Shown here: positions 1 to 32,000 of the stretch, one piece after another
How positions within the stretch are numbered: position 1 is the first letter of the stretch
Layout of the letters: the number at the start of each line of letters is the position of its first letter
NCBI GenBank assembly: GCA_965231035.1
Contig: OZ246409.1
Location: 571,101 to 603,100 of the forward strand
Reading direction: 5' to 3'
Length of the DNA stretch: 32,000 nucleotides
From: an uncultured Muribaculaceae bacterium
GTDB lineage: Bacteria; Pseudomonadota; Alphaproteobacteria; Rs-D84
Notes under the pieces: model-generated
What the model saw: the letters and a program-made list of their open reading frames with translations, nothing else
What the model was told of the DNA's origin: nothing
The model's database searches: none
Made by a program: the position numbers and the translations under genes

Positions 1-419
1 AGTTCTTACAAGTCCCAGAAAATGATGTAACACGTATGGCGACCAGAATCAGCGCACGCGATTTATCATTAAATGCACCAGTTGGTAATGATGATTCCAG
101 AGATGCACTTTCTAATCTGGCCGATACATCTGATGGCATCGAAGATAATATTGAAAGATTGGAATTCCGTCGTCGTGGATATGAAATGCTGCGCAGGCAT
201 TTATCAGAATTACCAGAACGCGATCGTGAAATTCTGCATGCACGCAGATTACAAGATCCGGCAGCAACACTGGAAGTTTTGGCACAGAAATACAAAATAT
301 CACGCGAAAGGGTTCGTCAAATCGAAGAACGCGCATACGCAAAATTACGTGATGCAATTTTAAAAGAGGAAGAATACATACCAGCAAAAAAAGGTGAGGT
401 TATTGATGAAGCCATATAA
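1..419 (+). CDS. rpoH: RNA polymerase heat-shock sigma factor sigma-32 (RpoH), 3' part only; the gene starts upstream of the window
   Basis: The frame is open from nt 3 (FLQVPENDVTRMATRISARDLSLNAPVGNDD...), so the listed Met at 36 is internal. The region-4 HTH LEVLAQKYKISRERVRQIEERAYAKLRDAI and the preceding acidic linker align by eye with E. coli RpoH ([30 protein letters not shown]). Confidence 0.85.
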   Translation, partial: FLQVPENDVTRMATRISARDLSLNAPVGNDDSRDALSNLADTSDGIEDNIERLEFRRRGYEMLRRHLSELPERDREILHARRLQDPAATLEVLAQKYKISRERVRQIEERAYAKLRDAILKEEEYIPAKKGEVIDEAI

Positions 420-1425
420 AATTTATATGTACTTTTTATTGTTAGGTTTGTGGTCTTTGCCTGCATCCGCGTATGAACATAATTTTGGCAGATATGGGTT
501 CAAGCTTACTGGTTATGGAACTGTTGGTGCAATTGAACCAGATTTCAAAAAAGCTTATTTTATGGATGATTGGCTGGTTCGAACACAGATCAATTATGCT
601 TTGAAATCAAATATAACAGTGGGGTTTGTTTATTCAATCGACGAACTGGCGGTATACCAAGATAAGTATTCCCGTGATACTTTTTTATTTATCGAAGATG
701 CAAACAGGGGCCGTATAGAACTGGGTATGACCGATTCAATTGCAACCAAACTGGGGGTTGGATTACCAGATGTCGGCGGATTAAGAATAAATGATAATCC
801 AATATTTTATAAAAGATTGGAACCAACAGGACCGGTTATTTCAAATACTACAATGACCAGCGGTCGGTACGATTTGCGTGCGAACTTTGTTTCTGTTCCA
901 ACGCGTCCTTGGCAATTTGGGGCATCTGTTGCTGGATTATCACCAAAATATAATTATGCCACGGATGTTGGGGTAAAATATCGTGATCCGAACGGTAAAA
1001 CAAAAAATGCATTTTCGATGGGTGCGTCCTTTATAGATTCGCCAGAAAACTTTCAAACCGAAGTTTTTGCACCATCAGTCACAGCAGATTGGCGTGCACA
1101 AATATCAACAGGATTTAATTTGCAATACAACAGCTGGATATGGGGAATATCGTTACGTGGAATTTACGACAGAAACCCGATTGGCGTTCCTGGGGACGGC
1201 TTGATTGCAGGAACAGGGATCAGTTATGACCTTTTGAATTATACAGTGTCAGCATCATATATTTTATCTGATACAGGTATATGGAATGATGCACCTAATT
1301 ATATATCAAATACTGGGGTGTTATCTTTCAGATATAAATACAGCGAAGATGTTGACGGTTGGATTTCAACCGGATTATCTGCTGGGTTGCCATTTATGTC
1401 TGGTGGAATCAGAATGAAGTTTTAA
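406..1425 (+). CDS. Outer-membrane beta-barrel / porin-like protein (family not recognised)
   Basis: The track start at 394 is GTG. The ATG at 406 is preceded by AAGGTGAGG (391-399) at good spacing. Signal peptide MKPYKIYMYFLLLGLWSLPASA|YEH. Alternating hydrophobic/polar strands rich in Y/G/N. C-terminal ...GGIRMKF ends in Phe, as is typical of OMPs. It overlaps the rpoH stop by 14 nt. Confidence 0.55.
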   Translation: MKPYKIYMYFLLLGLWSLPASAYEHNFGRYGFKLTGYGTVGAIEPDFKKAYFMDDWLVRTQINYALKSNITVGFVYSIDELAVYQDKYSRDTFLFIEDANRGRIELGMTDSIATKLGVGLPDVGGLRINDNPIFYKRLEPTGPVISNTTMTSGRYDLRANFVSVPTRPWQFGASVAGLSPKYNYATDVGVKYRDPNGKTKNAFSMGASFIDSPENFQTEVFAPSVTADWRAQISTGFNLQYNSWIWGISLRGIYDRNPIGVPGDGLIAGTGISYDLLNYTVSASYILSDTGIWNDAPNYISNTGVLSFRYKYSEDVDGWISTGLSAGLPFMSGGIRMKF

Positions 1426-1448
1426 AAAACCGCCATTTGGCGGTTTTT
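1424..1448. terminator. Bidirectional Rho-independent terminator between convergent genes
   Basis: aaaaaa-CCGCC-attt-GGCGG-ttttt: a GC stem flanked by an A-run and a T-run, so it can work on both strands. It lies between the OMP stop (1425) and the Yip1 stop (1453). Confidence 0.7.
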
Positions 1449-1452
1449 ATTT

Positions 1453-2049
1453 TTACAGCAAGCACGCAAGTGTTGCGCTGGTATTCTTTAACATAAACCA
1501 TCCAATACGATAATCTGTTACATAGATGATTACCATAAACAAGGCCAATACACCCATAACAATCATAACGTTGTGTTTCTTACCCTTCATGCAGTACAGG
1601 CTGATGTTATAGAACAAGAACAGGATATAGGCATCAACAATCAAACTGATGATCCAAACAGATGTACAGTTAAATGCCAAGGCATTCAAAACCAAAATTG
1701 CAGGGTATATAAAGAATACCGAAGCCAACCCCTTAATCGCGATTTCCCAATCACGTTCGCCACCTGTAATTTCTGAAACCAACATTAACAATCCGCCCAA
1801 GATAAACAACAAGGCAACAGCCAGCACAGGGACAATTATTATTGCAGTAAACACAGAACCAATTGTGATTGTGGCCCCGCCAATTAAACGCAACAGCAAA
1901 ACCAAACCGCCACCCAGCAATCCATACATAAATGCGCGCAGCATTGATTCTTCCAAGTTGCCATCAGCAACGATTTTTGTGAAATAACGTTTTGGGTCTG
2001 TCAAGATATCCCAAATGTGTTTGGTCCAACGTTTGATTTTGTCTTTCAT
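1453..2049 (-). CDS. Yip1-domain polytopic inner-membrane protein
   Basis: ATG with GGAG 8 nt upstream. A hydrophilic N-terminus (..WDILTDPKRYFTKI..) is followed by about five hydrophobic helices, which is the Yip1/DUF1282-like architecture. Confidence 0.6.
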   Translation of the reverse strand: MKDKIKRWTKHIWDILTDPKRYFTKIVADGNLEESMLRAFMYGLLGGGLVLLLRLIGGATITIGSVFTAIIIVPVLAVALLFILGGLLMLVSEITGGERDWEIAIKGLASVFFIYPAILVLNALAFNCTSVWIISLIVDAYILFLFYNISLYCMKGKKHNVMIVMGVLALFMVIIYVTDYRIGWFMLKNTSATLACLL

Positions 2050-2116
2050 ATTTTATACTCCCATTTGATTATTTGTATTTTTACTCTATAATTGTAAAAA
2101 ATCAAGAGTTTAAATT

Positions 2117-3439
2117 ATGATAAAAATCGCAATCGCAGGACGCCCAAATACTGGTAAATCCACATTGTTTAATGCTTTGACGTGTACGCGTGATGCGCTG
2201 GTTCACGATCGCCCTGGGGTTACGCGTGACGTTATCGAGGGAAATATACCAAAAACTGATTGGCAAATATTTGATACGGCCGGTTTGGAAAAAGCAAAAA
2301 CAGGCATTGGTGCTGATTCTACAAATATGGCGATTTCGGCTGTTGAAAAGGCGAATGCAGTATTGTTTGTGGTTGATGGTCGCACAGGTCTGATGCCCGA
2401 AGACTTGGATTGGGCAAGGCAAATAAAAAGAAAAACCAAGGCCAAGGTTTTATTACTGGTAAACAAATCCGAATCCGAAAGAAGAATTTCGAATGTACAT
2501 GATTTTTACAAACTGGGTTTTGGCGAACCTGTTATGATTTCTGCAGAACACAAACGTGGCTTTGATAAAATTTATGAATTTTTGGAATCTGTTGGCGGTA
2601 AAACCGATATTGAAACACAAAAAGAAGTTAAATTAAAAGTCGCAATACTGGGTCAACCGAATGTTGGAAAGTCAACATTTGTGAACAAGGTTTTGGGTGA
2701 AAATAGACAGATTGTCAAAGATGAACCAGGAATAACACGCGATACGGTAAAAATTCCAACAAACTTTTATGGTCGCGATATTGTTTTAATGGATACAGCT
2801 GGACTTCGTCGTAAAGCAGGGGTCATAGATGATGTTGAAACTTTATCTGCTTTGAAATCTTTGGACGCGATTACAAATGCCAATATTGTGATACTGATTG
2901 TTGATTCAACCAAAGATATTGAAAATCAGTCATTGGGGATTGCTTCACGCGTTTATGATGCTGGCAAGATTTTATGTGTCGCTTTGAACAAATGGGATTT
3001 GGTGGACGAAGCAGAACGTGAAGACAAATTGTTAAAATTGAAACACCAGTTCAAGAATTCTTTTCACCAGATTATAAAACCTCTTATTTTGCCAGTTTCT
3101 GCAGAAAAGGGCACAGGTGTTAAAAATATGTTCAAACGAATTTACGAGCTGTGGGATATTTCAAATTCGCGTGCACCTACCAGTTTGATAAATAGAACCT
3201 TGGAAAGATTACTTACTGAACGTCAACCCCCAATGTCTCGTTTGAAACGCCCTATGAAAATAAAATTCGCAGCTCAGGTTGGAATACATCCGATTCACAT
3301 AGTTATAAATACCGGTGGTGCATCTGATATTCCAGAATCTTATACACGTTATTTACGTCGTGGATTGGCAATAGCATTGAATTGGGAACAGTTACCTATT
3401 GTAATTGAATACAAAAAATCAGAAAATCCGTTTGACTGA
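2117..3439 (+). CDS. der: Ribosome-associated GTPase Der/EngA (tandem GTPase domains plus KH-like C-terminus)
   Basis: There are two G domains: GRPNTGKST...DTAGL...NKSE and GQPNVGKST...DTAGLRRK...NKWD. The C-terminal part is IKFAAQVGIHPIHIVINTGG...YTRYLRRGL. Confidence 0.95.
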   Translation: MIKIAIAGRPNTGKSTLFNALTCTRDALVHDRPGVTRDVIEGNIPKTDWQIFDTAGLEKAKTGIGADSTNMAISAVEKANAVLFVVDGRTGLMPEDLDWARQIKRKTKAKVLLLVNKSESERRISNVHDFYKLGFGEPVMISAEHKRGFDKIYEFLESVGGKTDIETQKEVKLKVAILGQPNVGKSTFVNKVLGENRQIVKDEPGITRDTVKIPTNFYGRDIVLMDTAGLRRKAGVIDDVETLSALKSLDAITNANIVILIVDSTKDIENQSLGIASRVYDAGKILCVALNKWDLVDEAEREDKLLKLKHQFKNSFHQIIKPLILPVSAEKGTGVKNMFKRIYELWDISNSRAPTSLINRTLERLLTERQPPMSRLKRPMKIKFAAQVGIHPIHIVINTGGASDIPESYTRYLRRGLAIALNWEQLPIVIEYKKSENPFD

Positions 3440-3486
3440 TAGTGGAAACTTTTGGTCACGATTTGCTTAGGGCCGCAGATCAAAAA

Positions 3487-3521
3487 ATAAAGGCGTAGAT
3501 AACTCTACGCCTTTATTTTTA
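3487..3521. terminator. Bidirectional Rho-independent terminator
   Basis: Perfect 12-bp stem ataaaggcgtag / ctacgcctttat with loop ataact, an A-run upstream and a T-run downstream. It lies between the convergent der and lipoprotein genes. Confidence 0.65.
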
Positions 3522-3532
3522 TAACAATGTTT

Positions 3533-4285
3533 TTACCATGTCGGGGCGTGATCGCCTTCTTTTACAATTGGTTCTTCATCTTCCCATACACTTAAACCAG
3601 TTTTCAAATCTGTCAGCGTCAGTTGTAAATAATATTCAACACGTGTATCTGTGCTGGAGAACCAACCAGATTTCAAATCCAAGTTACGTTGAATCATTTT
3701 ACCAGACAAAGACATATTTGGTGCAATCAGAGTTCCTTTGCCAACAATAGTATTTGCTGCATATTCATCATTGCCACGAGTTGCCCGAACTTGGTGTGTT
3801 GTTTCATCTTCAGCAACATTTTTTTCATATTCCACTTCTGCATAGCCTTTTGCTTTTGCTTTCAGTTGTGCTGACTGTCCTGCTAATCCTACGCTGGCAG
3901 CTTCCATTTCAGAGGATACAGGAACATATCCAGTTGCTTTTTCAGTTTTGTTTTGAAAACCAGTTGATATTTGGGCACGACCAGAATTTATAAGAGTTTT
4001 ACGGATTTTCTTTACCAAAATATCTGTATCAAATCTTTGCATTGTATCATTTTCGACATTTGCTATAACAATAACAGGGTCTTTTACACGACCAAAAGCA
4101 CCACTCTTTAACATACTTGTTGTCATATCTTCGGCAGTCTTGGTCCAGTCGCGATATTCTAATTCCATCACGTTTTGCATTCCTTTGACTTCGGCCTGGT
4201 TATTTAAATCAACAACATTTGTTTCGCCACAGCCAGCAAGCCAAAGCAGAGAACAAATTGTCGATAACATATATATTTTTTTCAT
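3533..4285 (-). CDS. LpoB-like (COG3417-type, PBP-activator fold) outer-membrane lipoprotein
   Basis: Lipobox LWLAG|C, with GGAG 6 nt upstream of the ATG. The core VIVIANVENDTMQRFDTDILVKKIRKTLINSGRAQI and the C-terminus APNMSLSGKMIQRNL....VEYYLQLTLTDLKTGLSVWEDE match my memory of the LpoB/YcfM domain pattern (..v..i.N.T....dt..l...i...L..sG ... dy.LsGkI......Y.l.l.l.d..tG..vW). Confidence 0.6.
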   Translation of the reverse strand: MKKIYMLSTICSLLWLAGCGETNVVDLNNQAEVKGMQNVMELEYRDWTKTAEDMTTSMLKSGAFGRVKDPVIVIANVENDTMQRFDTDILVKKIRKTLINSGRAQISTGFQNKTEKATGYVPVSSEMEAASVGLAGQSAQLKAKAKGYAEVEYEKNVAEDETTHQVRATRGNDEYAANTIVGKGTLIAPNMSLSGKMIQRNLDLKSGWFSSTDTRVEYYLQLTLTDLKTGLSVWEDEEPIVKEGDHAPTW

Positions 4286-4297
4286 TTTTTCTCCTTT

Positions 4298-5566
4298 TTA
4301 TTTTAATTTTATAACTTTTTCATCAAAACTATTTTGACCCAGTCGGACATAAACAAGATTATTTCCAGCAGGTATCTTTATACTTGAAACCAGGTTACCA
4401 CCAGATTTTAATTCAATCAAGCCGCTTTTATTCTTTGAAACACGCAGTAAATAAATCTTTTTAGGTAATGTTGCCCAAGTTCTGACTTCGGCGCTGGTAC
4501 TTGCAACAGAATAAATTGTCGATGCTAATCCTAATAAACCAGCGTATTGACTGTCAGAATTATACATTGTTGCCTGTAGAACAGCCTTGGAAACAGCAGA
4601 AGTCCAAGCGCGTAAAGCTTCATTTATTCTATATTCATTATATTCTGTCATAAACATTGCATCAACATCTGCCAGCACCTGCGCAGAGTCAATATATATA
4701 GTTTCGTTAAAAACCAATGGTTCAGATATTGCAATTGAAACAACACTGACGCCGTTACCAACAGACCATGGCATATCAAATCTGTCTTCTATTAATTTTG
4801 GTGCAAATCCAGATTCTATGAATACCCAAGATGTATTTGATGGTATTTTACCAGCCTTGGCCATATTTAAATCTTCGGAAACAAAAGAATTGCTTGGGAC
4901 CATACCATTTGCGCGCTTTAAATATGTCTTTGCATCATTAAAATCACCGTTGTCCAAAGCATAAATCCCAGCCAAGTAAGTCAAAGCAGGATTCATAATA
5001 TCTGTAAATGCAGCCCAACCCGCATTTTCATTTCTTAATCTGTTTGCCAGCTCGTTATTATCAGAAGATTTTTCTTGGTTATCTTTTATCAGTGCTTCGT
5101 ATTCGCGACTCATTCTTTGTTGACGGTCATAAGACTGATTTATAATTACGCGCGCATCTGCGAATCTCCCATCAGCCAGTGCATCCCATATCTGATAATA
5201 AGATACAAATAATGCATCCATCATATAAGGACGATAATCATTGGACATATTTCCGCCCAGTAAAATTCCAATTTCACGTGTTAAATCGCCACCAGTTAAA
5301 TCAAGATTTCTTTTATTAAATTCTTCGTACGCGCTGTCGCTTTCAGAAAATTTATTTTGGTGAAAAAGGCTGTCTGCAGAGATTAAAATTTCCAAATTAT
5401 CTTGGTCTGGTATACTGGATTTACCAGAAAATTTTTCAGCAGCATCAGAATAATTATTGAAATCATAAGAATTACGAACATCATCAAGTTTTAAAATCAT
5501 ATTTTGGGCACAACCAGATAACAATAACCCAGAAGCGATACAAAAAGCAAAAATACGAAATTTCAT
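4298..5566 (-). CDS. Large lipoprotein with a helical/TPR-like N-half (COG3014-like, function unknown)
   Basis: Lipobox LLLSG|C. The N-terminal half is helical-repeat-like (..YYQIWDALADGRFADARVIINQSY.., ..YLAGIYALDNGDFNDAKTYLKRA..). The C-terminal half is beta-rich. It lies 12 nt upstream of the LpoB-like gene. Confidence 0.5.
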   Translation of the reverse strand: MKFRIFAFCIASGLLLSGCAQNMILKLDDVRNSYDFNNYSDAAEKFSGKSSIPDQDNLEILISADSLFHQNKFSESDSAYEEFNKRNLDLTGGDLTREIGILLGGNMSNDYRPYMMDALFVSYYQIWDALADGRFADARVIINQSYDRQQRMSREYEALIKDNQEKSSDNNELANRLRNENAGWAAFTDIMNPALTYLAGIYALDNGDFNDAKTYLKRANGMVPSNSFVSEDLNMAKAGKIPSNTSWVFIESGFAPKLIEDRFDMPWSVGNGVSVVSIAISEPLVFNETIYIDSAQVLADVDAMFMTEYNEYRINEALRAWTSAVSKAVLQATMYNSDSQYAGLLGLASTIYSVASTSAEVRTWATLPKKIYLLRVSKNKSGLIELKSGGNLVSSIKIPAGNNLVYVRLGQNSFDEKVIKLK

Positions 5567-5573
5567 GCAATAA

Positions 5574-5602
5574 ACTGTAATTTATATTTTATAAATCGTC
5601 AA
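5574..5602 (-). promoter_or_regulatory. Candidate sigma-70 promoter for the lipoprotein pair (TTGACG-17 nt-TACAGT)
   Basis: The minus strand reads TTGACG-ATTTATAAAATATAAAT-TACAGT-TTATTGC-ATG. There is no Shine-Dalgarno, and the -10 ends 7 nt before the ATG at 5566, which implies a leaderless or near-leaderless mRNA. Confidence 0.3.
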
Positions 5603-5608
5603 TCTTAA

Positions 5609-7855
5609 TTATTTAGACACGGTTTCCAAGTACTCTTTGCCAACAGTGTCTAATATTTTTATTTCTTTTGTTTTTGGATTTAGAACTTTTGGTGTTCCGC
5701 CATATCCCATAGCCGCATGATGTAATGGTATCAAGAATTCTGGTAAAGGCGAACTTTCACCCATTTCCATAAATTTCTTCAATTTTTCATCTTTCCAGGC
5801 AGGTTGGTGATCTGCTTCGATTGGTCGGTTATAATATCCTTGGAATATTACGATTTGTTTTTTAGGACTTAACTTCATAATATCCATTTCGCTGTAAAGA
5901 ATGTCATGACCAGTTTCTTCTGTAACTTTGCCTTTGTCATCCTTCTTTTCTTTAATTTTCATCTTATAACCCATCATTTCCGAGAATCGCTTTGCGGTAT
6001 CAGGGTCGTTTTGACGCAATACAATTTTCGCAGCTGTTGTTGAAACAATGGTAGCTGCAGCATCTGCACCATATTTTTCCTGAATCTGGTGCAGGTCTTG
6101 ACCAATAATCAAATATGAAATCTGCTGACCGCGACCCAAATCTGGACCCTGGATAACGGCCTGTAATTTTTGCATTTTTGGCATCTCATCCAGAATGAAT
6201 AATACAGGAAATGTTCCAAGCTTTTGCCCGTTCAAAACATTACCAGGCGGGTTTGCCAAAAGGAATTTTGACATCAATTCAATAAATATTCCGGTGATCG
6301 GATTTAATGCCTCGGCATCAACCATGTTAATTGAAAGATAAACTGTAACCGGCTTAATATTTCCATCACGTGGGTCTTTCAATCCGCGCAAATCCGAAAA
6401 ATGAAAATCAGAATGACTAGTACGATTTCTAACGGCTGCGTTTCGGAAAATTCCAAGTCCCGCCATAACGGTAGATAAGATAGACCCACGTTCCTTGTCT
6501 GGTGTATTTGCCAATTGTGTTAATTCCAAAATAGCACGGTGTGAATATGCATACTGACGGGCTTCATTAACAGCGTCCAAGAACAAATCCTTCATTGGAT
6601 CCGCCATCATAACCATCTGGTCACCTTGTTTACGACGGTTTTCAAGGTCTTCGGCAATTCTTAACTGGTTTGCGTTTAACCAATCAAGAATCATGGAAAG
6701 TGAAGCCTCCTTTCCGTGCCAGACATCTGGAATATTTGCCCATGTTCCAATATGAACATAATTCATTACATTTAATTCACCAGAACGCAACCGTGCAACC
6801 GCAGCATATGCGTTTGGGTCATTAATCATAGATATATAATAATCATTCAGAACAGTTGCATCTTCTTGATCAAAAGTTCCGTTTGATAATCTGGTATAGA
6901 AATAATCATCAGCCTTGGCGCGTTCAATTTTTGAAATCATAAACTGAATCAAGCCAGATAACGCAGCGCGACCAGAAATTGTCCAGTGCGGATCAGCCGA
7001 GCTGGCTGTTTTTTCAGCAATCAAAACACTGCAAATTGTATCAACATACAAATCGCGTTGTTCTTGATTAAAAGGTACATGCTCTGGTGACAGTGGATTC
7101 CAGCTGGGATAATAAATTCCGTTTGCAGGATCATCTTGTCCCGCCCAATTCATAATAAATACCGGACCCACAGTTGCACGATACGCAGATGATGATTGTT
7201 TCAATTCAGGCTTTGGATCGTTAATAATCATTGATACATTGTTACATTCAAAAATTGTGGGTAATACGACACCCTGGGTTTTACCAGTTCCCGGAGGTGC
7301 CACACACAAAGTAGAAAGACATTCGTTCATCATCAAAGGCTTTTTCTTGAAATATCCCAGAACCATCATAAAACCATTTAATAAGCCCATTTTTTCAATA
7401 TCAGCCTTGGTTGCCTTGTTTGAAGATTTTTCATCAAATTTATCATTTCCATAAGGATTAAATTCACTAACAAGTGTCGAATCAACCAAGATGTGATAAA
7501 CAATAAATGGAATCAAAGGGGTAATGCAAGCAATGTCAGTTTGCATTACAGAGCGTGTCAACCATGCAGGAATTTCCGCTAAAATTGATAAACCACCAGA
7601 AAAAAGCATATTTTGAAAGAATAAAGAAATCCATTTCCATGTTGCGGGTGACCAGCCGTATCTCCAAATATGTTCAACTGCAAAAGATAAACCAAAAGCA
7701 ACCGCACAAGACAACCAAATACCAGAAGCCCAACGCATTTTCCAAAATAATTGCGCCATAGGCTTTTGCAAATGTTCTTTGTACGAACTGGATTTGAAAA
7801 TATTCAAACCTTTGGATTCGCCACCTGCTGATAAAATCTTGAACTTGTCTACCAT
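5609..7855 (-). CDS. virD4: Type IV secretion coupling protein (T4CP), TraG/VirD4 family ATPase
   Basis: N-terminal TM helices. Walker A LCVAPPGTGKTQGVVLPTIF, compared with VirD4 ApTrSGKGvg.ViPnLL. IINDPKPELKQ, compared with DiKGE. Walker B FILDEMPKMQKL. IIGQDLHQIQEKYG, compared with the Qs..QL...YG motif. The track start at 7918 is TTG and would overlap rsmE, so I prefer the ATG at 7855 (MVDKFKIL...). Confidence 0.85.
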   Translation of the reverse strand: MVDKFKILSAGGESKGLNIFKSSSYKEHLQKPMAQLFWKMRWASGIWLSCAVAFGLSFAVEHIWRYGWSPATWKWISLFFQNMLFSGGLSILAEIPAWLTRSVMQTDIACITPLIPFIVYHILVDSTLVSEFNPYGNDKFDEKSSNKATKADIEKMGLLNGFMMVLGYFKKKPLMMNECLSTLCVAPPGTGKTQGVVLPTIFECNNVSMIINDPKPELKQSSSAYRATVGPVFIMNWAGQDDPANGIYYPSWNPLSPEHVPFNQEQRDLYVDTICSVLIAEKTASSADPHWTISGRAALSGLIQFMISKIERAKADDYFYTRLSNGTFDQEDATVLNDYYISMINDPNAYAAVARLRSGELNVMNYVHIGTWANIPDVWHGKEASLSMILDWLNANQLRIAEDLENRRKQGDQMVMMADPMKDLFLDAVNEARQYAYSHRAILELTQLANTPDKERGSILSTVMAGLGIFRNAAVRNRTSHSDFHFSDLRGLKDPRDGNIKPVTVYLSINMVDAEALNPITGIFIELMSKFLLANPPGNVLNGQKLGTFPVLFILDEMPKMQKLQAVIQGPDLGRGQQISYLIIGQDLHQIQEKYGADAAATIVSTTAAKIVLRQNDPDTAKRFSEMMGYKMKIKEKKDDKGKVTEETGHDILYSEMDIMKLSPKKQIVIFQGYYNRPIEADHQPAWKDEKLKKFMEMGESSPLPEFLIPLHHAAMGYGGTPKVLNPKTKEIKILDTVGKEYLETVSK

Positions 7856-7864
7856 TGTGATAAC

Positions 7865-7873
7865 ATTATACCA
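7865..7873 (-). promoter_or_regulatory. Candidate extended -10 promoter (TGGTATAAT) for the T4CP gene
   Basis: The minus strand reads TGGTATAAT-GTTATCACA-ATG. This fits TGnTATAAT perfectly, sits 9 nt from the ATG at 7855, and has no SD, which suggests a leaderless transcript. Confidence 0.35.
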
Positions 7874-7902
7874 GAATAATGGTCGAAAATTAAGAATTAA
7901 GA

Positions 7903-8556
7903 ATGAAAAATATACCAAGAATTTTTATAAATGAAAAAATCGAGCCTGGTAAGAAAATATCAGTCGAAAAGGATGTTTTGCATTACCTTAAAAAAGTTAT
8001 GCGAACTGATAAGTGCCTGATTTTCAATAATGGCGAAGAATTTTACGCAAACTTGAATGAGGATAACAAGTATTTGATTGCGGATAAAAAAACAGAACAT
8101 TCTGACCCCAGCAATGAGATAACTTTTTATTTTGCGCCAATAAAGAAAACAGATGAAATGTTAAATATGGTAACCCAAATGGGTGTGAAGCGCTTGCAAC
8201 CTGTTATAACAGACAGAACTGTTGCACATCATATTAACTGGGACAGAATTAAAAAAATTATAATCGAGGCATCCGAACAATCAAATAGAAACAGTGTTCC
8301 AGAATTATTATCACCAATAAACTTTTCAGAATTGAGTAAGAAAGATTTGTATTTTGCTGATGAACGTGCTGCGTATGATGTTGAGATTAAAAATTCGGCA
8401 AATAGGGCAAAGAATATATTAATTGGTCCCGAAGGTGGTTTTTCAGAATCAGAATTCGCGGCATTGGATTCTTCTGGTGCGGTTGGAATTTCTTTGGGTA
8501 AAACTATTTTGCGTGCTGAAACTGCTGCTGTGGCTGCGCTGGCAAAGATTATATAA
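7903..8556 (+). CDS. rsmE: 16S rRNA (uracil1498-N3)-methyltransferase RsmE
   Basis: N-terminal PUA-like start (RIFINEKIEPGKKISVEKDVLHYLKKVMR) and the C-terminal SPOUT knot motif ILIGPEGGFSESE...ISLGKTILRAETAAVAAL. Confidence 0.9.
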   Translation: MKNIPRIFINEKIEPGKKISVEKDVLHYLKKVMRTDKCLIFNNGEEFYANLNEDNKYLIADKKTEHSDPSNEITFYFAPIKKTDEMLNMVTQMGVKRLQPVITDRTVAHHINWDRIKKIIIEASEQSNRNSVPELLSPINFSELSKKDLYFADERAAYDVEIKNSANRAKNILIGPEGGFSESEFAALDSSGAVGISLGKTILRAETAAVAALAKII

Positions 8557-9255
8557 ATGAAAATAAGAATTGCAAAATTTTTGGCTGACAGTGGTGTTGC
8601 ATCCAGGCGCAAAGCAGAAAGGCTGATTGAATCTGGTGTTGTAATGGTTAACGATGAAAAAATAACCAGTCCTGTATTTTTTGTTGATGGTTCAGAAAAA
8701 ATAACTGTTTTAGGAAAATTGGTTAAATCAGAAAATAAAACAATGCTTTATGCTTTTCATAAACCAATAAATACAATGACGACTGCAAAAGATCCAGAAA
8801 ACCGAAAAACAATTTATGATGTTTTACCAAAAGAATACAAAAATTTGAAATACATCGGTCGACTGGATTATAAAACTACAGGCTTATTGCTTCTGACAAA
8901 TGATGGGGAACTTGCACGAAAATTAACTTTGCCGTCATCAGAAATACCACGAATTTATATCGCTGATGTGATGGGAAATGATTTTTCCGGTCTTGATAAA
9001 ATTATTCGCGGAATTACGGTTGATGAAATTAAATATCGCCCTATGAAAATAGATATCTTGAAAAATAATGAATTGAAAATCACAATAACCGAAGGAAAAA
9101 AGAACGAAATTCGTATAGTTTTGGCAGCTGTGGGATTGCCGGTTAAAAAATTACACAGAATATCGTATGGAAATATAAACCTTGGAAATCTTTCGGTTGG
9201 GGAAATTATTGAAATTCCACAGAAAAGCATTGACGGACTGCTAAAATATTTCTAA
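8557..9255 (+). CDS. Pseudouridine synthase, RsuA/RluB/RluE/RluF family (S4 domain plus catalytic domain)
   Basis: S4 domain IRIAKFLADSGVASRRKAERLIESGVVMVND. Catalytic motif GRLDYKTTGLLLLTNDGELA. Also EGKKNEIR and the KLHRISYG tail. The start abuts the rsmE stop with zero intergenic nt. Confidence 0.85.
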   Translation: MKIRIAKFLADSGVASRRKAERLIESGVVMVNDEKITSPVFFVDGSEKITVLGKLVKSENKTMLYAFHKPINTMTTAKDPENRKTIYDVLPKEYKNLKYIGRLDYKTTGLLLLTNDGELARKLTLPSSEIPRIYIADVMGNDFSGLDKIIRGITVDEIKYRPMKIDILKNNELKITITEGKKNEIRIVLAAVGLPVKKLHRISYGNINLGNLSVGEIIEIPQKSIDGLLKYF

Positions 9256-9283
9256 ACTTAGACTATGGAAGAGGGAGAATTTC

Positions 9284-10285
9284 ATGAAGAAAAAAACAGC
9301 CAAGAAAAAAACAGCTCCTGTAAAAGTTTCTAAGCCTGTTGCCAAGGAAGTATCTTTGGTCACAAAAAACATAGAAAAAAAAGAGCGTCATTTTAATGCT
9401 TGGTCTTTATCTATTTATGTTTATTGGTTTATTATTTTATTCTTTATTTCTGCCACATTTTATATTTTGGGACGCAGTCATGGAATATTGCACCCAATAT
9501 CCAGCAATGTAGAAATAACAGAAGAAGCTTTGATGCAGTCAAACCAGTATTTTGATGCGGGTAAAAAGAACCTGTTAGAGGGTAATGTTGACGATGCAAT
9601 CAAAGATTTAACTGCGGCGGCTAATGTTGAAAATCCTTCTGTGGATACATTTATTTTGCGTGGTGAAGCGTATATGCAATCAGGTGATTATAAAAACGCA
9701 ATGACAGATTTTAACAAAGTAATCGAAATGGACTCTATGAATTCTGTTGCTTTTTATGATCGTGCTTTATTGAATACCAGGTTGGAAGATTATACGGCTG
9801 CTTTGACGGATATTAACAATGCATTGGCAGCACGCGCAGTTCATCCAAATGATATTTTGCAGTTACGCGATATTTATGCAAAACGTGGTCAGTTAAATTT
9901 GTGGTTAAAAAATTGGGACGGTGCGGTTGTTGATTACACAAATTCTTTAGCGCGCCCAGAAGGTGTTATAAACCCATCTGTTTATGCCGAACGTGCCGAG
10001 GCTTATACAGCTTTGAATAAATATGTCGAGGCTGCCGATGACTATATATCCGCGGTCCGTATAATATCTGAACAGATTCAAGGTGCAACAGACAAGGAAG
10101 TTCGTGAGGATTTATCACGTCGTGCAGCAGGTTATTTTGAAAAGGCAGCTGCATTAAAAGTTAGAATGGGTGATATGGAATCTGCGAAAAGTGATTTAGA
10201 ATCATCTTTGACAATCTGGACGGCTTTGGACGATTCAGAATCTATGGACAGGGTCAAAGGGCTTATTTCTGGAACACAACAATAA
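9284..10285 (+). CDS. Membrane-anchored TPR-repeat protein
   Basis: SD GAGGGAG. A Lys-rich N-terminal tail (MKKKTAKKKTAPVKVSKPVAKE) and one TM helix (WSLSIYVYWFIILFFISATFYILG). Several TPR-like units follow (..GNVDDAIKDLTAAANVENP.., ..GDYKNAMTDFNKVIEMDSMN.., ..EDYTAALTDINNALA..). Confidence 0.7.
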   Translation: MKKKTAKKKTAPVKVSKPVAKEVSLVTKNIEKKERHFNAWSLSIYVYWFIILFFISATFYILGRSHGILHPISSNVEITEEALMQSNQYFDAGKKNLLEGNVDDAIKDLTAAANVENPSVDTFILRGEAYMQSGDYKNAMTDFNKVIEMDSMNSVAFYDRALLNTRLEDYTAALTDINNALAARAVHPNDILQLRDIYAKRGQLNLWLKNWDGAVVDYTNSLARPEGVINPSVYAERAEAYTALNKYVEAADDYISAVRIISEQIQGATDKEVREDLSRRAAGYFEKAAALKVRMGDMESAKSDLESSLTIWTALDDSESMDRVKGLISGTQQ

Positions 10286-10310
10286 AAAAACCGCCAAATG
10301 GCGGTTTTTT
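10284..10310 (+). terminator. Rho-independent terminator of the TPR gene
   Basis: aaaaaaa-CCGCC-aaat-GGCGG-tttttt, immediately after the stop at 10285. Confidence 0.75.
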
Positions 10311-10347
10311 AGTTATTAGTTATCAATTATTAATTATCAGTATTAAT
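10310..10347. repeat. Tandem heptamer array (left arm): T-AGTTAT T-AGTTAT C-AATTAT T-AATTAT C-AGTATT
   Basis: Read directly from the sequence. It has 7-nt periodicity and abuts the terminator T-run. Confidence 0.5.
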
Positions 10348-10554
10348 TCCCAGTCCTAGGTTTCCATTGTGTCATTGCACTTGTCTTGTCATAGTTTTAA
10401 TGAAGGCAAAAGGAATAAAATAATGAAAGTAACTAAGTAAGTTATAATTTCTGGCGAGCAAAGCGAGAAAAGGGAACATTTGCGCGTGAATAAAAAATAG
10501 GCACTAGGTATTATACGTATTTAGTACTGAATATTAGGTATCAGGTACTAGTTT

Positions 10555-10585
10555 TTATAATTTATAACTTATAACTGATAACTTA
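10555..10585. repeat. Tandem heptamer array (right arm), inverted relative to the left arm
   Basis: TTATAA-T-TTATAA-C-TTATAA-C-TGATAA-C-TTA. Its reverse complement is AGTTAT-C-AGTTAT-A-AGTTAT-A-AATTAT. The hexamer cores match the left arm at 23 of 24 positions by my alignment. Confidence 0.5.
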
Positions 10586-10612
10586 AAAATCCCGCCATTT
10601 GGCGGGATTTTT
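10585..10612 (-). terminator. Rho-independent terminator of the 1011-aa Cys-rich protein gene
   Basis: aaaaat-CCCGCC-attt-GGCGGG-attttt. On the minus strand the stem is followed by a T-run, directly after the stop at 10614. Confidence 0.75.
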
Positions 10613-10613
10613 A

Positions 10614-13600
10614 TTATTCCATTTCAGTGCTGATTATATCACCGTACATACCGACTTCGTCTGCGCCGATATAACAACGGATATGATTACCAACATCGTT
10701 CATCCAAGATTCCTGTTCGGAATCGAATTTTGCACGATTACCCGCTTTGATAACTTGCGCGGTACCAACACCCAGCGCAATACCACCAACAACAGCCCCA
10801 GCACCATTAACAATCTTACGAGTGTTACTATCATTTGATATTGGTTTGTCAGTTGCACCACAAAGGTTCAGGTTCCCTTGCATTTCGCTAATAGCGCTAT
10901 CTATATGAGTCCCCTTGTTTGCATTGTCTGCGCTTGTAGATACAATTTTATATGTATACCCCAACGTTGAAACACGTTCAGATACAACAGCATCTTGTTT
11001 TTGATCGCTATTACTTTTGGCATCTTGTAGTTCTTTGATAGAAGCCATAAATTTATCTTCGCATGCTTTTGCTTCTTTATTGGATTTAGTAACTTCTTTT
11101 GTATCATCTGTTCCCAATAATCCACCAAGGCTGCCTTTTTGTAGATAATTTGTAGCAATGCCACCACCTACGGCACCCAATACTGACGTACCAGCAGTCA
11201 ACCATCTTTGACCTTTGGTCATTTTACCGCTAGATGATGTACCAGTCTCTCGGGCTGCAACTTTGTTTGCAATTGCTTCCAGTTCACTGCCTGGGATCCA
11301 GCTGCCGCAAGTGAATGAATCACCGGCTGCATAGTATGCTGTGCTCCAATCTTTACCAGAATTAATTGCATCTTGGATATCTTTGTCATCAGATTGCAAT
11401 GTGATGCGGATTCTGCAGAAGCTTCCGTACAAATCGTTGCTGGCAGAGAATTGACTGTCTTTTAGACCATTAGACGCATAGCTTGCTGGAACCTTTGCAC
11501 TTTTCATTTTTACCCACATATATGTGCTGCCATTTTCACGAGCACCAATGATACCGCCTTCGTTATCGGACAAGCACATATTTTGTTGTTTTGTCAGCTT
11601 GGCATTATATTTTGCCTGAGCTTCGATTTCCAAATCATAGATAAGGTCGTTGAATACAGAACGTTCTGATTGTGCAATATTATATGCATTTTCAGATACC
11701 ATTTTTGGATATACATATCTTCCATTAGAGCTGTCGCAACGTCCAGCATCACCAGTTCCGTTTGCACCTGTTGTGCACAGCAGATTTCCATCAGCGTCAG
11801 TATCTTGGATGTTACCACTGGATGTGGCAGAATATGTTCCAGAATCCAACCATCCTGTACGAGTATCTGTTACACCAGTACCCCAAGAGTCTGCTGTGCT
11901 GGGCCCTGTTGTACGACGAGCAGATTCAGCCTTGATATGTTCTTCGCATGTTGGGTTGTTCTTGACACTGTTCATGCATAAACCAATTATAATTGTGTGA
12001 TCCAGAACACCACCGACCTTGTTCATACTTTTATCAAATGAAGCACTGCCAGTGTTTGTCAGAACAGAATAGACGTCTGTACGGTTGCGATAGCAATTAG
12101 AATAATCTTCACCGCACATTGATTTTACACAACCTGTGGCGATTGCCTGGCACTGTCTTTTCATGTTATCCAAAGAAGATTGATTATAAGACAATGACAG
12201 CTTTGAATTCAAAGCAGCAACTGCACCAACCGCATCAGGATTCGTTGCAGTTGTATCATTTGCGGCTGTAAACAAGATATCAAACAAACTGCCCGACAAA
12301 TAGCTTATAATACCAGTTGCAGATTGAAATGTTACAACCGAGTACTTGCAGTATGTATCGTTATTTACAACAGCTTCGCATCCATATTTTATATCAGCCA
12401 AAGTTGTTGGATTTGTAACACCCTTGATAGTATTATCAGAATCAAATGCAGATGCATAGCATGCCGCACCGCTGCCTTGACCACATGTACGCATCGCACA
12501 AGATGTAATTGTATCTTGGCACTTCTGTTTTGTCTTTTTATCAAATGTTGTAATTAAATCATCAATTTTGGACTTCATAGAATCATTCATACGTGAAGAA
12601 TAAGCATCTGAATAAATAGTATCTTTGTTATCTTCATCTTGAAGTTGAGAATTTGTTGGCATAACACCATTTCCAACGAATGTAGCATAGCAGAACTTGT
12701 TTGCACCAATTGTATCATAACAAGAATCTTTCAAGAAACCTGCAATTTCAGATTTATTAACTGCACCAGAATCTGTTACATAAGGAGTTGTAGTAGTCGT
12801 TGGATTTGCAACAAAAGTATTTCCAGCTGCATCAACCAATGTGTGAGATGTTCCTTCCTTGCATTTATAAGGATTTTGTGCGCAAGCATTCAAAATACAT
12901 TGGTCTGCAACCTTGTAACAAGTTGCAACTGCATTAACAGCTGCCAAAGCAGCGCCTTCGGAAATCATAACACCCAGACGGCTGGTTGCTGTTGGATTAG
13001 CAGCAGTATTAGTTGAACCAAACAATTCGGTTTTGCCACCATTTTCGCATCTTGCAAGTGTTGATTCACAGAAAATCTTTTGTGTTTGAAATTCGGCATT
13101 GCTGGTACATAATTCGAAATCTGAACCGCAAACATCATCTTTTTTCAAGCAACTGGTATATTTTTTAACACAAGTGCTGGTGTCATAGCGATTGTTAACG
13201 TATGCCGCACCAATCAGTTGACCCAGAACACTGCCACTAGTTGGATAAACATATTCACCAGCAGAATTTTTATTAGAAAAGGCCGTTTGATTGCTTGTTC
13301 CAAAAAGGCTGTTTACACCGGAGGTTTTGCACTGCATCAAAGTGCTGGCGCATTGTGGTTTTTTGCCAAAGAACAGTGTATTATTGGTGCATTCTTCAAA
13401 GTTTGCACCGCAAACATCGCCACCTTTCATACATGCTGTGTATGCATCAATACAATCTTTGTCGGCAAGCATCGATACAGCGGTATTACCAGATGTAGAC
13501 GATGTGGAATTACCACTAATCTGAGCAGTTATTGTAGGCATTCTGGACACTGCACTTCCAAGAACACTTGGACGTGCGGTCGAAGCAGAAGCCGCAGGAA

Positions 13601-13649
13601 TAACCGCCAAAACAGACATAAAACCGAATACTTTTTTAAGAAAAATCAT
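10614..13649 (-). CDS. Giant secreted Cys-rich protein (1011 aa), function unknown; C-terminal Gly-zipper-like hydrophobic segments
   Basis: ATG with GGAGGAAG upstream. Signal peptide MIFLKKVFGFMSVLAVIPAASA|S. About 38 Cys by my count, arranged in recurring C-x6-C(-x4-C) patterns. Two Gly-rich hydrophobic stretches lie near the C-terminus (WLTAGTSVLGAVGGGIATNYL; IVNGAGAVVGGIALGVGTAQVI). I recognised no known domain. Confidence 0.8.
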   Translation of the reverse strand: MIFLKKVFGFMSVLAVIPAASASTARPSVLGSAVSRMPTITAQISGNSTSSTSGNTAVSMLADKDCIDAYTACMKGGDVCGANFEECTNNTLFFGKKPQCASTLMQCKTSGVNSLFGTSNQTAFSNKNSAGEYVYPTSGSVLGQLIGAAYVNNRYDTSTCVKKYTSCLKKDDVCGSDFELCTSNAEFQTQKIFCESTLARCENGGKTELFGSTNTAANPTATSRLGVMISEGAALAAVNAVATCYKVADQCILNACAQNPYKCKEGTSHTLVDAAGNTFVANPTTTTTPYVTDSGAVNKSEIAGFLKDSCYDTIGANKFCYATFVGNGVMPTNSQLQDEDNKDTIYSDAYSSRMNDSMKSKIDDLITTFDKKTKQKCQDTITSCAMRTCGQGSGAACYASAFDSDNTIKGVTNPTTLADIKYGCEAVVNNDTYCKYSVVTFQSATGIISYLSGSLFDILFTAANDTTATNPDAVGAVAALNSKLSLSYNQSSLDNMKRQCQAIATGCVKSMCGEDYSNCYRNRTDVYSVLTNTGSASFDKSMNKVGGVLDHTIIIGLCMNSVKNNPTCEEHIKAESARRTTGPSTADSWGTGVTDTRTGWLDSGTYSATSSGNIQDTDADGNLLCTTGANGTGDAGRCDSSNGRYVYPKMVSENAYNIAQSERSVFNDLIYDLEIEAQAKYNAKLTKQQNMCLSDNEGGIIGARENGSTYMWVKMKSAKVPASYASNGLKDSQFSASNDLYGSFCRIRITLQSDDKDIQDAINSGKDWSTAYYAAGDSFTCGSWIPGSELEAIANKVAARETGTSSSGKMTKGQRWLTAGTSVLGAVGGGIATNYLQKGSLGGLLGTDDTKEVTKSNKEAKACEDKFMASIKELQDAKSNSDQKQDAVVSERVSTLGYTYKIVSTSADNANKGTHIDSAISEMQGNLNLCGATDKPISNDSNTRKIVNGAGAVVGGIALGVGTAQVIKAGNRAKFDSEQESWMNDVGNHIRCYIGADEVGMYGDIISTEME

Positions 13650-13675
13650 TAGACTTCCTCCAATATCATTGCTTT

Positions 13676-13684
13676 ATTATAACA
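13676..13684 (-). promoter_or_regulatory. Candidate extended -10 promoter (TGTTATAAT) for the Cys-rich protein gene
   Basis: The minus strand reads ...TTGACTGTGTTTTTA-TGTTATAAT-AAAGCAATGATATTGGAGGAAGTCTA-ATG. The TGnTATAAT match is perfect. The nearby TTGACT is only 12 nt away, so it is probably not the -35. Confidence 0.35.
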
Positions 13685-13720
13685 TAAAAACACAGTCAAA
13701 TAAACAAAATAATAAAGAAA

Positions 13721-14692
13721 TTACATTGAAAAATTAAGTATATCTTTCAGCTGTTGCATATCGACTGGTAATCTGGATTTAAAGTGCATTTTTTCATTTG
13801 TTACAGGATGTTTTAAATCTAAAACCTCGGCATGAAGCATTTGACCATCATGAGTTTTTAAAAATTCTAACAATTCAGGTTTTTTTACACTGCCTATTCT
13901 GGCTGAACCACGACCATATACCGGATCACAAAGAACAGGAAAACCATGTGCAGATAAATGAACCCTGATTTGATGTGTACGACCAGTCAACAAGGTACAT
14001 CTGATTTCTGATATTTTATCATGTTCCCAAATATTCATCAATTCAACATGGGTGTGAGAATCTTTACCACCCCTTTTTACCATGGTCATTTTTTGCCTGT
14101 TACGGCTGGAACGTGTTATATTGCCTGTAATTTCAGCACTTTCCCAGTTTGGTACACCCCAAACAAAAGCGACATATTTTCTGGTTAAATCATGTATGGA
14201 AAATGTTTTTACCAATTCACGAAAGGCTGTATCTGATTTCGCCAAAATAACAACACCGCTGGTATCCTTGTCCAGTCTGTGAACAACACCTGGACGAACT
14301 GTTCCACCCAAAGAAGATAATTTCGTATGTGCCAGGATATTTTGAACCAGTGTTCCAGATGATACCCCAGCACCAGGGTACATAACAATTCCCCTGGGTT
14401 TATTAACAACTATGATATCATCATCTTCAAATAAAATATTTAAATCAAAATCAGTTGATGATAAAAGTTGATCAGAGAAATTTGAATTTGGTACAACTAG
14501 AACATTAAATTTTTCATCTTGTTTTACCTTGTCAGAAAACTTTACATCAATTTCTGTGTCACCAATTATTTTTGAAACTTTGAATTTTTGAATTTCAGTT
14601 CTGGAAAATTCTGGCAACTGCAATGCCAAAAATTTATCTAATCTTTGACCAATATCTGACTCAGAAACAACAAAAATGCGATTTTCAGACAT
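13721..14692 (-). CDS. rluD: RluA-family 23S rRNA pseudouridine synthase (RluD/RluC-like, with N-terminal S4-like domain)
   Basis: RLDKFLALQLPEFSRTEIQKF (S4-like). Catalytic HRLDKDTSGVVILAKS. LTGRTHQIRVHLS and LHAEVLDLKHPVT. Confidence 0.8.
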   Translation of the reverse strand: MSENRIFVVSESDIGQRLDKFLALQLPEFSRTEIQKFKVSKIIGDTEIDVKFSDKVKQDEKFNVLVVPNSNFSDQLLSSTDFDLNILFEDDDIIVVNKPRGIVMYPGAGVSSGTLVQNILAHTKLSSLGGTVRPGVVHRLDKDTSGVVILAKSDTAFRELVKTFSIHDLTRKYVAFVWGVPNWESAEITGNITRSSRNRQKMTMVKRGGKDSHTHVELMNIWEHDKISEIRCTLLTGRTHQIRVHLSAHGFPVLCDPVYGRGSARIGSVKKPELLEFLKTHDGQMLHAEVLDLKHPVTNEKMHFKSRLPVDMQQLKDILNFSM

Positions 14693-14698
14693 TATTTA

Positions 14699-15160
14699 TT
14701 ACCTGTATTCCTTCCAATCTTTGCCGCGATTGCATTTTGATAAGTCAACTTTCAAATAATTATTACCATAAACAGGGCATTCCAGAATACCAGTAGTCGT
14801 ATCTTGGGTTGCATCACGCTCCACATTTCTCCATGCAAAAGTAACAGTCTTTGGAGTCATCAAACACGTCAGACGGATTTCACCATCTGTTTTACCATTA
14901 TCACCAATCCAAATCCTGGCGGAATCTGTCTGACCAAAGCACGGAAAACTGTCCAGAAAATACAATTCTAACCCATCACCAACCAATTTTTTATCACCAG
15001 AAAATTCGACACTGAATTCCGAAAGTCGTAATCCTGTTACGGATTCCCAATCAGTGCTGGTGGAAAAAATGCTTTTTCGAATAATTGTTGGTGTTGTGTT
15101 GTCTGCATTAGCTGCAAAAGGCATAAACAAACATAAAAATAAAAAGTTAAAAATCTTCAT
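14699..15160 (-). CDS. Small secreted protein, unknown function (4 Cys)
   Basis: Signal peptide MKIFNFLFLCLFMPFAANA|D. The mature part is beta-rich. It lies 13 nt after the ZitP-like gene and 6 nt before rluD. Confidence 0.55.
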   Translation of the reverse strand: MKIFNFLFLCLFMPFAANADNTTPTIIRKSIFSTSTDWESVTGLRLSEFSVEFSGDKKLVGDGLELYFLDSFPCFGQTDSARIWIGDNGKTDGEIRLTCLMTPKTVTFAWRNVERDATQDTTTGILECPVYGNNYLKVDLSKCNRGKDWKEYR

Positions 15161-15173
15161 TTTGAATCCTTTT

Positions 15174-15674
15174 TTATTTTTTAAATTCTATGGTTATTTT
15201 TTTCACCCCAGTAACAGGTGAAGATAAAATATAAGAAAATGGTGCGGTATTTCCACTTTCTAAAAGTGTTGCGGGTGACATAACCTTTTGTTGGGTTAAA
15301 ATGTTTCCCTGGTCATCATGTGAAATAATTATTAAATCTGGAACACCATAAATATCTTTGGATTTATTTTTTACAAAACCGTTAACAACAAAGTGCTGAA
15401 CGCCAGCTTCGTCAGTAATTGTATTTATTTCAGAAATCTTTGCAGTTAAAGGATTTTTTTTAATATCATTTGAATTGTATTGAGCAATCACAACAAAAGT
15501 AAAAACAATTGCGGCCAATAATGCGCATATCGAGGCAATAAAAACCAAAAAGGAATTTTTGCGTCTGGGTTGTTTTACATTCCAAACATGTCCGCAAACA
15601 ATACATTGAACAGGCGAAGTCGGTGCCGAGTTCAAAGTATATTCAGTCTTACAAAATTCACATACGGTTTTCAT
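15174..15674 (-). CDS. MJ0042-type zinc-ribbon / single TM / DUF3426-like protein (ZitP-like)
   Basis: N-terminal CxxC...CxxC ribbon MKTVCEFCKTEYTLNSAPTSPVQCIVCGHVWNV. A basic linker and a TM helix (FLVFIASICALLAAIVFTFVVIA). A beta-rich periplasmic domain ends in ..GVKKITIEFKK. This is the same architecture as Caulobacter ZitP. Confidence 0.7.
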   Translation of the reverse strand: MKTVCEFCKTEYTLNSAPTSPVQCIVCGHVWNVKQPRRKNSFLVFIASICALLAAIVFTFVVIAQYNSNDIKKNPLTAKISEINTITDEAGVQHFVVNGFVKNKSKDIYGVPDLIIISHDDQGNILTQQKVMSPATLLESGNTAPFSYILSSPVTGVKKITIEFKK

Positions 15675-15694
15675 TATCAGATTTATACCATAAT

Positions 15695-17032
15695 TTAATT
15701 CAAATTCAATTGGTTATATTTTAACTTAACTTTTTTCTGGATTTCAGAAATTGCATTCATAAAATCTGAAGCGGTTGCATTATCGTTTGTAACAACAGAA
15801 TTAAATGATTGACTACTGGTTGTTTTGGTTGCTGCTTCTTTTTTTACAATCAATGGTGCCATACGGCTTAACTCGGCTAATGATATATCAGAAAGGTTAG
15901 CTGTGCTAGTGTTTGCATCCCAAAAGTAATTAGAATCAGATGAATCTTCGATACGACTTTTTACAATCAATTTTGGGGTAACAGAGTTATCAAATCCAAT
16001 GGTAACAAACATAGCGGTCACATGTCCTGCAACCATATCAATTGTTTTATTAACTTTTAGAACTGTTGCATCCGAACCAGAAGGGTTTAAAACAGAAAAT
16101 CCAGATAAATTTAAATTATTTACCCACATATCATCGGTTGTAAAACTTGCAAACCTGGCAGAGTTTGCCAAAGTTAATATCCCCGATACATCCATACTTC
16201 TTGAATCTGAAGATAATGTTCCAGCAACAACAGCGTCCTTAATAGTAACTTTTTTATCCACAATTACTCTTTTCTGAAATGTCAGATTATCCGAAACAGA
16301 TTTCTCGGATTTTAAAATTTCTTCAAATTTTGCGGAGTCTGAATCAAGTAATTTTGTTTCAGTTATATTATGTCCAGCCAAATTCAAATCAGATTCCATA
16401 GTTGCATCTGTAGAGTTTTCAGACGGTATTCGCCATAAATATTCATTTGTATCCAGTTTTGTATTAGTTGTTCCAACAATACCATGCAGACCTTCAATTC
16501 CAAAATCAACAGCATTACCGTGCCATGTTCCAAATGCACCAAATGCTTTGCCTTTTTCAACAAAACCCATTTTATTATTTCCCAAGTTTATAATTTCCCG
16601 TGTTCTTATTGGTGAAATATTTTTATCGTTTAAAACAATAATTCCTTGTAATGTTGAATGACCATTATTATCACTGGATTTTAATATTCTGATTTGCAGT
16701 TTATCGCCATATTGTTTTAATGAATCTTCGCTGATTCCATAGTCTGCAAGATCTGAAACCTCGACCCTGGTTATATTTTTACCAACAGTTTTAAGTAATT
16801 CTTTTTTGTTTGTATTAATATATTTTTCCAAAGCAGATTGAACAGTTTCAATTTGTTTTTCTATGGCGATATTTTCTGAACGTTCAATACGTGATTTTTG
16901 AAAATTTATAATAAATGGCAAAACCACAGCCACCAATGCCAGGGTCAATAAAAGTTCAATCAACATTCCGCCACGTTCATTATTTTTGTTCAAGATGATT
17001 TTTTTTATTTTCATAAATTCTATTGCTTCCAT
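15695..17032 (-). CDS. Large prepilin-like protein C (445 aa): class III signal / pilin alpha-1 helix, PilV-like motif, repeat-rich C-terminal half
   Basis: N-terminus ...NKNNERG|GMLIELLLTLALVAVVLPFIINF has Gly at -1 and Glu at +5. Internal motif NEYLWRIPSENSTDATMESDLNLAGHNITE. The start is ATG at 17032 (13-nt overlap with the upstream gene) or ATG at 17014. Confidence 0.7.
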   Translation of the reverse strand: MEAIEFMKIKKIILNKNNERGGMLIELLLTLALVAVVLPFIINFQKSRIERSENIAIEKQIETVQSALEKYINTNKKELLKTVGKNITRVEVSDLADYGISEDSLKQYGDKLQIRILKSSDNNGHSTLQGIIVLNDKNISPIRTREIINLGNNKMGFVEKGKAFGAFGTWHGNAVDFGIEGLHGIVGTTNTKLDTNEYLWRIPSENSTDATMESDLNLAGHNITETKLLDSDSAKFEEILKSEKSVSDNLTFQKRVIVDKKVTIKDAVVAGTLSSDSRSMDVSGILTLANSARFASFTTDDMWVNNLNLSGFSVLNPSGSDATVLKVNKTIDMVAGHVTAMFVTIGFDNSVTPKLIVKSRIEDSSDSNYFWDANTSTANLSDISLAELSRMAPLIVKKEAATKTTSSQSFNSVVTNDNATASDFMNAISEIQKKVKLKYNQLNLN

Positions 17033-18234
17033 CCGGTTTTAAGTATTTTGCTGAAATCTGAATCGCTTGGCATATTTGGAATTGTTGCACGGTAAAGTCC
17101 AAGTTCTGAAAACTTTGGGGGTGTAGATGACGGAAAAGACCAACTTCCGATTTTAATAGGTGGTGTGGCAGACATCATTAATTCACCAGAAACTGTCAAT
17201 CCATAGTTGTTATAAAAATTAATCTGGTCAGAATACAAGAAAGATGTATATATTGAATGCGCAATTATTCCTGAAAATCCGGAAATAGTTTTTGTTGAAT
17301 CAGATTTCACGGTTAAGTTGTTACCAATGTTTAAAGAATTATTAACAGTTGCCTTGTCTGTAATAATATTACCATTAGTAGAAAAACCAGAATCGTTTAA
17401 TTTCTTTGCAGAAATATTTCTGAATCCTGAAATATCATCGCTTACCCGCATAGAACCAATATTTACATTGCCGGCATCCATATTTGCGCCACTGGAAAAA
17501 TATACAGATCCCGCGTTAACATTTTTTGATTCCATAAATGCAGCTGACAAATCTTTTATTTTTACAGATTCAGCAGCCAAAGTACCAATATTGAAAATAT
17601 TGAATTTTCCCATATTCAAATTTCGCTGCATAACATTAAAATCATCTTTTCCAGAAGTGCTGCGATGTAAATATTTTGAAACATCGTCGCCCACAAAGCT
17701 GTAATTCACACGATAAACCAGATCACCTGGTTTGAAATCTGGGGCGGTCACAGCCCAAGATGTTCCATATGCAACACCATCTTTGTCTACGCTGGCGGCG
17801 TCCATGCCAATTTGCTTTACAACCTTAGCTGTGTGTAATGCATCTCCACCTAAATCAAAAGCCAGATAAACATCAGTTACAATTGAACCGTTAACCTGGT
17901 ATTTATCAACAAAGCCGGCATGTGCTGAATCTGTAATTTTATTAAGTTCATCCGCATTCAGTTTTATTTGTGCAATATTAGGCCATTTATCTTGATTAAC
18001 CCGTACAAAGTTAAGAACAGGATCGTGCAAACTGATAACTTGCTTTGCAATAGATATGTCACGAATCTGTTGTGAAGTTTCGGAAATTTGATTATAAATA
18101 AATGGACTTAAGATTGCTATGATTCCCAGCACCAATAATATTTCCAATATGCTGGCGCCACGCTGTTCGGTATTTCTGACAGTGTTAAAATTTTCAGAAA
18201 AAATATTTTCTTTAATCACAATCACTTTTTCCAT
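17020..18234 (-). CDS. Large prepilin-like protein B (404 aa)
   Basis: N-terminus ...RNTEQRG|ASILEILLVLGIIAILSPFIYNQ has Glu at +5 and a 26-aa leader from the only in-frame ATG. Internal motif SKYLHRSTSGKDDFNVMQRNLNMGKFNIFNIG. The C-terminal half has N/S/G-rich short repeats (NVNAGSVYFSSGANMDAGNVNIGSMRVSDDISG...). It overlaps the upstream gene by 23 nt. Confidence 0.7.
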   Translation of the reverse strand: MEKVIVIKENIFSENFNTVRNTEQRGASILEILLVLGIIAILSPFIYNQISETSQQIRDISIAKQVISLHDPVLNFVRVNQDKWPNIAQIKLNADELNKITDSAHAGFVDKYQVNGSIVTDVYLAFDLGGDALHTAKVVKQIGMDAASVDKDGVAYGTSWAVTAPDFKPGDLVYRVNYSFVGDDVSKYLHRSTSGKDDFNVMQRNLNMGKFNIFNIGTLAAESVKIKDLSAAFMESKNVNAGSVYFSSGANMDAGNVNIGSMRVSDDISGFRNISAKKLNDSGFSTNGNIITDKATVNNSLNIGNNLTVKSDSTKTISGFSGIIAHSIYTSFLYSDQINFYNNYGLTVSGELMMSATPPIKIGSWSFPSSTPPKFSELGLYRATIPNMPSDSDFSKILKTGWKQ

Positions 18235-19567
18235 CCAACAAACATTGTTTTACATTAATTCTTTTTTCCAATCTTTCCCAATAAACATACTGGCAAATAA
18301 TATTTTGTGATAAAGATTTAGAATTATAAACACCGTTAAGGCCAGAAATTATAGATTTGCAAGTAACAGTAGAAGAATCATCTTCGGTTGGTTTTGATAA
18401 TATTTTGAAATTGTCATTGTTTATACTGTCGACCAGAACGTCTGGCAAAACAGATGTTCCCGCTGGTCTGATATCCAAAATAACCGCACCAGTTTTACCG
18501 TTTGCCAACGCTGTTGATGTTTGGTCACGTAATGTAATATTTGCAGCATATATTTTATCAACTTCTACACCGCTTTCCGAGCTGTATTCTAATGAGTCTG
18601 GATTTATAAAAACATCTTGTCCACGTGCAGCATTTAAAAATGAAGATAATTCCAAGCGTTCTACTGACAAATTTATATTATCCAGAATCATATTTCCTTG
18701 GACTTTCCAATTTGTTGGACCTGTGAAACTGGTTTTGCCAGCAGTCATAGAAAAATCATAAACCGATGCAGAACCAGATGTGAAATTTCCAGAATCACCA
18801 AACCTGGAAATTGTTTTTGCAGACAAACTGTCCAATCCAAGTGTTCCACGTGTTATTGATAATGCAGCTTCCCCGGGATTACTTTGAAATATGGCTTTGT
18901 CCGCAGATAAATTTTCTATAACGCTACGAATTTTTTTACCACCTTCTGAACCAAATAGAGAAATATTATTAGCCTGTGTTGATTCAAATTCAGCATTTCT
19001 TCCAAATATTGAAAAAATATTTTCAAGTTTAAATCCACCCATATTCAATTCCGACAAAAAGCCGTTTGAGTCTGGTTTTTTTTCTTTACGTTTCACAATA
19101 TCAGAAAAACTTTCATCCAACGGAATAATCATATAAACATTTCCGTCTTTTTCAGATGCATAAAATCCCAATCTGCGAACAATCTCGGCCCGTTCAATAC
19201 CAGAAAGTTTTCCACCAGATATTTCAAGATATGCAGAAGTTGAATCCTTGGTTTTATCAATCACAAGGGATATTTTTTGACCAAAAGCAGTACGCGGGAT
19301 AAATCCCAAAGGCAAACCATACGGTTCCAAGGTATCTGTAAAATTATTTCCAGAAAGAATAGAAGTGTTGTATTCCAAAGAATCTAAATTTTCACGAATA
19401 TAAATTCCAGCAGCAGTTTGTGCCGTTTCTATTTGATTGGACACAGCATACATTTGAGAATCTTTATCGCGAATAGCCAGCTTTTGCGTAAAAAACGGAA
19501 TGAACGCAATAATTAATGCCAAAGCCAGCAAGGCTTGTAATAAAAAGTTTCCGCCCTGCCTTTGCAC
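18212..19567 (-). CDS. Large prepilin-like protein A (about 451 aa from the preferred GTG start), lacking Glu+5
   Basis: The track start at 19636 is TTG with no SD. AGGAGG (19574-19579) followed 6 nt later by GTG (19567) gives MQRQG|GNFLLQALLALALIIAFIPFF. Internal motif NGFLSELNMGGFKLENIF. Four Cys lie in the last about 50 aa (..VTCKS...NIICQ...KQCLLDGKSDCD). Confidence 0.65.
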   Translation of the reverse strand: MQRQGGNFLLQALLALALIIAFIPFFTQKLAIRDKDSQMYAVSNQIETAQTAAGIYIRENLDSLEYNTSILSGNNFTDTLEPYGLPLGFIPRTAFGQKISLVIDKTKDSTSAYLEISGGKLSGIERAEIVRRLGFYASEKDGNVYMIIPLDESFSDIVKRKEKKPDSNGFLSELNMGGFKLENIFSIFGRNAEFESTQANNISLFGSEGGKKIRSVIENLSADKAIFQSNPGEAALSITRGTLGLDSLSAKTISRFGDSGNFTSGSASVYDFSMTAGKTSFTGPTNWKVQGNMILDNINLSVERLELSSFLNAARGQDVFINPDSLEYSSESGVEVDKIYAANITLRDQTSTALANGKTGAVILDIRPAGTSVLPDVLVDSINNDNFKILSKPTEDDSSTVTCKSIISGLNGVYNSKSLSQNIICQYVYWERLEKRINVKQCLLDGKSDCD

Positions 19568-19726
19568 AAGCACCCTCCTACAAACCAATACTTTACTAAA
19601 ACCGCTTTTTTGGTGCAATGAAAAAAAATATTGCAATCGGTTTTCAGATGATTTATTATCAAGCAGTTGATTAGAACGATAGTGATTTATTTGCTATCCA
19701 AATTTACCTCCAATTAAAGATAAAAT

Positions 19727-20020
19727 ATGCAAAATAAAAAAAATCAAATGTCTGTTGGGCTTATGATCCAGCGCTGTCATAAATGGCGTCAAAAACGCAA
19801 ACAATACATTGACCAAGCACGTCAAACATCCGATGAAATAGAACGTGAACGCTTGTTACAGATGGCGGAACATTACGGTCGTATAGTTTCCAGTGAACAG
19901 GGAAAAATAGATTCTCAACGTGATCCAAAAGAAAAAGTTCCAGTCACAGAAGAAGAAACATCTGAATCAAATGAAGAAGATGAAAATTCTTTTCCCGATT
20001 TTATATCTAATTTGAAATAA
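19727..20020 (+). CDS. Small basic/acidic protein, DUF4167-like (alphaproteobacterial family)
   Basis: YIDQARQTSDEIERERLLQMAEHYGRIV resembles the DUF4167 core (Y..lA....gD...aE...QHAEHY.Ri) as I remember it. It has an acidic C-terminal tail. Confidence 0.5.
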   Translation: MQNKKNQMSVGLMIQRCHKWRQKRKQYIDQARQTSDEIERERLLQMAEHYGRIVSSEQGKIDSQRDPKEKVPVTEEETSESNEEDENSFPDFISNLK

Positions 20021-20087
20021 TTTTTTCAACTTTAATTCTTGAAATCTGATGTGCATTTGCTATGCTCTTCCCAAAGGAAGTTTTTGA

Positions 20088-21656
20088 ATGGATAGCAATT
20101 ATACAGTTCTGGCGCGTAAATATCGCAGCCAAGATTTTGAATCCCTTATTGGACAGGATGTTTTGGTTAAAACTTTAACCACGGCGATTAATACTTCGCG
20201 TATTGCGCATGCTTATATTTTTACAGGTATCAGGGGAACTGGAAAAACCAGTACCGCCAGAATCTTGGCCAAAGCTCTGAATTGTTTATCTTCAAACAAA
20301 GCAACTGCGAAACCTTGTGGTGTTTGTGAAAATTGCAAATCTATTGCAGCTGGTCAACATATTGACGTTTTGGAAATTGACGCTGCGTCACACACAGGCG
20401 TTGATAATATGCGTGATATTTTGGATGCTTCACAATATCGTCCAACAAACGGCAGATATCGTGTTTATATAATCGACGAAGTTCATATGTTATCAACCAG
20501 TGCATTCAATGCATTGCTGAAAACACTAGAAGAACCACCAGAACACGTAATATTTATTTTGGCAACAACTGAAATCAGAAAAGTCCCAGTTACAATTTTG
20601 TCTCGTTGCCAAAGATTTGATCTGGTTCGCGTCCCAGTTGAAACACTGAAAAAACATTTTGCTTGGATTGCAAATAATGAAAAAATTGAATTGTCTGATG
20701 CTGCAAATGAATTATTGGCACGCGCTGCGGATGGTTCTGTTCGTGATGGATTATCTTTATTAGATCAGGCAATTGCACAAACTGGTGGCAAGGTTGATGA
20801 AAAAGCTGTTTTGGATATGCTAAAACGTGCAGACAGATGCGTTGTTGTAGATTTTATGAAAATATTATTGTCTGGTGACGTTGCAGTTGCGCTGGACAAA
20901 GCAGACAGTATTTATACAAATGGTGCGGACCTGTCTATGCTTTTGAATGATATGATGGAATGGACACATTGGGCAACCAGAATGCACCCTGCATTACGCG
21001 CAGGAGGTGCAAATAATGCACCATATACAGCAGATCAAAAAGATATTATAAAAGAAATAAATGACAAAGTTTCTTTGAATACACTTTCCAGAATATGGCA
21101 GGTTATGGTTGCTGCTGTTCCAGAAATGCAGGCGGCCGGAAATCAGAAACAATGCTTTGACATGTTGATTGTTCGTTTGATGCATATTGCAGATATGCCA
21201 AGTGTTCCAGAATTGTTAAAACAAGAATCTGAAAAAAGTTCTGGTACAAATAATATAAAAGAAATATTGAATAAAAAGGTAACTGCTGGTGCACCTGCAT
21301 CAAAAGTATCTGAAAAAAAAGTTGTATCGATTTTGAACGCATCTGATTTGGCAAATGCTTTGCAAGAATCAAAAGAACTTTTGCTGTTCACTTATTACAG
21401 CAGCAATATCGAAGTTTCAGAAATGGAAAATGGAAAAATAAAATATTTTGACCGCAAGGGTGATGCTGATTTTGCAAGAAAGCTTTCAAATTGGTTATCA
21501 GACAGCACCGGTGAAGATTGGATAATCGAACGCATAAATGAATCGATAAATAAACAAACAGTTACTGAACAAAAACGTGAAGAACTGGAATCTGATCCAA
21601 TGATTGCAAATGCTCTTTCTTTATTTGGTGATGCAGAGATAGTTGGTGTGAAATAA
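20088..21656 (+). CDS. dnaX: DNA polymerase III subunit gamma/tau
   Basis: LARKYRSQDFESLIGQD, HAYIFTGIRGTGKTSTARILAKALNC, zinc module CGVCENCKSI, YIIDEVHMLS, SRCQRF and GSVRDGLSLLDQ. Confidence 0.95.
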   Translation: MDSNYTVLARKYRSQDFESLIGQDVLVKTLTTAINTSRIAHAYIFTGIRGTGKTSTARILAKALNCLSSNKATAKPCGVCENCKSIAAGQHIDVLEIDAASHTGVDNMRDILDASQYRPTNGRYRVYIIDEVHMLSTSAFNALLKTLEEPPEHVIFILATTEIRKVPVTILSRCQRFDLVRVPVETLKKHFAWIANNEKIELSDAANELLARAADGSVRDGLSLLDQAIAQTGGKVDEKAVLDMLKRADRCVVVDFMKILLSGDVAVALDKADSIYTNGADLSMLLNDMMEWTHWATRMHPALRAGGANNAPYTADQKDIIKEINDKVSLNTLSRIWQVMVAAVPEMQAAGNQKQCFDMLIVRLMHIADMPSVPELLKQESEKSSGTNNIKEILNKKVTAGAPASKVSEKKVVSILNASDLANALQESKELLLFTYYSSNIEVSEMENGKIKYFDRKGDADFARKLSNWLSDSTGEDWIIERINESINKQTVTEQKREELESDPMIANALSLFGDAEIVGVK

Positions 21657-21675
21657 AAATCAAAGGGGTTAAAGT

Positions 21676-22131
21676 ATGAGAGAAGAATCCGGTCGTTCAT
21701 TAATCGAAGTATTAGGTGTCTTGGCAATAAGTGGTATTTTAACTGCTGGTGCTATTGCGGCTTATAACACAATTCGCACGCGTCAGAACAGAATAATTGC
21801 AACAGACCAATTGGAACTGATTGCAAAAAATACAAAATTGTTATTGGAAGTTAAGGGTGATTATACCGGCGTATCAGTTGATTATTTGATAAAAGCAGGT
21901 GCACTTAAAAATAACAAGACACCAATTGGTGGATCTGGATGGACAATTACATCCAGTGTTGATGGAAAAGAATTTAATATAAACCTGGTTGGATTGTCTA
22001 AATCTGATTGTGCATACCTTACAACTGTTAAATTGAATTGGACAACAGCTATCCGTGTAAATGGCAGTGAAACAAATCCCGGTAACTTCTGTGCTGCGGG
22101 TAAAAATGATGTTTCACTGATAGTTCAATAA
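21676..22131 (+). CDS. Type IV pilin-like protein (151 aa, short leader)
   Basis: SD AAAGGGG. MREESG|RSLIEVLGVLAISGILTAGAIAAYN has Gly at -1, Glu at +5 and a hydrophobic alpha-1. The C-terminal Cys pair (..SKSDCAYLT....GNFCAAG..) looks like a pilin D-region disulfide loop. Confidence 0.75.
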   Translation: MREESGRSLIEVLGVLAISGILTAGAIAAYNTIRTRQNRIIATDQLELIAKNTKLLLEVKGDYTGVSVDYLIKAGALKNNKTPIGGSGWTITSSVDGKEFNINLVGLSKSDCAYLTTVKLNWTTAIRVNGSETNPGNFCAAGKNDVSLIVQ

Positions 22132-22811
22132 TGAATTCAAAAAAAATATTTTTACCAATTGTTTTAATCGGACTGTTATCAGCCTGTGTTCGTTATGTTA
22201 CACCGCCACGCGAAAACTGGGGGAATTATTTACAAGGTTCCAGCTTTACAGATATGACAGCAGAAGCTAAAATTGCAAAAAAACCTGTTTATCTGGGGGC
22301 AGGGGGTAAATTAATAACTTCGGAATTAAATTCTGTAAAATTAGAATACGGGGATAAGGACGCAAATGAAAACAGTTTTGCTTTGAAATATATGGAAAAG
22401 CTGGAATATGAACTTTATGATTCTTTGCGTAAACCTGGAATTTCAGTTCAGCGTGCGGGTACGGATATCGTAGTAATTTTGGTCAGGGATGCGTTTATTA
22501 AAATGGATGCACCAGAAATTTCAAGCTCTGGCGAAGATACCCTGGGGATAATTTCAGAAATTCTTAAAAAATATGATGCAACTTTTATAGAGGTCGCGGG
22601 ATACACCGATTCTATGCGTGACCAGAATGCCGCACGGGCTTTATCTTTGGATATGGCGGAAAGGGTCGCTTTGTTTTTGGCCCAGGATGAAATTAATACA
22701 TCTAGAATATTTATTGTTGGTCGAGGCTCGGCCCGCCCAATCGCTGCCCAAGATGACATTGGCAGATTGACGAATCGCCGGGTCGAGATAAGAATTTCTC
22801 CCGCACGCTAG
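22131..22811 (+). CDS. OmpA/MotB-family peptidoglycan-binding lipoprotein
   Basis: Lipobox GLLSA|C. OmpA_C motif FIEVAGYTDSMRDQNAARALSLDMAERVALFL...GRGSARPIAAQDDIGRLTNRRVEIRI. The start overlaps the pilin stop (TAATG). Confidence 0.85.
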   Translation: MNSKKIFLPIVLIGLLSACVRYVTPPRENWGNYLQGSSFTDMTAEAKIAKKPVYLGAGGKLITSELNSVKLEYGDKDANENSFALKYMEKLEYELYDSLRKPGISVQRAGTDIVVILVRDAFIKMDAPEISSSGEDTLGIISEILKKYDATFIEVAGYTDSMRDQNAARALSLDMAERVALFLAQDEINTSRIFIVGRGSARPIAAQDDIGRLTNRRVEIRISPAR

Positions 22812-22883
22812 GGCAAACATATTTCTTTTAATTTGAAATTTTTGTTGCTATAATTTCACCACCTATAAAAAAAGGAAGGAATC

Positions 22884-23552
22884 ATGACAATGAAAAAACC
22901 AAATATGCTTGAAAATCCAAGCGTAAAAAAATATACCAAGATTGGAATAATTGCATCTGCAGTTGCAGTTGTTGCAGTTTTAGGTGTTTGGGGCATTTCT
23001 GCTTTGCGCACAAATATGAGTGTTGATAAGGCACTGTCCGAAGTAACAACTGACGCCGTTAAAGGTTCTGATTTGCGTATTGCTGTAATCCGTATGGATG
23101 CAATTCAAACCGAGGCCAATGTTTTGAAAGACTTGCGCAGCCAAAAAGAATCGTATGAATCAAAATTACGTGATGAAATGACACGCGAACAAAAAGCTTT
23201 GGAAAAAGAAAAATCTGAAATTGAAAAATCCCAAGATGTTTTGTCTAGGGACGCTTTACAACGCCGTGTTGCCGATTATCAAACCAGAATTGCAAAATTG
23301 CAACGCTCTTTGTCTGAACGTGCACAAAGCGTAGAAGCATCTTTTCAAAATGCTTTGAATGAAATTCAGGCAAAACACTTGGATCCATTGATCGAAGGTA
23401 TCATTGCAAAAAAGAACCTGTCATTGGTTGTTGACGGTCGTTTTGCTCGTGTTGGTGGAAAGATTGAAAACCTGGACATCACAGACGATGTAGTTAAAGC
23501 ATTGGATAAAAAAGTATCCAAAGTAAAGATGGAAACTCCAAAAGGTTTCTAA
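22884..23552 (+). CDS. skp: Periplasmic chaperone Skp (OmpH family)
   Basis: SD AAGGAAGGA. A signal-anchor is followed by a long coiled-coil (LKDLRSQKESYESKLRDEMTREQKALEKEKSEIEKSQ..., RIAKLQRSL) and the C-terminal beta strand LSLVVDGR, all typical of OmpH/Skp. Confidence 0.75.
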   Translation: MTMKKPNMLENPSVKKYTKIGIIASAVAVVAVLGVWGISALRTNMSVDKALSEVTTDAVKGSDLRIAVIRMDAIQTEANVLKDLRSQKESYESKLRDEMTREQKALEKEKSEIEKSQDVLSRDALQRRVADYQTRIAKLQRSLSERAQSVEASFQNALNEIQAKHLDPLIEGIIAKKNLSLVVDGRFARVGGKIENLDITDDVVKALDKKVSKVKMETPKGF

Positions 23553-23572
23553 AAACAATTTATGTTTAATTT

Positions 23573-23598
23573 AAAAACGCTCCGAAAGGAGCGTTTTT
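23573..23598. terminator. Bidirectional Rho-independent terminator
   Basis: aaaaaCGCTCC-gaaa-GGAGCGttttt, between the convergent skp gene and the 670-aa protein gene. Confidence 0.7.
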
Positions 23599-23610
23599 AT
23601 AATTGATTAA

Positions 23611-25623
23611 TCACATACCACCAGGGTTACTGTTTTGGTATGAATTAGTGTTGCTTTTTTGCGTGTTAGTACTAGATTGAGATCTTATTTTTATACGATA
23701 TTCTGCTATACAATCATTCATGTTTGTATTATTAAGATTTGAACACTTGGTAGTTTTGTTGTTTTCCGATGCTAACGCTCCGAATAATTTTAAATCAGAT
23801 TCCAACTGTTTGCGTGCATTTGTTTTATCATTTGAAGATGCAATTAAATTCAGATTATTACCAAGACAAGTTAATAAATCAGAATTAGAATAAACAGTGT
23901 TACAATCTTGGGCGCCGCTTAATATTATATTTTTATTTGATGATTTACCGCTGTTATAAGACGATTCCGATGACTCTGCACCGGCAGCTTCCATTTTATT
24001 CGTCAGGATTGCCTTTTCCAGCTGGGTTCTTAATCTTTTAATAGTTGTTTCCAGGTAATCATATTGTTTTTTCATCTGCTGAGTTATAATAGTTGTTTTC
24101 AAAGCGATAACAGTATTCATATTCTGTTTAACTGTTTTGTCCTCAGGGTTGGAAGTACTTCCAATATTATAAGCATGCACGGTACAAATCGAGACCAATG
24201 GGTTTATATAAAGATTATTATCAGCATTTGCTTCATCGCATCCAGTTGAATTTGATTCTTTTACTGGTTCAGAAACATCTTTTACACACACCGGATTTGG
24301 TAATTTTTTCAAAGATACCGCTTTTTGTAGTTTTTCAGAATCATTATCGTTAAGATAGCAATACAACCATAAATCAGAATTATTTGATATTGGTGCGTCT
24401 TGGGAGATTATGCGCTGCAAAACATCGACATCAATTGTTGCTTTCTTTTTACGATTACGGAATAATGCCGAATTATCAATTGCATCAGATGCACAGGCAA
24501 CACGTATACCACCTGAGGAACCTGTATCCATGTCAAGCCAGTTTTGTTGAACTTCTTGTTGATTTGTAAGCATTTGCAACAATTGACAATGAGGTTGTGC
24601 AGCAGAAACTTTGAAGCTTCCGTCTGTTTGAGGATCTTTTTTTACATCATAGAAATTATTATTACAATCTTTATCACCAGCCTTACAAGGTTCACACAAA
24701 TACTTTCCCCAAACATTACAGCTACCGTTCAACATCATGTAAATATCTGTGATGTCGACACCCAGGCTTTGTGCCATTATCAGCGCATCATAAACTTCGT
24801 CCAATGAATCTTCATACGGTTCAAAAAATCCATTTGCTTTTTCTTTGAAAGCCTTTATACGTTTTGGACCTGTGCAGTTATCACCAGATGAATCACAACC
24901 CGCATAGTCAAAAACATTTTGCATTGTTTTCTTTACAGTGGTCAATGAATCCTGAGCACTTTCCAGCTTGCTCATTATCTGACCGGATGCCTGTTCGCGC
25001 GCCAGAACTTCGGCTGAAACACCATTATTTACAGCAGTTGTCACGGTTGAATCAGTTGTTGTAGCTGGTTTATTTGCATCGGCAGTTTGTTTTTGTTCAG
25101 CCAGTTTTTTTTGTTCATCCAAAGCAGCCTGGATACTGGCAGTTGTCTGGGAATTTTGTTCTGTTATTTGACTTTGCAACTGTTGCATCTGTGTTTGCAT
25201 TTGTTGCATTTGTTCAGCAGATTGGGATGCCAGTTGTTGTGCAGCATCTTTTTGTGCAGCGGTATTTGCAGCATTTGCCTTGGCAGTGGAATTTGCAACA
25301 ATCTGTGCAGCAATAGATTGAACCAAATCGTCACCATATTTCTTGCAAACTGAATTTGACATAACACAACCAGAAACAATTGGTGTTGCAATATCCATGC
25401 TGGTACAGCCACCAGTTGCACACTTTGGTGAAGCACAGCGTAAAATTAAAGCGTTACAATTTCCGAAATCAACCGCAGGTGTTCTGCTGTTCATCATTTG
25501 ATTCCAGTTATTATTATTCACAGTCCCCATACTGTCATCGTACGAGGTAAGATCACCATCTGCCCACAGTGCACTTGGTGCAAGGCACAGAATAAACGCA
25601 AAAAAACGTATTAAGGATTTCAT
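23611..25623 (-). CDS. Secreted Cys-rich protein (670 aa) with a Gln-rich coiled-coil segment, function unknown
   Basis: Signal peptide MKSLIRFFAFILCLAPSALWA|D. The N-terminal CNALILRCASPKCATGGC is the same C-x6-C-x4-C signature as in the 1011-aa protein. The Q-rich heptad-like stretch QQLASQSAEQMQQMQTQMQQLQSQITEQNSQ maps to about nt 25099-25281. The mature part has about 22 Cys by my count. Confidence 0.75.
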   Translation of the reverse strand: MKSLIRFFAFILCLAPSALWADGDLTSYDDSMGTVNNNNWNQMMNSRTPAVDFGNCNALILRCASPKCATGGCTSMDIATPIVSGCVMSNSVCKKYGDDLVQSIAAQIVANSTAKANAANTAAQKDAAQQLASQSAEQMQQMQTQMQQLQSQITEQNSQTTASIQAALDEQKKLAEQKQTADANKPATTTDSTVTTAVNNGVSAEVLAREQASGQIMSKLESAQDSLTTVKKTMQNVFDYAGCDSSGDNCTGPKRIKAFKEKANGFFEPYEDSLDEVYDALIMAQSLGVDITDIYMMLNGSCNVWGKYLCEPCKAGDKDCNNNFYDVKKDPQTDGSFKVSAAQPHCQLLQMLTNQQEVQQNWLDMDTGSSGGIRVACASDAIDNSALFRNRKKKATIDVDVLQRIISQDAPISNNSDLWLYCYLNDNDSEKLQKAVSLKKLPNPVCVKDVSEPVKESNSTGCDEANADNNLYINPLVSICTVHAYNIGSTSNPEDKTVKQNMNTVIALKTTIITQQMKKQYDYLETTIKRLRTQLEKAILTNKMEAAGAESSESSYNSGKSSNKNIILSGAQDCNTVYSNSDLLTCLGNNLNLIASSNDKTNARKQLESDLKLFGALASENNKTTKCSNLNNTNMNDCIAEYRIKIRSQSSTNTQKSNTNSYQNSNPGGM

Positions 25624-25670
25624 ATTCTCTCTTTCGTTAATTCTATCACAAAAGAAAGAAATGTTAAAGT

Positions 25671-25694
25671 AAAAAAACCGGCAATCGCCGGTTT
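25671..25694 (-). terminator. Rho-independent terminator after fabZ
   Basis: The minus strand reads aacaaaCCGGC-gatt-GCCGGttttttt, directly after the fabZ stop (25696). Confidence 0.6.
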
Positions 25695-25695
25695 G

Positions 25696-26130
25696 TTATT
25701 CGCGGGTTTCCATAATCGCAGTAAAGGTTGCCTCGGATACTTTTTTGCCCCCGACCATACCAATACCATGGAATTTGTAAAGTTTCATTTTTGACATTGT
25801 TAATTCAACATGCAATTCCAAAATATCACCAGGTTTTACCATGTGATAAAATTTGATTTTTTCCATAGTTGTGAAATAACCAAGTGTTTTACCATCTGTT
25901 GAACCCATTTTTACAAAAGCAATATAGCATGCGGTTTGCGCCATTGCTTCTATTTGTAAAACGCCAGGCATAATTGGTTCGCTTGGGAAATGTCCAGCAC
26001 ACCAGAATTCATCAGGACGAACATGATGGATACCAACACCACTGGTTTCTTCTATTTCACGAATCTCGTCAATCAGTCGCATATCACCACGATGCGGAAT
26101 AATTTTTTCGATACCTTTTGCGTCTATCAT
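25696..26130 (-). CDS. fabZ: 3-hydroxyacyl-ACP dehydratase FabZ
   Basis: IIPHRGDMRLIDEI, FWCAGHFPSEPIMPGVLQIEAMAQ and the hot-dog fold C-terminus. GGAG lies 6 nt upstream of the ATG. Confidence 0.95.
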   Translation of the reverse strand: MIDAKGIEKIIPHRGDMRLIDEIREIEETSGVGIHHVRPDEFWCAGHFPSEPIMPGVLQIEAMAQTACYIAFVKMGSTDGKTLGYFTTMEKIKFYHMVKPGDILELHVELTMSKMKLYKFHGIGMVGGKKVSEATFTAIMETRE

Positions 26131-26176
26131 TTTTTACTCCATAAAAATAGTTGAATTTCAGGATAATGTTAAAACA

Positions 26177-27220
26177 TTAACCCCTGATTTGTTTTTTTAA
26201 CCAAGCATGTGCACGCATAAATTCCATACCGGCAACTGCTGGATATCCCATCTGTCTTTCGCCATCTGGAATATTGCGGAACACACCGCTGTTTGCACCA
26301 ACCTCGGCATCGTTTCCGATTTTAACACCGTTTGCAATTCCAACATGTCCGCCCAATAAAACGCGGTCACCAATAACACAACCCCCAGCGATTCCAACAC
26401 CGCTGGCCAAGAAACATTCGGAACCAATAATTACACCATGTGCAATTTGGCAAAGATTATCAATTTTTGTTCCTTCGCCAATTATGGTATCTGTCATTGC
26501 GCCACGATCAATACAGGAATTACTGCCAACTGAAACGCGATTACCAATCACAACACGACCAACGTGTGGAATAAAAACATTTTTGCCTTCTTGGCGTGTA
26601 AAACCAAAACCATCTTTACCAATAACAGCATTTGGGTAAATCACACAATTTTCACCAATAGTTGCATTTTCAATGTGTGCCCCACCATGGACAATAGTTC
26701 CACGACCAATTTTCACATTTTGTCCAATGAATGCGTTTGGATAAATTTTAACATCTGGTTCCAAAACTGCACCACGATCAACACTGGCGAATTGACCGAT
26801 ATAAACACTGCGTCTTTTTCTAAAAAAAACACCATGTTCTACGTGCGCAGCCCAGTGTATTCCGAATCTTGGTTTTTCACGATATATTTCACCGATTATT
26901 TTTACTATGTCACCACGTGGACTTTCTGATATCAGCAAAGTTGCACCCTTAGGCGCATCTTTGACATGTTCAAGTTGAACCAAAATTATACTGGCTTTGG
27001 TGTTTTTTAATACTTCAATAGGAAGGTTTTTAAAAGCAGCACTGTTTCGTTCAGTTGAATAAAACGCCAGCTGACCAGCCTTGGCATCTGCGATTGGTGC
27101 AACACCATTTATTAAGGTTTTCGGATCGCCGGATAATTTTAATCCAAATTGCGATGACAATTCACCAGCGGTTTTTTTGTTACCACGTGGCATAAATAAA
27201 GACTTTATAATTTTTAACAT
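26177..27220 (-). CDS. lpxD: UDP-3-O-acylglucosamine N-acyltransferase LpxD
   Basis: It has the N-terminal LpxD-specific domain (..INGVAPIADAKAGQLAFYS..) and a long left-handed beta-helix of hexapeptide repeats (IGENCVIYPNAVIG..., IGNRVSVGSNSCIDRGA, IGDRVLLGGHVGIANGVKIGNDA). The track start at 27268 is TTG; I chose the ATG at 27220, but the ATG at 27193 is also possible. Confidence 0.9.
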   Translation of the reverse strand: MLKIIKSLFMPRGNKKTAGELSSQFGLKLSGDPKTLINGVAPIADAKAGQLAFYSTERNSAAFKNLPIEVLKNTKASIILVQLEHVKDAPKGATLLISESPRGDIVKIIGEIYREKPRFGIHWAAHVEHGVFFRKRRSVYIGQFASVDRGAVLEPDVKIYPNAFIGQNVKIGRGTIVHGGAHIENATIGENCVIYPNAVIGKDGFGFTRQEGKNVFIPHVGRVVIGNRVSVGSNSCIDRGAMTDTIIGEGTKIDNLCQIAHGVIIGSECFLASGVGIAGGCVIGDRVLLGGHVGIANGVKIGNDAEVGANSGVFRNIPDGERQMGYPAVAGMEFMRAHAWLKKQIRG

Positions 27221-27310
27221 GGGGCGATTATAGAACAAAAAATACGAATTTTCAAAGACAAAATTCAAAATAACGAAATATCAAAGAATTATATCGGAAA
27301 AATGTGTTCT

Positions 27311-28432
27311 TTATGGGCACATAGAAAGCTGACGAAGTACATTTTGCACATCATCATTTACAGATACAGTGATTTCACGTTGCAGACCATCGGTGTATTT
27401 ATAATTGAATTTTGATTTTGCAAAATCTGGGGCTGCTTCATATGCTTCTTCGAATGGTGCAAGCATAGCATTAAACCATTGTCTGCCACGGCATAGACAA
27501 CCATTTCGAACGTCCGCAGCAACTGCTGCAGTTGCAGTGTTTGGGTATTTTTTATCCAAATCTTCGTCAGACATCATTAAACATCTGCTGCTAAGTCCGT
27601 AAAAATTTGCATCGTCTGACAAGAATTTATAAACCAATCCATCACTGGCACCAGCACGTTTTAATTCGTAAACCATACCATCCGAGCAGCAAGCTTGGGC
27701 AGATTGCATTAACATTTTATAACGAGCCAAGAATGGTGCAGCAACTTTTTCGCTGGCTTTGATATTCTTATTTTCTGTTGCGGCTGCAACAAAGTCATCC
27801 ATTTTTTGTGGAAGTATTTTTGTGCTGCGTGGTGAAACCGTTTCATTAACCATGGGTTTTTTACGCCAAATATCGCATTCTGTATCTGTTTCAAATGGAC
27901 ATTCATTATATTCTTTGTCTTCAAAAGCCTGCTTAACACGATTTGATAAATCTTGGGCAGCATATTTTTTATCAGACCATATATCGCCAGTTGGCTTTGT
28001 TGGTACCAACAATTCTTCGACCTGATTTCTGGATCCCGTATCAGCGACAACTGTTTCTGGAACAAAGGTCATTTGCGCTGGTTTTTTGCTGATTTGTTTT
28101 TTACCAACAGGACGTTGTGGTGGCAAAGTCCAATCGCTGAAATCTTTATCTTTATAGCTGTAAATTGAATCGTCCCAAATTGGCACACCATCGCGCCAAT
28201 CAACGGTTTTATCAAAACCTGAAGAATTGTAATCAGAATTATCGCCATCCCAAACAGGTTCAACATCAGGGGTTTGATTAGTAGATGTAATGGGCAATGG
28301 GGCAGGTTTACCAACATCCAAGATTCTTGATTGTCCGATAATACAATCTTCACCAAAACACTCGGACGCCTTGACAGGCAAGTTACCAAGCACAAAAAGT
28401 AACGAAGAAAAAACAAGGATCTTTGATCTCAT
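27311..28432 (-). CDS. Secreted protein (about 373 aa) with scattered Cys pairs, function unknown
   Basis: Signal peptide MRSKILVFSSLLFVLGNLPVKA|SEC, starting from the ATG at 28432 (an ATG at 28444 is also possible). The N-half is acidic and Trp/Asp-rich (VWDGDNSDY, VDWRDGVPIWDDSIY, DFSDWTLPP). The C-half is Cys-containing (AQACCSDG, RNGCLCRGRQWF, final ..SMCP). Confidence 0.6.
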   Translation of the reverse strand: MRSKILVFSSLLFVLGNLPVKASECFGEDCIIGQSRILDVGKPAPLPITSTNQTPDVEPVWDGDNSDYNSSGFDKTVDWRDGVPIWDDSIYSYKDKDFSDWTLPPQRPVGKKQISKKPAQMTFVPETVVADTGSRNQVEELLVPTKPTGDIWSDKKYAAQDLSNRVKQAFEDKEYNECPFETDTECDIWRKKPMVNETVSPRSTKILPQKMDDFVAAATENKNIKASEKVAAPFLARYKMLMQSAQACCSDGMVYELKRAGASDGLVYKFLSDDANFYGLSSRCLMMSDEDLDKKYPNTATAAVAADVRNGCLCRGRQWFNAMLAPFEEAYEAAPDFAKSKFNYKYTDGLQREITVSVNDDVQNVLRQLSMCP

Positions 28433-28556
28433 ACAACAAATCATATCACAAAAATTGAAATATTAAAAACCAAAAATGAAAACTTGTGTTAAGTTATCGA
28501 ATTGTTTATACTTTATTCGATGACCTGGCACTTAACCAGAATAGAAAGGAAATACA

Positions 28557-29555
28557 ATGAAGAAAATATCAACTTTGTTAGTTCTTACAACATTAGTGGT
28601 TCCTGCTGTGGCAGAAGAAATCGCAGTAAAAACTGTTACAGAATCTGCAAAAACAGCAGTAACAGCAGAGGCTAAACCAGCCGTCGCAAAAAACGAGGCT
28701 AAGGTTGAACCAGTAAAAACTGAGGTTAAGAAAGTAGAAGCAAAACAAGAACCTGTAACTGAAAAATTTTCAGAAGATAAAACAAAATCGGATATTAAAT
28801 TTCCAGCAGGATTACAATTTGGTTTGGGCGCATCTGTGACCAGTGGTGTAAATGGCTTTGTTGGATATGCAAATAAAAATTTTGATTCTTTCTGGTGGAA
28901 AAGAATTGGTGGACGTTTTGATTTTGGAACAACCGCACCTATTAAATCAGTAATTAATTCTGCGATAAAATCGCAAATGGATGACGGAATTGAATTAGGT
29001 GATGAAAATGGTGTAACAATAAAAGATGGTTCTATTACTGCACAACACTTTGGTGCTTTAGTTGACTTTTATCCATTCGGAAACACTTGGTTCTTGGGCG
29101 GATGGCGTTTGACAGGTGGTTATATGTTTGGAAAATTGGGTGTTTCTGCAAAACTGACGTCAAATACAGATTTACCAGCCGGATCAATGGAGTTTGAATT
29201 GAATGGTGAAAAATATCAATACACTGGTGGTCAAATGAAAGGAAATGCAGCAGTTAACTGGAATTATGCAGGCCCATATTTGGGAACAGGTTTTGATTTG
29301 GGATTATTATGGGGTATAAAAATTTATATGGATGCAGGTGCAGTATTTACCAGTAAAACAGCTACTGCTAGTCTGAATGTTCCTTTAACCGACTTGCAAC
29401 ATTATAATAGTGGTACAAGTTCTTGGGAAGCAGCATCAATCGATTCGATTGCTTTTGAAGAAAATAAGAAAGAAGCGTTAAAAGAAGCAAATGACGAGCT
29501 GGGAAAAATCAAGATATTCCCAATGGTAAAGCTTGGATTTATGTATCGCTTTTAA
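28557..29555 (+). CDS. Outer-membrane beta-barrel protein with a Lys/Ala/Val/Glu-rich N-terminal spacer
   Basis: SD AAAGGA. Signal peptide MKKISTLLVLTTLVVPAVA|EE. A low-complexity segment of about 55 aa (AKTAVTAEAKPAVAKNEAKVEPVKTEVKKVEAKQEPV) is followed by G/Y/F-rich amphipathic strands. It ends in ..KLGFMYRF (terminal Phe). Confidence 0.55.
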   Translation: MKKISTLLVLTTLVVPAVAEEIAVKTVTESAKTAVTAEAKPAVAKNEAKVEPVKTEVKKVEAKQEPVTEKFSEDKTKSDIKFPAGLQFGLGASVTSGVNGFVGYANKNFDSFWWKRIGGRFDFGTTAPIKSVINSAIKSQMDDGIELGDENGVTIKDGSITAQHFGALVDFYPFGNTWFLGGWRLTGGYMFGKLGVSAKLTSNTDLPAGSMEFELNGEKYQYTGGQMKGNAAVNWNYAGPYLGTGFDLGLLWGIKIYMDAGAVFTSKTATASLNVPLTDLQHYNSGTSSWEAASIDSIAFEENKKEALKEANDELGKIKIFPMVKLGFMYRF

Positions 29556-29559
29556 TAAG

Positions 29560-29587
29560 AAAACCGCCGAATTTCGGCGGTTTTTTT
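29560..29587 (+). terminator. Rho-independent terminator
   Basis: aaaaCCGCCGA-att-TCGGCGGttttttt, directly after the stop at 29555. Confidence 0.75.
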
Positions 29588-29637
29588 ATTACAAACTTTT
29601 TAACCAAATTTTTTTGGAATATTTTTCAACTTTCTTC

Positions 29638-29668
29638 TTGACTTTTTTATAGATTACGCGCATACTAT
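29638..29668 (+). promoter_or_regulatory. Candidate rRNA operon promoter
   Basis: TTGACT (29638-29643), then a 17-19 nt spacer, then CATACT/TACTAT. It is preceded by a very AT-rich, UP-element-like stretch (29590-29637). The choice of -10 hexamer is uncertain. Confidence 0.3.
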
Positions 29669-29834
29669 GCGAGCTTTCAAGTTGGAAAATAAACCCAACC
29701 CCTGAAATTCTGCGGTTTTCGGGATGACCAATCAGAATCGGGTCCCCATAAATCTGCAAACATTGTTAATAAAGCAGCTCATCAAATGTGATGATGTTTT
29801 TTGCATTTTGCAAAATTCAAAATCACTTCAAGAA

Positions 29835-29850
29835 GGGATATGCAGACAGT
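29835..29850 (+). other. 5' half of the putative 16S precursor processing stem
   Basis: GGGATATGCAGACAGT is complementary to 31573-31588 (ACTGTCTGAATATCTC): 14 Watson-Crick pairs, 1 G-U and 1 mismatch over 16 positions. Confidence 0.45.
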
Positions 29851-30041
29851 TGAATTTGGAAAAACATCCAAACTTAAACTTAAGTCAAATGTGCATATCC
29901 TAGACAGGTAGTAGGTTTACATAGATTTATATCGTATAACCTCGTTAAAATACTTGTCTTGCGAAATATATGTAAAGACGAACTGACATTATTGTCAGCT
30001 TTGTTCTTTGTGCACAGGCTTAAACATCAAGGTTTTTATAA

Positions 30042-31530
<1,489 letters not shown>

Positions 31531-31572
31531 ATAGATTAAACCGTTTCACGAAACGGTCATATTCCAACGGCG

Positions 31573-31588
31573 ACTGTCTGAATATCTC
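31573..31588 (+). other. 3' half of the putative 16S precursor processing stem
   Basis: See 29835-29850. It lies about 43 nt after the mature 16S 3' end. Confidence 0.45.
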
Positions 31589-31693
31589 TTTTTGAAAAAT
31601 GTATGGCAATTAGCAGTTAGTATCAGTTATTGCTGGATTGCGTGATCTTATAAGATTATGTGATTAAAAGTAATAGTTGATCACTGTTTTTAT

Positions 31694-31770
31694 GGGTCAG
31701 TAGTTCAGTTGGTTAGAATGTCGCTCTGATACAGCGAAGGTCGAAGATTCGAGTTCTTCCTGACCCACCA
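31694..31770 (+). tRNA. tRNA-Ile (anticodon GAT), CCA encoded
   Basis: Cloverleaf folded by hand. Acceptor GGGTCAG/CTGACCC. Anticodon stem TCGCT/AGCGA with loop CTGATAC (GAT at 31728-31730). T-stem GAAGA/TCTTC with loop TTCGAGT. Discriminator A followed by CCA. Confidence 0.95.
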
Positions 31771-31787
31771 TTTTTATTGATGAGGTT

Positions 31788-31839
31788 AAAATCGTGAAAT
31801 GCTTTCACAGACTTGTCTTTGCAAGTGTTTCACGATTTT
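31788..31839. repeat. Perfect 12-bp inverted repeat (AAAATCGTGAAA ... TTTCACGATTTT) with a 28-nt loop, downstream of tRNA-Ile
   Basis: Read directly: 31788-31799 and 31828-31839 are exact reverse complements. Confidence 0.6.
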
Positions 31840-32000
31840 AAATGTTCCCTAGGAATTTTTGGAATCTGCTTTTTATAAGTAATTTTGTTAATCGGTTTTT
31901 ATGTCGCAAATCAAAGAAATTTGATTTGTTGAACATCGTAATATAATCTCAAAATATCTTTCTGAAAAAGAGAGTAATCTCGAAAGAGATAATTCAATTA

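Follow-up and report, generated by a model that had tools for sequence, protein, structure and literature searches.

The window analysed here, a stretch of 32,000 nt, comes from Candidatus Enterousia, a gut alphaproteobacterium of the order Rs-D84 whose genome measures about 0.85 Mb. Enterousia and other Rs-D84 are widespread in the gut and have genomes of about 0.75-1 Mb; respiration is absent, transporters are few and a partner-dependent lifestyle is presumed (PMC12306168). The main text of the Rs-D84 genome paper does not mention a secretion system (PMC12306168). A virD4-type coupling protein (T4CP) gene and two lipoprotein genes form a three-gene unit flanked by der and rsmE:

2117..3439: der, flanking the three-gene unit
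3482..3514, minus strand: terminator-like hairpin AAAGGCGTAGA-gtta-TCTACGCCTTT followed by a T-run, read from the sequence and absent from the consensus-scan list
3533..4285, minus strand: LpoB-family lipoprotein, 250 aa, lipobox WLAGC, 12 nt after lip422
4298..5566, minus strand: lip422, a 422-aa lipoprotein, lipobox LLSGC, 42 nt downstream of the T4CP gene
5609..7855, minus strand: virD4-type T4CP, 748 aa, identified by Pfam, Walker motifs and fold; a core gene
7856..7902, no strand: 47-nt intergenic spacer separating the divergent genes virD4 and rsmE, read from the sequence
7903..8556: rsmE, flank on the virD4 side

The three genes, which the preliminary description had placed on one strand, are all real and all on the minus strand, with a gap of 42 nt between the T4CP and the lipoprotein pair and then of 12 nt. 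The hairpin would close the unit, and the T4CP, lip422 and LpoB genes would be co-transcribed. An extended -10-like pattern, TGgTATAAT, can be read at 7873-7865, 9 nt before the virD4 ATG. Another promoter-like site, at 5574-5602, may drive the two lipoprotein genes on their own. The mechanical ORF of the T4CP spans 5609..7918 and begins at a TTG. However, the true start is almost certainly the ATG at 7855, which agrees with database cluster P0001 and with the N-termini of relatives.

The T4CP belongs to the VirD4/TraG coupling protein family by its match to PF02534 (3.5e-45, 155.2 bits for a cut-off of 20.1) and by matches to PF12696 (3.3e-19) and PF10412 (3.8e-18). It is placed in none of the named VirD4, TraG and TraD subfamilies because it scores far under their NCBIfam equivalog cut-offs. 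In an alignment of 36 sequences (A5), residues G189, G191 and K192 of the Walker A motif APPGTGKT are invariant and T193 is conserved in at least 90%; D556-E557 of Walker B are likewise invariant. The Walker B Glu is lost in relatives beyond about 35% identity. The AlphaFold model (pLDDT 79) contains helices between residues 30 and 128, the strands of the nucleotide-binding domain from residue 163 and an all-α region at about 264-478. This layout fits that of the family, where an N-terminal membrane anchor is followed by a nucleotide-binding domain with an inserted all-α domain. The intact T4CP with Walker A and B motifs reported between rsmE and der is therefore confirmed by Pfam, motifs and fold.

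The best fold match is Cagβ (8dol, E value of 7.5e-20), and TrwB is matched at about 5e-13, with TM values of about 0.65-0.7 on the target. Profile comparison retrieves the same solved structures (Cagβ, 2.9e-11; TrwB, 2.6e-3); a PDB sequence search with the single T4CP sequence gave no useful match. Cagβ (Cag5, Helicobacter pylori) and TrwB (R388) have the nucleotide-binding and all-α domains in common with the window T4CP, but their identity to it is just 12-14%. The window protein differs from both by a longer N-terminal membrane region made of four helices, and by a large distinctive all-α insert that carries invariant motifs, among them A-x-A-x-D-Y-F (KANDYF or RANDYF in most cases).

lip422 matches no Pfam or NCBIfam family. 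Its AlphaFold model (pLDDT 82.4) consists of a TPR-like N-terminal half and a β/α C-terminal half; a PDB fold search with this model gave weak generic TPR matches and left the C-terminal domain unmatched. The second lipoprotein is assigned to the LpoB family by PF13036 (9.8e-30) and TIGR02722 (116.9 bits for a cut-off of 110.55). It is 33% identical to a PGAP-annotated LpoB of Azospirillum (E value of 8e-36) and is enlarged by an insertion of some 40 aa. PDB sequence searches gave no useful match for either lipoprotein.

The genes that normally accompany a T4CP were searched for in the window. No VirB protein, relaxase or integrase was revealed when the large ORFs, from about 95 aa upwards, were scanned with Pfam. 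The full VirB2-B11 set of a plasmid operon was also run with phmmer against the six-frame translation, and the T4CP was the sole match. The earlier claim that the 32 kb hold no VirB, relaxase or integrase gene is thus borne out, for VirB by both searches and for relaxase and integrase by the Pfam scans. For the VirB genes of the organism itself, 32 kb of about 850 kb were covered. The nearest T4CPs with an annotated context are 29-32% identical to the window protein (E values of 1e-77 to 9e-80) and are encoded at the end of plasmid-borne relaxase-virB2..B11-virD4 operons in Sphingomonadales, such as those of Erythrobacter aureus (NZ_CP031358.1) and Sphingosinicella (NZ_CP035502.1), with E values of about 1e-78. 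These operons are contiguous and include a MobA/MobL relaxase, a topoisomerase and a primase, whereas the window contains neither a relaxase nor Dtr genes nor contiguous virB genes. The plasmid location of these closest relatives would suit a T4CP left behind by an integrated conjugative element or plasmid. Such an origin is extremely improbable, and we consider it ruled out by the fixed site beside rsmE, by a base composition equal to that of the flanks and by the conservation of the gene, which is intact and strongly constrained across the genus and beyond; integrase, relaxase and repeats are absent nearby.

The T4CP is a core gene, present in 84 of 84 Enterousia loci, and the junction between rsmE and the T4CP gene is kept in nearly all of them. 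The median identity to the window is 72.6% for the T4CP, 74.1% for Der, 62.9% for RluB and 58.3% for RsmE; the T4CP is about as conserved as Der. In 83 of the 84 loci no virB gene is found within 10 kb of the T4CP, and none of about 170 loci of its subfamily has virB11 next to the T4CP gene.

VirB genes are nevertheless found in relatives, using the VirB proteins of the Sphingomonadales plasmid operons as queries. An Enterousia MAG locus (L021), whose T4CP is 77% identical to that of the window, encodes a VirB3-like protein and VirB4. The latter was identified by phmmer, with 31% identity across 800 aa (3.8e-124), and matches PF03135 above the cut-off. This virB3-virB4 pair, the one Enterousia locus on which the VirB evidence for the genus is based, is located between c116, a family also present at other Enterousia loci, and ychF, and its GC content is the local one. 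An Rfam search of positions 1-2000 of L021 gave no match. In the sister clade, locus L097 has the order virB8'-virB7-like-virB8-virB9-(virB10). Its VirB7-like protein is a 71-aa lipoprotein and its VirB9/CagX carries a SPOR domain. The N-terminus following virB9 is probably that of VirB10; it was assigned by position and by eye, with no profile or sequence match. In both loci the virB islet is 5.6-6 kb from virD4, amid housekeeping genes. VirB4, VirB8, VirB9 and the T4CP are each 30-34% identical to one plasmid system, and this equal divergence is consistent with a common origin. Of the options raised in the preliminary description, an even more fragmented type IV secretion system (T4SS) is therefore the one supported by these two islets.

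We consider it likely that the window T4CP is the VirD4 of a P-type T4SS (VirB/VirD4, similar to the rvh system of Rickettsiales) that is carried on the chromosome, passed on vertically and dispersed into islets. The T4SS genes of Enterousia and of its gut relatives would then be distributed as separate islets among housekeeping genes, and the genome from which the window comes would encode a full VirB set. Judging from its family, VirD4 would form a membrane-anchored hexamer that binds substrates, either protein effectors and/or DNA. It would hand them to a VirB6-B10 channel energised by VirB4/VirB11 and encoded elsewhere in the genome.

Alternatively, the T4CP could be a true orphan acting independently of a T4SS, for example by translocating DNA or protein together with a type IV pilin-like apparatus or with other membrane partners. 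The lack of virB genes within 10 kb in all but one of the Enterousia loci is in line with this, as are the very strong conservation of the T4CP in a reduced genome, the sister-clade operon that combines the T4CP with two paralogous membrane proteins, and a pilin-like gene directly upstream of the T4CP in locus L087. However, channel genes persist in these lineages (virB3 and virB4 in L021, virB7 to virB10 in L097). T4CPs work with a mating-pair-formation or channel gene set that includes VirB4 in the same genome, and none is known to act without a VirB4-type partner, which counts against an orphan. The window T4CP is thus probably not one, and we judge this alternative to be quite improbable.

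The pilin-like genes to which the preliminary description had speculatively tied the T4CP are real, but the link is not supported. Enterousia has its own PilO-like gene and a dedicated pilus ATPase (T2SSE) and platform protein (T2SSF). Of 84 sister loci, 7 had a match to the small-pilin HMM no further than 10 kb from the T4CP. By a rough estimate this is the level expected by chance, and the matches are probably driven by a common hydrophobic N-terminus. The pilin link was rejected.

The dispersed T4SS that we favour would resemble that of Rickettsiales. In these bacteria the vir genes occur in islets, VirB8 is duplicated with the order virB8a-virB7-virB8b, and the genes for T4CPs frequently stand apart from the virB genes (PMC2653234). 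Duplication in rvh-type systems extends to VirB4, VirB6 and VirB9. Both would be chromosomal, vertically inherited P-type systems found in islets among the housekeeping genes of a reduced alphaproteobacterial genome. Both would have virB3-virB4 as one islet (here seen in L021), and in both two VirB8 proteins would flank a small VirB7-like lipoprotein, followed by virB9-virB10 (here seen in L097 with a probable virB10, the VirB8 duplication being observed in the sister clade only). They differ in the position of virD4, which follows virB11 in Rickettsia, Anaplasma and Wolbachia but is detached, with its own neighbours, in both gut clades. In addition, the window organism belongs to Rs-D84 and to a gut lumen community, not to Rickettsiales. 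For T4SS biology the finding is incremental and departs little from what is known: a further case of vir islets, now with virD4 detached. For Enterousia and Rs-D84, the dispersed T4SS may be a core tool, since virD4 is conserved like the essential GTPase gene der and virB genes are present in related genomes; it would offer a handle on contact with other cells.

The neighbours of the T4CP differ between the two gut clades. In the sister clade the T4CP gene is part of a conserved operon that also encodes two membrane proteins, paralogous to each other and of no known family. Pfam assigned no family to the genes of this operon, except for a weak SUKH_5 match on c27. In HMM searches, neither lip422 nor LpoB, the large pilin-like proteins or the Zn-ribbon protein had a match in the sister-clade loci; conversely, the genes c1, c11, c21, c27, c33, c37 and c40 of the sister-clade operon had none in the Enterousia loci. 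No T4CP neighbours are therefore common to the two clades by these searches. Together, the constant separation from virB11 and the sister-clade operon indicate that this T4CP subfamily may have gained lineage-specific partners.

In Enterousia, the candidates for such partners are the two lipoproteins, as had been proposed earlier. Their adjacency to the T4CP is no one-off: the T4CP-lip422-LpoB unit recurs in relatives and is present at 30 of the 80 Enterousia species loci that were informative. In the other 50 loci the pair is missing and the T4CP is kept. On the T4CP tree the pair requires at least eight state changes, which are losses if the pair is ancestral. Whether a locus was found through the T4CP (all 30) or from lip422 homologues (four more places), the pair directly follows the T4CP, with gaps of 0-80 nt within the unit, while what comes next after LpoB varies (der, fabZ, a porin gene, mem198, c9 or c101). 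A linkage this tight exceeds what chance alone predicts.

One explanation is that the T4CP and both lipoproteins form a functional unit, the lipoproteins having become accessories in the outer membrane or periplasm, e.g. for local peptidoglycan remodelling or anchoring. VirB7, DotK and VirB12 act as such accessories in other secretion systems. The single strand, the short gaps, the terminator found only after the third gene and the constant place of the pair ahead of a variable gene all agree with this explanation, as does the absence here of the YcfL gene that separates the homologous genes in Azospirillum. However, the T4CP is equally conserved where the pair is absent, the pair is absent near the sister-clade T4CP according to the HMM searches, and the module occurs without a T4CP elsewhere. 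The lipoproteins also evolve much faster than the T4CP (51% and 59% identity compared to 68% in the same loci). Moreover, the unrelated rsmE-rluB block is linked to the T4CP even more tightly, so that adjacency is here a weak sign of common function. A functional unit is therefore unlikely in our opinion; the support for the proposed partnership is weak at best, although the three genes behave like a single operon wherever both lipoprotein genes are present.

The pair is most likely an older cell-envelope module of separate ancestry, dispensable for the T4CP. In Azospirillum TSH100 (E6C72_RS31085-31095) a lip422 homologue, YcfL and LpoB form an operon among LPS genes, with no T4CP nearby. Alignment of lip422 with WP_109864956.1, the Azospirillum protein encoded before ycfL-lpoB, gave an hhalign probability of 99.6% (E value of 2.2e-24, 393 aligned columns), and the Azospirillum proteins are homologues of both window lipoproteins. 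A similar operon of a TPR-lipoprotein and an LpoB homologue exists in Campylobacter (Cj0089-Cj0091) and Helicobacter (HP0018/HP1457), and an envelope or peptidoglycan role has been proposed for such operons (PMC11394524). In all of them the gene directly ahead of that for the LpoB-family lipoprotein encodes a lipoprotein of about 420-450 aa whose N-terminus is TPR-like, Cj0089 and HP0018 being likened by description. The window pair departs from them by the LpoB insertion, by its location in a virD4 unit and, compared to Azospirillum, by having no YcfL gene in between. A pre-existing TPR-lipoprotein and LpoB-family module, which elsewhere goes together with YcfL and is implicated in maintaining the envelope and peptidoglycan, would thus have come into the virD4 transcription unit of a compact genome.

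A bolder version, which we hold to be rather doubtful, is that the Enterousia virD4 operon captured this ancient envelope module as a facultative T4SS accessory in the periplasm or outer membrane, which might for instance direct the remodelling of peptidoglycan where secretion takes place, and that the T4CP subfamily swapped its virB11 linkage for lineage-specific partner operons. These would be the lipoproteins here; in the sister clade they would be the paired membrane proteins and a putative toxin/immunity pair. If true, the secretion machine would be central to a partner-dependent gut lifestyle. Literature searches on T4CPs together with LpoB, and on COG3014, found nothing relevant. LpoB itself activates a class A PBP (PBP1B, via the UB2H domain). 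A class B PBP was seen in locus L055.

The VirD4/TraG-type coupling ATPase of the window (T4CP) heads a unit of three genes in the same orientation.

5609..7918, minus strand: T4CP ORF with a TTG start; start fixed at ATG 7855, giving 748 aa
4298..5566, minus strand: lip422, a TPR-like lipoprotein of 422 aa, 42 nt downstream of the T4CP, lipobox LLSGC
3533..4285, minus strand: LpoB-like lipoprotein of 250 aa, 12 nt downstream of lip422, lipobox WLAGC
3482-3514: hairpin and T-run, 3′ of the third (LpoB-like) gene

The T4CP start was placed at ATG 7855 in agreement with cluster P0001 of the database and with the N-terminal sequences of relatives. No terminator-like structure was found between the three genes, and the 42-nt gap between T4CP and lip422 holds a promoter-like hexamer pair. 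The window is chromosomal, with a GC content of ~37% and housekeeping genes for a sigma factor, der, rsmE, two pseudouridine synthases, dnaX, skp, lpxD, fabZ, 16S rRNA and tRNA-Ile. Pfam scans of its large ORFs (at least about 95 aa) revealed no VirB, relaxase or integrase gene. When its six-frame translation was searched by phmmer with a complete VirB2-B11 set, a query set without relaxase, the T4CP was the sole match. The preliminary description of an intact T4CP with two co-oriented lipoproteins, and no VirB, relaxase or integrase gene in 32 kb, is confirmed by Pfam and, as regards VirB, by phmmer also.

The T4CP matches PF02534 (3.5e-45), PF12696 and PF10412 and scores far below the NCBIfam cut-offs of the named VirD4, TraG and TraD subfamilies. 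Among 36 relatives, the Walker A residues G189, G191 and K192 are invariant, T193 is at least 90% conserved, and the Walker B pair D556-E557 is conserved. Comparison of the family profile with solved structures yielded Cagbeta (2.9e-11), TrwB (2.6e-3) and DotL (0.01). The AlphaFold model (pLDDT 79) predicts four helices at the N-terminus, then a nucleotide-binding domain with a large all-α insert, and matches the folds of Cagbeta (E 7.5e-20) and TrwB (about 5e-13). Sequence and model thus indicate a real, intact and divergent coupling protein.

Hundreds of close homologues (76-88% identity) were found in gut metagenomes. A scan of species-representative genomes gave 80 loci (L005-L084) whose T4CPs are 66-85% identical to that of the window; their records name Candidatus Enterousia or uncultured gut Alphaproteobacteria or Proteobacteria, with a few generic or mis-binned exceptions. 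Enterousia-type or related alphaproteobacterial T4CP loci also stand under the labels Bacteroides fragilis, Lachnospiraceae and Lactobacillales (L031, P0011 and P0428), records that are probably mis-binned or mislabelled. Genomes of Enterousia (order Rs-D84) measure 0.75-1.0 Mb; the TCA cycle, the respiratory chain and standard transporters are missing, and dependence on partner organisms is presumed (PMC12306168). Cluster P0001 was found on a contig of 848,746 bp, which is therefore probably a near-whole genome.

For synteny, the loci were searched with the window proteins by tblastn, and their ORFs were then called and clustered. The divergent junction between TPR333-rluB-rsmE and the T4CP is kept in essentially every Enterousia locus. 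Median identity to the window proteins is 72.6% for the T4CP, 74.1% for der, 62.9% for rluB and 58.3% for rsmE. Because the junction is kept and its identity is close to that of der and well above those of rluB and rsmE, the T4CP behaves like a core gene under strong constraint. In base composition it matches its flanks. Gene order around the T4CP is extensively shuffled between species, with a few recurring blocks (der-mem198; c9-c10-sigma-porin; fabZ-lpxD-skp-ompA-pilin-dnaX; c-numbers denote ORF-cluster families). Despite this shuffling, no break of the rsmE/virD4 junction was seen across essentially all of L005-L084.

Among T4CPs with annotated context, those of two Sphingomonadales plasmids are nearest: the Erythrobacter aureus protein is 32% identical (E 9e-80), and that of Sphingosinicella, aligned over 92% of the query, 29% (E 1e-77). 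The plasmid operon is canonical and runs from a MobA/MobL relaxase through virB2-B3-B4-B5-B6-(B7)-B8-B9-B10-B11 to virD4, the T4CP being last. The plasmid VirB proteins were used as phmmer queries against the six-frame ORFs of 173 loci, and two gave matches: the Enterousia MAG L021, with a T4CP 77% identical to that of the window, and L097, which belongs to a sister clade among gut Alphaproteobacteria (T4CP about 48% identical).

L021, 1701-1997: VirB3-like protein (PF05101, 2.7e-4)
L021, 1998-4415: VirB4 (E 3.8e-124, 31% identity over 800 aa; PF03135 above cut-off)
L097, 869-4092, minus strand: VirB8′, 71-aa lipoprotein, VirB8 and VirB9/CagX with SPOR, about 6 kb from the T4CP

The L021 virB3/virB4 genes are separated from the T4CP block by 5.6 kb, have the local GC content, and are located between ychF and c116, a family also seen in other Enterousia loci. 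The 71-aa lipoprotein of L097, placed between the two VirB8 copies, is homologous to the plasmid gene at the VirB7 position. The SPOR domain of the adjoining VirB9/CagX is C-terminal and peptidoglycan-binding; a VirB10 N-terminus is probable from its place after VirB9 and from the sequence read by eye, without a search match. With 30-34% identity to the plasmid system, VirB4, VirB8, VirB9 and the T4CP have all diverged from it to a similar degree, as would be expected from co-inheritance from one ancestral system.

The 'archipelago' of the Rickettsiales vir homologue (rvh) system includes a virB3-virB4 islet and the order virB8a-virB7-virB8b-virB9b-virB10-virB11-virD4, and T4CP genes are frequently not arrayed with virB genes (PMC2653234). 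The gut clades resemble it in the virB3-virB4 islet (L021) and in the duplicated virB8 order (L097) but both differ from it in having virD4 apart from virB11. Two VirB8 copies with a lipoprotein between them is the order of Rickettsia islet C. The window gene is probably the VirD4 of a dispersed T4SS, because of the virB genes of L021 and L097, the shared 30-34% identity and the rvh-like arrangement; for the window's own genome, we infer this from the VirB genes of its relatives. Thus, of the interpretations first proposed, an even more fragmented T4SS fits best, with virB3-virB4 in L021 and virB8′-B7-like-B8-B9 in L097, whereas lipoprotein partners and a pilin-like apparatus are poorly supported. 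The VirD4 would thus be one more case of a known pattern, the rvh-like dispersed T4SS, from a host lineage not described before, and its operon would also carry an envelope lipoprotein module.

In the sister clade (L085-L168), the T4CP belongs to a different conserved operon, composed of c11, a variable low-complexity protein, two paralogous membrane proteins (c1) and the T4CP; a 207-aa protein and a SUKH-like protein often come next. These neighbours of the T4CP have no detectable homologues in Enterousia loci; the T4CP subfamily therefore has lineage-specific neighbours. In the general pattern, exemplified by L085 (5134-12172), c11 is about 320 aa, the low-complexity protein (450-700 aa) has a shared DIIKYMY..W motif and the membrane proteins are 3-TM. 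These partners, none of them from a known family, could be DotM-like adaptors. Directly after the T4CP in many of these loci, c21 and c27 (L115 12208-12831, L107 12790-13257) encode the 207-aa protein, with an HNH-like motif seen by eye, and a SUKH_5/SMI1-like protein (6.5e-5); they look like a toxin/immunity pair, which hints at an interbacterial effector. L088 (132-5872) carries podovirus-like capsid, head-tail connector and nozzle genes, about 4 kb upstream of the T4CP and about 3 kb from the operon.

The lipoprotein pair is present at 30 Enterousia loci, absent at 50 and undeterminable at 4. On an NJ tree of the T4CP, the presence or absence of the pair changes at least 8 times by Fitch parsimony. 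The deepest branches have it, as do some shallow ones scattered over the tree, and the simplest reading is that it is ancestral and was lost repeatedly. Where present, it is always immediately 3′ of the T4CP on the same strand, with gaps of 0-80 nt; the gene that follows varies (der, fabZ, porin, mem198, c9 or c101). When lip422 homologues were taken as the starting point, in two look-ups, they too were located directly after a T4CP. In the same loci, the lipoproteins are 51% and 59% identical, compared to 68% for the T4CP; they evolve faster.

The LpoB-like protein matches TIGR02722 (116.9 bits; cut-off 110.55) and PF13036, and lip422 has no family in Pfam or NCBIfam. The lip422 model (pLDDT 82) predicts a TPR-like N-terminal half and a β/α C-terminal half, with weak TPR matches only in the PDB. 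A tblastn search of plasmids and chromids yielded one record with homologues of both, Azospirillum sp. TSH100 p1, where a lip422 homologue-YcfL-LpoB-DUF6844 operon lies among LPS genes with no T4CP nearby. The lip422 homologue aligns over its full length (hhalign 99.6%, E 2.2e-24, 393 columns); the LpoB proteins are 33% identical (E 8e-36), with an insertion of about 40 aa in that of the window. A similar pairing has been described for Campylobacter Cj0089-Cj0090-Cj0091 and for Helicobacter HP0018 with the LpoB homologue HP1457, with a proposed envelope and peptidoglycan role (PMC11394524, PMC3100323). Because of this pairing and the Azospirillum homologues without a nearby T4CP, the pair is an older envelope module and no T4CP-specific invention. 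The suggestion that the lipoproteins are non-canonical T4CP partners is thus a poor fit: a necessary partnership is unlikely because the pair is dispensable, is absent beside sister-clade T4CPs, and is less tightly linked to the T4CP than the unrelated rsmE block. Recruitment of the pair as a facultative accessory has a low probability.

The window also encodes pilin-like proteins.

15695-19636, minus strand: three large proteins with class-III-signal-like N-termini (445, 404 and 474 aa)
15174-19636, minus strand: block of these three followed by a Zn-ribbon protein
21676-22131, plus strand: small pilin-like gene overlapping the start of an OmpA-like lipoprotein gene (block 21676-22811)

Enterousia locus L047 (16660-21368) encodes a PilO(R64)-like protein, a T2SSE ATPase and a T2SSF platform protein. 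Together with the pilin-like genes of the window these constitute a type IVb-pilus-like system, of which the Enterousia genome paper makes no mention (PMC12306168). In L087 a pilin-like gene is directly upstream of the T4CP; one lies within 10 kb of it at 7 of the 84 sister-clade loci, about chance by a rough estimate. The speculation that the T4CP works with this apparatus is unsupported on both counts, Enterousia having its own pilus ATPase and platform protein.

Finally, three secreted cysteine-rich proteins without a Pfam family are encoded.

10614-13649, minus strand: 1011 aa
23611-25623, minus strand: 670 aa
27311-28444, minus strand: 377 aa

They are nearly species-specific, forming clusters of 1-3 members among the 84 Enterousia loci, and may be fast-evolving surface proteins.

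Follow-up and report, generated by a model that had tools for sequence, protein, structure and literature searches.

We describe here a 1011-amino acid protein which is best explained as a Sec-exported envelope protein that founds a new family, not described before and restricted to one lineage. Its architecture follows a fixed order, in which two plus three six-cysteine helical repeats are followed by an alpha/beta domain, a first glycine-zipper segment, a loop, a second glycine-zipper segment and a beta tail. The region between the two glycine segments is hypervariable and is the protein's most informative feature, one that the sequence-only reading did not mention. The gene was found in the 32,000-nucleotide stretch of DNA analysed here (the window), to which all nucleotide positions refer.

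At least 778 homologs were identified, forming 225 clusters at 50% identity and covering at least 232 GTDB species. All of them originate from gut MAGs whose genomes span about 0.75-1.0 Mb and which belong to Enterousia/Rs-D84-like Alphaproteobacteria (Candidatus Enterousia, order Rs-D84), and the family is near-universal in this lineage, with a single conserved architecture. The sequence-only reading had recognised no domain in the protein, and profile and Foldseek searches found neither a family nor a fold. Pfam returned 0 matches at E≤10, and both NCBIfam and the sequence and profile searches of the PDB gave nothing meaningful. Two AlphaFold2 models were built, one of the full-length protein and one of aa 601-1011, with a core pLDDT of about 90. 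Foldseek detected no match at E≤0.001 when the full-length model was compared with the PDB and with viral libraries, or the aa 601-1011 model with the PDB, the best E value for the alpha/beta domain being 2.9. The literature found on Enterousia and Rs-D84 consisted of genome-survey papers only; the protein is not described in PMC12306168.

The complete gene, including its stop codon, spans positions 10614..13649. The 1011-aa open reading frame reported earlier was confirmed from its ATG start and assigned to the minus strand, which had not been given; a plus-strand reading of the same interval was rejected, as stops occur throughout the translation. The strong Shine-Dalgarno sequence, the Sec signal peptide and the extended -10 element that had been noted are all present in the sequence. 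The Shine-Dalgarno GGAGGAAG (13654..13661, minus strand) is located 4 nt 5' of the ATG, and the extended -10 element TGTTATAAT is found at 13676..13684 (minus strand). Among 86 orthologous loci, at least 53 have the pattern TGnTAnAAT about 35 nt 5' of the start codon; a consensus promoter scan omitted TGTTATAAT because it has no matching -35 hexamer. A conserved promoter of the gene's own is strongly supported. The signal peptide MIFLKKVFGFMSVLAVIPAASA (aa 1-22; 13584..13649, minus strand) has a KK pair, a hydrophobic core and A-S-A followed by the S before which cleavage was placed by eye, and homologs keep this signal. It precedes a conserved N-terminal motif, TARPSV-x7-SRMPT (aa 24-40; 13530..13580, minus strand), which is disordered in the model (pLDDT <50) and in which conservation of R26, R36 and P38 reaches at least 90% (homolog set A2). 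The described richness in Ser, Thr and Asn was borne out (10.5%, 9.6% and 6.9%, respectively).

The protein contains exactly 38 cysteines, where about 38 had been counted, and the C-x6-C(-x4-C) patterns are more regular than previously described; the motifs that had been quoted map to aa 244-263 (CYKVADQCILNACAQNPYKC), 377-397 and 500-519. Two type-A repeats (aa 58-150 and 151-238; 12936..13478, minus strand) each display the arrangement C-x6-C-x6-C-x6-C-x12-C-x6-C, at aa 66-107 and 160-201. They are 42% identical to each other (E 2.5e-20) and are helical in the AlphaFold2 model with a pLDDT of about 90; the first copy is absent from distant members. Three type-B repeats (aa 239-370, 371-493 and 494-583; 11901..12935, minus strand) share the arrangement C-x6-C-x4-C-x6/7-C...C-x9-C, at aa 244-320, 377-434 and 500-568. 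The second and third copies match with an E value of 1e-4, and these helical repeats were modelled with pLDDT values mostly between 85 and 95. All 18 type-B cysteines are conserved, 15 of them in 65/65 sequences and the other three in 64/65. The alpha/beta domain (aa 611-805; 11235..11819, minus strand) has a long helix (653-694), cysteines at positions 625, 638, 692, 745 and 781, and a pLDDT of 90-97 in the second model; C692, C745 and C781 are invariant among the homologs compared. At least 30 cysteines are invariant across 65 homologs with identities down to 21%. Collectively, these data strongly support a conserved body made of two type-A and three type-B helical six-cysteine modules and the alpha/beta domain.

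Disulfide-bonded exported proteins are expected to have a bias towards even cysteine numbers, and the family follows this expectation: the mature total is even in 143 of 148 members (binomial p = 3e-36). When cysteines were counted by region, the body had an odd number in 158 of 162 members, the tail exactly one in 159/162, and body plus tail an even number in 158/162. The loop count is even in 159 of the 162 and ranges from 0 to 8 (2, 4, 6, 8). Together with the conserved signal peptide, these statistics support the earlier proposal of a Sec-exported, disulfide-stabilised protein. All 38 cysteines appear to be disulfide-bonded, and the parity by region points to about 19 predicted disulfides, to a loop located outside the cytoplasm and to a tail cysteine locked back onto the body. 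A location of the entire mature chain outside the cytoplasm is, as far as sequence can tell, strongly supported.

The conserved C-terminal tail (aa 971-1011; 10617..10739, minus strand) is a helix followed by a three-strand beta structure with a lone invariant cysteine, C992. It was modelled confidently (pLDDT 83-96) despite the low-confidence segments that flank it. Pairing of this cysteine with the one unpaired cysteine of the body is strongly supported, with the invariant C692, C745 and C781 as candidate partners, and would close the excursion made of segment 1, tip and segment 2 into a hairpin. In split variants, a large open reading frame with an odd number of cysteines (53) is followed by a small one that has a signal peptide of its own and carries segment 2 and the one-cysteine tail. 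In a covariation analysis, the three strongest long-range pairs outside the loop were 809-971 and 802-975, which join the helix before segment 1 to the helix after segment 2, and 688-1010, which joins the long helix to the C-terminus. These three agree with a tail docked on the body, but tail-body pairs were not enriched overall (11 observed versus 14 expected in the top 50, not significant). The idea that the C-terminal module is a general sorting tag was discarded, as no other open reading frame in 89 loci carries it; among representatives, all matches were family members, fragments or small split open reading frames. No Dsb gene was noticed in the 32-kb window or in the flanks (about 20 kb) of related loci. 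Rs-D84 genomes are reported to be without respiratory chains (PMC12306168), which makes the reoxidation of a DsbB-type system puzzling.

Both Gly-rich stretches reported near the C-terminus are present, each with several GxxxG motifs. Segment 1 (aa 806-846; 11112..11234, minus strand) has a pLDDT below 50 and a median crude insertion energy of +4.7 kcal/mol; conservation of G825, G829, G842 and G846 is 90% or higher (homolog set A1). For segment 2 (aa 945-970; 10740..10817, minus strand), the median was +3.4 kcal/mol and the value was never ≤0. Crude Hessa-scale sums for the glycine segments ranged from +1.9 to +8 kcal/mol in 162/162 members, and the segments are predicted to be less hydrophobic than a Sec stop-transfer helix should be. 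The hypervariable, disulfide-containing loop or tip between them (aa 847-944, with C863 and C930; 10818..11111, minus strand) has a mean pairwise identity of 17%, versus 55-73% in the body, and a length of 98-263 aa across members. Replacement is cassette-like: pairs of proteins that are 80-92% identical beside the loop are only 15-22% identical inside it. A diversity-generating retroelement acting on the loop was rejected, as the window contains no template-like repeat. The loop appears to reside in an oxidising compartment, because its cysteine count stays even; as for its hypervariability, the cause could be a relaxed constraint and not exposure at the surface. Membrane insertion through glycine zippers, which the sequence-only reading had raised as a possibility, has to be qualified: an inner-membrane hairpin or C-terminal inner-membrane anchor is contradicted by cysteine parity and hydrophobicity. 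If inserted in a membrane, the glycine segments must sit in the outer membrane or in a foreign one.

We tentatively favour, as a reasonable possibility, a model in which the protein is fixed in the outer membrane by its glycine-zipper hairpin, which presents the variable tip. That the chain exits the alpha/beta domain via segment 1, forms the hypervariable disulfide-containing tip and returns via segment 2 is strongly supported. In the model, the two glycine-zipper helices of about 20 residues would pair into an alpha-helical outer-membrane hairpin with a function like that of the glycine-zipper 2TM anchors in SlyB/Pcp or 17-kDa-antigen proteins, leaving the rigid disulfide-stapled body in the periplasm and the tip presumably exposed at the surface. 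The tip may mediate contact with partner cells, host cells or phages and diversify under it, and the protein probably acts with the pilin-like proteins encoded next to it, its bacterial hosts being presumed to depend on other cells. The window encodes diderm envelope proteins (LpxD, FabZ, Skp and an OmpA-like protein). To our knowledge, no route is known that inserts a non-lipidated alpha-helical hairpin into the outer membrane.

The gene is, as stated earlier, the last of a co-directional block, which runs from 19636 to 10614 and has all its genes on the minus strand. The sole terminator-like hairpin of the block lies at 10285..10310; it is bidirectional and common to a convergent TPR gene. 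Upstream lies a conserved linked block (13721..19636, minus strand) comprising three paralogous pilin-like genes (15695-19636), a Zn-ribbon/TM gene (15174-15674), a small secreted gene (14699-15160) and rluD (13721-14692). The description of the three paralogs as giant pilins fits their N-terminal hydrophobic helix, which is pilin-like, but no pilin family model matched them. Order and strand of the pilin-like block and the target gene are kept in about 65-72 of 89 loci, and the linkage of the target to the block in 72 of them. The upstream block is also kept in lineage L095, despite a target identity of only 23.5%. The target evolves at the rate of the pilin-like proteins, with about 50% identity versus 66-76% for housekeeping neighbours. 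In some lineages the neighbours differ (ftsQ-ftsA, LpoB-like, miaB/lnt). Because of these differences and because the target has its own promoter, the linkage may represent only gene-order inertia in small genomes. The ftsQ-ftsA-target order of one termite-gut lineage suggested a replacement of ftsZ by the target, which was dismissed since the order is restricted to one sub-lineage and the protein is exported. A VirD4-like type IV coupling protein is encoded at 5609-7918, 3 kb from the target; the type IV secretion effector that it brought to mind was rejected, as the target has a Sec signal peptide and disulfides. Other Cys-rich exported proteins are encoded nearby, namely p670 (22 mature cysteines), p377 (10) and sec153 (4). 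The similar CX6CX4C motif of p670 prompted an hhalign comparison with the target, which revealed no homology.

An alternative that we consider unlikely is a released or surface-attached adhesin or membrane attacker, exported for example via a type-II-secretion- or type-IV-pilus-like machine of the neighbouring pilin-like proteins. Its glycine zippers would enter a partner or host membrane, as an anchor or a pore, and its tip would recognise the target cell. The conserved block with three pilin-like genes, the glycine-zipper segments that are not Sec stop-transfer helices, the hypervariable disulfide-bonded tip and the partner-dependent lifestyle proposed for Rs-D84 (PMC12306168) are all in line with this scenario. 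In addition, aa 850-1003 showed a weak and non-significant profile similarity to the pore-forming toxins YaxA and XaxA (E 0.1-0.2). However, these matches are at noise level and the Foldseek searches were null. Full exposure should lead to variation along the whole protein, whereas the body is conserved (55-73% identity); no secretion ATPase, secretin or prepilin peptidase was seen in the window, and the gene has its own promoter.

Another reading is a purely periplasmic scaffold, comparable in function to the chlamydial Cys-rich envelope proteins: a rigid disulfide-stapled helical rod that would stiffen or space the diderm envelope of a reduced-genome bacterium, the glycine segments being flexible hinges rather than membrane helices. 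About 19 predicted disulfides in a mostly helical repeat body, a near-universal distribution with one conserved architecture and the nearby p670, p377 and sec153 are consistent with such a role. We nevertheless regard it as decidedly unlikely: a scaffold offers no obvious reason for a cassette-like hypervariable region, the glycine segments have the length of membrane helices and the GxxxG pattern, and no homology to chlamydial OmcB or OmcA was found.

A pilus-associated tip adhesin, functionally analogous to PilY1/PilC and carried on a fibre of the three giant pilin-like proteins, would account for the size (about 1000 aa), the signal peptide, the conserved place at the end of the pilin-like block and the shared evolutionary rate. 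It is improbable, given that a PilY1/PilC or beta-propeller match is absent and the fold is mostly helical, that rluD and a separate conserved promoter stand between block and gene, that the gene is located elsewhere in several lineages and that the pilin-like proteins match no pilin family model. Finally, an inner-membrane protein could be of type I, with segment 2 as anchor and its tail in the cytoplasm, or pass the membrane twice as a hairpin whose loop is cytoplasmic. This would agree with segment 2 exceeding all other internal stretches in hydrophobicity (Kyte-Doolittle 1.59 over 19 aa) and with the basic residues after it, but is very improbable considering the loop cysteine count that stays even despite its varying number, the tail cysteine needed to pair the odd body count, the signal peptides of the small split-variant proteins and the positive crude insertion free energies in 162/162 members, which led us to reject the type I topology with a cytoplasmic lone-cysteine tail.

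The outer-membrane hairpin that we favour would bear on the biology of the lineage. Rs-D84/Enterousia bacteria are widespread in human and animal guts. With genomes of about 0.75-1.0 Mb, they do not respire, have few transporters that can be recognised and have been proposed to depend on other cells for their living (PMC12306168). At 3 kb, the gene takes up about 0.3% of such a genome, and its conservation extends over at least 232 species. With no known relative or fold, and with a rigid disulfide scaffold that bears a single hypervariable tip, the protein is a candidate for the cell-contact apparatus of Rs-D84 bacteria. It raises the questions of how a protein with about 19 disulfides gets oxidised in a fermentative anaerobe, and whether glycine-zipper hairpins can anchor or display proteins in the outer membrane without a lipid anchor. 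A bolder and doubtful extension is that it represents a new class of outer-membrane proteins with a non-lipidated glycine-zipper hairpin, possibly an oligomeric channel. The cassette-like tip would then set the partner cell for attachment and feeding of these genome-reduced, transporter-poor bacteria, and some 19 disulfides made without a respiratory chain would imply unconventional oxidative folding. Even if the function is mundane, both types of six-cysteine helical repeats and the alpha/beta domain look like new folds.

Several known systems share some of these properties. The chlamydial Cys-rich envelope proteins OmcB and OmcA, to which the protein had been likened, are also exported and very rich in cysteines, belong to a host-dependent bacterium and are thought to be disulfide cross-linked. 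The analogy gained no support from homology: Chlam_OMP6 (PF03504) matched 1 of 43 members with an E value of 0.053, and not the target. Unlike in these proteins, the even parity and the modular six-cysteine repeats of the helical target point mainly to intramolecular disulfides. Twin-CX3C and twin-CX9C (CHCH) hairpins have regular cysteines along helices, stapled in antiparallel by paired disulfides. The type-A repeat has a similar placement, with C66/C73 in helix 63-74 and C100/C107 within helix 90-105 or directly behind it (predicted pairing); it differs by its x6 spacing, six cysteines per module and bacterial periplasmic setting, with no sequence or fold match. Similarly to the target, the type IV pilus tip adhesins PilY1/PilC are exported proteins of about 1000 aa encoded beside pilin-like genes. 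The target is Cys-rich and has a separate promoter, its model consists mostly of helices plus a single small alpha/beta domain, and no family or beta-propeller match was found in Pfam, NCBIfam or Foldseek searches.

Glycine-zipper 2TM proteins (SlyB/Pcp and the Rickettsia 17-kDa antigen; PF05433, PF13488, PF13441) also pass through Sec and have short Gly/Ala-rich GxxxG helices, which in SlyB-type proteins are located in the outer membrane. Both target segments contain GxxxG, and conserved glycines are seen, but the segments are about 100 aa or more apart and poorly modelled (pLDDT <50). The target was unmatched at E≤10 by Rick_17kDa_Anti (PF05433), Gly-zipper_Omp (PF13488) and Gly-zipper_YMGG (PF13441), and among 43 members these models gave only sub-threshold matches (E 1.1e-3 in 2 members, 2.5e-3 and 9.8e-3). 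The lipobox of SlyB/Pcp is absent from the target, whose signal peptide ends with A-S-A then S and whose first cysteine is at aa 66. The known motif is one compact unit of about 40 aa, whereas the target segments are separated by a hypervariable domain of 100-260 aa; the target is also 5-10 times larger and has a Cys-rich body that these proteins lack.

TraN of F-like conjugation systems (PF06986) yielded no family match at E≤10 and no match to a solved structure (Foldseek, E≤0.001). It is encoded among F-type transfer genes, whereas the target gene is chromosomal, near-universal in its lineage and under its own promoter, and its neighbours (rluD, pilin-like genes and the TPR gene) are not F-type; the VirD4-like coupling protein of the window is 3 kb away. 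The likeness is one of analogy only: TraN, which stabilises mating pairs, is exported by Sec, rich in cysteines and located in the outer membrane; its base is conserved and disulfide-bonded, and its variable tip determines partner specificity.

The target, a 1,011-aa Cys-rich secreted protein, is encoded at 10614-13649 on the minus strand, and the plus-strand reading of this interval was ruled out by its stop-ridden translation. The ORF and features listed in the sequence-only reading proved real and accurate; the strand was unstated there. Upstream of the start codon, on the minus strand, lie GGAGGAAG (13661-13654) and TGTTATAAT (13684-13676). At least 53 of 86 orthologous loci share an element of the form TGnTAnAAT, placed ~35 nt upstream of the start codon; this makes it very likely that the gene has its own promoter despite rluD lying only 71 bp ahead. 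A T-rich motif, TTTCTTTATCAAA, is conserved ~40-60 nt upstream of the start (loci L012-L023) and abuts the extended -10 at many loci; it may stand in for a -35 box or serve as the site of a regulator. At the N-terminus, MIFLKKVFGFMSVLAVIPAASA/S forms a standard Sec signal peptide that lacks a lipobox. The sole terminator-like hairpin (10285-10310) is common to the target and the convergent TPR gene, and the unannotated ~300 nt between it and the target stop (10311-10613) gave no Rfam match at the gathering threshold.

The target contains exactly 38 Cys, and their regular patterning, noted from the start, was found to be more orderly than first described. A C-x6-C-x6-C-x6-C-x12-C-x6-C repeat occurs twice (aa 66-107 and 160-201; 42% identity, E 2.5e-20) and a C-x6-C-x4-C-x6/7-C...C-x9-C repeat three times (aa 244-320, 377-434 and 500-568), with eight more Cys C-terminal of these five six-Cys repeats. 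Searches with the target returned zero Pfam matches even at E<=10 and only noise from NCBIfam. The sensitive profile and structure searches proposed earlier were run, and neither PDB sequence and profile searches nor Foldseek gave anything significant. The AlphaFold2 model, built on a 65-sequence alignment, had a mean pLDDT of 75.7, aa 60-580 being mostly helical (pLDDT ~90) and aa 610-800 alpha/beta (80-90); in a second model (aa 601-1011) the alpha/beta domain reached 90-97. No match at E<=0.001 was found by Foldseek for either model against the PDB, or for the full-length model against a viral library. A Pfam scan of 43 family members matched glycine-zipper families only below threshold and by composition, and the chlamydial OMP6 family as one noise match. 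The initial statement that no family was recognisable thus held in Pfam, NCBIfam, PDB and Foldseek alike. That the target is a member of a new family is strongly supported; the family, its set of folds and its architecture lie outside anything described.

A word-indexed search detected at least 778 homologs of ~900-1200 aa, every one labelled hypothetical, and an exhaustive search gave 225 clusters at 50% identity. A relative is encoded in 232 GTDB species representatives. The 80 of these loci that were listed all come from gut MAGs, with titles nearly all naming Alphaproteobacteria, 'Rickettsiales bacterium' or Candidatus Enterousia (two name Bacteroidales), and one lies on a circular 958,618-bp chromosome. 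Enterousia falls in the order Rs-D84, and these bacteria, with fermentative genomes of 0.75-1.0 Mb and without respiratory chains or standard transporters, have been proposed to live on other cells as obligate symbionts or parasites (PMC12306168). At least 30 Cys are invariant in 65 sequences with identity down to 21%, the first type-A repeat being the only part missing in distant members. Relative to the window, target identity among Enterousia species is ~50%; the pilin-like and small secreted neighbours score 48-56%, and RluD (66%), the OmpA-like protein (64%), Skp (69%) and DnaX (76%) are all above the target. A protein of the envelope or cell surface would be expected to evolve at such a rate.

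Cys were counted per region in 162 full-length members, in which Gly segment 1 (aa 806-846 of the target) and the C-terminal tail (aa 971-1011) were located by HMMs. The body, from the mature start to the end of segment 1, has an odd count in 158/162 (35 in 106 members, 37 in 37), the loop between the two Gly segments an even count in 159/162 (2 in 70, 4 in 53, 6 in 21, 8 in 14), and the tail exactly one Cys in 159/162. Over the whole mature protein the count is even in 143 of 148 members (p = 3e-36). An even-number Cys bias is a classical signature of disulfide-bonded exported proteins, and was reportedly applied genome-wide by Dutton, Beckwith and colleagues in 2008. This bias strongly supports the pairing of essentially all target Cys, in ~19 predicted disulfides; together with the Sec signal peptide, it upholds the proposal of an exported, disulfide-stabilised protein. 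It follows that the loop lies in an oxidising compartment, and the two Gly segments therefore cannot span the inner membrane as a hairpin whose loop is cytoplasmic.

Since the tail has one invariant Cys and the body an odd number, C992 must be bonded to the one body Cys left over, and the tail therefore folds back onto the body; closure of the tail on the alpha/beta domain is strongly supported. In agreement with this folding, tail pLDDT is 83-96 though the flanking segments are below 50. In a crude MI/APC covariation analysis (Neff 114), the top three long-range couplings outside the loop were 809-971 and 802-975, joining the helix before segment 1 with the helix after segment 2, and 688-1010, joining a long helix with the C-terminus; tail-body pairs as a whole showed no enrichment. 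Rare split variants (L089 196-4208; L090; L093 2-1020; L091/L092) also agree with the tail Cys pairing to the odd Cys of the body. In these loci the protein is encoded in two pieces: a large ORF, with 53 Cys and thus an odd count, stops behind segment 1 and a variant loop, and the separate small ORF after it has a Shine-Dalgarno site and signal peptide of its own, then segment 2 and a one-Cys tail. Each half has its own export signal, and both are therefore exported independently. After segment 1 the large ORFs carry a different Cys-rich, CxxC-type extension, and the small ORFs are 128-147 aa long; the split variants may work as two-subunit forms or may be genes in decay.

Crude, position-independent Hessa-scale sums were above zero for both Gly segments in 162/162 members (medians +4.7 for segment 1 and +3.4 kcal/mol for segment 2), which would fit passage through Sec over stop-transfer. 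These sums and the loop and tail Cys parity tell against the earlier idea of glycine-zipper insertion in so far as an inner-membrane anchor was meant.

Regional conservation was measured as mean pairwise identity over 25 Enterousia-level sequences. The five Cys modules and the alpha/beta domain scored 55-73%, the tail 59%, the Gly segments 41-47% and the loop (aa 847-944 of the target; 10818-11111) only 17%, with a loop length that ranges over 98-263 aa. Among pairs with 80-92% identity over the 300 aa preceding segment 1, loop identity falls to just 15-22%, as in the family members P0053 and P0064 (92% before segment 1 versus 21%), and the loop behaves as a replaceable cassette. Its even Cys count and predicted helix, beta-hairpin, helix structure mark it as a folded domain and not a linker. 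The window contains no template repeat of the loop DNA and so gave no hint of a diversity-generating retroelement. A conserved body that bears a hypervariable tip between two glycine-zipper segments is strongly supported. The most informative features of the protein are its topology as read from Cys parity, its tail lock and this tip, none of which was part of the sequence-only reading.

Upstream of the target on the same strand, ~65-72 of 89 loci encode RluD, a 155-aa secreted protein, a Zn-ribbon/TM protein and three paralogous proteins of 400-470 aa. In the window these paralogs (404-474 aa; 15695-19636, minus strand) have N-termini that resemble type IV prepilin helices, for example QRG/ASILEILLVLGIIAIL, with Glu or Gln at +5, and the trio is conserved in ~70/89 loci. 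No Pfam or NCBIfam pilin model matched them, so that of the 'giant pilins' first described only the prepilin-like helices stand. A further protein, of 151 aa and with a weak N_methyl motif, is encoded at 21676-22131. All seven genes keep this order in a termite-gut lineage in which the neighbours are 31-61% identical to the window and the target only 23.5%, so that the linkage is of long standing and the target is able to diverge far more rapidly than the genes around it.

In other lineages the target follows a 412-aa lipoprotein and an LpoB-like gene, ftsQ-ftsA, or miaB and ybeY/lnt, or adjoins a LysM gene. In the window itself, the minus-strand interval 3533-7918 encodes a VirD4/TraG-type type IV coupling protein (5609-7918) and, after it, two lipoproteins: a putative one of 422 aa with an LSGC lipobox and an LpoB-like one of 250 aa. 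The orthologs of these two lipoprotein genes stand directly upstream of the target ortholog in another lineage (L001, L002 and L018). In a termite-gut sub-lineage (L006/L007 7475-12793; L097 3715-9070) the family member comes directly after ftsQ and an ftsA fused to a ribulose-phosphate-epimerase-like region; the slot after ftsQ-ftsA is the usual position of ftsZ.

The window also encodes diderm envelope functions (LpxD, FabZ, Skp and an OmpA-like protein). A second secreted Cys-rich protein, p670 (23611-25623, minus strand; 670 aa, 23 Cys, 22 of them mature), begins with a C-x6-C-x4-C-x4-C motif, and hhalign detected no homology between it and the target. In at least 23 other loci, orthologs of p670 (600-740 aa, 22-30 Cys) and a ~250-aa relative directly follow the target orthologs on the same strand. 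Even mature Cys counts were found in p670 and in two more predicted exported proteins of the minus strand, sec153 (4; 14699-15160) and p377 (10; 27311-28444). Such counts hint that the organism may form periplasmic disulfides generally, to be set against the reported lack of respiratory chains in the lineage (PMC12306168). Two signal-peptide proteins without Cys whose last residue is aromatic, at 394-1425 (plus strand, ...IRMKF) and 28557-29555 (plus strand, ...FMYRF), are probably outer-membrane beta-barrels; the L001 ortholog of the former carries Porin_4. GC rises to ~0.51 at 30-31 kb because a complete bacterial 16S rRNA gene (30041-31530, plus strand) and a tRNA (31694-31767, plus strand) lie there.

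We tentatively favour an outer-membrane hairpin with a periplasmic body and an exposed contact tip, a function that is predicted only. The two glycine-zipper helices of ~20 residues would span the outer membrane as an alpha-helical hairpin, the body would stay periplasmic, and the exposed tip would mediate and diversify contact with partner cells, hosts or phages, in which the pilin-like proteins may take part. It is rather unlikely that the target is instead a released adhesin or a membrane-inserting protein, and unlikelier that it is a purely periplasmic scaffold; a pilus-tip adhesin is improbable. An inner-membrane protein, disfavoured by the Cys parity, the split variants and the Hessa-scale sums, is very improbable.

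HMM and fold searches placed the target in none of the glycine-zipper 2TM, TraN, OmcB or CHCH families, and its likeness to each is functional: to glycine-zipper 2TM outer-membrane proteins in its anchor, to TraN in its Cys-rich conserved base and variable tip, to chlamydial OmcB as a Cys-rich envelope protein, and to CHCH hairpins in its disulfide-stapled helices.

Follow-up and report, generated by a model that had tools for sequence, protein, structure and literature searches.

Three adjacent genes in the chromosome of a gut alphaproteobacterium, each encoding a protein of more than 400 residues that begins like a prepilin, raise the question of what kind of structure they serve. The host order, Rs-D84 (Candidatus Enterousia and its kin), consists of gut Alphaproteobacteria with genomes smaller than 1 Mb. 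The original prediction, made from a 32,000-nt stretch of DNA (termed here the window), was that these genes, together with a ZitP-like zinc-ribbon gene, specify a novel type IV filament or adhesin module. The features discussed below are as follows, where a slash marks the end of the leader peptide.

18212..19567, minus strand: P1, PilV-like pilin-class protein, 451 aa; 6-aa leader, G/NFLLQ (Gln at +5)
17020..18234, minus strand: P2, PilV-like pilin-class protein, 404 aa; 26-aa leader, G/ASILE (Glu5)
15695..17032, minus strand: P3, PilV-like pilin-class protein, 445 aa (probably 439 aa); G/GMLIE (Glu5)
15174..15674, minus strand: ZitP-architecture protein, 166 aa; zinc ribbon, TM segment and DUF3426-related domain
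14699..15160, minus strand: small secreted protein, 153 aa; Sec signal peptide and four invariant Cys
13721..14692, minus strand: rluD, 23S rRNA pseudouridine synthase; NCBIfam RluA subfamily, 245 bits
21676..22131, plus strand: candidate major pilin, 151 aa; 6-aa leader, G/RSLIE, alpha1 and Cys pair C112/C139
22131..22811, plus strand: OmpA-family peptidoglycan-binding lipoprotein, 226 aa; Pfam OmpA E 1.5e-11
19585..19665, minus strand: promoter-like non-coding element upstream of P1, conserved among 19 aligned upstream regions

The three predicted minus-strand reading frames (P1, P2 and P3, or the trio) are all present and closely packed with what follows: the zinc-ribbon gene begins 20 nt after the trio and is followed, as had been noted, by the gene for the small secreted protein (after 13 nt), beyond which lies rluD (after 6 nt). 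Judging by the last of these spacings, rluD is probably co-transcribed with the module, of which it is a housekeeping passenger and not a functional part. By longest reading frame, P1 and P2 overlap by 23 nt, as was claimed, and P2 and P3 by 13 nt; the latter overlap is lost, however, if P3 starts at Met7 (position 17014), as its orthologues do and as it probably does, in which case a 5-nt gap takes its place. For P1, GTG 19567 is most likely the start rather than TTG 19636, the furthest upstream that the reading frame extends, because AGGAGG lies 6 nt upstream of the GTG, orthologues begin M-[QHR]-[RK]-Q-x-G, and the 'MQYFFS' extension is interrupted by stop codons in several of them; hence the length of 451 aa given above. 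The element upstream of P1 reads ATCTgAAAACyGATTGCAATAtTTTTTTTC..TTGCTAT.CT and, in most relatives, takes the form TTGCAA-N17-TAT[GT]CT, the -10 part being degenerate in the window's own copy. Its TTGCAA hexamer is palindromic and also suits a plus-strand promoter directed towards a DUF4167-like gene; on that strand, scanning for the consensus gives TTGCAA-17-TATTAT at 19631-19659.

Conservation across about 80 species genomes indicates that the class III (prepilin) signals proposed for the trio are genuine and strongly selected: Gly-1 and Glu or Gln at +5 are nearly invariant although overall identity is only about 50%. The signal is G/N-F-L-L-Q in the P1 family (Gln at +5 in 78 of 81), G/A-S-x-x-E in the P2 family (75/81) and G/[SGN]-M-L-x-E in the P3 family (76/81), while the 151-aa pilin retains G/R-S-L-I-E in 79 of 79; the exceptions are mostly wrongly chosen start codons. 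All members of the P2 family have Glu31, and at least 90% have Gly26. Only in Rs-D84 does P1 have Gln at position 5; its orthologues in other lineages have Glu5.

An internal motif said to be shared by the three proteins was located in each (nt 19013-19066 in P1, 17584-17679 in P2 and 16358-16447 in P3), and it is invariant within each family; for example, P2 (YLHR..N.M.R.LNMG) conserves Y188, L189, R191, N200, M202, R204 and M208, and P3 has YLWR..DATM..LNL.GH.I. The claim that the three are paralogues, which cited the QIET.Q.A...YI common to P1 and P3, is borne out by BLASTP (E 4e-5, 3e-4 and 5e-6, at 21-24% identity and collinear) and by hhalign (P3/P2, 98.3% over 310 columns; P1/P2, 91%), so that P1, P2 and P3 are, on these comparisons, distant paralogues.

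A resemblance to the PilV shufflon adhesins that had been pointed out proves to reflect remote homology, which direct searches miss: neither Pfam N_methyl nor Shufflon_N scores on the window's P1, P2 or P3, and BLAST detects no similarity between the trio and PilV. Profile-profile comparison with the IncI PilV constant region, in contrast, matches P1 (96.9%, E 1.4e-10), P2 (97.1%, E 6e-11, 222 columns) and P3 (98.2%, E 3e-14, 268 columns); removing alpha1 leaves 82.9% for P1 and 95.9% for P3, and without alpha1 on either side the trio scores 81-96%, as against 0.1-0.5% for a control pilin head. Intermediates exist as well: among 55 remote matches of the P2 profile, six have a Pfam Shufflon_N domain (best E 1.9e-15), the trio members of other lineages match a six-sequence PilV HMM at 1e-15 to 1e-21, and the P1 orthologues at two related loci (L093 and L094) have a precomputed Shufflon_N annotation. 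By these profile comparisons the trio thus consists of type IV pilin-class proteins of the PilV (Shufflon_N) superfamily. PilV of the IncI1/IncI2 plasmids R64 and TP114 (PF04917) likewise has a class III signal with Glu5 and about 400-470 aa, and is collinear with the trio: alpha1 with A..AAR.YI, a pilin head, a motif (LYR..V.....N.M...L.MGG.N..N.G in its constant region) and Gly/Asn/Ser-rich short repeats. PilV is, however, the product of one gene, with a shufflon, the Rci recombinase and alternative C-terminal segments, none of which occurs at the trio; the latter comprises three diverged paralogues (P1 having Gln5 in Rs-D84) and is chromosomal, surrounded by housekeeping genes, with no pilS, pilU or other pil genes beside it. 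'Novel type IV filament' is too strong a term: the trio represents a branch of the PilV family that is divergent, triplicated, chromosomal and without a shufflon. P2 has 944 homologues that are about 400 aa long and free of Pfam domains.

The AF2 model of P2 agrees with this assignment, giving a confident pilin head on the N-terminal helix (a 55-residue alpha1 plus an antiparallel sheet; residues 30-180 with pLDDT >90); the sole relevant Foldseek neighbour is 9a1f_R, a minor pseudopilin of the Xcp T2SS (prob 0.89, TM 0.57). The C-terminal halves, which had been described as N/S/G/D-rich and beta-helical, are indeed enriched (33-39% N/S/G/D, against 25-28% in the N-terminal parts), Ser and Asn being prominent in P2, but the beta-helix finds little echo: these parts have pLDDT 50-78 with few strands assigned, the AF2 model and Foldseek yield no match to a known adhesin fold for halves so poorly modelled, and the lone hint, a FapA beta-solenoid match, is sub-threshold (E 0.053). 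The P1 family alignment shows four conserved C-terminal Cys (invariant C403, C425, C442 and C450).

The set is conserved, as far as sequenced loci indicate, throughout Rs-D84, with 83 loci showing the order P1-P2-P3. Three loci outside Rs-D84 (L090, L091 and L093) have this order too, with one-to-one orthology, and L094 has a similar layout of three overlapping genes, recovered by a P2-family profile search; because at least three other lineages share the order, the triplication is old. Within Rs-D84, however, gene order is frozen across the whole 20-kb neighbourhood of these tiny genomes, so the proximity of the genes for the 151-aa pilin, the ZitP-like protein and the small secreted protein to the trio says little about a common function.

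This caution bears on each neighbour. The ZitP-like protein has an N-terminal CxxC-x15-CxxC zinc ribbon, predicted to be cytoplasmic, followed by one TM segment and a beta-rich DUF3426-related domain of about 100 aa, predicted to be periplasmic; C5, C8, C24 and C27 are invariant. The window's own copy matches Pfam Zn_ribbon_4 below the gathering score (E 2.7e-5) and gives no DUF3426 match in Pfam even at E up to 1; among 36 orthologues, all match Zn_ribbon_4 and 26 match DUF3426 (best E 5.2e-6), and the ZitP architecture suggested earlier thus holds at the family level. Caulobacter crescentus ZitP, also alphaproteobacterial, has the same three-part architecture and CxxC...CxxC arrangement, but is longer (311 aa versus 166 aa), and the pilus it serves is of the Tad (type IVc) kind and not PilV-type; together with CpaM it is required for Cpa/Tad pilus biogenesis, and of its parts it is the periplasmic DUF3426 on which assembly of the pilus depends (PMC5182063). 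Neither a CpaM-like deacetylase nor Cpa genes occur in the data examined. The predicted tie to the trio is weaker than it appeared: the two occur together in Rs-D84, but outside it the zinc-ribbon gene either tracks rluD (in L093 it adjoins rluD, not the trio) or, at some loci, does not occur nearby. The small secreted protein, encoded directly after the zinc-ribbon gene in 81 of 81 loci reaching that far, has a signal peptide, a variable linker and a mature N-terminal motif R-[VI]-S-[IL]-F-S-T-S-T-D-W, and matches nothing in Pfam or NCBIfam. The 151-aa pilin gene lies about 2 kb from the trio, adjoining dnaX and the OmpA gene in 80 of 83 loci; its product matches Pfam N_methyl just below the cut-off (E 8.7e-4, 19.2 bits versus 21.2) and PilS at 0.02, and PDB profile searches return geopilin alpha1 (E 0.0013) and TcpA, the toxin co-regulated pilin (E 0.0069, positions 8-119). 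The OmpA gene always follows the pilin gene, its start overlapping the pilin stop by 1 nt, and its product, with NCBIfam matches of YiaD, PA1041, TssL, MotB and IcmN-like type, could possibly serve as an envelope anchor for a filament.

The size of the trio proteins had been thought anomalous for minor pilins, but the rule that these are small is confined to type IVa pili and T2SS. Type IVb systems have single large minor pilins--TcpB of 423 aa, PilV of about 430 aa, and CofB with a pilin domain plus two beta-rich domains--in which a pilin domain with beta-rich C-terminal domains forms a trimeric tip initiator that anchors a secreted operon partner (PMC6048534). TcpB (Vibrio cholerae TCP), CofB (ETEC CFA/III) and LngB, proposed trimeric initiators at the pilus tip (PMC6048534, PMC5207764), share with the trio an architecture, a length above 400 aa and a small secreted protein in the operon (which there docks on the trimer). 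They differ in that no sequence similarity is found (PDB profile searches return just alpha1 of unrelated pilins), in being homotrimers from one gene rather than products of three, and in having operons that hold the whole machine, none of which is in the trio operon. GspI-J-K (T2SS) and PilV-W-X (type IVa) are likewise three adjacent, translationally coupled pilin-class genes, with one Glu5-less member that is also the largest (here P1, 451 aa); however, they are unrelated families of 120-330 aa rather than mutual paralogues, they encode the Glu5-less member last rather than first, and outside Rs-D84 all three trio members have Glu5. The trio also lacks a GspK-type alpha-helical insert and any Pfam or NCBIfam family match.

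As the original prediction stated, Pfam and NCBIfam searches of all ORFs of at least 100 aa find no PilB, PilC, PilD or secretin in the window. Nor was assembly machinery found just left of the window's genes, or near five other trios, and across some 1.7 Mb of sequence from related loci IncI queries (PilL, PilM, PilN, PilO2, PilP, PilQ, PilR, PilS, PilT and PilU) returned no extension ATPase, platform protein, prepilin peptidase or secretin; these searches together covered only a few per cent of the genome.

The most reasonable reading is that the trio has a tip or priming role. In its specific form--a variant of the trimeric type IVb tip/initiator complex built from three paralogues and borne by a filament of the nearby 151-aa pilin--this explanation merits moderate confidence. 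A T2SS-like system is an unlikely competitor: the trio would be the functional analogue of GspI-J-K at the tip of a short periplasmic pseudopilus, the 151-aa protein would be its GspG-like major pseudopilin, and this piston, without any external fibre, would drive for example the small secreted protein or a 1011-aa Cys-rich protein through the outer membrane. Three minor subunits, one without Glu5, do mirror GspI/J/K, of which GspK alone lacks it (PMC5207764); in size the 151-aa protein resembles GspG, and its leader has 6 aa; the trio's weak N-terminal NCBIfam matches are to GspH and GspG, and P2 is publicly annotated as a 'type II secretion system protein' and has an Xcp pseudopilin as best structural neighbour; and two secreted proteins are encoded just downstream. 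Yet the homology is to type IVb PilV, with no GspH/I/J/K family above threshold; the 151-aa protein has a pilin-typical Cys pair and resembles TcpA and PilS; no GspD, GspE or GspF gene occurs in the window or related loci examined; and C-terminal extensions of 200-270 aa better suit an exposed tip. It is improbable that the trio belongs to a competence pilus or pseudopilus taking up DNA as nutrient or for repair. Rs-D84 lacks nucleotide biosynthesis (PMC12306168), P3 weakly matches ComGE at its N-terminus (E 0.025), and recO directly follows the trio in L091 and L094; L091 also has radC close by, and in L090 dprA lies at a distance of 8 kb. These three are, however, usual housekeeping neighbours in compact genomes, no comEA or comEC was seen in the window or related loci, and competence genes are reported for UBA9783, not Rs-D84 (PMC12306168). 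The large adhesin-like C-terminal halves are also atypical, as such halves are not known from competence minor pilins.

That the trio are pilin-derived envelope or periplasmic proteins held in the inner membrane by an uncleaved signal anchor, perhaps because a pilus machine was lost as the genome shrank, is doubtful to much the same degree. It would account for the lack of machinery in every locus searched, for the one genomic study of Rs-D84, in which type IV pili are reported from a different lineage alone (PMC12306168), and for the location among housekeeping genes, probably in one transcript with rluD. Against this, no role in such an anchor is known for Gly-1 and Glu+5, which are nevertheless nearly invariant, also in the separate small pilin; the retention of four pilin-class genes in genomes below 1 Mb argues for a working system; and the limited reach of the machinery search applies here. 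Very improbable is a T4SS accessory that, like the PilV-tipped IncI thin pilus, holds a target cell during VirD4-coupled transfer. The closest characterised relative, PilV, does this in liquid conjugation according to one report (PMC9045228), and the window has a VirD4/TraG-type gene at a distance of 8 kb, as do 23 related loci within 10 kb; but this adjacency is variable and explained by general synteny, the coupling protein is VirD4/TraG-like rather than of the IncI (Dot/Icm-like) type, and the window holds no shufflon, recombinase or plasmid context.

Under the preferred reading of a tip/initiator complex, the trio members would be inserted in the inner membrane by their hydrophobic N-terminal helices, and cleavage after the conserved Gly would fall to a prepilin peptidase whose gene lies in another part of the genome. 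P1, P2 and P3 would then unite as a putative heterotrimer, by analogy with the type IVb trimers, that seeds and caps a thin filament of the 151-aa pilin, the pilin heads packing in the filament and the Ser/Asn-rich C-terminal halves forming the exposed tip. A sole minor pilin without Glu5 has been proposed to be the first subunit (PMC5207764), and P1, in which Gln replaces Glu at +5, would for that reason be the most distal subunit in Rs-D84. The tip may also present the small secreted protein, as CofB and TcpB trimers present CofJ and TcpF, and the ZitP-like protein may help to position or assemble the apparatus. The trio probably stands at the tip of a hitherto unstudied attachment filament, which would fasten a metabolically dependent bacterium to a partner cell or to a host surface.

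The three packed minus-strand pilin-class genes P1, P2 and P3 (together, the trio) constitute a chromosomal branch of the PilV/type IVb minor-pilin family that is divergent, triplicated and had not been described before, rather than the new kind of filament system put forward in the original prediction. They head a run of seven consecutive ORFs, with near-zero spacing, on the minus strand of the window (G+C about 36%); across a divergent intergenic region lies a plus-strand block containing a fourth pilin-class gene, which encodes a protein of 151 aa (the 151-aa pilin). The features concerned are:

19636/19567-18212, minus strand: P1, 451 aa from the corrected start
18234-17020, minus strand: P2, 404 aa
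17032-15695, minus strand: P3, 445 aa
15674-15174, minus strand: zinc-ribbon/TM protein, 166 aa
15160-14699, minus strand: small secreted protein, 153 aa
14692-13721, minus strand: rluD, 323 aa
13649-10614, minus strand: Cys-rich secreted protein, 1011 aa, after a 71-nt gap following rluD
Opposite side of the divergent intergenic region: DUF4167-like gene, dnaX, 151-aa pilin, OmpA-type lipoprotein, skp
21676-22131, plus strand: 151-aa pilin, starting 19 nt after dnaX
30041-31770, plus strand: complete 16S rRNA gene, then tRNA-Ile(GAT)

When the longest ORFs are taken, P1 and P2 overlap by 23 nt and P2 and P3 by 13 nt, just as first described, and the gaps downstream of P3 are 20 nt (to the zinc-ribbon gene), 13 nt (to the small-protein gene) and 6 nt (to rluD); two of the starts, however, require correction. 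P1 most likely begins at GTG 19567, because AGGAGG lies 6 nt upstream, orthologues start with M-[QHR]-[RK]-Q-x-G, and the upstream 'MQYFFS' extension contains stops in several relatives; P3 probably begins at its seventh codon. The 'MQYFFS' extension was rejected as coding sequence both on account of the stops in orthologues and because a conserved promoter-like DNA element occurs there, which is why the P1 ORF had looked 23 codons longer. This element (19585-19665, between P1 and the DUF4167-like gene; ATCTgAAAACyGATTGCAATAtTTTTTTTC..TTGCTAT.CT) is non-coding, strongly conserved and present in 17 of the 19 upstream regions that were aligned. Its sequence fits a sigma-70-type promoter, TTGCAA-N17-TAT[GT]CT, whose -10 part facing P1 is degenerate in the window's own copy; TTGCAA is palindromic and might also be used by a divergent plus-strand promoter (TTGCAA-17-TATTAT). 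On that strand, the stop of the 151-aa pilin gene overlaps by 1 nt the start of the gene for the OmpA-family peptidoglycan-binding lipoprotein (region 21656-22811, plus strand).

The class III (prepilin) signal ascribed to all three trio proteins is under selection, being retained in 75-78 of 81 orthologues from about 80 species, where most of the exceptions are mis-picked starts. With a slash marking the predicted cleavage, it takes the form G/N-F-L-L-Q in P1 (78/81), G/A-S-x-x-E in P2 (75/81; G/ASILE in the window) and G/[SGN]-M-L-x-E in P3 (76/81; G/GMLIE in the window); that of the 151-aa pilin is G/R-S-L-I-E in 79/79. Within the P2 family, which numbers 944 members in a large protein collection (the matches listed being about 400 aa long, 52-79% identical and without a Pfam domain), Glu31 (position +5 after the predicted cleavage) is invariant and Gly26 (position -1) nearly so, and the internal motif Y188-L189-x-R191...N200-x-M202-x-R204...M208 is likewise invariant. 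P1, which is the largest of the trio (451 aa), is also the member that lacks Glu5: it has Gln5 instead, as in Glu5-less tip pilins. This Gln5 is confined to the order Rs-D84, to which the window belongs, and to L090, a deep relative; Glu5 is found in the P1 orthologues of L091 and L093, two loci from other lineages. Because P1 orthologues of these other lineages thus keep Glu5, Gln5 appears to be a derived feature of the order. The three proteins match one another collinearly by BLASTP (E 4e-5 to 5e-6, 21-24% identity) and in hhalign comparisons (P3/P2 98.3%, P1/P2 91%), and the paralogy proposed for them at the outset is upheld, at the level of distant sequence relatedness.

The relationship to PilV, the minor pilin or tip adhesin of IncI type IVb thin pili, escapes direct searches. 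The trio has no significant match in Pfam or NCBIfam: neither Shufflon_N (PF04917) nor N_methyl (PF07963), both of which the original prediction had proposed as profile checks, matches the three window proteins at E up to 1 (the 151-aa pilin reaches 19.2 bits against N_methyl, with a cut-off of 21.2), TIGR02532 is not matched above its curated cut-off, and the N-termini give only sub-threshold matches, to GspH, GspG, ComGE and PpdD models (E 0.025-0.12); and tblastn of P2 against 72,556 PLSDB plasmids, thousands of which carry pilV, returned no PilV match. Because these family and tblastn searches were blank, a profile of the PilV constant region was built from six IncI-type plasmids (28-100% identical to R64-type PilV) and compared with the trio profiles using hhalign. 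All three aligned with it: P2 at 97.1% (E 6e-11, 222 columns), P3 at 98.2% (E 3e-14, 268 columns) and P1 at 96.9% (E 1.4e-10, 232 columns), with the motif LYR..V....N.M...L.MGG.N..N.G in register. Inasmuch as the N-terminal helix (alpha1) is common to all pilins, the comparison was repeated with alpha1 trimmed from both sides; P3 then scored 95.9%, P1 82.9% and P2 81.0%, against 0.1-0.5% in a control comparison with the 151-aa pilin head. Three independent lines agree with this outcome. A profile search run exhaustively over 1.84 billion representatives yielded 247 proteins at E <=1e-3, and Shufflon_N is found in 6 of 55 scanned remote relatives (best E 1.9e-15); trio members from other lineages match the six-sequence PilV HMM at 1e-15 to 1e-21; and two P1 orthologues (in L093 and L094) have a weak precomputed Shufflon_N match. 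In view of this agreement, the trio proteins can be classed as divergent members of the PilV superfamily, and the resemblance to PilV pointed out in the original prediction is confirmed, even after alpha1 has been removed.

The trio differs from PilV in its C-termini and in its gene context. PilV has a C-terminus that is switched by the Rci recombinase acting between inverted sfx repeats, with alternative C-terminal exons, whereas the trio shows none of these features, the C-termini of P1, P2 and P3 being conserved full-length across species. A shufflon was therefore rejected, inasmuch as no sfx-like repeats (only short AT-rich two-copy repeats within 14600-19800) and no recombinase occur in the window. 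Moreover, PilV is the closing gene of a type IVb pil operon, beside the prepilin peptidase PilU and the pilin PilS, whereas housekeeping genes surround the trio: dnaX and rluD, or alternatively recO, lpxB and others. In a separate related locus (L092, 2403-5870), an RND efflux operon is adjoined by one gene for a protein of 1155 aa whose N-terminal domain is PilV-like (PilV HMM E 9.4e-21); the profile search also returned many proteins of 800-1236 aa like this one, so that PilV-type heads are elsewhere fused to much larger C-terminal regions.

An AlphaFold2 model of P2 (from 51 sequences) has pLDDT >90 for residues 30-180, which comprise a helix (29-83) followed by 6-7 strands that form an antiparallel sheet; as modeled, the P2 head has a pilin fold, for which Foldseek adds modest support through one pseudopilin chain (9a1f_R, described below). 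Residues 205-404 reach a pLDDT of only 50-78 with few strands, and in an earlier run on 30 close sequences the C-terminal half fell below 50. The C-terminal parts of the trio are indeed enriched in N, S, G and D, as first reported (33-39% versus 25-28% in the N-terminal parts), but the beta-helix suggested for them is not demonstrated, and Foldseek searches of PDB and BFVD found no structural neighbor for the C-terminal half of P2. Foldseek against PDB (two runs) and BFVD gave no match to the model at E <=1e-3; a match to a phage tail fibre (E 0.015, prob 0.38) was dismissed as not meaningful. Sequence-profile searches of PDB with the P1, P2, P3 and PilV families recovered only alpha1 of geopilins and no solved relative.

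A survey of one genome per species identified 223 stretches that encode relatives. The best 80 of these 223 come from MAGs named 'Candidatus Enterousia', 'Alphaproteobacteria bacterium' or 'Rickettsiales bacterium', obtained from animal, human and termite guts, and they include a circular chromosome of 958,618 bp. The synteny that had been proposed as a check proves to be fixed: every Rs-D84 locus that reaches far enough (81-83 loci) keeps the order P1-P2-P3, zinc-ribbon gene, small-protein gene, rluD. The opposite block, DUF4167-dnaX-pilin-ompA-skp, is present in 80 loci; the order dnaX-pilin-ompA-skp is kept in 80 of 83 and moves as a block in locus L068. Median identity is 48-56% for the module versus 66-77% for rluD and dnaX. 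Beyond Rs-D84, the order P1-P2-P3 with one-to-one orthology recurs in L090 (8421-13343; 531, 455 and 653 aa), L091 (8588-12838) and L093 (8524-12713), and L094 (5447-9809) has the same layout of three overlapping genes, two of which were recovered by a P2-family profile search. These other-lineage trios are tandem, overlapping PilV-like genes of 420-650 aa, always amid housekeeping genes, with recO directly after the trio in L091 and L094; GapR and CcrM-like genes on their contigs suggest that these, too, are Alphaproteobacteria. Judged by this comparison of loci, the triplet is an old unit.

The zinc-ribbon gene that follows the trio encodes a protein with invariant C5, C8, C24 and C27 in the family alignment, one TM segment at about residues 38-64 and, on the periplasmic side, a domain of some 100 aa. 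The four Cys make up an N-terminal CxxC-x(n)-CxxC zinc ribbon of the PF13717 or PF13719 kind. The ZitP likeness claimed for it applies to the family: Zn_ribbon_4 matches 36 of 36 orthologues (best E 6.9e-7), Zn_ribbon_5 matches 18 of 36 and DUF3426 matches 26 of 36 (best E 5.2e-6), so that the family appears to share the ZitP architecture of zinc ribbon, TM segment and DUF3426. In the window's own copy DUF3426 was not detected even at E up to 1, and Zn_ribbon_4 scores 24.4 bits (cut-off 30.3). In Caulobacter the DUF3426 domain of ZitP is needed for Cpa pilus assembly, which ZitP promotes by binding PopZ and recruiting CpaM, functions established in that organism alone (PMC5182063); family scans of the window's ORFs found no CpaM-like gene. 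Because the protein here is half the size of Caulobacter ZitP, its window copy scores below threshold, and L093 has the gene next to rluD and divergent from the trio, a functional link to the trio is suggestive only.

The small secreted protein has a Sec signal peptide, a variable linker and four invariant Cys residues, and its best-conserved part, R[VI]S[IL]FSTSTDW, comprises the first residues after the linker. This segment is reminiscent of the N-terminal docking peptides that attach CofJ and TcpF to the minor-pilin trimers of type IVb pili. The 151-aa pilin is compact; a pair of its Cys residues is conserved, and it is weakly similar to TcpA and PilS. Downstream of rluD, the 1011-aa secreted protein (10614-13649, minus strand) contains many copies of a Cys motif, C..AY..C...GD.CG..FE.C, and is hydrophobic over a stretch close to its C-terminus; it belongs to no Pfam or NCBIfam family, occupies the same place in about 65 related loci (median identity 49.5%), has a 1239-aa version in L090, and may be a further protein of this block with a surface or adhesive role. 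Farther along (3533-7918, minus strand) lie a gene for a VirD4/TraG-type coupling protein of type IV secretion (769 aa, with a long N-terminal extension), then genes for a 422-aa lipoprotein-like protein without a known family and for an LpoB-domain lipoprotein. The window has no other type IV secretion (T4SS) genes; in 23 related loci, VirD4 is no more than 10 kb away from the trio.

The observation that no PilB, PilC, PilD or secretin gene accompanies the trio holds up: Pfam and NCBIfam scans and ORF checks found no extension ATPase, platform protein, prepilin peptidase or secretin in the window. Nor did tblastn with IncI PilL, PilM, PilN, PilO2, PilP, PilQ, PilR, PilS, PilT and PilU detect anything in 84 related loci (about 1.7 Mb), and no machinery genes occur in the flanks of five other trios or in the stretch just left of the window's genes (on a contig with an identical Der protein); an A24-type prepilin peptidase is likewise absent from the window, the related loci (about 1.7 Mb) and the flanking DNA. 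A TM scan of the window for polytopic ORFs as peptidase candidates led to just one, a 198-aa protein with about six hydrophobic segments (1453-2049, minus strand), which was rejected because it has no GxGD-type motif (it also has no Pfam or NCBIfam match); the window's other ORFs without assigned families gave no support for a reading as diverged secretins or platform proteins. Indirectly, a working machine is argued for most strongly by the near-invariance of Gly-1 and Glu+5 in four separate proteins of genomes that have lost nearly all they could spare.

Contrary to what the original prediction supposed, the trio proteins are not oversized by the standard of type IVb minor pilins. Type IVb pili have a single large minor pilin of similar size, consisting of a pilin domain followed by beta-rich domains (PMC6048534, PMC5207764), and TcpB, one such protein, has 423 aa (PMC5207764). 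The trio resembles TcpB, CofB and LngB in being large and having a pilin domain, though PDB profile searches with the P1, P2 and P3 families returned no chain of TcpB or CofB. In the CofB-CofJ system the minor pilin trimerizes into a tip initiator complex, to which a small secreted protein encoded in that operon is anchored (PMC6048534), and in systems with multiple minor pilins only one member lacks Glu5, the proposal being that the filament starts with it (PMC5207764). Putting type IVb trimer biology and this first-subunit idea together leads to the proposal, the likeliest reading, that P1, P2 and P3 may form a three-paralogue version of the trimeric type IVb initiator or tip complex. Such a trimer, suggested by three co-conserved paralogues and by the literature, would sit at the tip and prime assembly; P1 would be its most distal subunit in Rs-D84; the 151-aa pilin would supply the fibre, which would be used for attachment to a partner or host; and the tip might display the small secreted protein. 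The analysis establishes the prepilin signal under selection, the pilin head, the homology to PilV, the ancient fixed triplet and the tight operon packing, while cleavage, the heterotrimer, its place at the tip, the choice of fibre subunit and the adhesive function are inferred.

The rival explanations assign the same proteins to other structures. One is that the trio forms the tip of a T2SS-like pseudopilus. In its favor, the sole relevant Foldseek neighbor of P2 is 9a1f_R, a T2SS minor pseudopilin in a model of the Xcp pseudopilus (prob 0.89, target TM 0.57, E 0.2), and P1, like GspK-type tip pseudopilins, lacks Glu5 and is the largest of its set; against it, P1 has no Pfam or NCBIfam match to the GspK/T2SSK family. 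Another is that it belongs to a DNA-uptake pilus. The trio might also be an accessory fibre of a T4SS, or a membrane anchor unconnected with any filament; the lack of nearby machinery speaks for the anchor and the selected prepilin signal against it. Beside the proposed initiator complex stands a more far-reaching version of it, which is doubtful as a whole: that the trio is an obligate heterotrimeric tip or initiator, an ancient three-paralogue counterpart of the homotrimeric type IVb initiator, capping an unrecognized filament present throughout Rs-D84 and in related lineages; that this filament is their main organ of partner attachment, and perhaps of protein presentation; that its machinery is dispersed or too diverged for annotation; and that the ZitP-like protein, as a miniature ZitP, positions it.

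The trio is a core module of widespread ultra-reduced gut bacteria. Rs-D84 is widespread in mammal, bird and termite guts and is believed to live off other cells. The paper on the order (PMC12306168) describes genomes below 1 Mb that cannot make amino acids, nucleotides or lipids, proposes an obligately symbiotic or parasitic life for its members, and mentions type IV pili only for another lineage. No paper was found on pili in Rs-D84 or Enterousia, or on these genes there. Because four pilin-class genes are retained in no fewer than 80 species, at an identity of about 50%, the module is a concrete candidate for the apparatus by which Rs-D84 contacts its partners; a parallel may be drawn with the ultrasmall Saccharibacteria, which are served by type IV pili (PMC12206443). 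For the family, the trio carries the PilV/Shufflon_N group beyond plasmid conjugation and into the core genes of a chromosome, by way of proteins overlooked by current Pfam models. For pilus biology, the trio is a natural experiment, in which a type IVb homotrimer of one large minor pilin can be compared with three diverged copies in constant order, a single copy having lost Glu5 in one taxonomic order. This arrangement bridges the 'one big minor pilin' design of type IVb systems and the 'several different' design of type IVa and T2SS systems. It thus offers an experimental lead both on how Rs-D84 contacts its partners and on how homotrimeric initiators became heteromeric.
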